NCBI GenBank assembly: GCA_035606075.1
Contig: DATNGC010000004.1
Location: 16,932 to 80,931 of the forward strand
DNA length: 64,000 nt
Reading direction: 5' to 3'
Source: Elusimicrobiota bacterium
GTDB lineage: Bacteria > Elusimicrobiota > Elusimicrobia > UBA1565 > UBA9628
Shown here: positions 1 through 64,000 of the stretch, piece after piece
How positions within the stretch are numbered: position 1 is the first letter of the stretch
Layout of the letters: each line of letters opens with the position of its first letter
Notes under the pieces: generated by a model
The model's input: only the letters and a program-made list of their open reading frames with translations
Database searches by the model: none
Told to the model about the DNA's origin: nothing
Translations under genes and position numbers: made by a program

Positions 1-112
1 CGCAGGGCCTTGAGCGCCCCGGGGACGCCGGGCAGCACCGAGAGCTGGTCCGGATGGCTGAGGTAGTCGCGCTCCTTCACGAGCACGCCGTCGCGGTCGA
101 GGAAAACGGCTC
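1..112 (-). CDS. HAD-IIIA phosphatase, GmhB-like (D,D-heptose-1,7-bisphosphate phosphatase family); N-terminal fragment running off the window start
   Basis: Reverse-complement translation from GTG at 110-112 reads VKRRAVFLDRDGVLVKERDYLSHPDQLSVLPGVPGALKAL. The FLDRDGV block is HAD motif I as seen in GmhB/HisB-N enzymes. There is an in-frame stop just upstream of the GTG. Confidence 0.5.
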
Positions 113-449
113 GTCGCTTCACGACGAGATTTTAGCTTTTACCGGGGCTAGGCCCAAACGCGATGAAGGCGGATTGGGCCTTGCCGGATCGTCGATCTGG
201 GACTAATCTATTCTTCAGAAGCGCTCCATGGGCCCACGGGCCGCTAAGATCGCATCAAAAAGAGCCGCCTCGCTGGCGGAATACGAAGGGTCTTTCAGAC
301 CCACGACGATCGAAAAACGGCCAAAACAGCGCCGAGGGAAAAAAGCTCCGGCGCGAGCGCTTAGGAACCGGCCCCGGCCCGAAGTCGAGCCGAGGCCTTT
401 CCTATGTCCCTGTCTTGACCGCGGAGGCTCCCCCCGCTAGACTCTGACT

Positions 450-1145
450 ATGCCCGACGCCCCGAAATACAACGAGAAGATGATCGCGGCGAAGATGAAG
501 CAGCTCGAACGCTTCAAGAAGGAGAAGCGCGAGCGCTCGGCGTCCCAGGAGCGCCTGCGCCTTCCGCCGGGTCAGAACTGGACGGACGGCTTTCCCGTGC
601 TCGATCTCGGCGTGCACCCCGAGTTCGACCCGAAGACTTGGGAGTTGCGGATCTTCGGCGAGGTGGAGAATCCGGTGACGCTCAGTTGGGCTGATTTTCG
701 GGCGCTGCCTCGCGCCGATCAGACGACGGACTTCCATTGCGTGACGACCTGGTCGAAGAAGGACGTGCGCTGGCGCGGCGTGAAGATGTCCGAGATCTTC
801 AAGCTCGTCAGGCCCAAGGCGACCGCGAACTTCGTGATCCAGGGCTCCCGGGACGCCTACGCCACAAACACGTCCGTTTTCGAGGCCGGTCAGGATGACG
901 CGATGATCGCCGATACGCTCGACGGCGAGCCCCTCCCGATCGAGCACGGCGGCCCCGTCCGCATGGTCATCCCCACCCTCTATGCCTGGAAGTCGGCCAA
1001 GTTCCTCCGCTCCCTGGAGTTCACGGCGCGCGACCAGCCTGGGTACTGGGAGCGGCGCGGCTACCACAACAACGCGGACCCGTGGAAGGAGGAGCGCAAC
1101 GGCGAGCCCCCGGCCGACGACGGCTTCGCCGAGGCCGCGGAATAG
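450..1145 (+). CDS. Sulfite-oxidase-family molybdopterin-dependent oxidoreductase (Oxidored_molyb domain), cytoplasmic
   Basis: 231 aa. The HCVTTWS motif and the PLPIEHGGPVRMVIP block are typical of the Moco-binding domain of the YedY/SUOX family. No signal peptide. Confidence 0.7.
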   Translation: MPDAPKYNEKMIAAKMKQLERFKKEKRERSASQERLRLPPGQNWTDGFPVLDLGVHPEFDPKTWELRIFGEVENPVTLSWADFRALPRADQTTDFHCVTTWSKKDVRWRGVKMSEIFKLVRPKATANFVIQGSRDAYATNTSVFEAGQDDAMIADTLDGEPLPIEHGGPVRMVIPTLYAWKSAKFLRSLEFTARDQPGYWERRGYHNNADPWKEERNGEPPADDGFAEAAE

Positions 1146-1159
1146 GCTAGACTTTCCGC

Positions 1160-1759
1160 ATGGCGCTCAAGGAAATCGGCCGCCGCATCTCCCTCGCCGT
1201 CGTCTCGACGCTCTTCGCGGCCGGCGCGGCATTCCAGAAGAAACAGGAGACCAACCCCATGCAGTCCGAGAAAACCGCCGGCAAGGTCTACGAGTTCGAG
1301 ATGAAGACGATCGACGGCAAGCCGAAGAAGCTCTCCGACTACAAGGGACATCCGCTCTTGATCGTCAACACCGCCTCGCTGTGCGGCTTCACGCCCCAAT
1401 ACACGGATCTCGAGAACCTCTACAAGAAATACGCGGACAAGGGCTTCAAGATCGCCGCTTTCCCCGCCAACGAGTTCGGCGCCCAGGAGCCCGGCTCCGA
1501 CTCCGACATCAAAAAGTTCTGCATGACCAAGTACTCGGTGTCCTTCGACTTGTACTCGAAGATCGCGGTGAAGGGCGACTCGATCCACCCGCTTTACCAG
1601 TACCTGACCAAGGACTCGGGCTTCCCCGGCGATATCCCCTGGAACTTCACCAAGTTCCTCGTGGACAAGAAAGGCAAGGTGGTCGGCCGCTTCACCCCCG
1701 ACGACAGCCCGACGGGCAAAGAGATCACGACCGCCGTCGAGAAGGCGCTCGCCGACTAG
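1160..1759 (+). CDS. gpx: Glutathione peroxidase
   Basis: 199 aa with an N-terminal signal/TM segment. NTASLCGFT (the peroxidatic Cys motif), FPANEFG and WNFTKFLVD are canonical GPx blocks. Confidence 0.9.
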   Translation: MALKEIGRRISLAVVSTLFAAGAAFQKKQETNPMQSEKTAGKVYEFEMKTIDGKPKKLSDYKGHPLLIVNTASLCGFTPQYTDLENLYKKYADKGFKIAAFPANEFGAQEPGSDSDIKKFCMTKYSVSFDLYSKIAVKGDSIHPLYQYLTKDSGFPGDIPWNFTKFLVDKKGKVVGRFTPDDSPTGKEITTAVEKALAD

Positions 1760-1790
1760 ACGGGCCTGACGCGGCCCGGCGAGCCGGCGG

Positions 1791-3776
1791 TCAGCGCGGC
1801 CCGTCGTCGGGCCAGCCGGCCTCGAACCGCGCCCGGTAGGCGCTGAGCGGCCCCGGCGCCGAAAGCACCGTCTTGTGGACCCCGCCCTGCGCGATCTCCT
1901 CGATCGCGGTGGCCGCGCGGCGCGAGGCGGCCTTGAGCAGTCCCGCGTCGCCGCCGACGATTTTGACGTCGATCACGAGGCCGTCGGAGGTGCGCGTCTG
2001 CCGCCACTCCTCGACGCCCGGGACCTCGAATGAGTCGATCGTCGCCGGATGGTCCGAGAGCAGGTAGCGGTCGACCTCGATCCAATCGTTCTTCGGAAGC
2101 GACTTGTCGATCGCCCCATGCTCGGGCTCCGGCGAGAAAGGCTGCGGCGGCGCGAGGATCGGAGCCTTCTCGGGCTTGGTCTCCGAGCGCTGCAGCTCGG
2201 CCTCGGCGAGCAGGAGGCTCGGCGCGATCACGGAGGTCGGAGCGATCAGGTAGACGTCGGAGACGTCGGCGTCGTCGCCGGCCGCCACGAGGCTCTCCGC
2301 CATCACGAGCGGCGTGCCGACCAGGTCGAGGTCGCGCACGCGCGTGATCTTGCCGGTCGCCGCCTCGACGAGGTCGACGCGGGCGACGAAGCGGATCGAA
2401 CCCTGCCCTCCGCCGCCCTGCTGCTGGACCGCGGCGCGCAGGCTTCGGATCCAGAGGCCGTACGGCTTCTGCCGCGCGCGGCACTCCTCGCGCAGGCGCT
2501 CGAGCAGCTTGTCGACGGGCTGAGGCGAGGAGCTCGTCAGCGAGAGCACGCCGGGCGTTCCGGTCGGCATGACGCCGACCGGCGCGCGCGCGTGGCCGTT
2601 GGAGCGCGGGAAGCCCTTGAGCGGGTAGCGCGAGAGCAGGAAGCCCGTGAGCACGCCCCGCTCGATCAGCGTCACGCGCCGCGCCGGCACCCCCTCGTCG
2701 TCGAATTCGTAATGGCCGAACAGCGGCTTTCCCTTGAACGAAGTCTGCGACGGGTCGTCGGTCAGGGTCAGCGACTCGGAGAGCACGCGCGTGCCGAACC
2801 GGCCGCGGAACGTCTGCGCGCCGGCGGGGTTGCGCTGCTCCTCGCCCGCCAGCCTCTGGCCGAGCGCGAAGACGAGGGCTCCGGAGACGGACGGGTCGAG
2901 GAGCGCCGGCGCGCTGAACGGCGACGTCGTCGCCGCGACGCGCAGCTCCTGAAGGTCGGCCAGGAGCGCGCGGCCCGCCCGGCGCAGCTCGGCCTCGCTG
3001 GGCAAGGCCTCGGGCGCGCGCGCCGACCAGTCGCGGGAGACCGTCTCGCGCAGGCCGTCGGGACTCAAGGCGGCGGCCTCGATCTCGATCTTCGCGGAGT
3101 CGTCGAGCTTGTCGACGGCCACGCCCTCGGTGTCGCGCCGCCGCATCCACAGGCGCCGCAGGTTCACGTGCGACTCCGCGTACAGAAGGGTCGGGTCGCG
3201 CCGGAAGGGCTCGGAGAGCGAGTCCTCGAGCTTCGCGAGGCGCTCGCGATCCCACCGCGAGGCCGGCCGGTCCGACGTGCTCACGATGGGAGGCTCCGAG
3301 TCGAGATCGTCGGTGTCGTACTCGGCCTTGCCCTGGGCGACGATGCGCTCCTCCTTGCGCAGGAAGTCGGCGGTCGCCGACTTGTAGGCGCCGTCGAAGA
3401 CCCGCCACAGGGCGTGGCGCAGGGCGAACTCGTCGTCGGCCTGGGACACCGGCGTGCCGAGGTAGTCGCCGCGAGGCGTCACGGGGTGGTTGTCGAGCGC
3501 GGGACTGCCCACGCGGACGTCGGGCAGGACGATGCGCTGGCTCATCCAGGCCTCGGCGCGCGCCGAGCCCATCGCGCTCCAGCGGTCCCAGTCCTCCAGG
3601 TCCCAGACGTCGAGCGCGGCGTGATAGATCGCCGGATAGCCCTCGTCCTTGAGCGCCTTCTTGGACCGCGTCAGCTCCGTGCGCATCGCGCGCTCGAGCG
3701 CGGCGTCCGGCCCGCCGGCCGCCCCGGCGCTGCCCGGCAGAAAGATGGCCAGAAGCAGGAGGCTAGCGGGGATCAT
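1791..3776 (-). CDS. TldE/PmbA-like peptidase partner (degenerate active site) with an N-terminal signal peptide
   Basis: 661 aa. The signal peptide is MIPASLLLLAIFLPGSAGAAG. The C-terminal TldD/PmbA-fold blocks (GFPRSNGHA, FEFDDEG) are present. The HExxxH position reads FALGQRL, so it is degenerate. Confidence 0.65.
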   Translation of the reverse strand: MIPASLLLLAIFLPGSAGAAGGPDAALERAMRTELTRSKKALKDEGYPAIYHAALDVWDLEDWDRWSAMGSARAEAWMSQRIVLPDVRVGSPALDNHPVTPRGDYLGTPVSQADDEFALRHALWRVFDGAYKSATADFLRKEERIVAQGKAEYDTDDLDSEPPIVSTSDRPASRWDRERLAKLEDSLSEPFRRDPTLLYAESHVNLRRLWMRRRDTEGVAVDKLDDSAKIEIEAAALSPDGLRETVSRDWSARAPEALPSEAELRRAGRALLADLQELRVAATTSPFSAPALLDPSVSGALVFALGQRLAGEEQRNPAGAQTFRGRFGTRVLSESLTLTDDPSQTSFKGKPLFGHYEFDDEGVPARRVTLIERGVLTGFLLSRYPLKGFPRSNGHARAPVGVMPTGTPGVLSLTSSSPQPVDKLLERLREECRARQKPYGLWIRSLRAAVQQQGGGGQGSIRFVARVDLVEAATGKITRVRDLDLVGTPLVMAESLVAAGDDADVSDVYLIAPTSVIAPSLLLAEAELQRSETKPEKAPILAPPQPFSPEPEHGAIDKSLPKNDWIEVDRYLLSDHPATIDSFEVPGVEEWRQTRTSDGLVIDVKIVGGDAGLLKAASRRAATAIEEIAQGGVHKTVLSAPGPLSAYRARFEAGWPDDGPR

Positions 3777-5472
3777 GGATGGGCGCGGGCAGGATCGGCG
3801 GGCGCGAGCGCTCCTCGGGCAGGCGCTGCAGCTCGATCTCGGAGACGAGCAGGCTCGGCGCGATCTGGCTCACGGGCACCCAGCCGGACTCCGCGCCGCA
3901 GTGGAAGCCGTTGGCCAGCGTCGCGTCGTCGCCGGCGGCCACGATGCGGTTGAGGACCACGAGCGGGGTGCCCACGAGCTTGACGCCGCGCACGAGCGTG
4001 CGGGCGCCGGTGACCGCGTCCACGCGGTAGGTCAGGCGCGGGCGGACCTCGAGGGTCTGCGCGGACTCGCGGTTGGTCGGGTTCTCGCCGCCGGAGGAGC
4101 CGACGAGCAGGAACCCGTAAGGCTTGCCGGAAGCGCGCACGAGCTCGAGCAGCTTCTTCGTCAGCTCGTCGAGCGAGACGCCGCCCTGGGCCGACACGAT
4201 CAGGTTCGCCATGCGCCCCGTCGGGTGCGAGCGCCAGTCCGAGCGGCCGTGGCCGTTCGTCGACGGGAAGCCCTTGACCGGCCAGCGCGACATCAGGAAG
4301 TCGCGCAGCACGCCCTTCTCGACGAGCGTCACGCGCTGCGCCGGCGAGCCCTCCGAGTCGAACTCGTAGGTCCCGTGAAGAGGCGAGCCCTTGAAGGACT
4401 TCAGCGTCGGATCGTCGTAGACGCTGAGGAACGTCGGCAGGATCGTCTTGCCCACGAGGTCGCGGAACACCTGGCTCTCGTGCGGGTCGCGCTGGCGCTG
4501 GCCCTCCAGCTTGTGGCCGAGCGCCTCGTGGAACAGCACGCCCGACATCTCGGGATCGAGGATCGCGGGCGCGGCCATCGCGTCCTGCACGGGCGCCGAG
4601 CGCAGCTGCGTGAGCTCCTCGGCCAGCTGGCGCGCCTGCCGCTCGAGCTCGGCCTCGGGGGGCATGTCCGACAGCGAGCGCAGGGACAGGTACATCCCGT
4701 TCTCGAGACGCATGCCGTCCTCGGCGCGCGTCGCGGCGTTGATGCGCACCTCGTGCGGCATCTCCTCGGCGGGCGTCAGCAGGCGAGTGCCCTCGCTGGT
4801 CAGCAGGAAGCGGCGCGCCCACCACGCGCCGATGGTCACGTTCGACTCGTAGACGTCGGGATAGGCGCGGAACGTCGCGCTGACGCGCGACGCCAGAGAT
4901 CGCAGGCGGTCGCGGTCGAGCGAGGCGGGCCGGACCTCCTCGACCTTGCGCTGCGCCGGCTCCGGCGAGAAATCGTCCAGGGGCTCGGTGACGAGCTCGG
5001 TCGCGCGCTTGGCTTTCTTCTCGAGCCAGCCCGTGACGGCCCCCTTGTACGCCTGGTCGGTCAGCGCCCAAAACGTCTGGCGGATCACCTCGGGATCCGA
5101 AGGCGTGGGGATGTTCACGCCCTGGTAGCTGAGGTCGGTGTTGTCGAACGAGCGGTCGCCGTAGCGCGCCTCGGCGTAGGCGACGCGGTACTCCTCGAGG
5201 TCGTCGCCGACGATGGCGCCCAGCGTCGCGGCGACCTCGTAATGCCGCGCGTCGTGAAGCCGGTAGGCGAGGAAGTAGGGCGGTCCGAACGAGTCCTGGC
5301 GCAGGCGGGCGAGGCTGCGCGTGAGCTCGGCCTCCATCGCGGCGAAGATCTTGTCCGACGAGACGGGCTTCGAGCCCCAGGAGGACGCGGCGGCCGGCGC
5401 CGCCGAGGTCAAGAGCGCGGCCAGCGCCGCGACGGCGACCGCCGACCTAGCCCTTGATCGGAGCGACTTCAT
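3763..5472 (-). CDS. TldD-like zinc metallopeptidase with a signal peptide
   Basis: 569 aa. The signal peptide is MKSLRSRARSAVAVAALAALLTSAAPAAAS. The HEALGH metal-binding motif is intact, followed by GFPSTNGHG and a C-terminal GxC region. It overlaps the TldE-like gene by 14 nt. Confidence 0.7.
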   Translation of the reverse strand: MKSLRSRARSAVAVAALAALLTSAAPAAASSWGSKPVSSDKIFAAMEAELTRSLARLRQDSFGPPYFLAYRLHDARHYEVAATLGAIVGDDLEEYRVAYAEARYGDRSFDNTDLSYQGVNIPTPSDPEVIRQTFWALTDQAYKGAVTGWLEKKAKRATELVTEPLDDFSPEPAQRKVEEVRPASLDRDRLRSLASRVSATFRAYPDVYESNVTIGAWWARRFLLTSEGTRLLTPAEEMPHEVRINAATRAEDGMRLENGMYLSLRSLSDMPPEAELERQARQLAEELTQLRSAPVQDAMAAPAILDPEMSGVLFHEALGHKLEGQRQRDPHESQVFRDLVGKTILPTFLSVYDDPTLKSFKGSPLHGTYEFDSEGSPAQRVTLVEKGVLRDFLMSRWPVKGFPSTNGHGRSDWRSHPTGRMANLIVSAQGGVSLDELTKKLLELVRASGKPYGFLLVGSSGGENPTNRESAQTLEVRPRLTYRVDAVTGARTLVRGVKLVGTPLVVLNRIVAAGDDATLANGFHCGAESGWVPVSQIAPSLLVSEIELQRLPEERSRPPILPAPIHDPR

Positions 5473-8116
5473 AACCGGTGAACGGCGGCTCGCCGAGCGC
5501 CGGCATCTTGGCGGGCGGCGACGCCTTGCGCAGGCGGCCCTCGGCCTGGGCCTTGCGGTAGACGATCTCGAGGTTGCGCTTGGCGTTCTCGAACGTGGGA
5601 TCGAACGCGAGGGCCTTCTTGTAGTAGGCCTCGGCGTCGACCAGATGGTTCGCGGCGTCCTTGCCCCCGTTCTGCTCGGCCAGGTAGTGCGCGTTGGCCA
5701 GGCTCGTGTAGGCCTCGGCGGCGTCCTTCGGGGCCCACGGGCCGGCGTGGCGATGCACCCATTGCCCGTTCTCGAGCAGGTAGGGCTGGTACGACAGGAT
5801 CGTATTGCGCAGGAAGGGCTTGGCGAGCAGGCTCGGATCGGCCGCGCACGCGGCGGCGTCGATGTAGCGCTCGTACGCGCGGATCGCGTCGTCGTACTTC
5901 TTCTGGATGATGTAGACCTGCGCCATCCGGTAGAAATTCGGCGGGAACACCGGGTCGATGGCCTCGTACATGCGGAAGCGCTTGATCGCGAGGTCGAGGT
6001 AGTGCTGGACCTCCTCGGGCGGCCGGTGATTGGCGGGGTCCTGCGCCCACTGCGCGCGGCGCAGATGGAGATTGCCGACCTGGTGGTGCATCTGGACGTA
6101 GTTCGGGGACAGGCGGCGCACCTCGTTGTACCAGTACAGCGCGCGCTCGTAGTCGTCCATGGCGACGTTGTCCTTGTCGCCCCACTTCGGCTCGTAGATC
6201 TTCGTCATGTTGAAGCGGTCGTTGAAGACGTTGCCGAGGAAGTACTTCGCCATGACGAAGTCGGGGTTGAGCTTGTTGACGACGAGGTAGTTGCCGATCG
6301 CCGCGTCCCAGTTGCGCTCCTTCGAGAAGTAGATCGCGACGTTGTGGTGGATGTCGGCCTTGAAGTAGCCCCAGAACAAGTACAGGGGCTGGAGCATGGC
6401 GAGCACGATCATCGGGACGACGGGGTTCTCCGACATCAGGCACAGGCGGATCAGCGCGTAGGCCAGGCCGACCATCGAGCCGGCGAACACGATCCAGGCC
6501 GCCCACCACTGCAGCAGCTCGCCTCCCCCCGGGATGCGCGCCAGAGGCCCGAGCAAGGTGGCGAACTCGCCGAACATGCCGCCGAAGCCGGCGGCGGGAG
6601 AGAGCATCTTCCAATCGATGAGGAACGCCATGTAGAAGATGCCGCCGATCGCGGCCAAGCGCGCCGGCCAGATCAGGAACTCGGAGATCGTCTTCCAGAT
6701 GGGCTCCCCGGCGTCCTCGACCGGAGCCGCGGCGGGCGCGCTGGGAGCGCCTGGAGCGAGCGCGCGGGGATGGCGCTCGAACAGAGCGCGCCCGCGGGCC
6801 ACGACCACGATCATCCCCGACAGCAGGCCGAGATAGACGCCCGAGGACACGAAGCGCAGGCTCACGTCGAAGAAGTTGTGCCCGAGCATGCCGGCGAAGG
6901 AGACCATGAGTCCGGTCAGGTCGTAGGCGCGGGGCGGCGGGCGGCCGTCCTTGAGGGTCAAGGCGGTGGTCAGCTGGCCGAGCGAGCGCGCGCCGACGAG
7001 CAGGGTGCTGAAGACGAGCCAGAGGAAGATGCCGAAGCCGATGATGCCGTTGTCGAGGAACTCCTCGAGGTACTCGTCCTCGGCGTGGTCGGTCTCCGTG
7101 TTGTGCTTGCCCTCGATGTGGAAGATGGCCGGGCGCCGGAACGCCGGGTACAGGGGCGGAAAGGCGCCGACGCCGGAGCCGATGACGGGGTGGGTGCGGA
7201 TCATGTCCCAGGTCGCTTCCCACGTGAACAGGCGGAAATTGACCGAGACGATGTGGGTCTCGAGGTTCTTGGCGGTCACGCCGATCAGGGCCAGCGCGCC
7301 GCACAGCGCGACGCCGAGGATCTTCATGCGGTACGGGCGGCTGTGCTCGGCGAAGTAGTACAGGGCGACGCCGGCGAACAGCACGCAGACCAAGGCGAAG
7401 CCGAGCATGGCGCCCTTCGTCTCGGTGGCCACCAGGTTGATCAGCAGCATGATCATCAGCGGGACCAGGCTCCAGCGCCGGGTCTTCAGGAACTGCGTCA
7501 GCAGGATCGGGAAGATGATGACCAGGAAATCGCCGTAGAAGTTCGGGTTGCCGTACGTCGAGAACACGCGGTCGCCGAACGCGCCGCGCCAGACGAACGG
7601 ATCGATCCCGCGGCCGATGCCCGGCGGGAACCAGCGCGCGTCCACGAACTGGAGCATGCCGTAGCCGATGGCGACCCAGGCGGTCCAGATCAGCCAGTTG
7701 AACAGGTTCTGGACGGCCGCGTCGTCGAACTCGTAGATCACGATCAGCGCGACGATCATGTAGAACGTCTGGCGGAGGAAGAAATCGGTGCTCGCCATGC
7801 GGTACGGGGCGTGCAGGAAGGAGAAGATGCCGTAGCCCAGGTAGGCCAGGAACGGCGACAGGGCGACCAGGTCCTCCTTGTTGAGGGCGCGGCGGCCGGC
7901 GAGCGTCAGCCGGCACAGCCACAGCGTGAGCAGGCCGAGGCCGCCCATCTGCATGATCGAGATCTTGACCTGGGCGGAGTCGTAGGTCCGCAGGAAGAAA
8001 AGGGAGGAGATGAGGAAGTACAGCATGGGCAGCCAAAGCACGATCGCCTTGTGGGCGAACGCCTCGGCGTCCGCGCGGACGCCGCCGCGCGGAGCTCCCT
8101 TCGTCTTATCGGCCAT
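5447..8116 (-). CDS. O-antigen ligase (Wzy_C) family polytopic membrane protein fused to C-terminal TPR repeats; PglL/PilO-type O-oligosaccharyltransferase candidate
   Basis: 889 aa. About 12 TM helices with a Wzy_C-like periplasmic loop, then a soluble TPR-like C-terminus (YYKKALAFDP and similar). It is a paralog of the genes at 11120-12832 and 47853-49313. Confidence 0.65.
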   Translation of the reverse strand: MADKTKGAPRGGVRADAEAFAHKAIVLWLPMLYFLISSLFFLRTYDSAQVKISIMQMGGLGLLTLWLCRLTLAGRRALNKEDLVALSPFLAYLGYGIFSFLHAPYRMASTDFFLRQTFYMIVALIVIYEFDDAAVQNLFNWLIWTAWVAIGYGMLQFVDARWFPPGIGRGIDPFVWRGAFGDRVFSTYGNPNFYGDFLVIIFPILLTQFLKTRRWSLVPLMIMLLINLVATETKGAMLGFALVCVLFAGVALYYFAEHSRPYRMKILGVALCGALALIGVTAKNLETHIVSVNFRLFTWEATWDMIRTHPVIGSGVGAFPPLYPAFRRPAIFHIEGKHNTETDHAEDEYLEEFLDNGIIGFGIFLWLVFSTLLVGARSLGQLTTALTLKDGRPPPRAYDLTGLMVSFAGMLGHNFFDVSLRFVSSGVYLGLLSGMIVVVARGRALFERHPRALAPGAPSAPAAAPVEDAGEPIWKTISEFLIWPARLAAIGGIFYMAFLIDWKMLSPAAGFGGMFGEFATLLGPLARIPGGGELLQWWAAWIVFAGSMVGLAYALIRLCLMSENPVVPMIVLAMLQPLYLFWGYFKADIHHNVAIYFSKERNWDAAIGNYLVVNKLNPDFVMAKYFLGNVFNDRFNMTKIYEPKWGDKDNVAMDDYERALYWYNEVRRLSPNYVQMHHQVGNLHLRRAQWAQDPANHRPPEEVQHYLDLAIKRFRMYEAIDPVFPPNFYRMAQVYIIQKKYDDAIRAYERYIDAAACAADPSLLAKPFLRNTILSYQPYLLENGQWVHRHAGPWAPKDAAEAYTSLANAHYLAEQNGGKDAANHLVDAEAYYKKALAFDPTFENAKRNLEIVYRKAQAEGRLRKASPPAKMPALGEPPFTGYEVAPIKG

Positions 8117-8146
8117 CGCGGGCCATACTACTATTTCGGCCGCCCC

Positions 8147-8857
8147 TCACGCTTCAGGGGCGACGCTTCGCCCCGAGAGGACCTCGCGGATCAGGTGGCG
8201 GCTGAACTCGAGGCCGGTCGGCCAGGAATGGGCGGTGCTCTGGCCGCCCAGGCGCGGGCTCTCGTAGGTCGCGATCTCGCCGATGCGCATGCCGAGCTTC
8301 ATCATGCGCATCGACATCAGGTACTCGATGACGAAGCCGTCGACGCGGCAAGCGCAGCGGCGCAGGCTGTCGGCGCGCACGGCGCGGAAGCCGTTGATCG
8401 TGTCGGTCACGTACGGGCCGCGGTTCCAGATGACGTTGGCGAGGAAGGTGAAGGCGAGGTTCACCCATTTGCGCAGGGGGAGCGTGAGCTCGTCCTCCTC
8501 GTTGTGGGCGCCCTCGCGCATGCGCGAGGCCACGACGAGGTCGTAGCCGCCGGCCTCGAGCTTCTCGAAGAGCTTCGGGATGTCGGCGGGGTCCTCGTTG
8601 CCGTCGGGGCTGTAGTAGCAGAGGACGTCGGCGGTCGCGGCGTCGAGGGCGACTTGGAAGGCGCAGCCGCGTCCGCGGCGCGGCTGGCCCAGGACTTTCA
8701 CGCCCTTCGACTTCAGGTACTCGACGGTGCCGTCCTTGGAGCCTCCGTCGACGGCGAAGAACTCGTCGGCGGCCGCGAAGGGGATCTTGTCGAAGAGCTT
8801 CGGCAGCGCCTCGATCTCGTTGAACGTGAGCAGGACGAGGGCGCGCTTGAGCCTCAT
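8147..8857 (-). CDS. Family 2 glycosyltransferase
   Basis: The start was re-set to MRLKRALVLLTFNE: the ATG at 8855-8857 overlaps the stop of the upstream epimerase gene (ATGA). It has a DxD-type GT2 Rossmann core (VDGGSKDGT). Confidence 0.75.
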   Translation of the reverse strand: MRLKRALVLLTFNEIEALPKLFDKIPFAAADEFFAVDGGSKDGTVEYLKSKGVKVLGQPRRGRGCAFQVALDAATADVLCYYSPDGNEDPADIPKLFEKLEAGGYDLVVASRMREGAHNEEDELTLPLRKWVNLAFTFLANVIWNRGPYVTDTINGFRAVRADSLRRCACRVDGFVIEYLMSMRMMKLGMRIGEIATYESPRLGGQSTAHSWPTGLEFSRHLIREVLSGRSVAPEA

Positions 8858-9837
8858 TTCTTCCCCTCGTGCTCTCGATACCACGCGATGGTCTTGGCCA
8901 GACCCTCGGGCAAGGCGACGCGCGCCTGATAGCCGATGGCCTTCTTGGCCTTCTCCACGTCGCAGTGCCGGCGGGGCTGGCCGGAGGGCTTGCTCGCGTC
9001 GAAGACGAGCTTGGCGCGCGAGCCGGCGAGCTTGAGGATGAGCTCGGCCAACTCCTTGACCGAGATCTCGTCGTCGGCGCCGATATTCAGAGGATCGGAC
9101 TTCGGGTGCTTCTCCGCGACCTCAAGCAAGCCCCGCGCGAAATCCTCGACGTACAGGAAGGAACGGGTCGTGCTCCCGTCGCCCCAGACCTTGAGCGGGC
9201 TCTCGCCGTCGCAGACGCGCTTGACCAAAGCCGCGATCACGTGCGAGCGGGCGGGATCGAAGTGATCGCGGGGGCCGTAGGCGTTGTAGGGCCGGGCGAT
9301 GGCCACGCTCATGCCGTACTCCTCGGCGTAGGCGCGGCCGAGGTATTCGGCCATGCGCTTGGCCCAGCCGTAGCCCTCGTTGGTCTTCTCGGGCACGCCG
9401 CGGAAGCCCTCGGTCTCGGGCGTGGGAATGGCGCAGTCGCGCGGGTACACGCAGGCGGAGCTCACGACCAGAAAGCGTCCGACCTCGGCCTTGCGCGCCG
9501 CTTCGAGCACGTTGGTCCCGATCGCGACGTTGTCGCGGAACAGGGAACCCGGGTGGACGCTGTTGTAGCCCACGCCGCCGACGGAGGCGGCGAGGTTCAG
9601 CACGACGTCCTGGCCCTTGCAGGCCCTCAGGCAGGACGCGGGATCGGCGAACTCCGCCTTCAGGAAGCGCACGTCCTTCCAGACCGCCTTGAGATTGCGC
9701 CTCTTGATCGGGCTCGGCCGGTCGGCGACGGTCACGCGGACGTTCCGTCCGGCCTTCAGAAGGAGCTCGACGACGTGGCTGCCGATGAAGCCGCCGCCTC
9801 CGGTGACGAGAACCTTCTTGTGATCCCAATAGCCCAA
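8854..9837 (-). CDS. NAD-dependent sugar epimerase/dehydratase (extended SDR)
   Basis: 327 aa. VLVTGGGGFIGSH is the NAD-binding motif and the YxxxK catalytic pair lies in GYGWAKR. TTG start at 9837. Confidence 0.85.
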   Translation of the reverse strand: MGYWDHKKVLVTGGGGFIGSHVVELLLKAGRNVRVTVADRPSPIKRRNLKAVWKDVRFLKAEFADPASCLRACKGQDVVLNLAASVGGVGYNSVHPGSLFRDNVAIGTNVLEAARKAEVGRFLVVSSACVYPRDCAIPTPETEGFRGVPEKTNEGYGWAKRMAEYLGRAYAEEYGMSVAIARPYNAYGPRDHFDPARSHVIAALVKRVCDGESPLKVWGDGSTTRSFLYVEDFARGLLEVAEKHPKSDPLNIGADDEISVKELAELILKLAGSRAKLVFDASKPSGQPRRHCDVEKAKKAIGYQARVALPEGLAKTIAWYREHEGKK

Positions 9838-9897
9838 GCGGGCCAGATGATATCAATTCGAATCCCGGGCGCGGACGCAAAGAGCTAAGATGGCTCC

Positions 9898-11151
9898 ATG
9901 CGCGGCAAAATCCCGGCGAAACCGCTCGTCTGGCTCGTGCTGGCGGCGGCTCTCGGCGGCCTCGCGGCGCGCGGATTCTACGCGAAGCGCATCTACGCGA
10001 CGGTCTATCGCCCGGATCTCGACGGCTACGAGCAGTTGGGCGACTCCCTCTACGAGCGCGGGGAGCTCGCCCTCGTCCCGGGCCAGCCCACGTCGACGCG
10101 CGAACCGGGCTTCCCGCTGCTCATCGCGGGCCTCTATCGCCTTTCCGGCGGACGGCGGGCGTGGGTCGTGCTCGCCGCCCAAGCGCTGATGTCGCTGCTG
10201 ATCGCGGCGATGATCGGGACGCTGGGGCGCGAGCTTTTCGGCGACGGCGTCGGCGCGGCCGCGTTCGCGGCCTACATGCTGTATCCGCAGTCGATCTATT
10301 ACAGCGCTTCGTTGTATCGGGATACCTTCGCCTCGTTCCTGTTCACCGCGGCCGTCTTCGGCGCCGTCCGCGCGGCGCGGCCTCGCGGCGAGGGGCGCTG
10401 GCTCGCGCTGTCGGGCGTGTCGGCCGGCGTCCTGCTGATCACGGCCACCGCCGCGGGGGTCGGCGGCGTCGGCGCCTGCGCCCTGGCCCTGCTGACCTGC
10501 GGCAAAGGCCGCGGCCTCCGCCGCGCGGCTCTGTTCCTCCTGCCCGTCCTGCTGATCTCGGGGGCCTGGACCGCGCGCAACTGGCGCCTGCAGCACCGCT
10601 TGGTCCTGGGCAGCACGAACGGCGGCCTCGAGGTCTACCAAGCGATGATGGTCGAGCCCGACGACCTCGGCACGCCTCGCCAGCTCGAGTTCCTCCGCGA
10701 CGATCCGTTCTGGAATTCCGCGCTGCTCCTGCCGGAGTCCGAGCGCAACGCCGCCCTGATCCGCAGGACTCTCGAGGTCGCGCGGGAGCGTCCCGCGCTC
10801 TACGCCCGTCGCGTCATCGTGCGCGTGGGCAAGCTTTGGCGGCTGTGGCCCTACAACCGCTCCTACGACGAGTCGTACCGCAAGATCTTCCTGATCAGCC
10901 TGCTGTCCGACGCCTGGATGGTGCCGCTCGGCCTGCTCGGCTTCGTCCTCCTGCGCCGCTGGCGCGAGGCGCCCGCGGTCTGGCTCTCGGTGCTGTGCTT
11001 GACCGCCTTCTACGCCGCCCTGCACGCGGTCATCCGCTATCGCCTGCCGGTCATGGGCTTCGTGATCCTCTCCGCCGTCGCGGCGATCGCCGCGGCCGGA
11101 GAGCGGCTGAGCGCCTCGCTCAGGGCCGCCCGGGCGCGGCCAGCCGCGTGA
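9898..11151 (+). CDS. GT-C membrane glycosyltransferase of the ArnT/PMT_2 (GT39/GT83-like) type
   Basis: 417 aa, polytopic. An N-terminal periplasmic-loop motif, TREPGFPLLIAG, is shared with its paralog at 19365-20612. Confidence 0.6.
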   Translation: MRGKIPAKPLVWLVLAAALGGLAARGFYAKRIYATVYRPDLDGYEQLGDSLYERGELALVPGQPTSTREPGFPLLIAGLYRLSGGRRAWVVLAAQALMSLLIAAMIGTLGRELFGDGVGAAAFAAYMLYPQSIYYSASLYRDTFASFLFTAAVFGAVRAARPRGEGRWLALSGVSAGVLLITATAAGVGGVGACALALLTCGKGRGLRRAALFLLPVLLISGAWTARNWRLQHRLVLGSTNGGLEVYQAMMVEPDDLGTPRQLEFLRDDPFWNSALLLPESERNAALIRRTLEVARERPALYARRVIVRVGKLWRLWPYNRSYDESYRKIFLISLLSDAWMVPLGLLGFVLLRRWREAPAVWLSVLCLTAFYAALHAVIRYRLPVMGFVILSAVAAIAAAGERLSASLRAARARPAA

Positions 11152-12832
11152 TGACGGCGTAGTCGCGTCTTTGGCGGAGCCCGTCCTGGAGCCGGCTTCG
11201 CGCCTCGGCCAGGGCTTCTGGGGAGCCGCTTTCCCTGAACTTCTCCGACGCGATCGAAGCCAGCGCGAAATCGCTGTCCGCGTTCGTCGGATCGACGGAG
11301 AGCGCGTCCCGGAACAGGGCTTCGGCCTTCGCGCGATCGCCCGACGCCAGCGCCTCGCGCCCGCTCACGAACAAGGCGCTCGACGAGTAGAGCGCGAGCC
11401 AGTAGGGGATCGCCAGCAGCAGTCCGGCGGCGGCGGCGCCCAGAAACAGCGGCTTGATCCTTCGCGCCGGCGCCTCCCTCCCCGTCAGCAGGGCCGCGAG
11501 AAGCAAGAGAAGCACGAGCTTGTTGAGGAAATACTCGAGGTTGATGTGGATCGAGGCGAAGAGCAGGATCGCCGCCAAGGTCGCGGCCACCGCGCGCCGC
11601 TGCGCGCCGCTCCGGCCGCCCGCCGCCAGCGATCGGACGTAGCGCCAGGCCAGGAAAGCGGCCGTCAAGAAGCCCGCCGCGCCCGTCTCGACGAGAAGCT
11701 GGAAATAGAACGAATGCGCGTGGAGCGTGCCGTCCACACGACCGGCTTTGAAGAACGGATAGGCCGTCGCGAAGCCGCCCGCGCCGACGCCGGTCCACGG
11801 CGAGCTCCAGAACGCGCGCGCCGCCGCCCGCCACCACAGCACGCGGCTGACGCCGAGGACGGTCGGAACATGCTGCGACGCCTTGACGCCGACGATGACG
11901 GAGAACAGCGCCGCGGCGGCCGCCGCCGCGGCCGCGAAGAGCTTCCGATGCCTCCGGGCGGCCTCCCAGAAGAAGTCGCGCTGGTAGACCAGGAATCCGG
12001 CGAGGATCGCGACATAGGCCAGCCACGAGCGCTCGGCCATCAAGATGAAGCAGCAGGGCGCGAAAACGGCGAGCCAGGCCGGCCGCTCGAAGACCTTTTC
12101 CCAGAGGACGAAGAACCAGCACAAGGCGAAGCCGACGAGGACGTTGTCGTTGATGAGCGGGGCCTCGGTCTCGACCATGATCGTGCGCTGGGTGAATAAG
12201 AGTATGCCGATGTGGCAGGCGAGCGCGGCGAGGAAGGCGGCGCGCGTCCAGCGGGAATCCTTCTTCTCGACGACGCGGACGATGAAATACAAGGCCGAGT
12301 AGAAGGCGGCCAGCAGGAGCCCGACGACGGCCAGCTGCAGGCGCAGGTTCGACATCACCTGCGCTTTGTGGAGCTCGCTTCCGGGGGCGAGCCAGGAGCC
12401 GAACCTCACGGCCAACGGGACCAGCGAGACGGCGCAGGCCGAGAGGACGCGATCGAGTTGCGTTTCGTCCTCCACGACGTTCACGAAAAGCAAGGTCAGG
12501 AGGAAGCTGAAGATCCAGATCCAAGTCTCGAGGAGGGTCGTGTTGCGGTCGTACGCGCCGCGGAATGAGAGCGCGACCGCCGCCAGGAAGGCCGCCGCGG
12601 GCGCGAGCAGGGGAAGACGGATCGGCCTGCCGTCCGCCATGCGCCCCGCGAGGAAAGCGCAGGCGAGCGCCGTCGCCCAGGCGAACTCGACCGAAGCGGC
12701 CCATACGTCGTGCGCCGCCCGCGCGGAAGCGCCGAACCACACGGCGAGGACGAGGCCGGCCCTGATCAAGAACGCGTAATGCCGCCGGTACAGATCCAAG
12801 AGGCCGGACGACGACGGGGCCGTTTCGGGCAT
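11120..12832 (-). CDS. O-antigen ligase (Wzy_C) family membrane protein with a C-terminal TPR-like tail
   Basis: 570 aa. It has multiple TM helices, a Wzy_C-like core, and a TPR-like C-terminus (AEALFRDALSVDPTNAD). Confidence 0.6.
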   Translation of the reverse strand: MPETAPSSSGLLDLYRRHYAFLIRAGLVLAVWFGASARAAHDVWAASVEFAWATALACAFLAGRMADGRPIRLPLLAPAAAFLAAVALSFRGAYDRNTTLLETWIWIFSFLLTLLFVNVVEDETQLDRVLSACAVSLVPLAVRFGSWLAPGSELHKAQVMSNLRLQLAVVGLLLAAFYSALYFIVRVVEKKDSRWTRAAFLAALACHIGILLFTQRTIMVETEAPLINDNVLVGFALCWFFVLWEKVFERPAWLAVFAPCCFILMAERSWLAYVAILAGFLVYQRDFFWEAARRHRKLFAAAAAAAAALFSVIVGVKASQHVPTVLGVSRVLWWRAAARAFWSSPWTGVGAGGFATAYPFFKAGRVDGTLHAHSFYFQLLVETGAAGFLTAAFLAWRYVRSLAAGGRSGAQRRAVAATLAAILLFASIHINLEYFLNKLVLLLLLAALLTGREAPARRIKPLFLGAAAAGLLLAIPYWLALYSSSALFVSGREALASGDRAKAEALFRDALSVDPTNADSDFALASIASEKFRESGSPEALAEARSRLQDGLRQRRDYAVITRLAAPGRP

Positions 12833-12879
12833 CCGCAGACGTTATCATTTCCCCCGCGGGCTTCCCGAGAGGAGCCGGA

Positions 12880-14055
12880 ATGCTACAATCGCCCTCCATG
12901 GCGGAGCTCGAGCTGTCCGTCGTCATCCCGGCGCTCAACGAAGAGCGCACGATCGCCCACTGCGTCGAGAAGGCCCAGAAAGCCCTCGCCGCCCTCGGCG
13001 CTCCCGGCGAGGTCCTCGTCGCCGACAACGGCTCGACCGATCGGACCAAGGAGTTCGCCGAGAAGCTCGGAGCGCGCGTCGTCCCCGTCGACGGCAAGGG
13101 CTATGGGAAGGCGCTGCGCGGCGGCTTCGCGGCCGCCAAGGGCAAGTACCTCATCATGGCCGATGCGGACGGCTCGTACGACTTCGAGCAGGCCCCGCGC
13201 TACGTCGAAAAACTCCGCCAAGGCCTCGACCTGGTCGTCGGCAACCGCTTCCTCGGCGTGATCGACGAGGGCGCCATGCCGTTCCTGAACCGGCATCTGG
13301 GCACCCCCGTCCTCACGGCCATCATGAACATGCTCTTCCGCACCGGCCTCGGCGATACGAACTGCGGCATGCGGGGGCTGCGCAAGGACGCCTTCGAGCG
13401 CATGGGCCTCAAGGCCGACGGCATGGAATTCGCCACCGAGATGCTGGTCAAGGCCTCGCTGCTCAAGATGAAGATCGCCGAGGTTCCCTGTGACCTGCAC
13501 AAAGACCTTCGCGACCGCCCTCCGCATCTGCGCCGCTGGCGCGACGGCTGGCGGCACCTGCGCTTCATGCTCTTATTCTCTCCGACTGGGACGTTCCTGT
13601 TCCCGGGCGCGCTTCTTCTTCTCCTCGGCGCTCTCGGCCTCGCCGTCGTGACCGGCCGCGACGTGCTGGCCCCCGACGCGGCCGCGTGGCTGGGCTCCCG
13701 GCACATCCTGACGAGTCTGCTGCTCTGGCTCACGGGAACCAGCGTGCTCGGCCTCGGAATCGTCGCCCAGGAAGCGGATTACCAAGAGCGCTTCGACGCG
13801 GACAACCGCCTCATCGCTTTTCTGCACAGAACGTTCAGCCTGGAGAAAGGCCTCGTGATCGGCGCGGGCCTCATCGTCGCGGGTCTCCTGGCGCTGGCCT
13901 ACTTCCCCCTCTCCTACTACTTCGGGCTGTTCCCGATGGGCGGGGAGGCCGCGCGCCTCGATTTCGCGGTGATCGCGATCGCTCTGGTGCTCACCGGCGT
14001 GCAGTGCGCCTTCGCGTCCTTCGCGCTCGGCCTGTTCTACCTGCGCGTCAAATGA
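12880..14055 (+). CDS. Family 2 glycosyltransferase (polyprenyl-phosphate sugar synthase-like) with a C-terminal membrane anchor
   Basis: The GT2 core (LSVVIPALNEE, DNGSTDRT, MADADGS) is followed by four predicted TM helices, the DPM/GtrB-like architecture. Confidence 0.8.
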   Translation: MLQSPSMAELELSVVIPALNEERTIAHCVEKAQKALAALGAPGEVLVADNGSTDRTKEFAEKLGARVVPVDGKGYGKALRGGFAAAKGKYLIMADADGSYDFEQAPRYVEKLRQGLDLVVGNRFLGVIDEGAMPFLNRHLGTPVLTAIMNMLFRTGLGDTNCGMRGLRKDAFERMGLKADGMEFATEMLVKASLLKMKIAEVPCDLHKDLRDRPPHLRRWRDGWRHLRFMLLFSPTGTFLFPGALLLLLGALGLAVVTGRDVLAPDAAAWLGSRHILTSLLLWLTGTSVLGLGIVAQEADYQERFDADNRLIAFLHRTFSLEKGLVIGAGLIVAGLLALAYFPLSYYFGLFPMGGEAARLDFAVIAIALVLTGVQCAFASFALGLFYLRVK

Positions 14056-14771
14056 CCGAGTCGCACTCGGACTTCTACGAGCGCTGGTCCGCCGCCGCAG
14101 GGCCCTACTTCGGCTGGCAGTTCGAGCAGTTCGCGCCGTACGTCGGCAAGCGCGCCGTCGACGTGGGCTGCGGATTGGGCAGCTTCGTCCCCAACTTCCT
14201 CCGGCATGGCGTCGAGGCCTACTGGGGCGTCGAGCCCGACGCCGACCTGCGCCGGCTCTTCAAGGAGCGCCACAAGGACCCCCGCGCGCACCTGACCTTC
14301 GTCACCGACGCGACCGACCCCAAGCTCGTCGACGAGATGAAGGCCTTCGGCACCGACACGGCCTTCAGCGTCAACGTGATCGAGCACATCGAGCGCGACG
14401 ACTTGGCGCTGAAGCACATGATCCAGGGCACCAAGCCCGGCGGGCACATCTGCCTGCTGGTCCCCGCGCACCCGTTCCTCTACGGCAGTCTCGACGCGCT
14501 CGACCATCACTTCCGCCGCTACACGAAGGCGACGATGCGCGACCTCGTCGCGCGCGCCGGCGGCGAGAGCGTCGAATGGGTGGACCTCTACTACTTCAAC
14601 GCCATCGCCTCGTTCGGCTGGTTCCTCAAGGGACGCGTGCTGAAGGAGACCAAGCAGGCCGACGAGAACTGGGCGGTGATGAACATGGTCCTGCCCGTCG
14701 TGTCGCGGCTGGAGAAGCTCGCGCGGCCGCCGTTCGGCTTGTCGCTGATCGCCGTCCTCAAGCGACGGTAG
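14052..14771 (+). CDS. Class I SAM-dependent methyltransferase
   Basis: The start was re-set to MTESHSDFYERW: its ATG overlaps the preceding stop (ATGA). VDVGCGLGSF is motif I. Confidence 0.7.
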   Translation: MTESHSDFYERWSAAAGPYFGWQFEQFAPYVGKRAVDVGCGLGSFVPNFLRHGVEAYWGVEPDADLRRLFKERHKDPRAHLTFVTDATDPKLVDEMKAFGTDTAFSVNVIEHIERDDLALKHMIQGTKPGGHICLLVPAHPFLYGSLDALDHHFRRYTKATMRDLVARAGGESVEWVDLYYFNAIASFGWFLKGRVLKETKQADENWAVMNMVLPVVSRLEKLARPPFGLSLIAVLKRR

Positions 14772-14781
14772 CGTCCCTCGT

Positions 14782-15597
14782 CTAGTGGGACGGACTTCCA
14801 CCCTTCTTCAGCATTTCGACATGAGACGGCCACTTGAAAGTACTTCTTGATGCTTTCACCCATCGATTCCAATCGCCGCAAGCCTGATTCCCATTTTCTT
14901 TCGTCATGTTCGGGATCTTCGTACCCGTTATCCGTCGCAGGTAGTTCTGCAAATCAGTCGCAAAGAGCTCTTCGGGCAGATCCCGAGCGCAAATCAGATT
15001 GATGACGACTCCCGGGATGGAATACTGTCGCGCGACGAAATCGAGATCTTCCGCGGCGGCCAGCTTGCTCTCGGGCGTACCGTAAAAGAAATCCTTAAGC
15101 GCCAATGCGATATTGGATTCCGGATCCGCCAACCGAATATCCTTCCGCTTATTTTGCTCCCACCAAATCCGCCAAGCCTTCACATAACTCAAAAGGTCGT
15201 CGGTGTCTTCGTCACGAATAGCGGCCTGCGGCGCCGGCGTCGCGTTCTCAAACAGGGTCGCATAAGCCGAAAGGCCGACGTCATCCAGCGCAATTCGGAG
15301 CGGCTTCCCTTCCGTGCTTCGCTCGTATTCCTCCGCGAGTACGTCGAGATAGACGGGGATATAGAGCCGTCCGTATCGGATCAGCTCTTTATGCTCCCGA
15401 TCTCGTTCCGCTTTGGGAACGCGTTTCCGGCCGGACGACAGAATCAGCGATTTTATCTTCGCGCTCTCATCCGGCGTGGGGTCGAAATGATCCGTTTGCT
15501 CGTAGAGAAGCGCCTTTCCCCTCGGGCGTTCGCCCCCGGCGATCGCGGATATCGATGTGATGAGAAGCGCGAGCATCAAGAAAAATCTGAGCTCCAT
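14782..15597 (-). CDS. Hypothetical secreted protein with no recognisable domain, in a lower-GC island
   Basis: The start was re-set to MELRFFLMLALLITSISAIAG, a signal peptide. The coding region is about 52-54% GC against a 70% background. It is the last gene of a minus-strand operon and convergent with the methyltransferase at 14052. Confidence 0.5.
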   Translation of the reverse strand: MELRFFLMLALLITSISAIAGGERPRGKALLYEQTDHFDPTPDESAKIKSLILSSGRKRVPKAERDREHKELIRYGRLYIPVYLDVLAEEYERSTEGKPLRIALDDVGLSAYATLFENATPAPQAAIRDEDTDDLLSYVKAWRIWWEQNKRKDIRLADPESNIALALKDFFYGTPESKLAAAEDLDFVARQYSIPGVVINLICARDLPEELFATDLQNYLRRITGTKIPNMTKENGNQACGDWNRWVKASRSTFKWPSHVEMLKKGGSPSH

Positions 15598-15611
15598 AAC
15601 CTTCAGCGAAC

Positions 15612-16319
15612 TCAGTCCTTCTTGCCGAACGACAGCCAAAGCCGGAGCTTCAGCAAGGTCATTCCATAATGGAAGCCGAAGCGGAGGATGCGGGCCTTCG
15701 ATTCTCCGTTCTCGCGCGGAAAGTACGCGTAGGGGATCTCGAGGATCTTCTTCCCGCTGCCCCACAGCCGGCCCATGAGCTCGGCGACGACGTCGTAGTA
15801 CAACGCCTCGCTCGGCGTGTTCTGCACGTCCTGAGCGAGATAGAGACGGAAGCCGCCCGAGATGTCGGTGAGCGGCGAGCCGAGCACGGTGCGGTAGGCG
15901 AAGTTGAGGACGCGGCTGAGCATCTTGCGGCCCGCGGGGCGCGCGTCGGAGCCGCCGGCGAGATAACGCGAGCCCATGACCACCGAGTACTTCTCGCGCT
16001 CGCGCCAGAACTGCGAGAACATCTCCATCGGATGCGCGGAGTCGGCGTCGAGAGTGAGGATCCACTTTCCCTTCGACAATGCCAAGCCTTCGCGATAGGC
16101 GTTTCCGTACCCGGGCTTCGACTGCCGGACCACGCGCGCGCCCGCGGCCGTCGCCTTCGCGACCGTGTCGTCGCTGGAGCCGCCGTCGACGACCAGAAAC
16201 TCGAAATTCGGGACGAGCGCCGTGACCGCGGGCTTCATCTTGGCGACGAACGAAGGCAGGGAATTGCCCTCGTTGAGCGTCAAAGTGAGGACCGTCAGCT
16301 CGGGGGCTTCGGCGCTCAC
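15612..16319 (-). CDS. Family 2 glycosyltransferase (polyprenyl-phosphate sugar synthase-like)
   Basis: 235 aa. GT2 motifs: LTVLTLTLNEGN, VVDGGSSDDT, LDADSAHP. Confidence 0.8.
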   Translation of the reverse strand: MSAEAPELTVLTLTLNEGNSLPSFVAKMKPAVTALVPNFEFLVVDGGSSDDTVAKATAAGARVVRQSKPGYGNAYREGLALSKGKWILTLDADSAHPMEMFSQFWREREKYSVVMGSRYLAGGSDARPAGRKMLSRVLNFAYRTVLGSPLTDISGGFRLYLAQDVQNTPSEALYYDVVAELMGRLWGSGKKILEIPYAYFPRENGESKARILRFGFHYGMTLLKLRLWLSFGKKD

Positions 16320-16690
16320 TTGAGCGGTTCGGCGAGACGGTAGGTGTCCGCCTCGTAGTTCGTGCCGTGGCGGGGACCGTACGTGATGGACAGGAACACC
16401 GTGTCGGCCAGCGCCACGACCGTGTGCGCCTCGCCCTTCGGGCTGACCGCGAGCCCGCCGGGGCCGAGGATCGCCGACCGCGTCTTGCCCTGGCCCTTGC
16501 GCGACAGATACTTGATCTTGCCGCTCACCACGTACGTGTACTGCACCGACTTCTTGTGGAAGTGGTTGCCGCGCGAGACGCCCTTCTTGGACGTGATGAT
16601 CGTGATCGCGTTGACGGGCACGTCGTCGAGGATGTCGCTGATGGTCCCGCGGGCGTCCTTGAAATCGATCTTTCGCTGAAAGACTTTCAT
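16316..16690 (-). CDS. Cupin / WxcM-like (FdtA-type sugar isomerase-like) small protein
   Basis: 124 aa with a beta-barrel signature (GVSRGNHFHK...VSGKIKY). Such proteins typically sit beside sugar C-methyl/aminotransferases. Confidence 0.55.
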   Translation of the reverse strand: MKVFQRKIDFKDARGTISDILDDVPVNAITIITSKKGVSRGNHFHKKSVQYTYVVSGKIKYLSRKGQGKTRSAILGPGGLAVSPKGEAHTVVALADTVFLSITYGPRHGTNYEADTYRLAEPLK

Positions 16691-16691
16691 G

Positions 16692-17915
16692 TCAGCCCAC
16701 GATGCGGGGACGAGGGATCGGGATGATGAACTTGCCGCCGCGCTTCGTGTAATCCTTGAGATTGGCCATGATCTCCTTGGAAAAATTCCAGGCGAGCAGG
16801 AGCGCGTAATCGGGCATCTCCTCGAGGAGCTTGGCGTCGGAGTACACCGGGATATGGCTGCCGGGCGTGAAGCGCCCGATCTTGAGCGTCGACTTCTCCG
16901 TCACGAAGTCGAGCGTCTCCGTCCCGATGCGGCAGTAGTTGAGGAGCGTCATGCCCTTGGCCGGCGCGCTGACCGCGACGACGCTCTTGCCCTGGTGCTT
17001 GAGTCCCTGCAGGAGCCAGGTCAGGTCCTTGCGGTTCTTCTCCACCGCCGCCGCGAAGCGCCGCAGGCTTTTCTCCTCGTGAAGACCGCGCGCGGCCTCC
17101 TGCTTGAGCGTTTCCTTCACGCGGCTCGTGATCTTGTGCCGCCCCGGGCGGCCGACGAAGACGCGGAACGAGCCGCCGTGGATGCTCTGCATCCGGACGT
17201 CGAAGACCTCGAGGCCGCGGCTGCGGAAGAACGGGATGAGAGGCTTGAGCGAAAGGTAAGAGAGGTGCTCGTGATAGATGGTGTCGTACTCGAGGTTCTT
17301 GATGAGGTCCAGGAAGTGAGGGGCTTCCAAGATAAAAACGCCGTCCTTCGTGAGCAGCGTCTCGAGGCCTTTCGTGAAGTCGAACAAATCATTTATGTGA
17401 GCGAAGCAATTGGAGGCCGTGATCACCGCGGCCCTCCCGTGCTCCTTGCGGATCTCCGCCGCGAGCTCCGCGCTGAAGAGCTCGTTGAGCGTCGGGATCC
17501 CGTTCTTCTCCGCGATGCGAACGATGTTGGCCGCGGGATCGATGCCCAGGATCCGCGTGCCGCGGTCCTTGAAGTTGCCGAGCAGCACGCCCACGTTGCT
17601 GCCGACGTCGATGACCAGGTCCTTGGCGCCCAGCCCGAAGCGCTCCACCGCCTCGGCGGCGAACGCGCCGAAATGCTCGCGCCCCGTGCGCGTCGTCGAG
17701 GCCTCGTACGGGTAGTCGTGCCGGTAGAGGATCTCCGGCGAGACGACGTAGCTGAGCTGGGCCAGGCCGCAAGCGCGGCACATGAGCACCTCCAGCGGGA
17801 AATAGGCGCGCGGGTAGCTGAGCTGCTCGTGGCGCAGGAACTCGTCGGCCGGGGGCATGAAGCCCAGGTCCAGGAAACGGTAGAGGTCCTCGCTCCGGCA
17901 CATTCGGCAGATCAT
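16692..17915 (-). CDS. Sugar C-methyltransferase (TylCIII/NovU-like): zinc-binding N-domain plus SAM methyltransferase plus C-methyltransferase C-domain
   Basis: 407 aa. An N-terminal CRMC...CRAC zinc ribbon, VIDVGSNVG as motif I, and the C-terminal domain typical of NDP-hexose C-methyltransferases. Confidence 0.7.
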   Translation of the reverse strand: MICRMCRSEDLYRFLDLGFMPPADEFLRHEQLSYPRAYFPLEVLMCRACGLAQLSYVVSPEILYRHDYPYEASTTRTGREHFGAFAAEAVERFGLGAKDLVIDVGSNVGVLLGNFKDRGTRILGIDPAANIVRIAEKNGIPTLNELFSAELAAEIRKEHGRAAVITASNCFAHINDLFDFTKGLETLLTKDGVFILEAPHFLDLIKNLEYDTIYHEHLSYLSLKPLIPFFRSRGLEVFDVRMQSIHGGSFRVFVGRPGRHKITSRVKETLKQEAARGLHEEKSLRRFAAAVEKNRKDLTWLLQGLKHQGKSVVAVSAPAKGMTLLNYCRIGTETLDFVTEKSTLKIGRFTPGSHIPVYSDAKLLEEMPDYALLLAWNFSKEIMANLKDYTKRGGKFIIPIPRPRIVG

Positions 17916-17925
17916 GATTCTTCCA

Positions 17926-18630
17926 TTAGACCAATTTCCGGCCTAGGACGAAAATGGAACGGCCGAAACTGCGCCCGACCAACGGGTCGAGAACGCGGCT
18001 GATGGGGAAAACGGTCCAATCGTAGAGCTTCATCGACCATGGCGTCACGTTGCCGTCGCCGATTCCCAAAAGCTTGTAGATCCACATGACCAGCCAGCCC
18101 AAAGAGTCGACGTAACGGACCTCCTCGATCTGGAAGCCGGCGGCCTGAACCTTTCGGACCATCTCCTCACGGCTATAGCGGCGATAGTGATTGACGAGCT
18201 TGTCCAATTGACCGTAAAGAGAGGGACCGGCCGGATGATAGAGAGAGATCAGCCCGCCGGGCTTGAGCTTGGAGTTGAGCTGGCGGAGGATCGCCTCATC
18301 GTCCTCGATGTGCTCGAGGACGTTCACGCTCAAAATGGCGTCGTATCGGCCCTGGAGCTCGTCCAAAGAGGCCGCGACCTTTCGCGCGAGTTTGGCGAGC
18401 ACCGGATGAAACTGTAATTCGGTCTCGACGACGTCGATTTTCTTTCCCGCGTTCAGAAAACGGCCCGTGAAATCCCCCAAACCGGGGCCGAGCTCGAGGA
18501 CCTCCCCTTGTTTGGGAAATTTGTTGGTGGCCAGCCTGAACACGTAGTCGTTGTAATGAACGAGAGAGCGCGTCGCGAGCAGATGGCTCGTGCCGAGATA
18601 CTCGGACTTGTCGAGGTCGTGGCCTTCCAT
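17926..18630 (-). CDS. Class I SAM-dependent methyltransferase
   Basis: 234 aa. VLELGPGLGDFT is motif I. Confidence 0.75.
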   Translation of the reverse strand: MEGHDLDKSEYLGTSHLLATRSLVHYNDYVFRLATNKFPKQGEVLELGPGLGDFTGRFLNAGKKIDVVETELQFHPVLAKLARKVAASLDELQGRYDAILSVNVLEHIEDDEAILRQLNSKLKPGGLISLYHPAGPSLYGQLDKLVNHYRRYSREEMVRKVQAAGFQIEEVRYVDSLGWLVMWIYKLLGIGDGNVTPWSMKLYDWTVFPISRVLDPLVGRSFGRSIFVLGRKLV

Positions 18631-18633
18631 GGA

Positions 18634-19368
18634 CTATGATTCCAGCTTGCCCGTCTTCCGATCCAGCCACACGGCTTTTCCGGACGGGATATCGCAATGA
18701 TCGCTCGCCAGTTCCAGGAATGCGGGAACGGCCTTTTCCGGAGTCTTGAGCGTCGCCGGATCCTCGCCGGCAACCGCCTCGGCGCGCATCTTCGTGCGCG
18801 TCGCGGTCGGGTTGACGGAATAAAAACGGATGCCCGCGTCCTTGCCCTCCTCGGCCCACGCCTGCGTGAGCCCCTCGAGCCCGAACTTGCTCGCCGCGTA
18901 AGGGCCCCAGCCCGCCGAGGCCTTGCGCCCCTGTCCCGAGGAGACGTTGATCACGCAGCCCCGGCGGGCGGCGAGCATGGAGCCCCGCAGGACCTCGCGC
19001 GTCACGTAGAAGGCGGAATTCAGATTGGCGGCAAGGACTTCGCTCCAGTCCGCGTCGGAGACCTCCGCCAGCGGCTTGATCGGCCCGAGGATGCCCGCGT
19101 TGTTGATGAGCACGTCGATGCGGCCGAGCTCCTTCACCCCGCCCGCGACGAACGCCGCGACCTGCGCGGAGACGGACACGTCGCAGCGCTCGGCCTTGAC
19201 CTTCGCGCCGAGCGCGCGCGCCTCGCCGGCGGCCGCCTCGAGCTCGGCCGGCGTCCGGCTGCACAGGAGGAGCGCGGCGCCCTCGCGCGCGAAGCCCAGC
19301 GCCAGCGCGCGGCCGATGCCCCGACCTGCGCCGGTGATCAGGACCGTCTTCCCCTCGAAGCGCTTCAC
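18634..19368 (-). CDS. Short-chain dehydrogenase/reductase (SDR)
   Basis: GTG start at 19366-19368 overlapping the upstream stop (GTGA). TVLITGAGRGIG is the Rossmann motif, NNAG is present, and YAASK holds the catalytic Y/K. Confidence 0.8.
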   Translation of the reverse strand: MKRFEGKTVLITGAGRGIGRALALGFAREGAALLLCSRTPAELEAAAGEARALGAKVKAERCDVSVSAQVAAFVAGGVKELGRIDVLINNAGILGPIKPLAEVSDADWSEVLAANLNSAFYVTREVLRGSMLAARRGCVINVSSGQGRKASAGWGPYAASKFGLEGLTQAWAEEGKDAGIRFYSVNPTATRTKMRAEAVAGEDPATLKTPEKAVPAFLELASDHCDIPSGKAVWLDRKTGKLES

Positions 19369-20612
19369 GACGCCTTCTCCTCGAGCCGCGAGGCGATGAC
19401 GTCGAGCGCGTGCGCGCAAAACAAGATCATGAAGGGCATCATCGGGAGACGATAGCGGATGATGGACCAAAATAACATATAGGTGAACGTGACGGAGAAC
19501 ACGGTGACGAGGAACAAATCCGCCTCCGGGTAGCGCCGTCCCGCGAGGAGCATCCCGACGAACCCCAGCGGGATGATCCAGCCGTCCGACAACAGCCCGA
19601 TCCATTTGATCAGCCGGTAGTGGAAGGCGTAGGCCCGCGCGTACGGATAGAGTCGCCACAGCTTCGCGAAGCTGCGCAGGACGAAGCCGGCGTACCGGGC
19701 CGGCTGTTCCCGGATGAAACGCAGCGCGCCGCGGTAGAACACGCGGTCGCGCTCGGTCTCGGGCAGCTTCGAGGCCTCCTGGACGACGGGGTCGCGCGTG
19801 ACGTAGCCCGGCTCGGCGTCGGTCCCCGCGACGTCGTTGGGGACAATGATGCCGATGTACATGTGCGCCCCGCCGCCGTTGATGCCGAGGATGAAGCGAT
19901 GGAAGAGACGCTCGTTCCGGACGGTCCAGACGGAGCACAGCGACAGCATCACCCCGAGATAGACGATGGCTCCTTTGAAGTGCTCCCGCTTGGTCCGCAT
20001 TCCAAGGCACACGATCGCCGGAGCCAGCATCAGGCCCGCCGGGAGCAGGGCGGAGTTCGTCAGCGCGCAGCCTCCCGCCGCGAGGCCGGGCCATGCCCAG
20101 GCCCGGAGCGAAGAGGAGCGGGCCGCGCGGAGGACCAGCCACACGGTGAAGGCGAGGAGGAACGTTTGGAAGGTTTCGCGCTCCTGAGTCGCCGTGTAGT
20201 ACAGAAATTGAGGATAGAACGTCGCGATCACGGCGGCGAGCCATGCGGTTCGCCTTCCGAAGATCTCACGGCCCAGCAGGAAGACCAGCGCGATCGTGAG
20301 CAATCCAAAGAGACAATTGATCGCCTGTCCGGCCCGATAGCTCGGTCCCGAGACGAGATACGCCGCCGCGAGAAGAACGGGGTAACCGGGCTCGCGCGCC
20401 GCGGTGGGATTGCCCGCGGGATCCGCGATGATGCCCCGGTGGTAGATGCTCTCGGCGATGGTCTCGTACCAGTTAAGGTCGGGGATGGAGCGGTTCGGGC
20501 CCCACTGCGGGAATTTCCAGCAGTAGGCCGCGCGCAGGACCAACCCCGCCAAGAGCAGCGCGGCGAGCCAGCGGCGCTCGCGCGAGGCCGGCGGCGCGGA
20601 TTCGTTCTTCAT
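19365..20612 (-). CDS. GT-C membrane glycosyltransferase of the ArnT/PMT_2 type (paralog of 9898-11151)
   Basis: 415 aa, polytopic. The AAREPGYPVLLAA loop motif matches its paralog. Confidence 0.6.
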   Translation of the reverse strand: MKNESAPPASRERRWLAALLLAGLVLRAAYCWKFPQWGPNRSIPDLNWYETIAESIYHRGIIADPAGNPTAAREPGYPVLLAAAYLVSGPSYRAGQAINCLFGLLTIALVFLLGREIFGRRTAWLAAVIATFYPQFLYYTATQERETFQTFLLAFTVWLVLRAARSSSLRAWAWPGLAAGGCALTNSALLPAGLMLAPAIVCLGMRTKREHFKGAIVYLGVMLSLCSVWTVRNERLFHRFILGINGGGAHMYIGIIVPNDVAGTDAEPGYVTRDPVVQEASKLPETERDRVFYRGALRFIREQPARYAGFVLRSFAKLWRLYPYARAYAFHYRLIKWIGLLSDGWIIPLGFVGMLLAGRRYPEADLFLVTVFSVTFTYMLFWSIIRYRLPMMPFMILFCAHALDVIASRLEEKAS

Positions 20613-22372
20613 CGAGGCCGTTTCAGGCGGTAGACGTCGATCTGCGGGTCGGCCGTCGTCGACGTCGGCTCGATCGCGATGAAGGGCACGAGCTTCGCCC
20701 GCGGGAACTCGGCCGCCAGCTCGTAGCGGGACAGGTTCGGCTCCATGCCGGGGCGGTCGTCGTAATCGGGAGACGTCACGACCGCGTACGGAGGCAGGCT
20801 GGCCGGGGGCAGGGTCGCGAACAGATGGGCGCTCTCGATGAGCCGCAGCTCGTACTTGTCGTAGCGGAAGTAAGGCGCGTTGGAGGGCTGCGGCAGGCGC
20901 AGCAGGCCGATCGCCGAGCCGGGCGGGACGTTCGCCTCGATCCAGGCGCCCGCGCGCGCGTGCGTCGAGGAATCGCCCGAATCGGCGGCGAAATTATGCG
21001 CGTACGTGGCGCCGGACAGGAGCGTGTACGCCAGCGTCAGAGCCAGCGCGGCCGCCGCGGCGGGGCGCAGCCTCGACTTGGACGCGAGCAGATCGGCGGC
21101 CGCGCGCCCGGCGAGCAGCAGGCCCACCGCCAGGAAGCCGAGGAAATAGCGCACCTGGCGGACGTCGACGACGTCGCCGATCGTGCTCATCATCGCCAGC
21201 CCCGCGAGGAAGGCGAACAGGCACACCCAGAGAGCGGGCTCGCGGCGCCCGCGGATCAGCGCCCAGGCCGAGCCCGCCAGGACCAAGGCGAGGACCGGCC
21301 ACGTCAACGCGCTCGCGAGGGCGCCGCTCAAGAAGAGGAACGGATGCGAGGGGACGAAAGCGCTCCAGCCGCTGAGCACCTTCATCTCGGCGCGCGCCGA
21401 CGTCCAATCGAGGAGCCAATACGGGTTCGTCAGGAAGAACGCCGCGGCGCTCGCGGCCCCCGCGATGAAGAGACCCTTCGCCTCGGCGACACGGCTCGCG
21501 GGCCGCGCCTTGATCCTGAGGGCTCCGACGAAGCCCACCAGCAGGCAGGCGGGCCAGGCCGCGAGGAAGGCGCCGACCGCCAGCCCGGAGACCGCGCCGG
21601 CCGCCGCGTACGCGGCGACGCCTCCGGACTCGAGCAGATCCAAGCTCAGGTCCAGCGTCCACAACAGGAAAAGGGACCACAGCATGTGGTTCTTCATCAC
21701 GTGGGCCTGCACGACGACTCCGGGGGAGAAAAGGAAGAGCAGCGCGGCGTAGAAGCCGGCGTCGGAGCCGAGACGGCGGCGGCCGATCCTCAGGAGCATC
21801 AGCGCGCAGCCGAGAAAGCAGGCGACGGTGTACAGCCGCCCGACGAAATAAAGCGAGGCCATCTGTCCGGGGTTCGCGAGATACGGGGCCATCGACGTGT
21901 GCAGGGACGCCAGGCCGATCGCGGCGCCCGCGGCGAGCGCGGCGCCGAGCGAGTAGACGTACGCGCCGCCGTAGGTGAAGAGATGAGGATTGAGCTCGAG
22001 CCGCCAGGGCCGCATGCGCGACAGGATGATCAAAAAGCTCTGCTCGTCCTCGTGCGCGGACCGCAGATAGAACGACCGCGCCGAGTTGAGCAGCAGCGGC
22101 GGCGGCTCGGTCCAGCCCGGCGGGATATTCTGGACGCCGCGAAACGGCGCGGCCCAGGACTCGGTGCTGACCATGATGTCCGAGCCGAACGAGTCGTGGA
22201 GCGAGGCCCAGGAGGACTGCAGGCGCGCGCGGAACTCGGGAGTGTCCGCGCCGGGCGGCAGCACGCGCTGGATCCGCTCGCGCGAGGGGAGGCCCCAGCG
22301 CAATCCCCACAGGCCGAGGGCCAAGGCGAGGCCGGCGAGCAGCGCCGGCCGGAGGAGCCGGCGCTCGCTCAC
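20609..22372 (-). CDS. Polytopic membrane protein, putatively a GT-C-like glycosyltransferase
   Basis: The start was re-set to the GTG at 22370-22372 (VSERRLLRPALLAGLALALGLW), which overlaps the upstream stop (GTGA). There are at least 12 TM helices and an acidic first loop (AHEDEQ). The rest of the 699-aa track ORF is an out-of-frame Arg/Pro-rich extension. Confidence 0.45.
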   Translation of the reverse strand: MSERRLLRPALLAGLALALGLWGLRWGLPSRERIQRVLPPGADTPEFRARLQSSWASLHDSFGSDIMVSTESWAAPFRGVQNIPPGWTEPPPLLLNSARSFYLRSAHEDEQSFLIILSRMRPWRLELNPHLFTYGGAYVYSLGAALAAGAAIGLASLHTSMAPYLANPGQMASLYFVGRLYTVACFLGCALMLLRIGRRRLGSDAGFYAALLFLFSPGVVVQAHVMKNHMLWSLFLLWTLDLSLDLLESGGVAAYAAAGAVSGLAVGAFLAAWPACLLVGFVGALRIKARPASRVAEAKGLFIAGAASAAAFFLTNPYWLLDWTSARAEMKVLSGWSAFVPSHPFLFLSGALASALTWPVLALVLAGSAWALIRGRREPALWVCLFAFLAGLAMMSTIGDVVDVRQVRYFLGFLAVGLLLAGRAAADLLASKSRLRPAAAAALALTLAYTLLSGATYAHNFAADSGDSSTHARAGAWIEANVPPGSAIGLLRLPQPSNAPYFRYDKYELRLIESAHLFATLPPASLPPYAVVTSPDYDDRPGMEPNLSRYELAAEFPRAKLVPFIAIEPTSTTADPQIDVYRLKRPR

Positions 22373-23337
22373 GGGAACACCGAATCGGCCGCGCCCGCGG
22401 CGAGCAGGACCCCGAACGCCGCGAACGCCGCCCAGGGAGTCGCCAGCGGCGCGCCGGCGAGCGCGGCCGCCGGCCAAGCCGCGGCCGCGAGGACTCCGGC
22501 GAGGCGGTCGCCGCGCAGGCGGATCGTCTCGTGGACGCACAGCGCGCCCGCGGCGAGGAAGAAGGCCGCGGCGGCGCCTCCGAAGCCGCGCCAGCCCGCG
22601 CACGCGGCGCCGGCCAGCACGAGCGCCAGGCCGGTCTCGGCGCGCCAGCCGCCGCGGCGCGGCTTGAGCCGCAAGAGCAGGCGCACGTAAGCCGGCGCCA
22701 GCTTCCACGCGTTGGCTTTCGAGATGCCGCCCACGCGGGGCGCGTAATGGATGGGCAGTTCGATGACGCGGCCGCCGGCGGCGAGGATGCCGACCATCAG
22801 GTCCTGCTGGACGGAGAAGTCGGTCGCGCCGGACTGGACCGCGCGCGCCGCGGGGCCGGAGTAGAGCCGGAACCCGCTCGACGACTCGCGCACCGGCAGT
22901 TCCAGCACGCGGCGGCTCACGAGATTGAGCGAGCGGCTCAGGATCTGCCGCGTCATGTCCATCTGCGCGGAGCCGCCGCGGCAGTAGCGCGAGCCGACGA
23001 TGAGCTCGGCGTCGCCGCGCCGCGCCCAGAAGGCCTCCAGCGCCTCGGGCGCGTGCGAGCCGTCGGCGTCCATCAAGACCACGCGGTCGGCGGCGGCGGC
23101 GGCGATGCCTTCGCGCACGGCGGAGCCGAAGCCGCGGCCCTGCTGGCGCATCACGCGGGCGCCGTGCGCCTCGGCGACGGCGGCGGTGTCGTCTTTCGAG
23201 CCGCCGTCGACGATGAGCACCTCGCCGCGCACGCCGAGCTTGTCGAACAGCGCCCTCAGACGCGGCAAGAGCACCTTGAGGCCGTCGGACTCGTCGAGAG
23301 TGGGCAGGACGACGGAGAGATCGGGCTTGCCGCTCAC
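22369..23337 (-). CDS. Family 2 glycosyltransferase (DPM synthase-like) with a C-terminal membrane domain
   Basis: The start was re-set to the GTG at 23335-23337 (VSGKPDLSVVLPTLDE), overlapping the upstream stop. GT2 motifs (IVDGGSKDDT, LMDADGSH) precede about four C-terminal TM helices. Confidence 0.75.
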   Translation of the reverse strand: MSGKPDLSVVLPTLDESDGLKVLLPRLRALFDKLGVRGEVLIVDGGSKDDTAAVAEAHGARVMRQQGRGFGSAVREGIAAAAADRVVLMDADGSHAPEALEAFWARRGDAELIVGSRYCRGGSAQMDMTRQILSRSLNLVSRRVLELPVRESSSGFRLYSGPAARAVQSGATDFSVQQDLMVGILAAGGRVIELPIHYAPRVGGISKANAWKLAPAYVRLLLRLKPRRGGWRAETGLALVLAGAACAGWRGFGGAAAAFFLAAGALCVHETIRLRGDRLAGVLAAAAWPAAALAGAPLATPWAAFAAFGVLLAAGAADSVFP

Positions 23338-24332
23338 TTGAGGAACCTGTCGCGGGCCCAAGGCAGAAGAGAGGACCGGCCGTAAAGGGCGTGCATCGTC
23401 AGATACGCGCGCGGCGAAGCGACCGCGAGCAGGAGCGTGGACAGCTTGAACGCGTTGAACGCCGAGGCCGGAAGCTCGCGCTTGAGCTCCGACCACGCGT
23501 CGAGGGCGCCGGACCTGTCGCCGCGCCAGCCGCGCAGGAGGATCACCTTCGTCATGCGGTCGAGGAGCTTGGCGCGGCGGCCTTCGGGAGGAAGGGTGCG
23601 GCCGTTCGCGCGCAGGCGGGCATCGAGCAAGGCTTCGAGCCGGGTCGAGATCGAGAGATAGCGCTCGAGACGATCGGCGCGCCAGTTCATGCCCTGGAAG
23701 GAGTTGGTCTCGTGGATGCGCAGGCCGCCCAATATGCCGGGAACGGTCCGTCCCGTCCCGAAGAACAAAATATGCTTCGAGACGTACTCGTCGGCGTACA
23801 GCTTCAAGTCCTCGGGAATCGGAGAGATCTTGTCGAGGGCGGAGCGGCGCACGGATACGCCCGAGGTCCCGATCAGGACGTCTCGGCCGGCGAGGACATC
23901 TTCGAGACGAATGCTCGCCGGCGGGAATGAGCGCGGCTGCGCGAGGGGCTTCCCGGAAACGTCCACTGGCTCCATCGCATTTTGAACGAATGAGGACTCG
24001 GGGTGAGCGGAGAACTCGGCGAGAACGGCCTTGATCTTACCGGGGTACCAAACGTCGTCCCCGTCCAAGAAACAAATGACCTCTCCCCTCGCTTCTCGAA
24101 CGGCCGCGTTGAAGGCGGCCGCTTGGCCGGCGTTCTTTTGGACGATCAACCGGGCGTCCGGCGCGCAGCGCCGGACCGCCTCCGCCGTCTTATCCGTAGA
24201 ACCATCGTCGACAACGATGAGTTCCCATGTTTTGCCGCCCCAATCTTGATCGCGGATGCTTTTAATGGCGGCCTCGACGTAGGGTTCATGGTTGTAGCAG
24301 TCCACCAGGGCGGTGACCGAAATGGAACCCAT
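23334..24332 (-). CDS. Family 2 glycosyltransferase
   Basis: 332 aa. GT2 motifs: VTALVDCYNHE, VVDDGSTDKT, FLDGDDVW. Confidence 0.8.
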   Translation of the reverse strand: MGSISVTALVDCYNHEPYVEAAIKSIRDQDWGGKTWELIVVDDGSTDKTAEAVRRCAPDARLIVQKNAGQAAAFNAAVREARGEVICFLDGDDVWYPGKIKAVLAEFSAHPESSFVQNAMEPVDVSGKPLAQPRSFPPASIRLEDVLAGRDVLIGTSGVSVRRSALDKISPIPEDLKLYADEYVSKHILFFGTGRTVPGILGGLRIHETNSFQGMNWRADRLERYLSISTRLEALLDARLRANGRTLPPEGRRAKLLDRMTKVILLRGWRGDRSGALDAWSELKRELPASAFNAFKLSTLLLAVASPRAYLTMHALYGRSSLLPWARDRFLK

Positions 24333-24356
24333 GGGTCAATTTACTATATTCCCCGC

Positions 24357-25316
24357 ATGTTGATGCCCTGCCCGCTGTGCGGCGGAACCGGTCCCAAGAC
24401 GCTGGTGCGCGAGCACGAAGGCTACCGCCTGTACGACTGCCCCGAGTGCGGGCTGGGCTACTGCGAGCCCTTCAAGAACCCCGGCCCCGAGTACTACGAG
24501 CACAACACCGATCAGTACTCCGTCGCGATCGAAGAGCGCACGGACCCCATGTCGTTCGAGTACGACGAGGCGCTCGCCTTTCTCGCCAAGAACCTTCCGC
24601 GCGGCGCGCGCCTGCTCGACGTCGGCTTCGGCACCGGCGGATTCCTGTTCCGGACCAAGGCGGCTGGATTCTCGGTCTCCGGCGTCGACTTCAACTCCGC
24701 GCGCGTCACGGCGCTCAAGTCGCGCGGCTTCGACGTGTTCGCCGGCGGGCTGCCGGATTTCGCCCGCCGGGCGCCGCCCGCTTCCTTCGACGCGATCACG
24801 ATGTTCGAGGTGATCGAGCACGTCGACGATCTCGGCGCATGGCTGGGCGCGGCCAAGTCCCTGCTCAAGCCCGGCGGCGTCTTCGTCGTGGGCGCGCCCA
24901 ACCGGAACCGCACCTTCGACCCCTTTCAGGGACCCGGCCTCGAGGCCATCGACAATCCCCCGCATCACCTGACGCGCTGGAGCGCGGCGTCGCTCTCCGG
25001 CGCGCTGACGCGCCACGGCTTCGAGGTGCTCGAAAGCCGCCCTCTCGGCTACCCCCTGCCGATGCTTCAACTGATCCTGCGTTATCGGCTCAGCTTCGGC
25101 ATGGCGCGGAAAGCGCTCAAGGTCGAGCAGGTCCGCTACGCGCCCTCCGGCAGCGCGGCGCCGGCCGGCTCGGGGCTCGTGAAGGCCTTGGTGGCGGCGA
25201 AGTCCGCGGCCATCGACGGCGCCGCCCGGCTCATCTATCCCTTCTTTCTCGCCGCGTACACGCTTTTCGGCTGGCAGGGCGTGCCGCTCATCGCGATCTC
25301 CCGGCGCCCGTCGTAG
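24357..25316 (+). CDS. SAM-dependent methyltransferase with an N-terminal zinc-ribbon domain
   Basis: The start was re-set to MLMPCPLCGG. A CPLCGG...CPECG zinc ribbon precedes VGFGTGGF (motif I). It is a paralog of the gene at 30603-31616. Confidence 0.7.
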   Translation: MLMPCPLCGGTGPKTLVREHEGYRLYDCPECGLGYCEPFKNPGPEYYEHNTDQYSVAIEERTDPMSFEYDEALAFLAKNLPRGARLLDVGFGTGGFLFRTKAAGFSVSGVDFNSARVTALKSRGFDVFAGGLPDFARRAPPASFDAITMFEVIEHVDDLGAWLGAAKSLLKPGGVFVVGAPNRNRTFDPFQGPGLEAIDNPPHHLTRWSAASLSGALTRHGFEVLESRPLGYPLPMLQLILRYRLSFGMARKALKVEQVRYAPSGSAAPAGSGLVKALVAAKSAAIDGAARLIYPFFLAAYTLFGWQGVPLIAISRRPS

Positions 25317-26526
25317 GAGCGATTTGCTTCCGCTTGCCGCGGAAGAAAGCCCGGAACTGCTCCACGACGTAATCCGCGTCGCCGGGCGTCATGTACTGGT
25401 GGCAGCCGATGTAGAAGCCCGAGCGGTTGAGCATCCGCGCCACGGGGTATTTCGGCTCGAGGTCGCCGAACAGCTTTTTATAGACCGGCTGATTCAAGAG
25501 CGGCAGCAGGTCGCGCGTCTCGACGCCGCGGTCCTCCAGGAAATTGACCAGCGCCGTCTTGTCCTCGCCGCGCAGGACGAGGCCGTAGAGCATGTGCGTG
25601 TGGTCGCGGTCGGGAGGGCACGTCGGCAGCTGCAGCCGGTCCTCGAACTCGCGCAGCGCGGCGGTCAGGCGGTTGGCCATGCCGACGCGCGCCTTCACGA
25701 TCGCGGACTTCTCCTCGAGCTGGGCGAGGCCGAGCGCCGCCTCGAGCTCGGTGGCGCGGAAGCTGTGGCCGACGGAGACGAACTGGAAGCGCTTGGCGAC
25801 GATCTCGTGCAGGCGCTTGCCGGCCGCGCCCGCGTCGTCGTCGATGGAGAGGTAGATCGAGTCGCGGCCGTGGTTCATCAGGCTGCGCAGGCGGATGTGC
25901 AGGTCCGGGTCGCTCGTCGTCGCCAGGCCGCCGACGCCGGTCACGATGTAGTGCGCGACGTACGTCGAGAAGCAGCCGATGTCGCCGAGCGAGCCGACTT
26001 TGCGCCCCTTGTAGCGCGCGAACATCGTCTCCGCCGAGTCCTCGACGATACGCAGGCCGTGCCTCACGGCGATCGCGCGGACCGGGTCCATGTCGGCGGG
26101 CAGGCCGAGGAGATGGACCGGCATGATCGCGCGGGTGCGCTTGGTCAGCTTGGCCTCGATCTTGAGCGGATCGATGTTGTACGTGAGCGGGTCCACGTCG
26201 ACGAACACGGGCGTCAGGCGGTTGTGGAGCACGACGTTGGACGTCGCGATGAAAGTGACGGCCGGGACCAGGACCTCGTCTCCGTCCCTCCAGCCGTATT
26301 TCTCCTTGAGCGCCTGGACCGCCAAGTGCAGGGCGCTGGTGCCCGAGTTGCAGAAGATGGCATGGCGGCTGTCGTGCTCGGCGGCGAACGCGGCCTCGAA
26401 GCGCCGGTGGAAAGGCCCGTAGGACAGACGGTTGGCGTCGAGCGCCTGCGTCACGTAGCGGCGCGCGCGCGGGCTGACGGCGAAGCCGCCGACCCCAATC
26501 TCGCGCCGCGGCCTCGCCGGTTTCAT
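25288..26526 (-). CDS. DegT/DnrJ/EryC1/StrS-family PLP-dependent sugar aminotransferase
   Basis: The start was re-set to the ATG at 26526 (MKPARPRREIG). The family signature is present: NSGTSALHLA, and the lysine region FSF in the HSFRATE context. The upstream part of the 947-aa track ORF is a shadow of the opposite-strand GT4 gene. Confidence 0.85.
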   Translation of the reverse strand: MKPARPRREIGVGGFAVSPRARRYVTQALDANRLSYGPFHRRFEAAFAAEHDSRHAIFCNSGTSALHLAVQALKEKYGWRDGDEVLVPAVTFIATSNVVLHNRLTPVFVDVDPLTYNIDPLKIEAKLTKRTRAIMPVHLLGLPADMDPVRAIAVRHGLRIVEDSAETMFARYKGRKVGSLGDIGCFSTYVAHYIVTGVGGLATTSDPDLHIRLRSLMNHGRDSIYLSIDDDAGAAGKRLHEIVAKRFQFVSVGHSFRATELEAALGLAQLEEKSAIVKARVGMANRLTAALREFEDRLQLPTCPPDRDHTHMLYGLVLRGEDKTALVNFLEDRGVETRDLLPLLNQPVYKKLFGDLEPKYPVARMLNRSGFYIGCHQYMTPGDADYVVEQFRAFFRGKRKQIAPTTGAGRSR

Positions 26527-26565
26527 CGCCCGCATTCTAGCGAAAAAATTGAGACAATACGCCCC

Positions 26566-27693
26566 GTGAGGATCGCGCTGGACGTCTCGGCCGCGCTCGA
26601 TGGGGCGAGCGGCATCGGCTTCTATATCGAACGGCTCACGGCTGCCCTGGCGTCCGCCGCCCCCGAGCGGGAGTTCGTGCTGACCTCGGCGTTCTGGCGC
26701 GGCGGCCGGCGCCTCGAGGACGCGGCTCTGCCCCGCGCGCGCAACGTCACCCGCGTCCGCTTCGCCGCCCCGCAGCGCCTGCTCCTGCCGGCCGAGGAGT
26801 TCGGCGGCCTCTCCTGGCGCGAGCGGCGCTTCCGGGCGCTGGGCGTGGACGCCGTCCACGGGCTCGGCAACGTCCTGCCGCCGCTGTCGAGGCTGCCCGG
26901 GATCGTGACCGTGCACCACGTCGGCGGCGGAGCGCCGCCGGGAGCATGGGCCGACTTTTTCTTCAATAAGCTTCCACGGCGTTCCGCCGAGCGCGCGGAC
27001 CGGGTCATCGCCGTGTCCGAGCGCACGCGCGCGGAGGCGCTCGCGGCCTGGGGCCTCGACCCGAGGCGAGTCCGCGCCGTGCACGAGGGCGGCCCCGACG
27101 CCGTGTTCCGGCCCGGCGGCGGTGCGCCCGGCGGCGCGCCCTACGTGCTCCACGTCGGCGGCCTTTCCGTGCGCAAGAACGTCCCCGCGCTCCTGCGCGC
27201 CTTCGGCGCGATCGTCGAGAAGAACCCCGCCCGCCCGCTGCGCCTGCTCCTCGCGGGCCGGCCCGGCGAGGCGTCGGCCGAGATCGCGCGGCTGTCCGCG
27301 GCGCCTCCCCTGGCTGGACGCGTCGAGCTCCTCGGCGAGGTGCCGCGCGAGAAGCTCGTCGCGCTGTACCAGGGCGCGGCGGCCGTCGCGATGCCGTCGC
27401 TCGTCGAAGGCTTCGGCTTCCCCGTCCTCGAGGCGATGGCGTGCGCCGCGCCGGTCGTCGCCGCCGACGCGGCCGCCCTGCCCGAGATCGCGGGCGGCGC
27501 CGCCCTGCTGTTCGATCCCGACGATCCGGACGGCCTGTCTCGGGCGCTCGCCTCGATACTCGACGATGCGGACCTGGCCGCCGACCTGCGCCGCCGCGGC
27601 GCGGCGCGAGCCGCGGCCTTTTCGTGGGAGAAGGCGGCGCGCGAGACCCTCGAGGTGATCGACGCCGCGCGGGCCGAGCGCCTGAAAAGCTAG
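26566..27693 (+). CDS. Family 4 (GT1-fold) glycosyltransferase
   Basis: GTG start at 26566 (VRIALDVS). The C-terminal EGFGFPVLEAMACAAPVV block is the GT4 E-x7-E motif. Confidence 0.8.
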   Translation: MRIALDVSAALDGASGIGFYIERLTAALASAAPEREFVLTSAFWRGGRRLEDAALPRARNVTRVRFAAPQRLLLPAEEFGGLSWRERRFRALGVDAVHGLGNVLPPLSRLPGIVTVHHVGGGAPPGAWADFFFNKLPRRSAERADRVIAVSERTRAEALAAWGLDPRRVRAVHEGGPDAVFRPGGGAPGGAPYVLHVGGLSVRKNVPALLRAFGAIVEKNPARPLRLLLAGRPGEASAEIARLSAAPPLAGRVELLGEVPREKLVALYQGAAAVAMPSLVEGFGFPVLEAMACAAPVVAADAAALPEIAGGAALLFDPDDPDGLSRALASILDDADLAADLRRRGAARAAAFSWEKAARETLEVIDAARAERLKS

Positions 27694-27702
27694 AATCGGA
27701 CC

Positions 27703-28314
27703 GTGCTCGAGTACGCGTTTCTGACCTTCGGTTCTTTGTTCGCGATCGTGGATCCCTTCGCGGCGATCCCGACGTTCCTCGCGCTCACGTCCAACGACAC
27801 CCCGGAGCAAAGGCGCTCCATGGCCCGCACCGCCTGCTTCATCTGCGCGGCCGTCATGTCCGTTTTCGCCGCGCTGGGGCCGGCGCTGTTCCGCCTGTTC
27901 GGGATCACTTTGCCCGCCTTCCAGGTCGCGGGCGGCCTCGTCCTGCTCCTCTCCGCGCTCGACATGATCCGCGCGCAGAAGTCCCCGCTCAAGGAGACCC
28001 CCGAGGAGTTCGCCGAGGGCATGAACAAGGACAGCATCGCGGTCACGCCGCTCGCGGTCCCCTTGCTCGCCGGCCCGGGGGCGATCACGACCTCGATCGT
28101 GCTCGGGCAGCGCGCCGCGACGCTCTGGCACAAGGCGGTGTTCTTCGCGCTGATCGGGCTCGTCGCCTTCGTGACCTATTGGACGCTGACGCTGGCCGCC
28201 GACAGCGCCAAGAAGTTCTCCCCGACGATCCTGAACATCATCACGCGCCTGATGGGCCTTCTGCTCGCGGCGATCGGCGTCCAGTTCATCCTGTCGGCGC
28301 TCAATCTCGGATGA
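27703..28314 (+). CDS. MarC-family integral membrane protein (UPF0056)
   Basis: 203 aa with about six TM helices. GTG start. Confidence 0.75.
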   Translation: MLEYAFLTFGSLFAIVDPFAAIPTFLALTSNDTPEQRRSMARTACFICAAVMSVFAALGPALFRLFGITLPAFQVAGGLVLLLSALDMIRAQKSPLKETPEEFAEGMNKDSIAVTPLAVPLLAGPGAITTSIVLGQRAATLWHKAVFFALIGLVAFVTYWTLTLAADSAKKFSPTILNIITRLMGLLLAAIGVQFILSALNLG

Positions 28315-29303
28315 GCGGGCCGCTCTTCTCGGTCATCATCCCGACGTACAACCGCGCCGCCTCGGCCGCCGCGGCCGTGCGCTCCGTGCTCGCGCAGACC
28401 GACGCGCGCTGGGAATGCCTCGTCGTCGACGACGGCTCGACCGACGGGACGCGCGCCGCCCTGTCCGGCTTCACGGATCCGCGCCTGCGCTTCTTCTGGA
28501 ACGAGAAGAACCGGGGCCAGCACGCCTGCCGCAACCAGGCCCTGCGCGCCGCGCGAGCGCCGTGGATCGCCTTCCTCGACTCCGACGACCTGTTCCTTCC
28601 CGGGCGCCTGGCGGCGCTGGCGGCGGCGATCGAGTCCCGGCCCGGGACGGGCTTCTGGTTCACGAACGCCTACGTGCACCGCTGGGGCCGCCTGACCGGC
28701 CTGCTCTTCGATCCCGCCCGCGGGATCCCCGAAGGGAAGGTGCCCGGCTGGTACGCGGTCGGCGACCGCTGGCTGCCGTACGTCACGACGATGGTCTGCG
28801 TGCGCCGCGCGGCGTTCGACGAGACCGGCTTCTTCCGTGAGGACCTGCGGATCTTGGAGGACACGGAGCTGTACGCGCGCATGTTCGCGCGCGGCCTCGA
28901 GGTCGGCGTCCTGCGCGAGCCTCTCGCGGTCCGGTTCATCCACGAGGGCCAGATCACGCGCGACCACGAGCGCGACTTCCTCGAGTCGATGGAGGCGCTG
29001 AAGAGCTCGGGAGCGCCGGCCGAGGTCGCCGCGGAGCACCGCGCGCGCGTCGCGCGCGAGGTCGCGGGCTATCTTTGGAAGTCGCTCAAGCCCGCGGCGG
29101 CGCGGGCCCTGCTCGAGCGCGAGCTCGGCGGCCGCGCCCGAGGCGGCCTCCTTTGGTGGGCGACGTTCGTCCCACCCGTCCTCCTGGCCCCCGCGCGCGC
29201 CGCGCGCGAGGCCCTGCTGCGCCTGCGCTGGAGCGCCTTCGCCCCGGCCGAATACCGCGAGGCGGGAAAGCTCGTCGACGCGCTGTTGTCCGGCGCGTCA
29301 TAA
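28310..29303 (+). CDS. Family 2 glycosyltransferase
   Basis: The start was re-set to the ATG at 28310, overlapping the MarC stop (ATGA). GT2 motifs: FSVIIPTYNRA, VVDDGSTDGT, FLDSDD. Confidence 0.75.
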
Positions 29304-29357
29304 CATCGAGACGACGCCGCGCTGGGCGCCCGCCGGGGCCGACGCTACACTGTCTTC

Positions 29358-30593
29358 ATGGGACGCGCGGCCGCCGGGCCGATGCGGAGACTCTCCGCCG
29401 GGCCTCCCGGGCACAGACGCCCGAGAGCGGATTTGCGTCGCGCCCACGTCGCCAAGGGCATCATCACGCTGTACCGCAACGCGCCCATCGGGATCGCGCG
29501 GCTCTCGCCGGAGGGCCGCTTCCTGCGGGCCAACGCCGCCCTGACGCGGCTCCTGGGCTACTCGGAGCGCGAGATGCGCCTTCGGGATTTCGACGCGGTG
29601 ACGCACCCGGAGGACGTCGACCACTGCCGGCGGCTCTTCTTCCGCCTCCAGCGCGGCGAGATCGACCGCTTCGAGATGGAGAAGCGGTTCCTGCGCAAGG
29701 ACGGCGCCGTCGTCTGGGCGCACGTGGCCGTCGCCGCGGTGCGCCGCGGCGGCCGCCTGCTTCACACGGTGGGCTTCGCGACGGACATCTCCCGGAGGAA
29801 GCGCGCCGAGGCGAGGCTGCAGCGGCTCACGGCCGAGCTCGAGCGGCGCGTCGGCCTGCGCACCGCGGACCTCGCGCGCTCCAACGAGGCGCTCGAGGTC
29901 TACGCGAACGCGGTCTCACACGACCTCAACGCCCCCCTCCAGAAGATCTCCATGTCCGCGGAGCTGCTCCGCGAGCGCGCGGAGGGGAAGCTCGATCCGC
30001 AGGACCTGGACCATCTCTCGCGCATCTGCCGCTCGGCGTCGCGCATGGCCAAGCTCATCGCCGACGTGCTCGTCCTCTCGCGAGTGGGCCGCGAGAAGCT
30101 TCCCCTCGAGTCCGTCGATCTCAACGCCGCGGCGGCCGACGCCGTGTCGGACCTGGAAACGGCGTTCGCGGAGAGCGGCGGCGCGATCGAGATCGGGCGC
30201 CTGCCGACCGTGCGCGCCCACGCGAGCCACATGCGGCAGATCATGCAGAACCTGATCTCCAACGCGCTCAAGTTCCGCCGCGACGACGAGATCCCCCGCA
30301 TCGAGATCGCCTCGGCCCCGAATCCGGAGGGCGGCGTCGACATCACGGTCCGCGACAACGGGATCGGCTTCGAGCAGAGGTTCGCCGAGCAGATCTTCGA
30401 GCCTTTCCGCCGCCTCAACGCCGCCTCCGATTACGAGGGCAGCGGGATCGGCCTCACGACGTGCCGCCGGATCGCCCGCCTCTACGGCGGCCGCATCCGC
30501 GCGATCGGCGCGCCGGGCCGCGGCGCGACCTTCATCCTCCACCTGCCGGCCGAGGCGTTGGGGCCCGAACGCCGCGAGGGCAATAAAAGCTAA
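29358..30593 (+). CDS. PAS-domain sensor histidine kinase (HisKA plus HATPase_c); orphan
   Basis: A PAS fold is followed by the H-box VSHDLNAPL and the N, G1 and G2 boxes (NLISNALKF, DNGIGF, GSGIGL). No response regulator lies adjacent, and the true start may be internal. Confidence 0.8.
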   Translation: MGRAAAGPMRRLSAGPPGHRRPRADLRRAHVAKGIITLYRNAPIGIARLSPEGRFLRANAALTRLLGYSEREMRLRDFDAVTHPEDVDHCRRLFFRLQRGEIDRFEMEKRFLRKDGAVVWAHVAVAAVRRGGRLLHTVGFATDISRRKRAEARLQRLTAELERRVGLRTADLARSNEALEVYANAVSHDLNAPLQKISMSAELLRERAEGKLDPQDLDHLSRICRSASRMAKLIADVLVLSRVGREKLPLESVDLNAAAADAVSDLETAFAESGGAIEIGRLPTVRAHASHMRQIMQNLISNALKFRRDDEIPRIEIASAPNPEGGVDITVRDNGIGFEQRFAEQIFEPFRRLNAASDYEGSGIGLTTCRRIARLYGGRIRAIGAPGRGATFILHLPAEALGPERREGNKS

Positions 30594-30602
30594 GATCGCG
30601 GC

Positions 30603-31616
30603 GTGACCGAAGGCCCTCGAAAGCCCGCGTGCCCCGTGTGCGGCGCGCGCGAGACGAAGCCGGTCGAAAGCTGGCGCGACCCCGTGGCCGGCAAGGATTA
30701 CGTCCTGCTCGAGTGCGCGGGCTGCGCGCTCGTCTACGCCTGGCCCTTGCTCTTCCCCGGCGGCGAATGGTACGAGAAGTTCAACTACGTCGGCGGGTAC
30801 GACGAGACCGCCGCCCAGGCCAGCAAGACCGACTTCCCCTACTTCCTCGACCGCTTGCCGCGGCCCAACCGCGGCCGTTTCCTCGACGTCGGCTGCGCGG
30901 CGGGCCATTTCCTCCTCATGGCGAAGGCGCGCGGCTACGACGTCGAGGGCTTGGAGGTCGACGAGCGCTTCGTGAAGAAAGCGCACGACTTCGGGCTGAC
31001 CGGAGTGCGCAAGGGGCTCCTGGACGAGGACTTCGCCCGCGCGCACGCCGGAGCGTTCGACGTCGTGTCGATGCTCGAGGTGCTCGAGCACGTCGACGAC
31101 CCGCGCGGCTTCCTGAATCTCGCCGGGCGGGTCTTGAAGCCGGGCGGCCGCTTGGTCGTGGCCGTTCCCGACAACCGCCGGCCGACGCCGTTCGGCCGCG
31201 ATTACTTCGATTATCCGCCGCATCATCTGACGCGCTGGAAACCGCGCGCGCTGCGGCTGGCGCTGGAGAGCGCCGGACTTCGCGTGGACGACGTCCACGC
31301 CAAGCCGCTCCCCGTCGTCGACTTGTCCCGGATTTGGGCGGACCGGTCGGCGCAGACGATCCTGCGTCTCATCAAGCGGGTCCGCTACGGCCGCGCCGCG
31401 GCGGCGCGATCGATGGACGAGATCGCGGCCGCGGAGGCGGCGGCGGGGCGGCCGAACGTCCTCCCCGACAAGGCCGCGCGCCTGAAGCTGGTCTACTTCT
31501 ACCACTCCGTCTTCAACGCGGCCAGCTACCCCTTCTTCGGCCTGATGACGCTGTATTACCGGCTGACGCGGCCCGGCATGGGGCACACGCTGCTGGCCGT
31601 CGCCCGCAAGGACTGA
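30603..31616 (+). CDS. SAM-dependent methyltransferase with an N-terminal zinc-ribbon domain (paralog of 24357-25316)
   Basis: GTG start. A CPVCGA...CAGCA ribbon precedes LDVGCAAGHF (motif I). Confidence 0.7.
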   Translation: MTEGPRKPACPVCGARETKPVESWRDPVAGKDYVLLECAGCALVYAWPLLFPGGEWYEKFNYVGGYDETAAQASKTDFPYFLDRLPRPNRGRFLDVGCAAGHFLLMAKARGYDVEGLEVDERFVKKAHDFGLTGVRKGLLDEDFARAHAGAFDVVSMLEVLEHVDDPRGFLNLAGRVLKPGGRLVVAVPDNRRPTPFGRDYFDYPPHHLTRWKPRALRLALESAGLRVDDVHAKPLPVVDLSRIWADRSAQTILRLIKRVRYGRAAAARSMDEIAAAEAAAGRPNVLPDKAARLKLVYFYHSVFNAASYPFFGLMTLYYRLTRPGMGHTLLAVARKD

Positions 31617-31629
31617 CGGAGCCGCCCGG

Positions 31630-33123
31630 TCAGGCCTTGGCGAACCAGCGGATCACGCCGCGCGTGTCCTCCTCCGGCAGGGCGCGCCACGCCAGCCCGA
31701 GATACGCAAGGCCCGCGGCGGCATTGACCGCCAGGAACCCCGGCCAGGTCCACGCCCAGCCGCGGAGAAGCCACGCGACCAGGACGAGCGCGCCCGTCGG
31801 CGGGACAAGCGGGCCCGCGATCTCGCGCAGGAAGCGCCCCCAGGACAATTGGATGAGGTGACGGTGCGTCGCGTCCAGGAAATAAAGGGTCGCGGCGGCC
31901 TGCGCGACGAGCGCGCCGGCCGCCGCTCCGGCGATCCCCCAGCGCGGGATGAGGAACGGCCAAAGCGCGAGGCAGATCAGCGCCTGGCCCCACATCGCCA
32001 CCGAATTGTAATGCCCTCCGTCGAGGCCGCCGGCGGCCGCCTTGGGCCCGAGGAAGACGATCGCGAACGTCTGCTCGACGACGAGAAGGCGCGCGGCCAC
32101 CTCCGCGCTCTTGCCGAAGGCGGGGTTGATCCATAGCCCGAGCAGCTGCGGCATCAGCACGAAGAGCAGCCCGAGCGCGGGCGCGAGCAGGGCGAAGAGC
32201 GCGCGCACGGAGCGCACGTACACCCGCGCGAGATGCTCCTTGCCCTCGACGCGGCCGACCTCGCTGAGCACCGGCATCAGCGCCGTGGAGATCATCGCGG
32301 ACGGCGTCTGCAGGCGATCGAGGACGCCCGACGGCACCGAGTAGTAGGTCAGCTCCGACATGCTGAGCTTGCCCGCGACGAAGATCTTGTCGAGCTGGGA
32401 GGAGACCAAGTTGGCGAGCACGCCCGGCATGAAGGTGAGCCCGTAGCGGAAGAACGGTTTGAACGCGAGGCGGCCCTTCGTGCCGCGATGCCGGGCCATG
32501 GCCGCGCGCAGCGCCAATCCGAGAAAGAGGAAGCCGCTCGCCTGCACGACGACGTACCACGCCGCCGCCGCCCCGAGGCCGCGCCCCATCGCCAGCACCG
32601 CGACCAGCCCGAGCGGCATCAGGATCGACTGCAGGAGCGCGAGCGCCGACGGCGCCGCGAGCCTCTGCAATCCCCAGAACGCCGCCGAGGCCCATTGAGC
32701 TCCGGCGGCGAACAATCCGCCGAGGGCGGCCGCGCGCAGGAGCCAGAACGCATGCACGCGGTAGTAGTCCGGGATGTCGAAGGTCGAGCGCGACAAGGGC
32801 CCCGCGGCCAGCCACAGCGCCGCCGAGGCCGCGCCCACGCCCAGGAAGTGGATCCAGAACGAATGCCGCAGCGCGTCGCGCAGGGCGCCGTCCTCTCCTG
32901 CCGCCTGCGCCTCGGCGACGTACTTGACCGTCGCCGTGCCGGCGCTGAACTGGAACAGGGACAGATAGTTGGCGACCGTGTACATCAGCAGGTACACGCC
33001 GTAGGCTTCGGTGCCGAACCCGCGCAGGAGATACGGCAGCGTGAAGAAATTGACGAGGATGGTGCCCGCCTGTCCGGCCAGGCTCCAGCTCACGTTGCGC
33101 GCGAAGCGACGCCCTCGGCTCAT
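31630..33123 (-). CDS. Wzx-like oligosaccharide flippase (MOP/polysaccharide biosynthesis protein family)
   Basis: 497 aa with about 12-14 TM helices; topology and N-terminal region are typical of Wzx. Confidence 0.65.
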   Translation of the reverse strand: MSRGRRFARNVSWSLAGQAGTILVNFFTLPYLLRGFGTEAYGVYLLMYTVANYLSLFQFSAGTATVKYVAEAQAAGEDGALRDALRHSFWIHFLGVGAASAALWLAAGPLSRSTFDIPDYYRVHAFWLLRAAALGGLFAAGAQWASAAFWGLQRLAAPSALALLQSILMPLGLVAVLAMGRGLGAAAAWYVVVQASGFLFLGLALRAAMARHRGTKGRLAFKPFFRYGLTFMPGVLANLVSSQLDKIFVAGKLSMSELTYYSVPSGVLDRLQTPSAMISTALMPVLSEVGRVEGKEHLARVYVRSVRALFALLAPALGLLFVLMPQLLGLWINPAFGKSAEVAARLLVVEQTFAIVFLGPKAAAGGLDGGHYNSVAMWGQALICLALWPFLIPRWGIAGAAAGALVAQAAATLYFLDATHRHLIQLSWGRFLREIAGPLVPPTGALVLVAWLLRGWAWTWPGFLAVNAAAGLAYLGLAWRALPEEDTRGVIRWFAKA

Positions 33124-33165
33124 GGTTCGAGGCCGATGATACCAATAAAAGCCGAGATCGCCGCG

Positions 33166-34212
33166 CTACGGGGCCAGGTACAGCTCAGGGCAGTTCCGAC
33201 AGAGCGGGTTCTTCACGTCGTTGTCGAGGAACTCTCGACGGAGCCGCTGCATCTCCGGGCCGTTCCACATCTCGTCGATCTTCTGGTTCTTGACGTCGCC
33301 GAGAACGTACTTCTTGTCGTAGTCGTAGCAGCACGGCACCACGCAGCCGTCCCAGGAAACGCTCACCTTCTCCCATGGGACGTTGCAGACGACCTTGCGG
33401 GTCTTTTGGAGCTCGGCGTTGTCGACCTTCGCGTCGGCGAGGCGGTTGACGTCGGCCGCGTCGCCGTTCCAGACCTTGAACTCCTTCGCCGCGAACTCGT
33501 CGATGCCGGGGAGGGCCTCCCAATATCTCCGCAGCTGCTCGATGCTGTCGCGGTTCATGGCGAAATCGATCATGCCCAAGGCGACGTGGGTCTTGCTCCC
33601 CAGCTCGATCTTCAGCTTCAAGAACTCGAGCAGATTGCTCTTGGACTTCTCGTAGGCGTCCTTGACCCCGCGGATCTTGTAGAACGACTCGTCGTCGTGG
33701 CCGTCGAGCGCGATGTTCAGGAACGCGATCCCGGATTCGAGCAGGTCGCGGGACACGGACGGCTTGAGCAGCAAGGGATTGATCGAGAGCCCGGTGCGCA
33801 GGCCCTTGGAGACCGCGTAGCGAATGAACTTCCCGAACTCCGGATGCACGAGGCTCTCGCCGAACTGATGCAGCCAGGTGATCTCCTCGGCGGCCGCCCG
33901 CGGGTTGGCCGAGGCGTATTCGTCGACGATGGTCTTGAACGTCTCGAAATCCATCACGCCTTCCGCGCGCGTCATGTTGTTGGTGCGCGCGCACATGATG
34001 CATTTGAAGGGACAGCGGTTGGTCAGCTCGAGGTTGAAGAGGGTCCAGCGTTCGTCCGTGACGGCGGCGCGCCGGTCGATCTTGCGCGCGCGGCGCCAAT
34101 TCCGGTATCGATCCAGGCCCTTTCGAGCCGAAGGATGCCTGTCGATGAATCGATGAACGGCGTTCTTTAAGTCGAGGATCATGGGAGACCGAAGGCGGAG
34201 GGGGCCGGCCAT
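33166..34212 (-). CDS. Radical SAM enzyme with a C-terminal SPASM domain
   Basis: CPFKCIMC is the CxxxCxxC radical-SAM cluster motif. A Cys-rich C-terminus (CNVPW...CVVPCCYDYD...CRNCPE) indicates a SPASM auxiliary cluster domain. The alternative start MILDLK lies 10 codons in. Confidence 0.75.
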   Translation of the reverse strand: MAGPLRLRSPMILDLKNAVHRFIDRHPSARKGLDRYRNWRRARKIDRRAAVTDERWTLFNLELTNRCPFKCIMCARTNNMTRAEGVMDFETFKTIVDEYASANPRAAAEEITWLHQFGESLVHPEFGKFIRYAVSKGLRTGLSINPLLLKPSVSRDLLESGIAFLNIALDGHDDESFYKIRGVKDAYEKSKSNLLEFLKLKIELGSKTHVALGMIDFAMNRDSIEQLRRYWEALPGIDEFAAKEFKVWNGDAADVNRLADAKVDNAELQKTRKVVCNVPWEKVSVSWDGCVVPCCYDYDKKYVLGDVKNQKIDEMWNGPEMQRLRREFLDNDVKNPLCRNCPELYLAP

Positions 34213-34287
34213 CCACTATAATCCCGTTGGCGGCGCATGTCAAGGGCGCGGCCGCCTCGCCCGAATCTTGCTACTGTATTGCCGAAA

Positions 34288-35208
34288 ATGAAGAATTTGG
34301 CCGCCCGGACCTTCGCTTGGCTCGTCGAACGGCTTCCGGCGCGCTTCCGAGAGCGGATGTTCCTGGCCTGCGCCGCCTCGCTCGGGGTCGAATCGTTCGT
34401 CGTGACCGGAAAGCTGGGCGAGTTCGAAGGCGGAATCCGCGACCGGATGGTCCATGGGGCCTACCTCCAGGATCGGACTTGGGCCCCCGCCCTGCAGGAG
34501 GTCCTGGCGGACCGGCTGTTCCGGAAAGGGGAGGGCGCGTACATCGACGTCGGCGCCAACATCGGCCTGACGACCATCCCCCTGGCGCGCGCGCGACACG
34601 TCGAATGCCACGCGTTCGAACCCGAGGCGCGCAACAACGCCTTCCTCCGCAAGAACGTCATCGCCAACCGGGTGGGCGACCGGGTGCGCACCTATGATTT
34701 CGCGCTGAGCGACGCGGACGCAGAGCTGGTCTTCGAGCTCGCGTCCGACAACATGGGCGATCATCGGGTCCGCGCCGCGGGCCCCGCCGAAGTCCGGACC
34801 GGTGAGCCGAACCGTTACGGCGAGCATTTGCGGGAGACCACGGTGGTCCAAGGCCGGCGGCTCGACGGGATCCTCGACGTCTCGACGCTGCGGCGGCCGT
34901 TGGTCATGAAGCTGGACGCGCAAGGCTCCGAGGTCAAAGCCCTCCGGGGAGCGCCGCGCTTGCTCCACGAATTGGACGCGCTGATCGTCGAGTTCTGGCC
35001 GTACGGTCTGCGCCGCTTGGGAGATTCACCGGAAGAACTCATCGAGCTCGTGCGAGGATTCCCGTTCGGAGCCGTTTTGAGCGGGCCCGAGGCCGCTGCC
35101 GGCCTGCGGCCGGCGGAAGAAGCGCTGGCTCTCATGCGGGCATTGGGCGAGCGGAAGGACGACCCAGGCTGGCTGGACGTGGTCTTCACCCGGACCCAGA
35201 CTTGGTAG
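34288..35208 (+). CDS. FkbM-family methyltransferase
   Basis: Start taken at MKNLAARTF. IDVGANIGLTT is the FkbM motif I. An upstream in-frame extension to 34237 is possible. Confidence 0.65.
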   Translation: MKNLAARTFAWLVERLPARFRERMFLACAASLGVESFVVTGKLGEFEGGIRDRMVHGAYLQDRTWAPALQEVLADRLFRKGEGAYIDVGANIGLTTIPLARARHVECHAFEPEARNNAFLRKNVIANRVGDRVRTYDFALSDADAELVFELASDNMGDHRVRAAGPAEVRTGEPNRYGEHLRETTVVQGRRLDGILDVSTLRRPLVMKLDAQGSEVKALRGAPRLLHELDALIVEFWPYGLRRLGDSPEELIELVRGFPFGAVLSGPEAAAGLRPAEEALALMRALGERKDDPGWLDVVFTRTQTW

Positions 35209-35219
35209 GATAGCGCGCG

Positions 35220-35960
35220 ATGACGCTCCCGACCGAAGACTATCGCGAGGTCCTGCGCCGCCGATATTCCGAGTTCCACGCGCAGGCCGCCGCGAACCCG
35301 CCGTCGGCGGAGCTCTTCGCCTATTACGACCGCGTTTACCGCCTGACGTTCGGGCCGCTCCTGCCGGCCGACCGGAACGCGGCCGTCTTCGAGCTCGGCT
35401 GCGGGACCGGCTCCTTCCTCCATTACCTCCGCTCGGCGGGCTACCGGAACGTCACGGGCGTGGACAGCGACGAATCCTCGATCGCCGCGGCCAAGAAGCT
35501 CGGAGTCGAGGGAGCCGAGGCCGGCGACGCCTACGAGCGGCTTTCGCGCGAGAAGGGCTCCTATGACGCCGTCGTCGCCATCGACGTGCTCGAGCATTTC
35601 CGCAAGGACGAGCTGTTCCCCCTTCTGCGCGCCATGCACGGAGCGCTTCGCCCCGGCGGCGTCGTGATCTGGCGCGTCCCGAACGCGGCGGGACCGTTCT
35701 TCGGCCGCATCCGCTATGGCGACCTGACCCACGAGAACGCCTTCACGCGGCTGAGCGCCCATCAGGCGCTGACGGCGGCCGGGTTCGACTCGGTGGAGTC
35801 CCGCGGCGAGAAGCCGGTCGTGACGGGAGCGCGAAGCCTTCTGCGCGCGGCCCTGTGGGCCGGGATCGTCCTGCTCGCGCGGGTCTATCTCTTCGCCGAA
35901 TCCTTCGAGACCGCGCCGATCCTCGAGCCGAACCTGCTCGTCCGCGCCCGCCGGCCCTAG
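35220..35960 (+). CDS. Class I SAM-dependent methyltransferase
   Basis: 246 aa. FELGCGTGSF is motif I. Confidence 0.75.
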   Translation: MTLPTEDYREVLRRRYSEFHAQAAANPPSAELFAYYDRVYRLTFGPLLPADRNAAVFELGCGTGSFLHYLRSAGYRNVTGVDSDESSIAAAKKLGVEGAEAGDAYERLSREKGSYDAVVAIDVLEHFRKDELFPLLRAMHGALRPGGVVIWRVPNAAGPFFGRIRYGDLTHENAFTRLSAHQALTAAGFDSVESRGEKPVVTGARSLLRAALWAGIVLLARVYLFAESFETAPILEPNLLVRARRP

Positions 35961-36718
35961 GCCGGCTTCACCGCGTACACGAGCGCGACGCCCTGGGTGA
36001 GCCCGTCGACGTGGGACGGCACGTCCCGCAGCCGCTCCTCCGGAACCTCGACCCACGCGGCCTGCTTTTCTCCGTGGAAGAAGCGCTTCTCGCGGACCTC
36101 GAATCCCTCGATCAGCCGGGCCAAGCCGGCCGAGTCGTAGACGCGATAGCCCGGGTTCTGTCCGGCGAGGCCGAACGGGACGGTCAGCAAGAGCGCTCCG
36201 CCGGGCTTGAGGACCTTCAGGAACTTGCGGAGGAGGACCCGGTCGCCGGACTCGCGCGAGTCCCCGCCGTAGGCCTCGAGGCCGCAATGCTCCACCGCGG
36301 AGACGGCGACGACGGCGTCGAAGGAATTCTCCGGGACGTCCTTCTCCAGAAAATCTCCGCGCAGCAGCTCGAAATTGGGGTGAGCGTGGCCGTACTCGCG
36401 CAGGTCGGCGCCGACGACGCGGTAGCCCATCGCCGCCAGCTCGAGGGCGAGCGGGCTGTTGCTGCAGCCGAAGTCGAGGACTCTCGCGCCCGGCAGGGAC
36501 GCGAGCTTCTGCAGGACGAAAGGCATCTCGACGATCCGCTCGTTGACGGCGGGCGCGAGGAAGCGCCGCTTGAGGCGCAGCCACGGGATGCGCCACACCC
36601 AGGCGCGCGCGCGCGGGCTCAACTGCTGGTCGGGCGCCTGCTGGATCGGGGCGATGATCGACGTCAGGTACAACGGCGACTCGGCCGGCGTGAAGAGCAG
36701 CTTCAGGAACCGGAGCAT
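35957..36718 (-). CDS. Class I SAM-dependent methyltransferase
   Basis: The start was re-set to the ATG at 36718 (MLRFLKLLF). VLDFGCSNSPL is motif I. The remainder of the 423-aa track ORF is an out-of-frame Arg-rich extension. Confidence 0.65.
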   Translation of the reverse strand: MLRFLKLLFTPAESPLYLTSIIAPIQQAPDQQLSPRARAWVWRIPWLRLKRRFLAPAVNERIVEMPFVLQKLASLPGARVLDFGCSNSPLALELAAMGYRVVGADLREYGHAHPNFELLRGDFLEKDVPENSFDAVVAVSAVEHCGLEAYGGDSRESGDRVLLRKFLKVLKPGGALLLTVPFGLAGQNPGYRVYDSAGLARLIEGFEVREKRFFHGEKQAAWVEVPEERLRDVPSHVDGLTQGVALVYAVKPA

Positions 36719-38646
36719 AGGCCTCCGGCGTGAGCGTGCTCGGCCGCCGGTCCCGCGGCGTGGCGGTGCCACAGCTCCAGCATCAGCAGGGCCCAGAGGC
36801 GGTAGCCGTTGTCGCGGCCGCCGGCTTGGTGGGCGTTCCAGAGCTCGCGCAGGCCCTTCTCCGTGAAGTACCCGCGGGCCAGCGCATCCTTCGACAGCAC
36901 GTGATCGGCCCAGTAATCCTTGAGCGGCCCGCGGAACCACGCGCCCAGCGGGATGCCGAAACCCATCTTCTTGCGCGCGAGGATCTCCGGCGGCAGGAGG
37001 TCCTTGAAGGCCTCCTTGAAGATCCATTTGTGGCCGGTCAAGCCCTTGAGCTTCCAGTCGCCGGGCATGCGGTAGGCGAGCTCGACGAACTCGTGGTCGA
37101 GCAGCGGCGAGCGCCCCTCGAGCGAGCAGGCCATCGTGGCCACGTCGACCTTGGCCATGAGGCACTCGGGCAGGTACGTCTTGAAGTCGACGTAGAGCAT
37201 GCGGTTGACGAAGTCCTCGCCCCGGCACGCGTCGAAGGCGCGCGCGAGGTAGTTCTTGGCGCCGCCCACGTCGCCGCCGAGCGCCTTCATGAACTCCGGC
37301 GAGTACAGCGCGGGCTTCTCGTCCTCGGCGAAGTAGCCGATCATCTTGAGATGGCGGCCGGGCAGGTCGTTGAACAAGGCCGAGCGCAGGAAACGCTTGG
37401 TCCGCCAGAGCTTGCCGTGCGGCGCGTCGAACTCGGGCAGGAGCTCGGCGCCGGCCTTGAGCGCGGCGAGCGCGGGCTTGGGCAGAAGGTCCGAGACGCG
37501 CGCGGGCTTCATCGCGAAGTAGCGCACGTAGCCGGCGAAGTTCTCGTCGCCGCCGTCGCCGTTGAGGGCGACGGTGACGAATTTACGCGTCTCACGGGAC
37601 ACGTAGTACGTCGGAAGCGCGGATGCGTCTGCGTAGGGTTCTCCGTAATGCCAGGCCAGTTTGGGAAGCACGTCGGCCATTTGCGGCTTCACGATGAACT
37701 CAGTGTGATCGGTCTTATATCGATCAGCCACCATCTTCGCGAAGTGCGCTTCGGAGAAGCGTTCTTCGTCGAACCCGATCGAGAAAGTCTTCACCGGCTT
37801 CGACGAGAGCCGGCTCATCAAGGCGACGATGATGGAGGAATCGATGCCGCCGGACAGGAAGGCGCCGAGCGGGACGTCCGAGATCATGCGCAGCTTGACC
37901 GATTCGGTGAGCTTCTCGCGCAGCAGCCGCTTGGCTTCCTCGACGTCCGTCGTGACGGGCTCTTGTCCCAGCGGGAGATCCCAATATCTTTCGACGGTCG
38001 TCTTGCCGTTCTCCCACGTCAGAGAATGACCGGGCGGGAGCTTCTTGACCGATTTATAGATCGTGCCGGGCGACGGGATGTACTGCAAGGCCAGATACAC
38101 GTCGACCGCGCGAGGCTCCACATCACGAGGCAGATTCGGGTCGAGCGCGAAGAGACACCGGAGTTCCGATCCGAAGACAAGCGTGCCGCCGGGGCGCTCC
38201 GCGTAGACCAGCGGCTTCTTGCCGACGCGGTCGCGAGCGATGAACAGCCGCTGCTTCTTCTTGTCCCAGATCGCGAAGGCGAACATGCCGCGCAGCTTGC
38301 TCACGCAGGCCGCCCCCATCTCTTGATATAGGGCGAGGATCGCTTCCGTATCGGATTGCGTCTTGAGGCGGTGCCCGCGAGAGAGAAGCTCTTCGCGCAA
38401 GGACTGATAGTTATAGATCTCCCCGTTGAAGACGATCCATAGGCTATCGTCGGCGTAAGATAGCGGCTGATGCCCTGTATTGAGATCGATGATGGCCAAC
38501 CGCCGCATCGCGAGCGCGACGGGACCGTCGATATAGAATCCCTCGTCGTCCGGACCGCGATGGGCGATCAGGTCGTTGGCGTTCTTAAGGCGCGCCCGAT
38601 CGGGCGCCCGGCCCCGGCCCTCGACGACGCCGCAGATGCCGCACAT
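36703..38646 (-). CDS. asnB: Asparagine synthase (glutamine-hydrolysing) family amidotransferase
   Basis: 647 aa. MCGI is the N-terminal nucleophile Cys of the GATase-II domain, and SGGIDSS is the PP-loop of the synthetase domain. Confidence 0.9.
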   Translation of the reverse strand: MCGICGVVEGRGRAPDRARLKNANDLIAHRGPDDEGFYIDGPVALAMRRLAIIDLNTGHQPLSYADDSLWIVFNGEIYNYQSLREELLSRGHRLKTQSDTEAILALYQEMGAACVSKLRGMFAFAIWDKKKQRLFIARDRVGKKPLVYAERPGGTLVFGSELRCLFALDPNLPRDVEPRAVDVYLALQYIPSPGTIYKSVKKLPPGHSLTWENGKTTVERYWDLPLGQEPVTTDVEEAKRLLREKLTESVKLRMISDVPLGAFLSGGIDSSIIVALMSRLSSKPVKTFSIGFDEERFSEAHFAKMVADRYKTDHTEFIVKPQMADVLPKLAWHYGEPYADASALPTYYVSRETRKFVTVALNGDGGDENFAGYVRYFAMKPARVSDLLPKPALAALKAGAELLPEFDAPHGKLWRTKRFLRSALFNDLPGRHLKMIGYFAEDEKPALYSPEFMKALGGDVGGAKNYLARAFDACRGEDFVNRMLYVDFKTYLPECLMAKVDVATMACSLEGRSPLLDHEFVELAYRMPGDWKLKGLTGHKWIFKEAFKDLLPPEILARKKMGFGIPLGAWFRGPLKDYWADHVLSKDALARGYFTEKGLRELWNAHQAGGRDNGYRLWALLMLELWHRHAAGPAAEHAHAGGLCSGS

Positions 38647-38934
38647 GGCTGTTTTATACCAAAAGCAGCGTTGTGGCCGCCCAGATTCGCGGCGCGCGGC
38701 GCCACAGTGGGCATTCTGTCAACTTTTGCATCCAATCCATCCACTGAATCGACATGATTCTGTCAACTTTCCGGTCCAAGTTGACAATATCGAGTGTTGA
38801 ATTATCATTATAAATAAAGCATAAATTTAGACGGCCATGGCCGAAAATTGCCTTGCGGATTTCCAGCAATAGAGCTATAATTTCTGTGTAGCCCGGCCAA
38901 GTCGAATTCCGAAGCTCCTGCTTCGGCCGTAGTC

Positions 38935-47883: not shown

Positions 47884-49313
47884 CGCTTCGCTCCCCGCGA
47901 ACGGGCCCGCGCGGCGTCCTGGGGACGGCCGAGCCGGCGGTACACGTCCTCCAGCATCGTCCAATTCGACGCGCGGAAGGGATCGAGCGACACGGCGCGC
48001 TCGAGATCGTCGGCCGCGGCCTGGAGCCGCTTCGCCCCGTCGGGGCCGCCGGCCGAGGCGAGCTCGAGCTGCGCGCGCGCGCGCGCGGCCTCGGGATGAG
48101 GACGGATTCTCTCCGACGAAGACAAGGCGACCAGCGCCTCGTCCGGGGGCAGGGGCGGGTTCGACGCGAAGACGCGCGCGCGCAGGCTGTCGGCCGCCCA
48201 GTTGCCTCCGACCCAGTAGGCCGCCGCGGTCGCGGCGCACAGCGTCAGCGCGACCGCGGGGATCTTGCGGCCGCCGCGCACCGCGACGGCCTCCTCGGAC
48301 TCGGGCAGCGCCCAGGCGATCGACAGGCAGAACAGCCAGAATATGCCCGGAAGGCTCAGCCCATAGTCGAACAGGCCGTGGATCAGGGCCGCGACGGGAC
48401 CGAAGCGCTTGCCCGCGGGCGCGCGGCGCAGCAGCGCGCAGATCCCCGCCAGCCAGAGGAGCAGGTACGGCCAGCCGCGCTCCGCGGCCGTCTCGAGGAA
48501 ATACTGGTGCGCGAACAGCGAGATGAGCTCGGGGCGAGGACCCACGTAGGCCGGAAGCGCGTACGCGAACGCCCCGGGTCCGAAGCCGAGCCACGGCGCG
48601 TCCGCCGACATGCGCCAGGCGGCCGCCCACCAAGCCCAGCGGTGAAGCGCCTCGGGCGATTGGAGCTTCGCGTAGGCGGCGACGAGACCCGCGAAGCCGG
48701 CGAGCGCGCCGGCCCAGAACGCGACGGAGCCCACGGCCTTGCGGTGCAGGATCAGCGCGCCCGCGAGCCCGAGCCACGCGGCGACCGAGCGCGTCCACCA
48801 CAGGCACACGAGAAGCCCCGCGACGAGGAGCCCGTCGCCGCGGCGCGCCGCGAACGGCAGCAGCAGGAGGATCGCGCCGGCGAACGCGTTCTGGTTGAGC
48901 AGGGCCGAGGGCGGGCGCGGCGAGCCGTGAAAGCGCTGATAGGCGGCGAGCAGGACGAGCGTCCAGGCCGCCGCGCGCACGGCCTGCTCGACGACCTCGC
49001 GCTCGCGCGTCGACAGCAGCGTCGCCGCCGGGATGAGCCAGAGCCCCGCCGCGGCGGCGGCCCACGCGGGCAGAGCGTAGGCCGGCACCGGGCCGAGGCG
49101 CGCGGAGAGAAAGGACAGCGCGGCCAGCGTCATCGCCCACGATGAAGGAGCCTTCGAGGGCAGCGGGAGACGGCCGCGGGCCGCCCCGGCCGCGAGCCAC
49201 AGCGCCAGCCCGGAGATCAGCGCGAGAAGGACGGCCGACTGCGCCCAGAGCTCCCAAGCGCCGCGGAGCAGGAGCCCCGACGCCGCTTGGAGGCCGACCA
49301 GAGCCGCGAGCAC
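47853..49313 (-). CDS. O-antigen ligase (Wzy_C) family membrane protein with a C-terminal TPR-like domain; third paralog, immediately downstream of pilQ
   Basis: 486 aa. A polytopic Wzy_C-like core is followed by a C-terminal TPR-like tail (LERAVSLDPFRASNW). Confidence 0.6.
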   Translation of the reverse strand: MLAALVGLQAASGLLLRGAWELWAQSAVLLALISGLALWLAAGAARGRLPLPSKAPSSWAMTLAALSFLSARLGPVPAYALPAWAAAAAGLWLIPAATLLSTREREVVEQAVRAAAWTLVLLAAYQRFHGSPRPPSALLNQNAFAGAILLLLPFAARRGDGLLVAGLLVCLWWTRSVAAWLGLAGALILHRKAVGSVAFWAGALAGFAGLVAAYAKLQSPEALHRWAWWAAAWRMSADAPWLGFGPGAFAYALPAYVGPRPELISLFAHQYFLETAAERGWPYLLLWLAGICALLRRAPAGKRFGPVAALIHGLFDYGLSLPGIFWLFCLSIAWALPESEEAVAVRGGRKIPAVALTLCAATAAAYWVGGNWAADSLRARVFASNPPLPPDEALVALSSSERIRPHPEAARARAQLELASAGGPDGAKRLQAAADDLERAVSLDPFRASNWTMLEDVYRRLGRPQDAARARSRGAKRCPSLRTEAA

Positions 49314-49320
49314 GGCCGCG

Positions 49321-51504
49321 TCAGTCGGGCATGATGCGCGTCGTGACGAAGATGAGCAGCTCGTTGCGCACGCGCGCCTTGGTCTTCTTCTTGAAGAGCC
49401 AGCCGATGATCGGGATGTCCCCGAGGATCGGGATCTTCGCGACGTTGTCCTGGAGGCTGTCGCTGATCAGGCCGCCGATCACGATCGTCTCCCCGTCGCG
49501 CACGAGCACGGTGGTCTGGGCGACGCGGGAGTCGACGGCCGGAGCCCCGGTCAGGATGTTCGCGGCCGCCGTGACCGAGGGCTGGCTGATGTTGGGGTTG
49601 ATGACCAGCAGGATGCGCCCGTCGGCGTTGATGCTCGGCGTGACCGTCAGCTGGATGCCGGTCGTCGCATAGCTGACGGTCTGCGTCTGCACGCCGGTCG
49701 AGGCCACGTTGGAGGTCACGTACGGGATCTGCGTCGTCACGTTGATGTTCGCGGCCTGGTTGTTCAGCGTCGCGATCTTCGGGTCGGAGAGGACCTTGGC
49801 CTTCCCCTCGGAGGCGGCCGCCGTGATCGTGGCGTTGACCAGGTAGTTGTTCGTGACGCGGCCCAGAGTCAGCGCGCCGAAGATCTTGTCGGCCGAGAGG
49901 TTGACGCCGGTGCCCTGGCCGCCGGCCCCGATGGGCTGGGAAAGACCGTTGACGGCCTGGCCGACCCCCACTCCCGTCCCCTGGGTCGAGGTGCCTGCGT
50001 TGGTGATCCCGACAGGGCCACCGATCGTGTTGAGGCCCGGCTTGCCGCCGATCTTGCCGATGTCCTGCTCCAGGTAGTTCCACTGGATGCCGTAGTCCAG
50101 CTCGTTGTTCAGGCTGACCTCGATGAGCTTGGCCTCGATGAGCACCTGCCGCGGCCGCTGGTCGAGCTGGTTGATCAGGTTCTCGGTCGCGGCCATCCCT
50201 TCGAGCGACTCCGTGACGATGATCGAGTTGGTGTTGGGGTCGGCGCTCGAGTTGCCGGTGCGGCCCTCGGCCGTGCGGACCTGGTCGATCGTCGTCTTGA
50301 CCGCGGCGGCCTTGGCGTAGTTCAGCGGGATCACCTTCGTGATCGCCGACGACGCCGTGCGCTGGGCGGTCAGCGCGGCCGGCGTGATCACGCGCAGGAC
50401 GTTGTCGCCGACCTGGTCCGTGGTCAGCTGCATCATCGAGAGCACGGTGCGGAAGGCCTCGTTGAAGGGCACCTGGGACAGGTGCAGGGTCAGCGTGCCG
50501 GTCACGTCGGAGCCGTAGATGATGTTGATGCGCGACTTCGCGGCGAGGAGCTTGATCACGTCGCGCACGTCGGTGTTGTCGAAGTCGAGGTCGGTCCGGT
50601 CGGTGGGCAGGCGGCTGAACGCGTCGCGGAAGATGCGGCCGCCGAGCGCGTGCTTGCCCTCGTCCTCGTCGCCGATGTCCTTGGGGATCACGGCGGTGTT
50701 GACGGCCGCGTCCTCGGCCTGGACCGCGGCGACGAGCTCCGTCTGCATCTTCCCTTCCAGGCCCGCGCGCTTGAACGCGGCGGCCGCGGAGAGGTCCTTT
50801 TTGACGACGGGAGCCTCGGGCCTGGGCGCCGCGGCCATGATCGCCTTCTCCGGCTCGGGATTGGCCATCGCCACGCGCGCGGGCGCGCTGATGCGCTGGT
50901 TCGTGCTGCGCGGCGCTTGAGGCGGCGCGGCGTCGCTCTTGGCGACGGCGGGCGGCGCGGCGACGGGCTTGGGCGCGGGGGGCTCGTCCGCGGCCGCGGC
51001 CTTGTCGGAACCGGCGGCGTCCTCGGCCCCCGAGCCGGCGAGCTTGACGGTCATGCCCGCGGAGTCCGAGCCGATCTTGTAGACGGCCATCTTGTTCAAG
51101 TCGAGCACGACGCGGGTGATCAGCCGCGGCGTCACCCGGAACTGGCTCGTGCGCACGCCCTTCAGGTAATCGCCCTGCCCCTTCGAGGAGCGCGCGGCGC
51201 GGGCGACGTCGTTCTTGGTGTCGAGGAGCTCCAGGATCAGGCGCGGGGGCTTCTGGGTCAGGAAGCTGTTGTACTGGACGGGGCCGCTGAGCCGGATCGA
51301 AACGCTGTCGGGCCCGACGACGACTCCGCGGAAGGAAGCCGGCGCGGAGGCGGCGGGAGCCGGGGCCGTCACGGCGGCCGTGGAAGCGGCCGCGGGGGCG
51401 GCGGAGGCCGCATCGGCGGCGAAAGCCGCGACGGCGCCTTGGGGGACGACGAGCGCCGCGGCGAGCAGCGCCGCCAGCGCCTTCTTGAAATGGTCGGTGG
51501 TCAT
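49321..51504 (-). CDS. pilQ: Type IV pilus secretin PilQ
   Basis: 727 aa. Signal peptide, AMIN-like N-domain, Ala/Pro-rich linker, N0/N1 domains, and a C-terminal secretin domain (VLVRDGETIVIGGL...IPILGDIPIIGWLF). Confidence 0.9.
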   Translation of the reverse strand: MTTDHFKKALAALLAAALVVPQGAVAAFAADAASAAPAAASTAAVTAPAPAASAPASFRGVVVGPDSVSIRLSGPVQYNSFLTQKPPRLILELLDTKNDVARAARSSKGQGDYLKGVRTSQFRVTPRLITRVVLDLNKMAVYKIGSDSAGMTVKLAGSGAEDAAGSDKAAAADEPPAPKPVAAPPAVAKSDAAPPQAPRSTNQRISAPARVAMANPEPEKAIMAAAPRPEAPVVKKDLSAAAAFKRAGLEGKMQTELVAAVQAEDAAVNTAVIPKDIGDEDEGKHALGGRIFRDAFSRLPTDRTDLDFDNTDVRDVIKLLAAKSRINIIYGSDVTGTLTLHLSQVPFNEAFRTVLSMMQLTTDQVGDNVLRVITPAALTAQRTASSAITKVIPLNYAKAAAVKTTIDQVRTAEGRTGNSSADPNTNSIIVTESLEGMAATENLINQLDQRPRQVLIEAKLIEVSLNNELDYGIQWNYLEQDIGKIGGKPGLNTIGGPVGITNAGTSTQGTGVGVGQAVNGLSQPIGAGGQGTGVNLSADKIFGALTLGRVTNNYLVNATITAAASEGKAKVLSDPKIATLNNQAANINVTTQIPYVTSNVASTGVQTQTVSYATTGIQLTVTPSINADGRILLVINPNISQPSVTAAANILTGAPAVDSRVAQTTVLVRDGETIVIGGLISDSLQDNVAKIPILGDIPIIGWLFKKKTKARVRNELLIFVTTRIMPD

Positions 51505-51523
51505 GGCTTCTCCGTTCCCCTCG

Positions 51524-52021
51524 CTATTCGGCTCCCGGCTTTTCCTTGCTGCGGCCCGCGTCGAGCTCGCCGAGCTGGAAGGGCTGCCGATCCTTGTCGG
51601 CGGTGATGAGCTCGGCCCGCTTCTGCTTCATGTTGATGGACCCGGTGATGCCGGGGACGGGCTTGTTGCGCTCGTCGTACAGGCGGCGGCCGCGCAGGAT
51701 CAGCGTCGTGCCGTTGTCCATCGAGAACAGCGCGAAAGCGCTCTGCGAATCGCGCATGATGCCGCGCAGCTCGAGAGAGTGGATGTCGACGACGAGCGGC
51801 GCGTTCTTGTCGCGCGCCCGCCCGGCGCCGCCGACCGTCGCGGGCATGAAGGGATCGCGCACCTTGTCGCCCGTGTAGAGCGTCGAGACCGTGTACGTGC
51901 TGAGAGCGAGCGCCGGGGAAAGCGCGGCGGCCGGAGCCGTGGAGGCGGCCACCGCCGGCGCGGGCGCGGGCGCCGCGAAGGCGCCGGCGCAGAGCAGGAC
52001 GGCGGCGAGGGAGGAGATCAT
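51524..52021 (-). CDS. pilP: Pilus assembly lipoprotein PilP
   Basis: 165 aa. Signal peptide, a low-complexity linker and a C-terminal beta-domain; the operon position lies between pilO and pilQ. Confidence 0.65.
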   Translation of the reverse strand: MISSLAAVLLCAGAFAAPAPAPAVAASTAPAAALSPALALSTYTVSTLYTGDKVRDPFMPATVGGAGRARDKNAPLVVDIHSLELRGIMRDSQSAFALFSMDNGTTLILRGRRLYDERNKPVPGITGSINMKQKRAELITADKDRQPFQLGELDAGRSKEKPGAE

Positions 52022-52563
52022 CCTTTATATTGGTACGTGAGCAGCGTGAACGACACGGTCATCGCGCCGTCGGCGCCCGCCGAGGGATAGACGACGTCCT
52101 TGACGTTGAAGATGCGCTCCTCCAGCGCGATGGCGGCGAGGAACCGGCCGATGTTGTGGTAGCTGCCCTTCACGGTCATCGGGTAGCTGAGCTCGGTGAA
52201 GAACTGCTGGCTCTTCGTCGGGCCCGGCGAGAAGGACATGACGTCGACCCGGTTCTGCTGGGCCAGGGTCGACAGCGTGACCAGCACGTCGGGCACGTCC
52301 TTCGCCTTCGGAAGCCGGCGCTCCGCCTCGACGGCGTCCTGGTTCAGCTTCGCCAGGTCGGCCTGCAGGCGCTGGAGGCGGGAGGCCTGCGCGGTCGCCT
52401 TGGCGATCTTGCTGTCGATCTGCTCGATCTGGCCGGACAAGTCCGACATCTTCTGCGAGATCGGCATCCAGAAGAACTTGACGTAGACGCCGGCCCCGAC
52501 GGCGAGCAGGACCGCGCCCGCGCCGAGATACTGCTGCTGCTGCTTCGAGAGCTGGATGGCCAT
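52018..52563 (-). CDS. pilO: Pilus assembly protein PilO
   Basis: 181 aa. An N-terminal TM helix and coiled coil, in the operon position. Confidence 0.7.
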   Translation of the reverse strand: MAIQLSKQQQQYLGAGAVLLAVGAGVYVKFFWMPISQKMSDLSGQIEQIDSKIAKATAQASRLQRLQADLAKLNQDAVEAERRLPKAKDVPDVLVTLSTLAQQNRVDVMSFSPGPTKSQQFFTELSYPMTVKGSYHNIGRFLAAIALEERIFNVKDVVYPSAGADGAMTVSFTLLTYQYKG

Positions 52564-52565
52564 GG

Positions 52566-53111
52566 TCAGAGCTTGAGCGTGTACATCGTCGTGATCGTGA
52601 AGTTGTACCCCTTCCCCGCCGCGGCGACGGGACCGAGCTCGACCGCGGCGAAGTGCGTGTCCTTCTCGAGCGTGCGCATCCAGGCGGCGACGTCGTCGTT
52701 GCTGTTGGCGACGGCGACGATCGTCAGCTTCAAGCCGCCGTTGCCCTGGATCGCCGTCGCCATGCTCGTGACCTTCACTCCGCTCGGGACGGTCCGGGCG
52801 AACTCAGACATGAAGAGAGGATAGAACGCGCGGCCCTTGAGCAGGGTCTCGATGACGCCCAGCCGGGCGCGGACGGCCTCCGACGCCTTCTCGAGCTCCT
52901 CGACCTTCGCGACGATCGCGCTGAGCTCGCGCAGCTTGGATTCTTTATAGTTGTACTCGTTCTGCAGGCGGTACAGCCCGGCCCAATGGACGAGCGAGAT
53001 CACGACCAGCACGACCGCGAGAACGCCGCCGACGACGGAAGCCTGCAGCAGCAGCTGACGCTGCCGCGCTTTGGCGAGGATCTCGGCGGGGACGAGGTTG
53101 ACCTTGATCAT
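52566..53111 (-). CDS. pilN: Pilus assembly protein PilN
   Basis: 181 aa. Starts MIKVNLVP, the conserved PilN N-terminus, then a TM helix. Confidence 0.8.
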   Translation of the reverse strand: MIKVNLVPAEILAKARQRQLLLQASVVGGVLAVVLVVISLVHWAGLYRLQNEYNYKESKLRELSAIVAKVEELEKASEAVRARLGVIETLLKGRAFYPLFMSEFARTVPSGVKVTSMATAIQGNGGLKLTIVAVANSNDDVAAWMRTLEKDTHFAAVELGPVAAAGKGYNFTITTMYTLKL

Positions 53112-54257
53112 CTATTCCCAATCCCTGTTGCGCCGCAGGGCCAGGCCGACGGCCACGCCGAAAGCCGGGCGCAGCTCCTCGGGCACCGCCGCGCCCCCGG
53201 AGACGAAGGAGAAAGGATCGAGCACGGTCACCGGGACCTTCAGCTCGCCGGACAGGTGCTTGTCGAGGTTCTTCGCGCGCGCGGTCCCGCCGGAGAGCAC
53301 GATGCGCCCGATCGCCCGGTCCGGGCCCTGCGACAGGTAGAAGTCGACGGAGCGATGGACCTCTCCGACGAGGTCCCGCGCGACCTGGCCGATGGCCTGC
53401 GAGACGCCGAGCGCCTCGCGGTTGCCGTCCGCCAGGGCCTTTTCCTTCTCGGCGGGGTCGACGATGACGCCGTACTGCTTCTTGAGCTCGTCGGCCTTCG
53501 CCGGCTCGCACTGGAACGCCTTGGCGACGGCCTTGGTCATCGTCGCGCCGGAGAGGGAGACGTCGCGCACCACGCGCGTCACGCCGTTCTCGACGATCGA
53601 GAGGTTCGTGACCATGTGGCCCAGGTTCAAATAAAGCGTGGCCGCCGCCCCTTCCTTCGGGTCGCGGATCTTCTCGTGGACGTTCTCGAGCGCGAAGCTG
53701 TCGACGTCCATGATCGCGGGCGTGAAGCCGGCGCCTTGGAGGATATCGATGCGGGCGGTCACGAGCTCCTTCTTGGCCGCGACGAGCACGGTCTCCATCT
53801 TCTTCTGCCCGTCCTCGACGATCTCGCTCAGGATGTGGAAGCCGAGCTGGACCTCGTTGATGTCGAAAGGGATGAACGGCTCGGCCTCGGTGGCCAGCGT
53901 GGCCTGGAGCTCGGTCTTGGTCAGGCGCGGGAACTTGACGTAGCGCACGATGACGGCGTTGCCGGACAGGGACGTCGCCGCGTCGCGGACGCTGGCGCCC
54001 TTCTCGACGAGGAAGGCGCGCAGCGCGTTGACCACGGCGGTCTTGCGCTCCTCCGGGGACGCGTCGGCCTTCGCGCCGATCGGGAGATGGCCCCAGGCCT
54101 TGAGCTGCAGCGCCGTCCCCTCCTGCTTGAGGAGGACGACCTTGACCGCGTAGGCGCCGATGTCCACGGCCACGACGTCCCGCGGGCCGAGGAACAGCTC
54201 CCCCAGCCCCTTCAGGGCGCCCAAGCGCGCTTTGACGACGTCCATTTTGATGGCCAT
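53112..54257 (-). CDS. pilM: Type IV pilus assembly ATPase-fold protein PilM (actin/FtsA-like)
   Basis: 381 aa. It has the actin-like ATPase fold blocks VAVDIGAYAVK and DVDSFALEN. Confidence 0.9.
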   Translation of the reverse strand: MAIKMDVVKARLGALKGLGELFLGPRDVVAVDIGAYAVKVVLLKQEGTALQLKAWGHLPIGAKADASPEERKTAVVNALRAFLVEKGASVRDAATSLSGNAVIVRYVKFPRLTKTELQATLATEAEPFIPFDINEVQLGFHILSEIVEDGQKKMETVLVAAKKELVTARIDILQGAGFTPAIMDVDSFALENVHEKIRDPKEGAAATLYLNLGHMVTNLSIVENGVTRVVRDVSLSGATMTKAVAKAFQCEPAKADELKKQYGVIVDPAEKEKALADGNREALGVSQAIGQVARDLVGEVHRSVDFYLSQGPDRAIGRIVLSGGTARAKNLDKHLSGELKVPVTVLDPFSFVSGGAAVPEELRPAFGVAVGLALRRNRDWE

Positions 54258-54270
54258 TTATTCGCCGATT

Positions 54271-54327
54271 AAAAAAGCGCCGCCGCCCCGTCGTTCATCC
54301 CGACGGGTCGGACTCGGCGCTTTTTTT
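54271..54327 (-). terminator. Intrinsic-terminator-like element (A-run, GC-rich two-tier hairpin, T-run) 14 nt upstream of the pilM start codon; bidirectional in form
   Basis: aaaaaa GCGCCG ccgCCCCGTCGttcatcCGACGGGtcggact CGGCGC ttttttt. The outer 6-bp and inner 7-bp stems are perfectly complementary. U/A tracts are otherwise rare in this 70% GC DNA. Confidence 0.55.
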
Positions 54328-54338
54328 GAACTCGGTGA

Positions 54339-54367
54339 TTTATAACAGGTTTGTCCATGGGTGTCAA
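54339..54367 (-). promoter_or_regulatory. Near-consensus sigma70 promoter on the minus strand (TTGACA, 17-nt spacer, TATAAA) firing toward pilM
   Basis: The reverse complement of 54339-54367 reads TTGACA cccatggacaaacctgt TATAAA. The predicted TSS is near 54332. Confidence 0.55.
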
Positions 54368-54432
54368 TACCGGTCCGAAAAACTTCGTTCAAACTTTCCT
54401 GACAAAACCGCGATGAATCTCCGGATCGGGGC

Positions 54433-54485
54433 AAAAAAAAGCGCCGCCGACCCCCGGACAGGCGGGTCGGACTCGGCGTAGGGGG
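54433..54485 (-). terminator. Second copy of the A-run / hairpin terminator-like element (U-tract only on the minus-strand RNA)
   Basis: aaaaaaaa GCGCCG CCGACCC ccggacaggc GGGTCGG act CGGCG. It shares GGGTCGGACTCGGCG and GCGCCGCCG with copy 1. Confidence 0.5.
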
Positions 54486-54486
54486 A

Positions 54487-54515
54487 TTAATAACAGGTTT
54501 AGCCGAGTTTGTCAA
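54487..54515 (-). promoter_or_regulatory. Second near-consensus sigma70 promoter on the minus strand (TTGACA, 17-nt spacer, TATTAA); a duplicate module
   Basis: The reverse complement reads TTGACA aactcggctaaacctgt TATTAA. The spacer end aaacctgt is shared with the promoter at 54339-54367. Confidence 0.5.
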
Positions 54516-54581
54516 GATGTCGACGATGTCATCTTATTGTGACGCCCTCAGAAAAACAGGTTTTTGATATATAATTAAAAA

Positions 54582-55247
54582 ATGAAGTCCGTCCTCTTCG
54601 ACTACGGAGGGACGCTCGATTCCGACGGGACCACCTGGCTCGAGCGCTTTTATCCCATTTATAAGGAAAACGGGATCGTCTCCGACCGCTCGCGCTTCGA
54701 CCGGGCTTTCTACGACTCGGATGACAACCTGCCGGCGCGCTTCGCGCTGGACGGACTCGACCTCGAGCAGACCCTGCGCCTGCAGGTCCGCGGCGTCCTG
54801 GACGCCCTGGCCCCGGAGCGCGCGGACCTGACTCCGAAGATCGCGGGGCGCTTCGCGGAGGACAGCCGGCGGCATTTCCGCGTCCTGAAGCCCGTCCTGG
54901 AGCGGCTGGCCTCCCGTTTCCGCCTCGGCGTCGTCTCCAACTTTTACGGCAACCTCGACGGGATCCTGCGCGCCGAGGGGCTGCGCGGACATTTCGCGGT
55001 CGTCGCCGACTCCGGCGTCCTGGGCGTGGAGAAACCGGATCCGGAGATCTTCCTGCACGCCGCGCGCGCTCTCGACGCCCGCCCCGAGGACTGCGTCATG
55101 GTCGGCGACTCCATCCCGCGCGACATGAAGGGCGCGGCGGCGGCCGGCATGAAGAAAGCGCTCGTCTGCGCCGGGGCCGAGACGCCCGACGCCGGCCAGG
55201 ATTGGACCGTGCGCACCGTCGCCGAGCTCGAGGCGGTCCTCGCGTGA
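54582..55247 (+). CDS. HAD-superfamily hydrolase (phosphatase-like)
   Basis: 221 aa. The N-terminal VLFDYGGTLD is a motif-I-like block and GDSIPRDMKGAAAAGM is motif IV. There is a TATAAT-like -10 element 6 nt before the ATG. Confidence 0.7.
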   Translation: MKSVLFDYGGTLDSDGTTWLERFYPIYKENGIVSDRSRFDRAFYDSDDNLPARFALDGLDLEQTLRLQVRGVLDALAPERADLTPKIAGRFAEDSRRHFRVLKPVLERLASRFRLGVVSNFYGNLDGILRAEGLRGHFAVVADSGVLGVEKPDPEIFLHAARALDARPEDCVMVGDSIPRDMKGAAAAGMKKALVCAGAETPDAGQDWTVRTVAELEAVLA

Positions 55248-55954
55248 GCTTCGCGGCCGGCGTCATCGCGGCGGGCGAGGGCTCGCGCCTGGCGGCGAGC
55301 CACCCGGGCACGGTCAAGCCGCTCGTGCCCGTCGCGGGCCGGCCTCTCTCCCACTGGATCGTCGGCGCGCTGCGCGCCGCCGGCGCGCGTGGGCTCACGG
55401 TGCTGACCAACTCGCGCGGCGGCGCCGTCGCCCCGAGCCTGACGGCGGCGTTCCCGGGCTTCGCTTTCGATTTCGTGTCGCGGGACACCGCGTCGTCGTA
55501 CGAGAGCTTCCGCCTCGTCTCGCTCCGCCTCGCCGAGCGCGAGGACGCCTTCCTGATCAGCACGGTGGACGCGCTCGTCCCCCCGGCCGACGTCGCGCGA
55601 TTTTGGAACGAGTGCCGCGCGGCGCGCGCCGACGCGGGCCTGGCCCTCACCGCTCACGTCGACGACGAGAAGCCGCTGTGGGCCGACGCCGACGCCGCTG
55701 GCCTCGTGTCCGCGATCGGCGACGACGCGCGAAAGCGCGAGCTCGTGACCTGCGGGCTCTATTACATGACCCGCGCCGCGGCCGCCCGCCTGCCCGAGCC
55801 GTCCGCGCACGCGCGCCTGCGCGATTTCTGGCGAAGCTTGGTCTCGGGCGGCGCCCGCGTGGCCGGACCCATCCTTACCAAGACCCTCGACGTCGACCGT
55901 CCCGAGGACGTGCTCGCGGCCGAGGCCTACCTGACGGCGGAGACGAAGCGATGA
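55244..55954 (+). CDS. Sugar/alcohol-phosphate nucleotidyltransferase (NTP_transferase fold); a candidate inositol-phosphate cytidylyltransferase
   Basis: GTG start overlapping the HAD stop (GTGA). GVIAAGEGSRL is the G-x-G-x-R-L nucleotide-binding loop. Confidence 0.65.
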   Translation: MSFAAGVIAAGEGSRLAASHPGTVKPLVPVAGRPLSHWIVGALRAAGARGLTVLTNSRGGAVAPSLTAAFPGFAFDFVSRDTASSYESFRLVSLRLAEREDAFLISTVDALVPPADVARFWNECRAARADAGLALTAHVDDEKPLWADADAAGLVSAIGDDARKRELVTCGLYYMTRAAAARLPEPSAHARLRDFWRSLVSGGARVAGPILTKTLDVDRPEDVLAAEAYLTAETKR

Positions 55955-56805
55955 AGGCTTTAGGCATCTTGCGGGAGACGCAGAACTCGCCGGGCCGCGA
56001 GTCGGACGACGCGCTGATCCTCAAGGCGGTCATGGACCAGCTCTCGATCCTCAAGACGCAGACGACGGTGATGACGCCCGAGGAGTTCGACCGCGCCGAC
56101 GCGGCGGGCTTCGACACGATCGTTCCGATGTGCGAGACCTATCCGCGCCTGATGCGGCTCAAGAAGCTCGAGGCCGAGACCGGCGTCATGGTCATCAACC
56201 CGTCGGACTCCGTGCTCGGCTGCTACCGCACCCGGATGCTCGACTCCTTCGCGAGGACGCCCGGCCTCTCGTACCCGCCGACCGAGGTGCGCCGCACGTC
56301 GGCCGAGGCCAACGCGAAAGCCCCCGCCTTCGAGGCCGCCGCCGGCTACTGGGTCAAGCGCGGCGACGTGCACAACACCTGCGCCTACGACGTGGTCTTC
56401 GCGCGCGACTGGAAGGAGGTCGACGCGATCCGCCGCGAGTTCGAAAGCCGCGAGATCAAGGACATGGCCGTCCAGCGCCACACCGACGGCGACCTGATCA
56501 AGTTCTACGGCGTCGGCCCCGGCCAGTGGTTCACCTGGTTCTACCACGACCCCTCGACCGCGCGGCGCCTGCCGTTCGAGCTCGAGGACCTGGCGGCCCA
56601 GGCCGAGATGGCGGCTCGGGCGGTCAAAGTGGAAATCTTCGGCGGCGACGCGATCGTGACCCCCGACGGCAAGATCTTCGTCATCGACATCAACTCCTGG
56701 CCCAGCTTCGCGCGCGTACGCTCCGAGGCCTCGGTCCAGATCGCCCGCCGGCTGCGCGCGCGCCTGCGCCAGACGGCGGCGTCTCCATCCCAAAGGAAGG
56801 CCTAA
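55951..56805 (+). CDS. ATP-grasp-fold protein (ligase- or inositol-phosphate-kinase-like)
   Basis: The ATG overlaps the upstream stop (ATGA). The C-terminus KIFVIDINSWPSF resembles the ATP-grasp C-domain. The assignment is tentative. Confidence 0.45.
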   Translation: MKALGILRETQNSPGRESDDALILKAVMDQLSILKTQTTVMTPEEFDRADAAGFDTIVPMCETYPRLMRLKKLEAETGVMVINPSDSVLGCYRTRMLDSFARTPGLSYPPTEVRRTSAEANAKAPAFEAAAGYWVKRGDVHNTCAYDVVFARDWKEVDAIRREFESREIKDMAVQRHTDGDLIKFYGVGPGQWFTWFYHDPSTARRLPFELEDLAAQAEMAARAVKVEIFGGDAIVTPDGKIFVIDINSWPSFARVRSEASVQIARRLRARLRQTAASPSQRKA

Positions 56806-56808
56806 ACC

Positions 56809-64000: not shown

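Follow-up and report, generated by a model that had tools for sequence, protein, structure and literature searches.

A predicted twitch-type radical SAM enzyme with a possible sugar-tailoring role in a surface-glycan locus of an Elusimicrobiota bacterium

Nearly all known radical SAM enzymes with carbohydrate substrates come from antibiotic pathways, the examples being BtrN, DesII, BlsE, NeoN and HygY, and to our knowledge late-stage C-H tailoring of an assembled compound has so far been documented only for antibiotic pseudo-oligosaccharides and peptides. BtrN, the 2-deoxy-scyllo-inosamine dehydrogenase of the butirosin pathway (PDB 4M7T), holds its auxiliary cluster through four Cys ligands, as described in the source that also gives the definition of the twitch domain (PMC9012708). 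DesII (TDP-4-amino-4,6-dideoxyglucose lyase; 8HZV and 8HZY) and BlsE (cytosylglucuronate decarboxylase; 7VOB) each have a nucleotide-linked sugar as substrate. In the radical SAM epimerases NeoN and EpeE, a Cys that is not a cluster ligand serves as the hydrogen-atom donor (C249 in NeoN, PMC10991966; C223 in EpeE, PMC13012085), while HygY, according to the title of a paper cited in PMC10991966, shows a latent dehydrogenase activity once a single Cys is mutated. The enzymes anSME (4K36-4K38), PqqE, SuiB and CteB differ from BtrN-type proteins in that their SPASM domain is complete, with seven Cys and two auxiliary clusters.

The gene considered here lies in the window, a stretch of 64,000 nucleotides from an Elusimicrobiota bacterium, within a glycan locus extending from ~5.4 to 49.3 kb that encodes GT2 proteins, a DegT protein, a sugar C-methyltransferase, a UDP-GlcNAc 2-epimerase, three Wzy_C proteins and eight methyltransferases (Table 1). 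An earlier, sequence-only reading of this DNA had placed the gene in a glycan locus beside a Wzx flippase and an FkbM methyltransferase, and Pfam and TIGR01444 matches confirm both flanks. By profile search the gene is a member of a large unnamed radical SAM family that comprises 2,069 clusters (50% identity) at E<=1e-30 and extends over many phyla. No curated model names the family (the best NCBIfam score is 86.8 against a cut-off of 380), and a literature search for radical SAM with O-antigen, SPASM, FkbM, glycan or nucleotide sugar returned nothing on it.

Table 1. Features of the radical SAM gene and its neighbours (window coordinates; Cys numbering follows the 338-aa protein)
Feature	Position	Strand	Details
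Gene past wzx	30603-31616	+	Convergent with the radical SAM-wzx pair
Wzx/MOP-family flippase	31630-33123	-	42 bp downstream of the radical SAM gene; Polysacc_synt 59.8 bits and Polysacc_synt_3
Radical SAM / twitch-domain CDS	33166-34182	-	338 aa from M11; ORF runs on to upstream ATG 34212
C-terminal auxiliary-cluster domain (predicted)	33187-33387	-	C266-x12-G-x4-C284-C285 ... C328-x2-C331, then end
Invariant CC pair	33328-33333	-	BtrN counterparts by alignment: ligand C188 for C284, a Phe for C285
Radical_SAM core (Pfam PF04055)	33583-34029	-	Residues 62-210 of the 348-aa ORF
CPFKCIMC (CxxxCxxC)	33991-34014	-	C57/C61/C64, predicted SAM-binding [4Fe-4S] ligands
Sigma-70-like promoter match	34215-34243	-	TTGACA (34243-34238), 17 nt, TATAGT (34220-34215); points into the radical SAM gene
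FkbM-family methyltransferase	34237-35208	+	Divergent; PF05050 43.1 bits; TIGR01444 78.8 bits
Class I SAM methyltransferase, 246 aa	35220-35960	+	Next after FkbM; Pfam Methyltransf_23/12/25/11

Radical SAM core and auxiliary-cluster domain

The core of the protein is recognised by the Pfam Radical_SAM model at 55 bits (cut-off 29.5, E 1.5e-14), and the CxxxCxxC motif already noted from the letters alone is read directly as CPFKCIMC, of which C57 and C61 are present in 234 of 234 aligned relatives and C64 in 233. The core also has an FGES (GGE-type) motif, and G108 is invariant in the same 234 relatives. In the AF2 model, strands and helices alternate as expected for a partial TIM barrel, and all 50 Foldseek matches listed are radical SAM enzymes. 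On these grounds the protein belongs to the radical SAM superfamily PF04055, with SAM cleavage itself being predicted. The N-terminal 45 residues, modelled as two helices, are variable and missing from many relatives.

The C-terminal domain matches Pfam SPASM at 65.7 bits (cut-off 21.5, E 4.7e-18; residues 276-342 of the ORF), and all 67 positions of that model are covered, over the same stretch to which the BtrN twitch domain aligns. TIGR04085, by comparison, falls short of its cut-off of 27 at 24.6 bits and is matched over positions 1-67 of 93 only. Rather than the seven-Cys SPASM motif, CX9-15GX4C-gap-CX2CX5CX3C-gap-C, the protein has C-x12-G-x4-C(C) and CxxC alone: the second half, CX2CX5CX3C...C, is absent, and only 7 residues follow the CxxC. 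Conservation across the 234 relatives extends to five C-terminal Cys, and 208 of these relatives have no other Cys in this region; the window protein has six, the one in its DGC sequence not being conserved. In HMMER alignments C266, C284, C328 and C331, each 99.6-100% conserved in the relatives, correspond to the BtrN auxiliary-cluster ligands C169, C188, C232 and C235. Because four of the five conserved C-terminal Cys align to BtrN ligands in this way, the domain is classed as a truncated SPASM of the one-cluster, BtrN-type twitch kind, its cluster content being predicted. The HMM classification that the sequence-only reading had proposed as a check bears out a Cys-rich C-terminus of SPASM type, as seen in the Pfam match, but not a full SPASM domain, since TIGR04085 stays below cut-off and the domain is of the truncated twitch type with five conserved Cys.

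BtrN is the best solved relative by both profile and fold. Searched against solved structures, the family profile retrieved BtrN first (E 5e-22), followed by DesII (3e-8), with BlsE (4e-5) and PqqE (6.5e-4) among the ten matches and anSME absent at E<=1e-3; a Foldseek search with the AF2 model likewise ranked BtrN at the top (E 1.3e-10, TM 0.74 on target), then DesII and BlsE, with anSME 17th among the 50 matches listed. BtrN and the window protein share the CxxxCxxC motif and a twitch domain in which all four auxiliary-cluster Cys positions align and in which D287, W306 and R315 of the window protein are also common to BtrN. They differ in that identity is only 16%, that the window protein has ~80 extra barrel residues (BtrN leaves profile positions 178-259 without a match) and a helical extension at the N-terminus, which is optional, that BtrN has a Phe where the window family has its second Cys, and that BtrN acts on an aminocyclitol in an antibiotic pathway whereas the window gene belongs to a Wzx/Wzy-type surface-glycan locus. 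The low identity, the extra barrel residues and a neighbourhood of Wzx, methyltransferases and glycosyltransferases with no 2-deoxystreptamine context do not fit a BtrN orthologue, that is, a DOIA dehydrogenase. The DesII and BlsE cores align over ~110-150 residues, but the similarity is limited to the core, and the corresponding NCBIfam equivalog scores (30.6 against a cut-off of 450 for DesII, 25.1 against 400 for BlsE) are so far under their thresholds that the window protein is not a member of either family. With anSME, PqqE, SuiB and CteB it has in common the radical SAM core and the first SPASM half (the CX9-15GX4C hairpin), but not the second half.

Among the conserved C-terminal positions, the CC pair is distinctive. 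C284 is found in 234 of 234 relatives and C285 in 226 (~97%), and we regard C285, from its alignment, as a spare, non-ligand Cys and a candidate catalytic thiol. A spare Cys beside an auxiliary ligand recalls NeoN, HygY and EpeE, which are twitch-type and use a non-ligand Cys as hydrogen donor; here the likeness is drawn from literature descriptions and is one of possible mode of action, not of family membership, and those enzymes differ in their substrates, which are aminoglycoside intermediates or a ribosomal peptide instead of a cell-surface polysaccharide. In five tandem paralogues from Brachyspira (described below) the first Cys of the pair is kept while the second position reads C, C, C, A and Y, as expected for a non-ligand, function-defining residue.

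Genomic context of the family

The closest relatives, in loci L001 (74% identity) and L011 (68%), are found in syntenic glycan loci, which also encode orthologues of the 246-aa methyltransferase of the window (phmmer 373-400 bits). The relatives closest by genome are MAGs labelled Elusimicrobiota. Upstream in L001 and L011 there is an MBOAT gene together with a gene for a 404-aa protein that has no sequence relative in the PDB; a Dlt-like MBOAT module was considered and set aside, as neither protein has a homologue in the window.

Across the family, a glycan-type gene was detected by phmmer within 8 kb in 40 of 84 species loci, a figure that is a lower bound. In the other loci the neighbours are heterogeneous and of a housekeeping-like kind (135 ORFs with 173 Pfam families), and seven Spirochaetota loci among them have a common Na/Pi-cotransporter and adenylosuccinate-lyase context. 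Several relatives are fused to glycan-related domains, namely to GT8, GT9 and a methyltransferase, to FkbM in both orders, to a hexapeptide acyltransferase (two proteins), and to a methyltransferase with a polysaccharide deacetylase. Operon-like adjacency to the radical SAM gene was seen for FkbM-like genes in 12 loci, plus L064 and L016, for AT3 acyltransferase genes in 8 and for SGNH genes in 6; wzt adjoins the radical SAM gene in a cyanobacterium and in Terasakiella. The FkbM, AT3 and SGNH adjacencies recur in several lineages. In many bacteria, cultured Azospirillum, Nitrospirillum and Terasakiella among them, the family gene lies within O-antigen, EPS or LOS-type loci.

Sequence clustering of the neighbours in 84 loci yielded no single conserved partner gene, the most frequent being a GT4 gene (16 loci) and a DegT gene (13). 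A conserved pairing of the radical SAM gene with FkbM was likewise rejected: by BLASTP the FkbM partners have no detectable mutual similarity, save a weak match to L007. As these partners are not orthologous to each other, the association with FkbM holds at the level of the domain family only. The published O-polysaccharide of A. lipoferum Sp59b, composed of Gal, Rha and Man, was considered as a clue to the reaction and discarded, nothing in that composition requiring radical chemistry; the radical SAM locus of this strain may serve another glycan.

The plasmid pBHWA1 of Brachyspira hyodysenteriae, an rfb/LOS glycan plasmid linked to virulence, encodes five tandem paralogues that score 103-126 bits against the family profile, have the same C...PC(C)...CxxC architecture and lie among rfbABCD, rfbF and glycosyltransferase genes. 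They differ from the window protein in having only ~25-27% identity to it and, in two of the five, no second Cys. The radical SAM block of this plasmid has been described as probable LOS/glycosylation genes, loss of which is linked with reduced pathogenic potential (PMC4267127); it is a precedent for the context of the window gene, not an explanation of its function.

Proposed reaction and alternative substrates

On balance, we lean towards the reading that the window gene encodes a cytoplasmic twitch-type radical SAM enzyme that would tailor a sugar of the locus polysaccharide before Wzx flips it. This reading, drawn from sequence comparison and the modelled fold, is favoured because the carbohydrate-acting enzymes BtrN, DesII and BlsE head both the profile and the fold comparisons, and because of the glycan-gene fusions and the FkbM, AT3 and SGNH adjacencies among the relatives. 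Of the two alternatives put forward in the sequence-only reading, radical chemistry on a sugar or glycolipid is thus the better supported.

A possible course of the reaction can be sketched by analogy with BtrN-type enzymes and the radical SAM epimerases. The CxxxCxxC cluster would reductively cleave SAM, and the resulting 5'-deoxyadenosyl radical would take a hydrogen from a C-H of the sugar, the substrate most likely being a residue of the undecaprenyl-diphosphate-linked repeat unit and less likely an NDP-sugar. From there, C285 could quench the substrate radical on the opposite face, giving epimerisation as in NeoN, HygY and EpeE, or the auxiliary cluster could accept an electron from the substrate radical, with a keto-sugar resulting as in BtrN. 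The neighbouring O-methyl or acyl transferases might act next on the product, or the substrate might itself come from them. If the substrate is a glycan, epimerisation is, by analogy, a serious possibility although short of probable; dehydrogenation is possible but rather less likely, as is the remaining group of outcomes, comprising dehydration, deamination, decarboxylation, and C-C or methyl-group chemistry.

A broader proposition, which we put forward as speculation, is that a large, phylum-spanning family performs late-stage C-H chemistry, independent of oxygen and NAD, on lipid-linked surface polysaccharides, for example spare-Cys epimerisation of an assembled residue, with the second Cys acting as an epimerase/dehydrogenase switch among paralogues, as those of the Brachyspira plasmid hint; the window gene would be the founding example of this family. 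If surface glycans are indeed tailored by the enzyme, this would account for sugar configurations or oxidation states beyond those made by the usual NAD-dependent nucleotide-sugar enzymes, would improve the prediction of glycan structures from gene clusters, and would give a meaning to the radical SAM block on the B. hyodysenteriae plasmid, whose loss accompanies reduced pathogenic potential; the CC motif would offer a simple handle on reaction outcome in the family. For the window alone the result is modest, a refinement of annotation from full SPASM to twitch and from peptide maturase to sugar-type enzyme.

Among the alternatives, the one that survives best, although we consider it unlikely, is that the substrate is not a sugar but an acyl group, a lipid or a small molecule, for example an activated acyl or aminoacyl group later moved by AT3, MBOAT, SGNH or hexapeptide acyltransferases, with the position in a glycan locus reflecting a shared decoration pathway or mere co-location. 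Fusions of the radical SAM domain to an AMP-binding domain (acyl-adenylate ligase) in at least three representatives are in keeping with such a substrate, as is the finding that AT3 acyltransferases are the commonest family among immediate neighbours (9 of 131), with GDSL/SGNH, hexapeptide and MBOAT neighbours occurring too. Genes for FadB-like proteins and acyl-CoA dehydrogenases are repeatedly found close to the radical SAM gene in loci of gammaproteobacteria and spirochaetes, and AMP-binding, thiolase and acetyl-CoA hydrolase genes are present in non-glycan loci, but fatty-acid genes are common everywhere, so that their proximity may be due to chance. The window, moreover, has no homologue by tblastn of the MBOAT, AT3-like, SGNH or hexapeptide partners seen elsewhere and no AMP-binding domain among its scanned ORFs, carbohydrates or cyclitols are the substrates of all the nearest solved relatives, and the glycosyltransferase and polysaccharide deacetylase fusions point to glycans. 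About half of the family does lie outside recognisable glycan loci, which fits an acyl or lipid substrate and makes the glycan substrate of the window enzyme one that we infer.

It is more improbable still that the enzyme carries out methyl-group chemistry on the glycan jointly with a methyltransferase that is adjacent or fused to it, converting an O-methyl group or methylating an unactivated carbon as opposed to epimerising or oxidising a ring carbon. The fusion partners seen most often are FkbM and class I methyltransferases (P0130, P0132, P0156, P0232, P0252 and P0262), an FkbM-like gene directly follows the radical SAM gene in at least 14 loci, and the abundance of methyltransferases in the window locus would suit such a role. 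These partners are not mutually orthologous, however, many family members have an acyltransferase partner or none, and comparison by fold and by profile leads to a dehydrogenase, a lyase and a decarboxylase rather than to methylases. No radical SAM methylase architecture, whether class A (RlmN/Cfr), class B (cobalamin) or class C (HemN-like), appears among the Pfam and NCBIfam matches listed or the 50 Foldseek matches listed, and the protein lacks a cobalamin-binding domain, a second SAM site like that of HemN and, at the position where it would be expected, a Cys pair of RlmN/Cfr type. Of the three reactions suggested from the letters alone, which were C-methylation, epimerisation and dehydration, C-methylation is therefore the least likely, the protein being without a cobalamin or HemN-type module.

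Finally, the idea that the window enzyme is a peptide or protein maturase with a substrate encoded elsewhere, either an anSME-like formylglycine synthase, as the sequence-only reading had offered for a secreted substrate, or a RiPP radical SAM enzyme, is largely refuted and very improbable: the SPASM label given by Pfam, weak and partial NCBIfam matches to metalloenzyme and RiPP maturases (mainly over the core and far below cut-off) and the presence of the twitch/SPASM peptide enzymes SkfB, SuiB, CteB, anSME and EpeE lower in the fold list speak for it, but the protein has conserved Cys for one cluster only and is missing CX2CX5CX3C, anSME is absent from the profile matches at E<=1e-3 and from the 25 best NCBIfam matches, an RRE is lacking (the N-terminus consists of two often missing helices, and no Pfam domain is found beyond Radical_SAM and SPASM), no scanned ORF of the window has a sulfatase domain, the flanking gaps, 42 bp on the wzx side and 54-105 bp on the FkbM side, leave no room for a precursor gene, in agreement with the earlier remark that no precursor peptide is evident, and the search it had proposed for short ORFs accompanying homologues found none conserved beside the gene across the family in 81 loci, the clusters obtained being lineage-restricted shadows of neighbouring genes.

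Start site and promoter of the radical SAM gene

The ORF list and translation establish the ORF at 33166-34212 on the minus strand, reported earlier at the same position, as a real and intact radical SAM gene; its GC3 of 0.90 is the coding signature of the host, and its product was modelled by AF2 with a pLDDT of 93.8. Translation probably begins at M11 (34182), because a database protein 100% identical to the window enzyme is 338 aa long and all close homologues measure 337-339 aa, and because the predicted transcription start, ~34208, lies downstream of the ATG at 34212. This transcription start follows from the sigma-70-like match, which agrees with the consensus at 11 of 12 positions (0.2 +/- 0.4 expected in shuffles) and, judged by consensus alone, suggests a promoter. 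Together with the 42-bp spacing and the convergent orientation of the gene past wzx, the match makes it probable that the radical SAM gene and wzx form a two-gene operon. For the divergent FkbM gene, the ATG at 34288 may be an alternative start. The TATAAT box that the sequence-only reading had assigned to 34224-34229 is actually situated at 34217-34222, where it overlaps the -10 element of the minus-strand promoter match.

The radical SAM gene and its C-terminal domain

The radical SAM open reading frame (ORF) described in the sequence-only reading is present on the minus strand, contains the noted CxxxCxxC motif as CPFKCIMC, and matches the Pfam Radical_SAM and SPASM models above their curated cut-offs (see the table). 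Its GC3 of 0.90 is like that of other genes in the window (GC 65-72%). All close homologues, including a 100% identical database protein, are 337-339 amino acids long, and from this comparison translation probably starts at M11. The TATAAT box reported upstream exists, but its position is 34217-34222, not 34224-34229. A minus-strand promoter match directed into the radical SAM gene (TTGACA-17-TATAGT; 11/12, versus 0.2 expected by chance) has a -10 element that overlaps this box. Transcription from this predicted promoter would begin near 34208, which would exclude the ATG at 34212 and is a second argument for the later start. Since wzx lies 42 bp 3' of the gene and is followed by a convergent gene, the two probably form one transcription unit.

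Thirty-six diverse homologues were aligned first and then, with the family profile, 234 full-length relatives. The three radical SAM cysteines are invariant or nearly so, and exactly five C-terminal cysteines are conserved (338-residue numbering from M11): C266, C284, C328 and C331, each in 233 or 234 relatives, and C285 in 226/234. The window protein's extra DGC cysteine is not conserved among these relatives, 208 of which lack any further C-terminal cysteine, and the protein ends 7 residues past the CxxC. The pattern C-x12-G-x4-CC ... CxxC is the first half of the SPASM motif; the CX2CX5CX3C...C half is absent from the protein in the alignment of the 234 relatives, in agreement with a TIGR04085 match that is under its cut-off and limited to model positions 1-67 of 93. 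With HMMER, C266, C284, C328 and C331 align exactly with C169, C188, C232 and C235 of BtrN, which has one auxiliary cluster with four Cys ligands (PMC9012708), and C285, a putative non-ligand or spare cysteine, aligns with a Phe. Because four cysteines occupy the ligand positions of BtrN and the second half of SPASM is missing, the C-terminal domain is, by alignment, a twitch domain, a truncated SPASM predicted to bind one auxiliary [4Fe-4S] cluster. The earlier description of a Cys-rich SPASM C-terminus stands for the Pfam match and the conserved cysteines, but not for a full SPASM domain.

The HMM classification proposed earlier placed the protein near enzymes of known function. The best PDB matches of the single sequence were BtrN, DesII and BlsE, and the family profile matched BtrN over both domains (E 5e-22), DesII (3e-8), GDGT-MAS (4e-6), BlsE (4e-5) and PqqE (6.5e-4). 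A confident AlphaFold model built on the family alignment (pLDDT 93.8, pTM 0.88) gave the same first three in Foldseek against the PDB, with BtrN at the top (E 1.3e-10, TM 0.74 on the target) and SkfB, MoaA, SuiB, CteB and anSME after BlsE. BtrN, DesII and BlsE all have carbohydrate or cyclitol substrates. No NCBIfam model came near its cut-off (best 86.8 bits versus 380), and this is a radical SAM family without a curated name. We conclude that the original observation holds, with corrections, and that the gene encodes an uncharacterised twitch-type radical SAM enzyme, probably of the kind acting on carbohydrates.

The other possibility raised, an anSME-like maturase acting on a secreted substrate, fared poorly: close homology to anSME was not found, as the family profile did not retrieve it from the PDB at E<=1e-3 and its Foldseek rank was low, and no ORF scanned across the window carries a sulfatase domain. 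No RRE was seen in the alignment or the AlphaFold model, the N-terminal 45 residues being two helices absent from many relatives. Nor, as noted earlier, is a precursor peptide evident, with flanking gaps of just 42 bp and 54-105 bp; a search of 81 loci for small ORFs up to 600 bp from the gene returned only lineage-restricted shadows of neighbouring genes.

Genomic contexts in the window and in relatives

Domain matches on both sides of the gene bear out the flippase and FkbM neighbours. To the right lie also a further methyltransferase, an AsnB-type amidotransferase and a UDP-GlcNAc 2-epimerase, and to the left a methyltransferase, a DegT aminotransferase, GT2s and a sugar C-methyltransferase, within a glycan locus of ~5.4 kb to 49.3 kb that encodes three Wzy_C proteins and eight methyltransferases. 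From the eight methyltransferase genes (16692-43345), the glycan is predicted to be unusually heavily methylated; the three Wzy_C and two PMT_2 proteins may reflect more than one encoded glycan or several glycosylated acceptors.

Features of the window, with positions on the 64,000-nucleotide stretch unless residues are stated
Feature	Position	Strand	Remark
PmbA/TldD-type metallopeptidase paralogues, adjacent	1791-3776, 3763-5472	-	just left of the glycan locus
Wzy_C proteins (three)	5447-8116, 11120-12832, 47853-49313	-	O-antigen polymerase/ligase-type; one fused to TPR repeats
PMT_2 glycosyltransferase	9898-11151	+	ArnT-like GT-C
SAM-dependent methyltransferase	16692-17915		C-methyltransferase type
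SAM-dependent methyltransferases	17926-18630, 24003-25316, 30603-31616, 35957-37228
PMT_2 glycosyltransferase	19365-20612	-	ArnT-like GT-C
DegT ORF	25288-28131	-	mechanical call, 947 aa
MarC	27703-28314	+	well supported
MOP/Wzx-type flippase	31630-33123	-
Radical SAM ORF	33166-34212	-	probable start M11 at 34182
Radical_SAM core	residues 62-210		Pfam, 55 bits, E 1.5e-14, well over curated cut-off
C-terminal 'SPASM' Fe-S domain	residues 276-342		Pfam, 65.7 bits, E 4.7e-18, well over curated cut-off
CPFKCIMC motif	33991-34014	-
Promoter match	34243-34215	-	predicted
FkbM methyltransferase	34237-35208	+
Class I methyltransferase	35220-35960	+
DUF3800 ORF	38935-39666	-
SAM-dependent methyltransferase	42002-43345		with Trm112p-like domain
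Type IV pilus assembly cluster	49321-54257	-	abuts the glycan locus
PilQ-type secretin	49321-51504	-	with AMIN domain; confirmed
PilM	53112-54257	-	confirmed
Inositol-type cluster	54582-61663	+

The DUF3800 ORF, between the amidotransferase and 2-epimerase genes, lies in a patch (38001-40000) with a GC content of 0.547 versus ~0.67-0.72 around it that may be a foreign insertion. The N-terminal extension of the DegT ORF overlaps MarC and its DegT domain is confined to residues 557-926, so the true start is probably ~1.6 kb further in. Three small ORFs separate PilQ from PilM. The cluster beyond them (HAD hydrolase, MobA-like nucleotidyltransferase, class III aminotransferase, CDP-alcohol phosphatidyltransferase and myo-inositol-1-phosphate synthase) suggests a pathway to an inositol-phosphate lipid or solute. 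BtrN, the closest solved relative of the radical SAM enzyme, acts on an inosamine, but the cluster is 20 kb from the radical SAM gene and we claim no link between the two.

A word-indexed search returned 282 homologues, the 120 listed being unnamed or labelled generically 'radical SAM/SPASM', and an exhaustive profile search 2,069 clusters (50% identity) at E<=1e-30. The 80 species-representative loci come from Elusimicrobiota, Omnitrophota, Alpha-, Gamma- and 'Delta'-proteobacteria, Spirochaetota, Chloroflexota, Verrucomicrobia, Nitrospirota, Acidobacteriota, two archaea and others; a cyanobacterial member (Phormidesmis, L006) was added by a separate contig look-up. The chemistry is directly testable in cultured carriers, which among the 80 loci include Azospirillum, Nitrospirillum and Terasakiella.

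Synteny with the window is seen in the loci of the two nearest relatives, L001 (74% identity) and L011 (68%), which have in common with it Wzx, AsnB, MarC, GT4, DegT and three orthologous methyltransferases. Directly upstream, where the window has the divergent FkbM gene, they carry on the radical SAM strand an MBOAT acyltransferase and a 404-423-residue protein that matched neither Pfam nor PDB sequences (L001 5236-7963, L011 5210-7967); the window has no counterpart of either. In L006 (8001-9107) the gene sits between wzm and wzt and is followed by genes for a 622-residue methyltransferase and a 1,473-residue multi-glycosyltransferase, and in Terasakiella brassicae (L039, 7605-8915) it adjoins wzt. 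The family thus stands beside genes of ABC-transporter-dependent polysaccharide export in two unrelated lineages, and by analogy this layout resembles that of chain-terminating modification systems. Another relative lies in a nucleotide-sugar cluster (hexapeptide acyltransferase, methyltransferase, aminotransferase, FkbM, CMP-sugar synthetase), and one in a plasmid-borne Azospirillum oryzae cluster (GT4, NodS-like methyltransferase, sulfotransferase, TPR, radical SAM, FkbM). A more distant precedent for the glycan setting is Brachyspira hyodysenteriae plasmid pBHWA1 (L092 10855-16105), on which five paralogues in tandem, scoring 103-126 bits against the family profile, sit among rfb and glycosyltransferase genes; a correlation between partial loss of this block and lower pathogenic potential has been described (PMC4267127).

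Operon-like partners differ by lineage. In 12 loci, and also in L064 and L016, an FkbM-like protein is encoded immediately downstream; 8 gammaproteobacterial loci have an AT3 acyltransferase gene that overlaps the radical SAM stop codon, and 6 loci have a downstream SGNH/GDSL protein. Fusions join the enzyme to GT8, GT9 and a methyltransferase, to two flanking methyltransferases and a polysaccharide deacetylase, to FkbM on either side, to a hexapeptide acyltransferase (two proteins) or to a C-terminal AMP-binding, acyl-adenylate-forming ligase (P0174, P0195 and P0160); the last hint that some members work with activated carboxylic acids. Comparison of neighbours across loci found no single partner conserved family-wide, and the FkbM partners do not form one set of orthologues. 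A recognisable glycan-type gene lies within 8 kb in only 40/84 loci by a low-sensitivity phmmer census; 135 neighbours from the remaining loci fell into 173 Pfam families without a theme, with a sprinkling of acyl-metabolism genes, and in seven Spirochaetota loci the gene has the same housekeeping-like surroundings, with a Na/Pi cotransporter and an adenylosuccinate lyase. Given these counts, the absence of a common partner and the heterogeneous remaining contexts, we consider the glycan assignment good for the window and its close relatives and withhold it from the family as a whole.

Proposed chemistry

The nearest solved enzymes and the glycan context in the window and close relatives support the earlier suggestion of a radical modification of a sugar or glycolipid; we found no biochemical precedent in the literature for such enzymes in primary cell-surface glycan loci. 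Fe-S enzymes are cytoplasmic, so this one should be too, and together with its probable co-transcription with the flippase gene this points to action before flipping, on a lipid-linked repeat unit or an NDP-sugar. To our knowledge, the known radical SAM sugar epimerases NeoN and HygY use assembled pseudo-oligosaccharides and not nucleotide sugars as substrates. By analogy with them, and because the enzymes encoded beside it or fused to it carry out late-stage tailoring, we favour late-stage action on the sugar.

The 5'-deoxyadenosyl radical would abstract a hydrogen from the substrate, after which two precedented routes lead onward. An electron could pass to the auxiliary cluster to yield a ketone, as in the BtrN reaction (PMC9012708), or a non-ligand cysteine on the opposite face could return a hydrogen to yield an epimer, as do C223 of EpeE (PMC13012085) and C249 of NeoN. 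Dehydrogenase activity upon mutation of one cysteine is reported for HygY in the title of the paper on that enzyme (PMC10991966). The ~97% conservation of the spare Cys285 and the variation among the five pBHWA1 paralogues, which always keep the first cysteine of PC(C) and have C, C, C, A and Y at the second position, would both agree with a non-ligand residue on which the outcome of the reaction depends, and lead us to prefer an epimerase slightly over a dehydrogenase. The Brachyspira paralogues look like a natural series that could separate reaction types.

Follow-up and report, generated by a model that had tools for sequence, protein, structure and literature searches.

A promoter-hairpin-terminator unit upstream of pilM in Elusimicrobiota: a candidate attenuator of pilus-assembly genes

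Introduction

Why would two strong promoters each run, almost at once, into a predicted transcription terminator on the way to the genes for pilus assembly? The question is raised by a 324-nt intergenic gap in a 64-kb stretch of Elusimicrobiota DNA (hereafter the window, i.e., the whole stretch analysed), which lies between pilM (54257..53112) and a divergent HAD-hydrolase gene (54582..55247) and contains two promoter-hairpin modules: module A, proximal to pilM, and module B, distal to it. Both gene assignments, made from sequence alone in a first-pass annotation, were upheld by Pfam. In particular, pilM (53112..54257, minus strand; PF11104, PilM_2, E = 1.3e-53) is the first gene of a pilM-pilN-pilO-(ORF)-pilQ operon behind the terminators, with PilN, PilO, and a secretin recognised by Pfam among the downstream products.

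Elusimicrobiota are almost entirely uncultured, and we know of nothing on the regulation of type IV pili in this phylum. In other bacteria, pilM, pilO, and pilQ are linked to the c-di-GMP-I (GEMM) riboswitch, which in Geobacter goes with pilus-assembly genes (PMC1950547); leader control of pilM thus has precedent. The GEMM model has no match in the region or in the window, nor does Rfam hold a family for the region (E <= 10 with consistent structure) or for the whole window (gathering score), a nearby raiA-hairpin hit being a chance fragment (17.8 bits vs a threshold of 43.7). A tRNA/tmRNA scan of the window returned nothing, an exact look-up of the window's PilM found it not on record, and a literature search yielded no paper on a pilM leader hairpin element.

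Results

Each of the two modules is a promoter followed by a predicted terminator. All coordinates given here for modules A and B refer to the minus strand. Module B begins with a -35 box TTGACA (54510..54515), kept in seven related loci (L120, L077, L078, L113, L028, L008, and L016), followed by an extended -10 element, TGT TATTAA (54487..54495; box 54492..54487), with the 17-nt spacer and a TATTAA/TATCAA box kept in type B copies as defined below. Its hairpin, CGCCG-AGU-CCGACCC...GGGUCGG-CGGCG (54441..54478), is supported by folding and by a covariance-model match (E = 1.1e-5), and is followed by a U8 tract (54433..54440) that reads as a terminator tail. Module A has the same -35 box (54362..54367), invariant in 30 of 30 aligned copies, an extended -10 element, TGT TATAAA (54339..54347; box 54344..54339), at a 17-nt spacing, and a short A-rich leader (54321..54332), the sequence of which varies among clades. 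The module A hairpin (54277..54320), for which folding, a covariance-model match of 79.8 bits, and covariation all speak, is made up of GCGCCG, an AGU bulge, CCG, an A, a 7-bp variable stem, and a 7-nt loop; its U6 tract (54271..54276), again a terminator tail, corresponds to a run of at least 5 T in every type A copy. From there, 13 nt (link 54258..54269) without a Shine-Dalgarno sequence lead to the pilM ATG at 54257; the link reads AUC GGC GAA UAA, at a place where relatives appear to show an AUG...stop mini-frame of 2-7 codons.

With predicted starts placed 7 nt past the -10 box, transcription from module B would begin at ~54479, flush with the stem, and that from module A at ~54332, giving predicted RNAs of ~47 nt and ~62 nt, respectively. 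The distance from start to hairpin is then ~1 nt in B and ~12 nt in A, and not the 7-10 nt previously proposed for both.

Both modules match the sigma-70 extended -10 promoter, with a -35 box of 6/6, a 17-nt spacer, and TGT, while the -10 box scores 5/6 in A and 4/6 in B; both -10 boxes lack the usual final T, and a stricter promoter scan calls neither module. A census of TTGACA-16..18-TATAAT across the 64 kb, at 10/12 matches or better, returned five sites, two of them modules A and B. The other three (62689, 34243, and 38781) reach 11/12, and the claim that the two promoters are far closer to consensus than the rest of the window has to be given up. When hairpins followed by at least 5 T were counted in the same way, only 3 strong canonical terminators were found in 64 kb, and 2 of the 3 are modules A and B. 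Two rare terminators directly behind two rare strong promoters are no chance arrangement.

The module A fold (-40.3 kcal/mol; z = -6.0) is equalled by none of 200 shuffles and is two-tiered, i.e., GCGCCG/CGGCGC, the AGU bulge, CCG/CGG, and CCCGUCG/CGACGGG. That of module B (-24.8 kcal/mol; z = -1.7) is unexceptional by energy alone, yet is kept in relatives. Both have the stable GC-rich stem-loop and the U run immediately 3' of the stem that characterise an intrinsic terminator, and each module is thus a promoter plus a predicted intrinsic terminator. In this respect, sequence and folds confirm the first-pass annotation, which had described two near-consensus promoters, each followed by a two-tier hairpin and a U-tract of 6-8 nt.

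Modules A and B have exact repeats of 11-19 nt in common. In the window, CGGGTCGGACTCGGCG is found twice exactly, AAAAAAGCGCCGCCG is found twice, and ATAACAGGTTT is found twice exactly against an expectation of 0.05. The direct repeats noted earlier are indeed exact and above chance; part of the shared spacer (CCTGTTAT) is, however, ordinary promoter sequence of this organism, since the unrelated promoter at 62689..62661, which drives a small ORF directly and without a hairpin, carries CCTGTTAT in its extended -10 sequence too. A third, degenerate copy had also been reported; the segment concerned (54553-54563) is not conserved in the closest relative, L120, where CCTG has become CGCG, and it is best treated as chance. 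An 85-aa ORF running across both modules (54258..54515) was likewise discarded, its "start" being the -35 box and its frame being broken by indels in L120.

The same unit precedes pilM across the phylum. A scan of genome collections yielded 48 pilM loci, and every PilM homologue with 75-95% identity belongs to a metagenome-assembled genome of Elusimicrobiota. A promoter-hairpin-U-tract unit lies directly upstream of pilM in 36 of the 36 genome loci in which PilM is at least 63% identical and upstream sequence is present. In these relatives the promoter follows the pattern CTTGACA, N9-10, AACCTGTTATAAA/C, and then a short leader, and the hairpin follows the pattern GCGCCGAGUCCGACC, a variable inner stem and loop, ...CGGCGC, and U5-8. 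A covariance model of the pilM leader hairpin, built from 26 copies, retrieves 33 of the 36 loci at E <= 0.025, the other three (L031-L033) being recognised by pattern only. The U-tract is 0-60 nt from the pilM ATG in most genomes, ~165 nt in L031-L033, and directly abuts the ATG in L026; in the window's own clade, pilM lacks a Shine-Dalgarno sequence and starts 13-23 nt past the U-tract. A run of at least 5 T is kept in all copies of the GC-rich clade.

More distant Elusimicrobiota, with PilM 43-51% identical and far lower GC, have a degenerate form upstream of pilM, RCGCCGAG-stem-loop-CUCGGCG(Y), which retains CGCCGAG and its 3' partner CUCGGCG but loses TCC. The 5' arm of the hairpin thereby persists across GC contents from ~35% to ~68%. 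Some of these distant relatives (L041, L042, and L044) have a weak U-tract or none, and in L039 an apparent second promoter lies between hairpin and pilM (L043 has a weak candidate at best). No hairpin precedes pilM in L040, L045, or L046. Because the same unit precedes pilM across the phylum, it is a real and, it seems, so far undescribed regulatory RNA element, and no chance repeat.

Searches for copies elsewhere led back to pilM. By motif and covariance-model searches, the 64-kb window has 2 copies, both at pilM, with none extra in ~520 kb of related loci. On the sense strand of 425 kb, the covariance model found, beyond copies upstream of pilM, only the B modules in the window and in L028; in a further 153 kb of metagenome loci it found copies at pilM only. 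In ~580 kb searched in all, no hairpin copy occurred except upstream of pilM or of the gene adjoining pilM. A metagenome-wide scan for the pattern CGCCGAGTCCG-N16-40-CGGCGCTTTT gave 114 stretches; 80 of them were listed and inspected. Among these, 24 are true hairpin modules with a promoter, and pilM follows 23 of the 24, the contig of the remaining one (L071) ending 4 nt past the hairpin. The other 56 of the 80 were discarded as chance matches inside coding sequence, without a hairpin; many of them resemble what we take to be a conserved aminoacyl-tRNA synthetase gene block. Within the sequence searched, the hairpin is therefore linked exclusively to pilM, and its synteny with this gene is absolute across PilM identities of 43-95%. 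The generic REP-like repeat that the first-pass annotation had named as a refutation of its reading did not show up in the covariance-model searches of the 425 kb and 153 kb.

Modules A and B are two types with separate histories. Type A copies have a ~20-nt leader and a TATAAA/TATAAC box, whereas type B copies have a ~8-nt leader and a TATTAA/TATCAA box; the two types occur apart or together in many lineages. The window's module A clusters with type A copies from elsewhere and its module B with the type B copies found in other genomes, and in L028 a gene stands between the two. Modules A and B are for these reasons best read as old paralogous types, and the tandem duplication first proposed for them, at least as a recent event, is set aside.

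Several arrangements were encountered. Four loci have the window's layout, with HAD gene and module B on one side and module A followed by pilM on the other: L077, L078, L113, and L120, the last of which shows 92% identity to the window over this region. In L028, module B precedes a gene for a 254-aa signal-peptide-bearing, outer-membrane-protein-like product, which is followed by module A and pilM. The same gene lies behind the same kind of promoter, without a hairpin, in L012; an N-terminal fragment of it plus its 3' end survives as a pseudogene remnant in L020; and a promoter of type B form is followed by its 3' remnant in L037. In L008 and L016, a type B unit alone is fused to pilM. The last codons of the outer-membrane-protein-like gene run into the type A -35 box.

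In the window, the spacer between B and A (54399..54368, minus strand) aligns with the gene ends of L028 and L012 (AAGTTYGG..CGTTTCGG..GGTATTGACA) and with the remnants of L020, L017, and L037. This likeness to the 3' end of the gene found between B and A in relatives is moderate (58% mean column identity); tblastn of the gene product against the window gave no real match, the short 3'-end DNA likeness alone being left. Given the gene between the modules in L028, the pseudogene remnant in L020, and the likeness of the window spacer, the window's juxtaposition of A and B most likely arose through loss of an intervening gene. The simplest history would be an ancestral B-gene-A-pilM layout from which the gene was lost repeatedly. 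In at least five lineages module B has survived although the gene behind it was lost, and this outliving of the gene hints that the short module B RNA may itself have a function.

Both the hairpin and the sequence of its 5' arm are constrained. For the covariation test, copies were aligned with MAFFT, without fitting to any structure, and compared with 500 shuffles and with slid registers. In the observed register 96.9% of alignment cells are paired, with compensatory changes in 7 of 15 pairs, while slid registers reach 41-70% only. None of the 500 shuffles matches the observed percentage paired, either of two compensatory-change counts, or the covariation score; a fifth measure, that of further pair types, is equalled by 13 of the 500. 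Variation is confined largely to the inner stem, since the outer one is near-invariant, 5 of its 6 pairs never varying and hence being uninformative on pairing. Judged by this alignment, the hairpin structure is under selection.

Across the 30 aligned copies the 5' arm never departs from CGCCGAGT, while inner stem and loop vary; only L028_A and L034, both reading TTC, deviate from CGCCGAGTCC. All 8 type B copies share an unchanged GCCGAGTCC and retain the hairpin. The invariant 5'-arm sequence of the pilM leader hairpin can be written CGCCGAGUCC. In L008 and L016 the 3' arm has been altered such that GAGUC now pairs, with the 5' arm unchanged. As the arm is invariant elsewhere as well, selection, to judge from these copies, is acting on the 5'-arm sequence itself, beyond pairing. 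Counted from the predicted start, the conserved motif lies at ~+2 in type B, at ~+13 in type A, and at ~+70 in L025/L026; in each case it forms the base of the hairpin. That its position tracks the hairpin, and not the promoter, argues for recognition of the motif as RNA.

Several known elements were considered and, by inspection, rejected. A CsrA-type GGA occurs in many but not all type A loops and in no type B loop; a K-turn would need the tandem G·A that the opposite strand lacks; loop and 3' end are unsuited to an SRP RNA or a tRNA minihelix; and a leader-loop pseudoknot finds no consistent complementarity. With two copies only, a DNA uptake sequence was also dismissed.

Discussion

We favor, with a probability of about 0.45, a reading in which pilMNOPQ is controlled by a factor-dependent attenuator, with short hairpin RNAs set free as well. 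No other promoter is visible for pilM, the upstream gene is divergent, and in most genomes the gap past the U-tract leaves no room for a promoter; transcription of pilMNOPQ would thus have to read through the terminators. Since pilM lacks its own promoter in most genomes, the hairpin would inevitably be part of its leader. En route to pilMNOPQ, polymerase would pass one terminator from promoter A and two from promoter B. Most initiations would stop at the U-tracts, freeing the hairpin RNAs of ~47 nt (B) and ~62 nt (A), and the fraction reading through would reach pilM, the unit thereby setting or switching expression of the pilus-assembly genes. A trans-acting factor, i.e., a protein or, less likely, an RNA, would recognise the nascent 5' arm and bulge and so modulate termination. 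Two considerations point to such a factor: (i) the type B RNA would start at the stem, making an alternative cis structure impossible, and (ii) the 5' arm and bulge are invariant and positioned by the hairpin rather than by the promoter. By inspection, no alternative antiterminator pairing was found and no conserved leader-loop pairing was seen. Start sites, termination, and read-through are predictions here, and from the same sequences we infer both a modulation of termination and the existence of the factor. What the first-pass annotation had offered as a choice, i.e., that the modules encode tiny hairpin RNAs or else gate transcription of pilMNOPQ, is supported by the sequence in that either/or form.

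Some observations count against an attenuator. The weak or absent U-tracts of L041, L042, and L044 and the second promoter of L039 would better fit an independent hairpin RNA, and the missing final T of both -10 boxes, a usually conserved base, also speaks against it.

A more elaborate version, which we regard as rather unlikely, would have the hairpin as a hitherto unrecognised, phylum-wide riboregulator of type IV pilus assembly, built as a minimal terminator. Its CGCCGAGUCC arm and bulge would sense either a small ligand or an RNA-binding antiterminator dedicated to it, the freed 45-65 nt RNAs would titrate the same factor, and serial modules would form a feedback-controlled gate.

The main rival, possible though on the unlikely side, is that the modules are free-standing small RNA genes whose abundant 45-65 nt hairpin RNAs act in trans, the most plausible target being a protein that recognises the CGCCGAGUCC bulged stem and would be bound or sequestered, with leak-through into pilM being secondary. 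A near-consensus promoter and a strong predicted terminator come with every module; in the window, L120, L077, L078, and L113, the promoter, hairpin, and U7-9 of module B are intact with no gene behind them. The second promoter-like site between hairpin and pilM in L039 (and the weak one in L043) points the same way, as do the weak U-tracts of some distant relatives, and an invariant sequence within a stable stem would be better suited to protein binding than to base-pairing. A purely trans-acting RNA, however, would not have to sit at pilM invariably, as this one does over PilM identities of 43-95%, nor does this explanation sit well with the lack of a separate pilM promoter in most genomes or with the absence of copies away from pilM in the loci searched. 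Measured against a base-pairing small RNA acting in trans, the unit has a promoter and a terminator of its own, but no conserved single-stranded seed: the single-stranded leader, where such a seed usually lies, is not conserved among clades and is nearly absent in type B.

We consider it doubtful that the unit is a constitutive 5' element without any switch, i.e., a stabiliser of the 5' end, a fixed leaky terminator scaling down a strong promoter, or both, with the U/A-rich stretch as a ribosome landing site for pilM. The type B hairpin, flush with the predicted 5' end, does have the geometry of known 5' stabilisers, of which the ompA leader is an example, and no alternative structure was found. 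A landing site would likewise suit the window's clade, where pilM starts 13-23 nt past the U-tract without a Shine-Dalgarno sequence, and L026, where the ATG abuts the U-tract. Any stable stem would suffice for such a role, however, which leaves unexplained an invariant 10-nt 5' arm and bulge across the phylum, from ~35% to ~68% GC, and the unpaired 5' tail of 12-20 nt in type A makes for poor stabiliser geometry.

Recognition as DNA, with CGCCGAGTCC serving as an operator or GAGTC methylation site just past the promoter and the hairpin being incidental, is very unlikely. Conservation is strand-asymmetric and covers bases left unpaired in the RNA model (the AGU bulge), and GAGTC is a known methyltransferase/HinfI-type target. 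Against this, the distance between motif and promoter ranges from ~+2 to ~+70 while the motif is always at the 5' base of the hairpin, the helix is maintained by compensatory changes, and distant relatives keep CGCCGAG and CUCGGCG but lose TCC. Least probable, and all but excluded, is a generic REP/MITE-like repeat, bidirectional terminator, insulator, or chance structure unlinked to pilM: the A7 and T6 that border the module A hairpin make it terminator-like on the plus strand as well, and both copies have the 11-19 nt exact repeats in common, but neither the window nor the ~520 kb of related loci holds further copies, the true metagenome copies among the matches listed are at pilM, many relatives (e.g., L018-L023) have no 5' A-tract, and the locus has no convergent transcription to insulate.

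The factor-dependent attenuator that we favor has relatives in logic among known systems, and the unit is a new family within a familiar class, that of promoter-proximal terminator leaders and short hairpin RNAs. Like leader attenuators, it places a terminator hairpin and U-tract between the sole visible promoter and the first gene of an operon, and like GEMM riboswitch leaders it has the pilMNOPQ assembly platform as its target class. Set beside riboswitches and attenuators, the Elusimicrobiota unit has the position between promoter and gene and the terminator, but neither an aptamer nor an antiterminator, its transcribed leader being 1-20 nt plus the terminator itself. It further departs from classical attenuators in that an antiterminator helix is impossible in type B and that the conserved sequence lies within the 5' arm of the terminator itself.

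BglG/SacY RAT sites, ANTAR two-hairpin sites, and PyrR are known cases in which a protein brings about antitermination at the 5' arm of a terminator. The overlap of the sequence-specific CGCCGAGUCC with the 5' half of a leader terminator resembles these in logic only; there is no RAT-like 29-mer and there are no paired hexaloop hairpins, and sequence and shape match none of them. In the Listeria SreA/SreB RNAs, terminated riboswitch transcripts double as small RNAs; here too, a promoter-proximal terminator is predicted to give a discrete short RNA and read-through the mRNA, but the Elusimicrobiota RNAs would be just 45-65 nt and a single hairpin. REP/MITE repeats, finally, are also GC-rich imperfect palindromes that are intergenic and occur more than once; unlike them, the leader hairpin is not dispersed, with one or two per locus and always at pilM, and it has its own promoter and U-tract.

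The gene-loss history indicates that a leader module can outlive the gene once behind it. More broadly, the unit illustrates how a promoter-proximal terminator without room for an antiterminator might still serve control, and this compact 100-bp unit, kept in GC-poor and GC-rich members of the phylum alike, with its strong promoter, covarying hairpin, and invariant, recognition-like sequence, is a concrete candidate for a new cis-regulatory or small-RNA family.

Promoters and composition elsewhere in the window

A further near-consensus extended −10 promoter (TTGACA-17-TATTAT with CCTGTTAT; 62661-62689, minus strand) was detected in the window, followed ~16 nt downstream by an open reading frame starting MATKYRGTQDEIRALSALINLMRA, with no hairpin before that frame. 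As CCTGTTAT also occurs in this hairpin-less promoter, it seems to belong to the promoter consensus used locally.

Two stretches of the window are compositionally distinct. The low-GC island at 38000-40000 (GC 0.55 vs. ~0.69 elsewhere), matching neither Rfam families nor tRNAs, is most notable at 38750-38990 (plus strand); there, a TTGACA-16-TATCAT promoter (38781-38808, plus strand) is followed by AT-rich, non-coding-looking sequence. Separately, positions 44000-48000 display a strong AT skew (+0.34) at a GC content of 73-74% and cover very long minus-strand frames (951 and 1119 aa) that lie a short way downstream of pilQ; their products may be large, repetitive proteins.

The HAD-hydrolase gene start

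The start region of the divergent HAD-hydrolase gene lies at 54565-54584 (plus strand), and at the same position in L006-L036 (pilM loci of related genomes or metagenome contigs, as are all L-numbers). A perfect TATAAT (54570-54575, plus strand), preceded by TGATA, ends 6 nt 5′ of the HAD ATG (54582), and in the relatives (L006-L036) ATTATA(C/T), read as the reverse complement, is conserved at equal spacing to the HAD start codon. This arrangement suggests a gene with no leader, or almost none.

Variation around the pilM hairpin-terminator in relatives

Some relatives carry an additional gene between the HAD gene and pilM, decayed or lost in others: L028 (3128-3889, plus strand) encodes a 254-aa signal-peptide-bearing protein with a β-barrel-like C-terminus (KFGVRFGGGS), L012 retains such a gene (3158-3853), and L020 harbours a remnant (1312-1440). 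In the pilM promoter, the −35 box contains the stop codon of this gene.

Directly 3′ of the U-tract, at the site that corresponds to 54258-54269 (minus strand) in the window, an AAUG opens a mini-frame of 2-7 codons in the clade having pilM without a Shine-Dalgarno sequence (L002, L003, L005, L008, L016, L028, L062, L077, L078, L096, L103, and L113); examples include AUG GCU UGA, AUG GGC GAA UGA, and AUG CCU GAA UAG. Its stop is located at, or shortly 5′ of, the pilM AUG. In the window and its closest relative, L120, AUC replaces the mini-frame AUG. The mini-frame could be a start-stop or re-initiation device, or else a remnant of a former start of pilM (in L026, the pilM AUG itself lies immediately 3′ of the U-tract).

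In L031-L033, the ~165-nt gap from hairpin-terminator to pilM contains a conserved stretch (AGTCACAGCGTGTCTTTGGTCACGATG...GTCTAAACTGGAGCTATG), which may include a second promoter or a further leader element. In two lineages, L025 (at 3860-3905) and L026 (at 3461-3530), the leader is 70-80 nt long, with an additional hairpin separating the promoter from the conserved CGCCGAG hairpin; since the latter is kept, elaboration of the leader is therefore possible without loss of its core.
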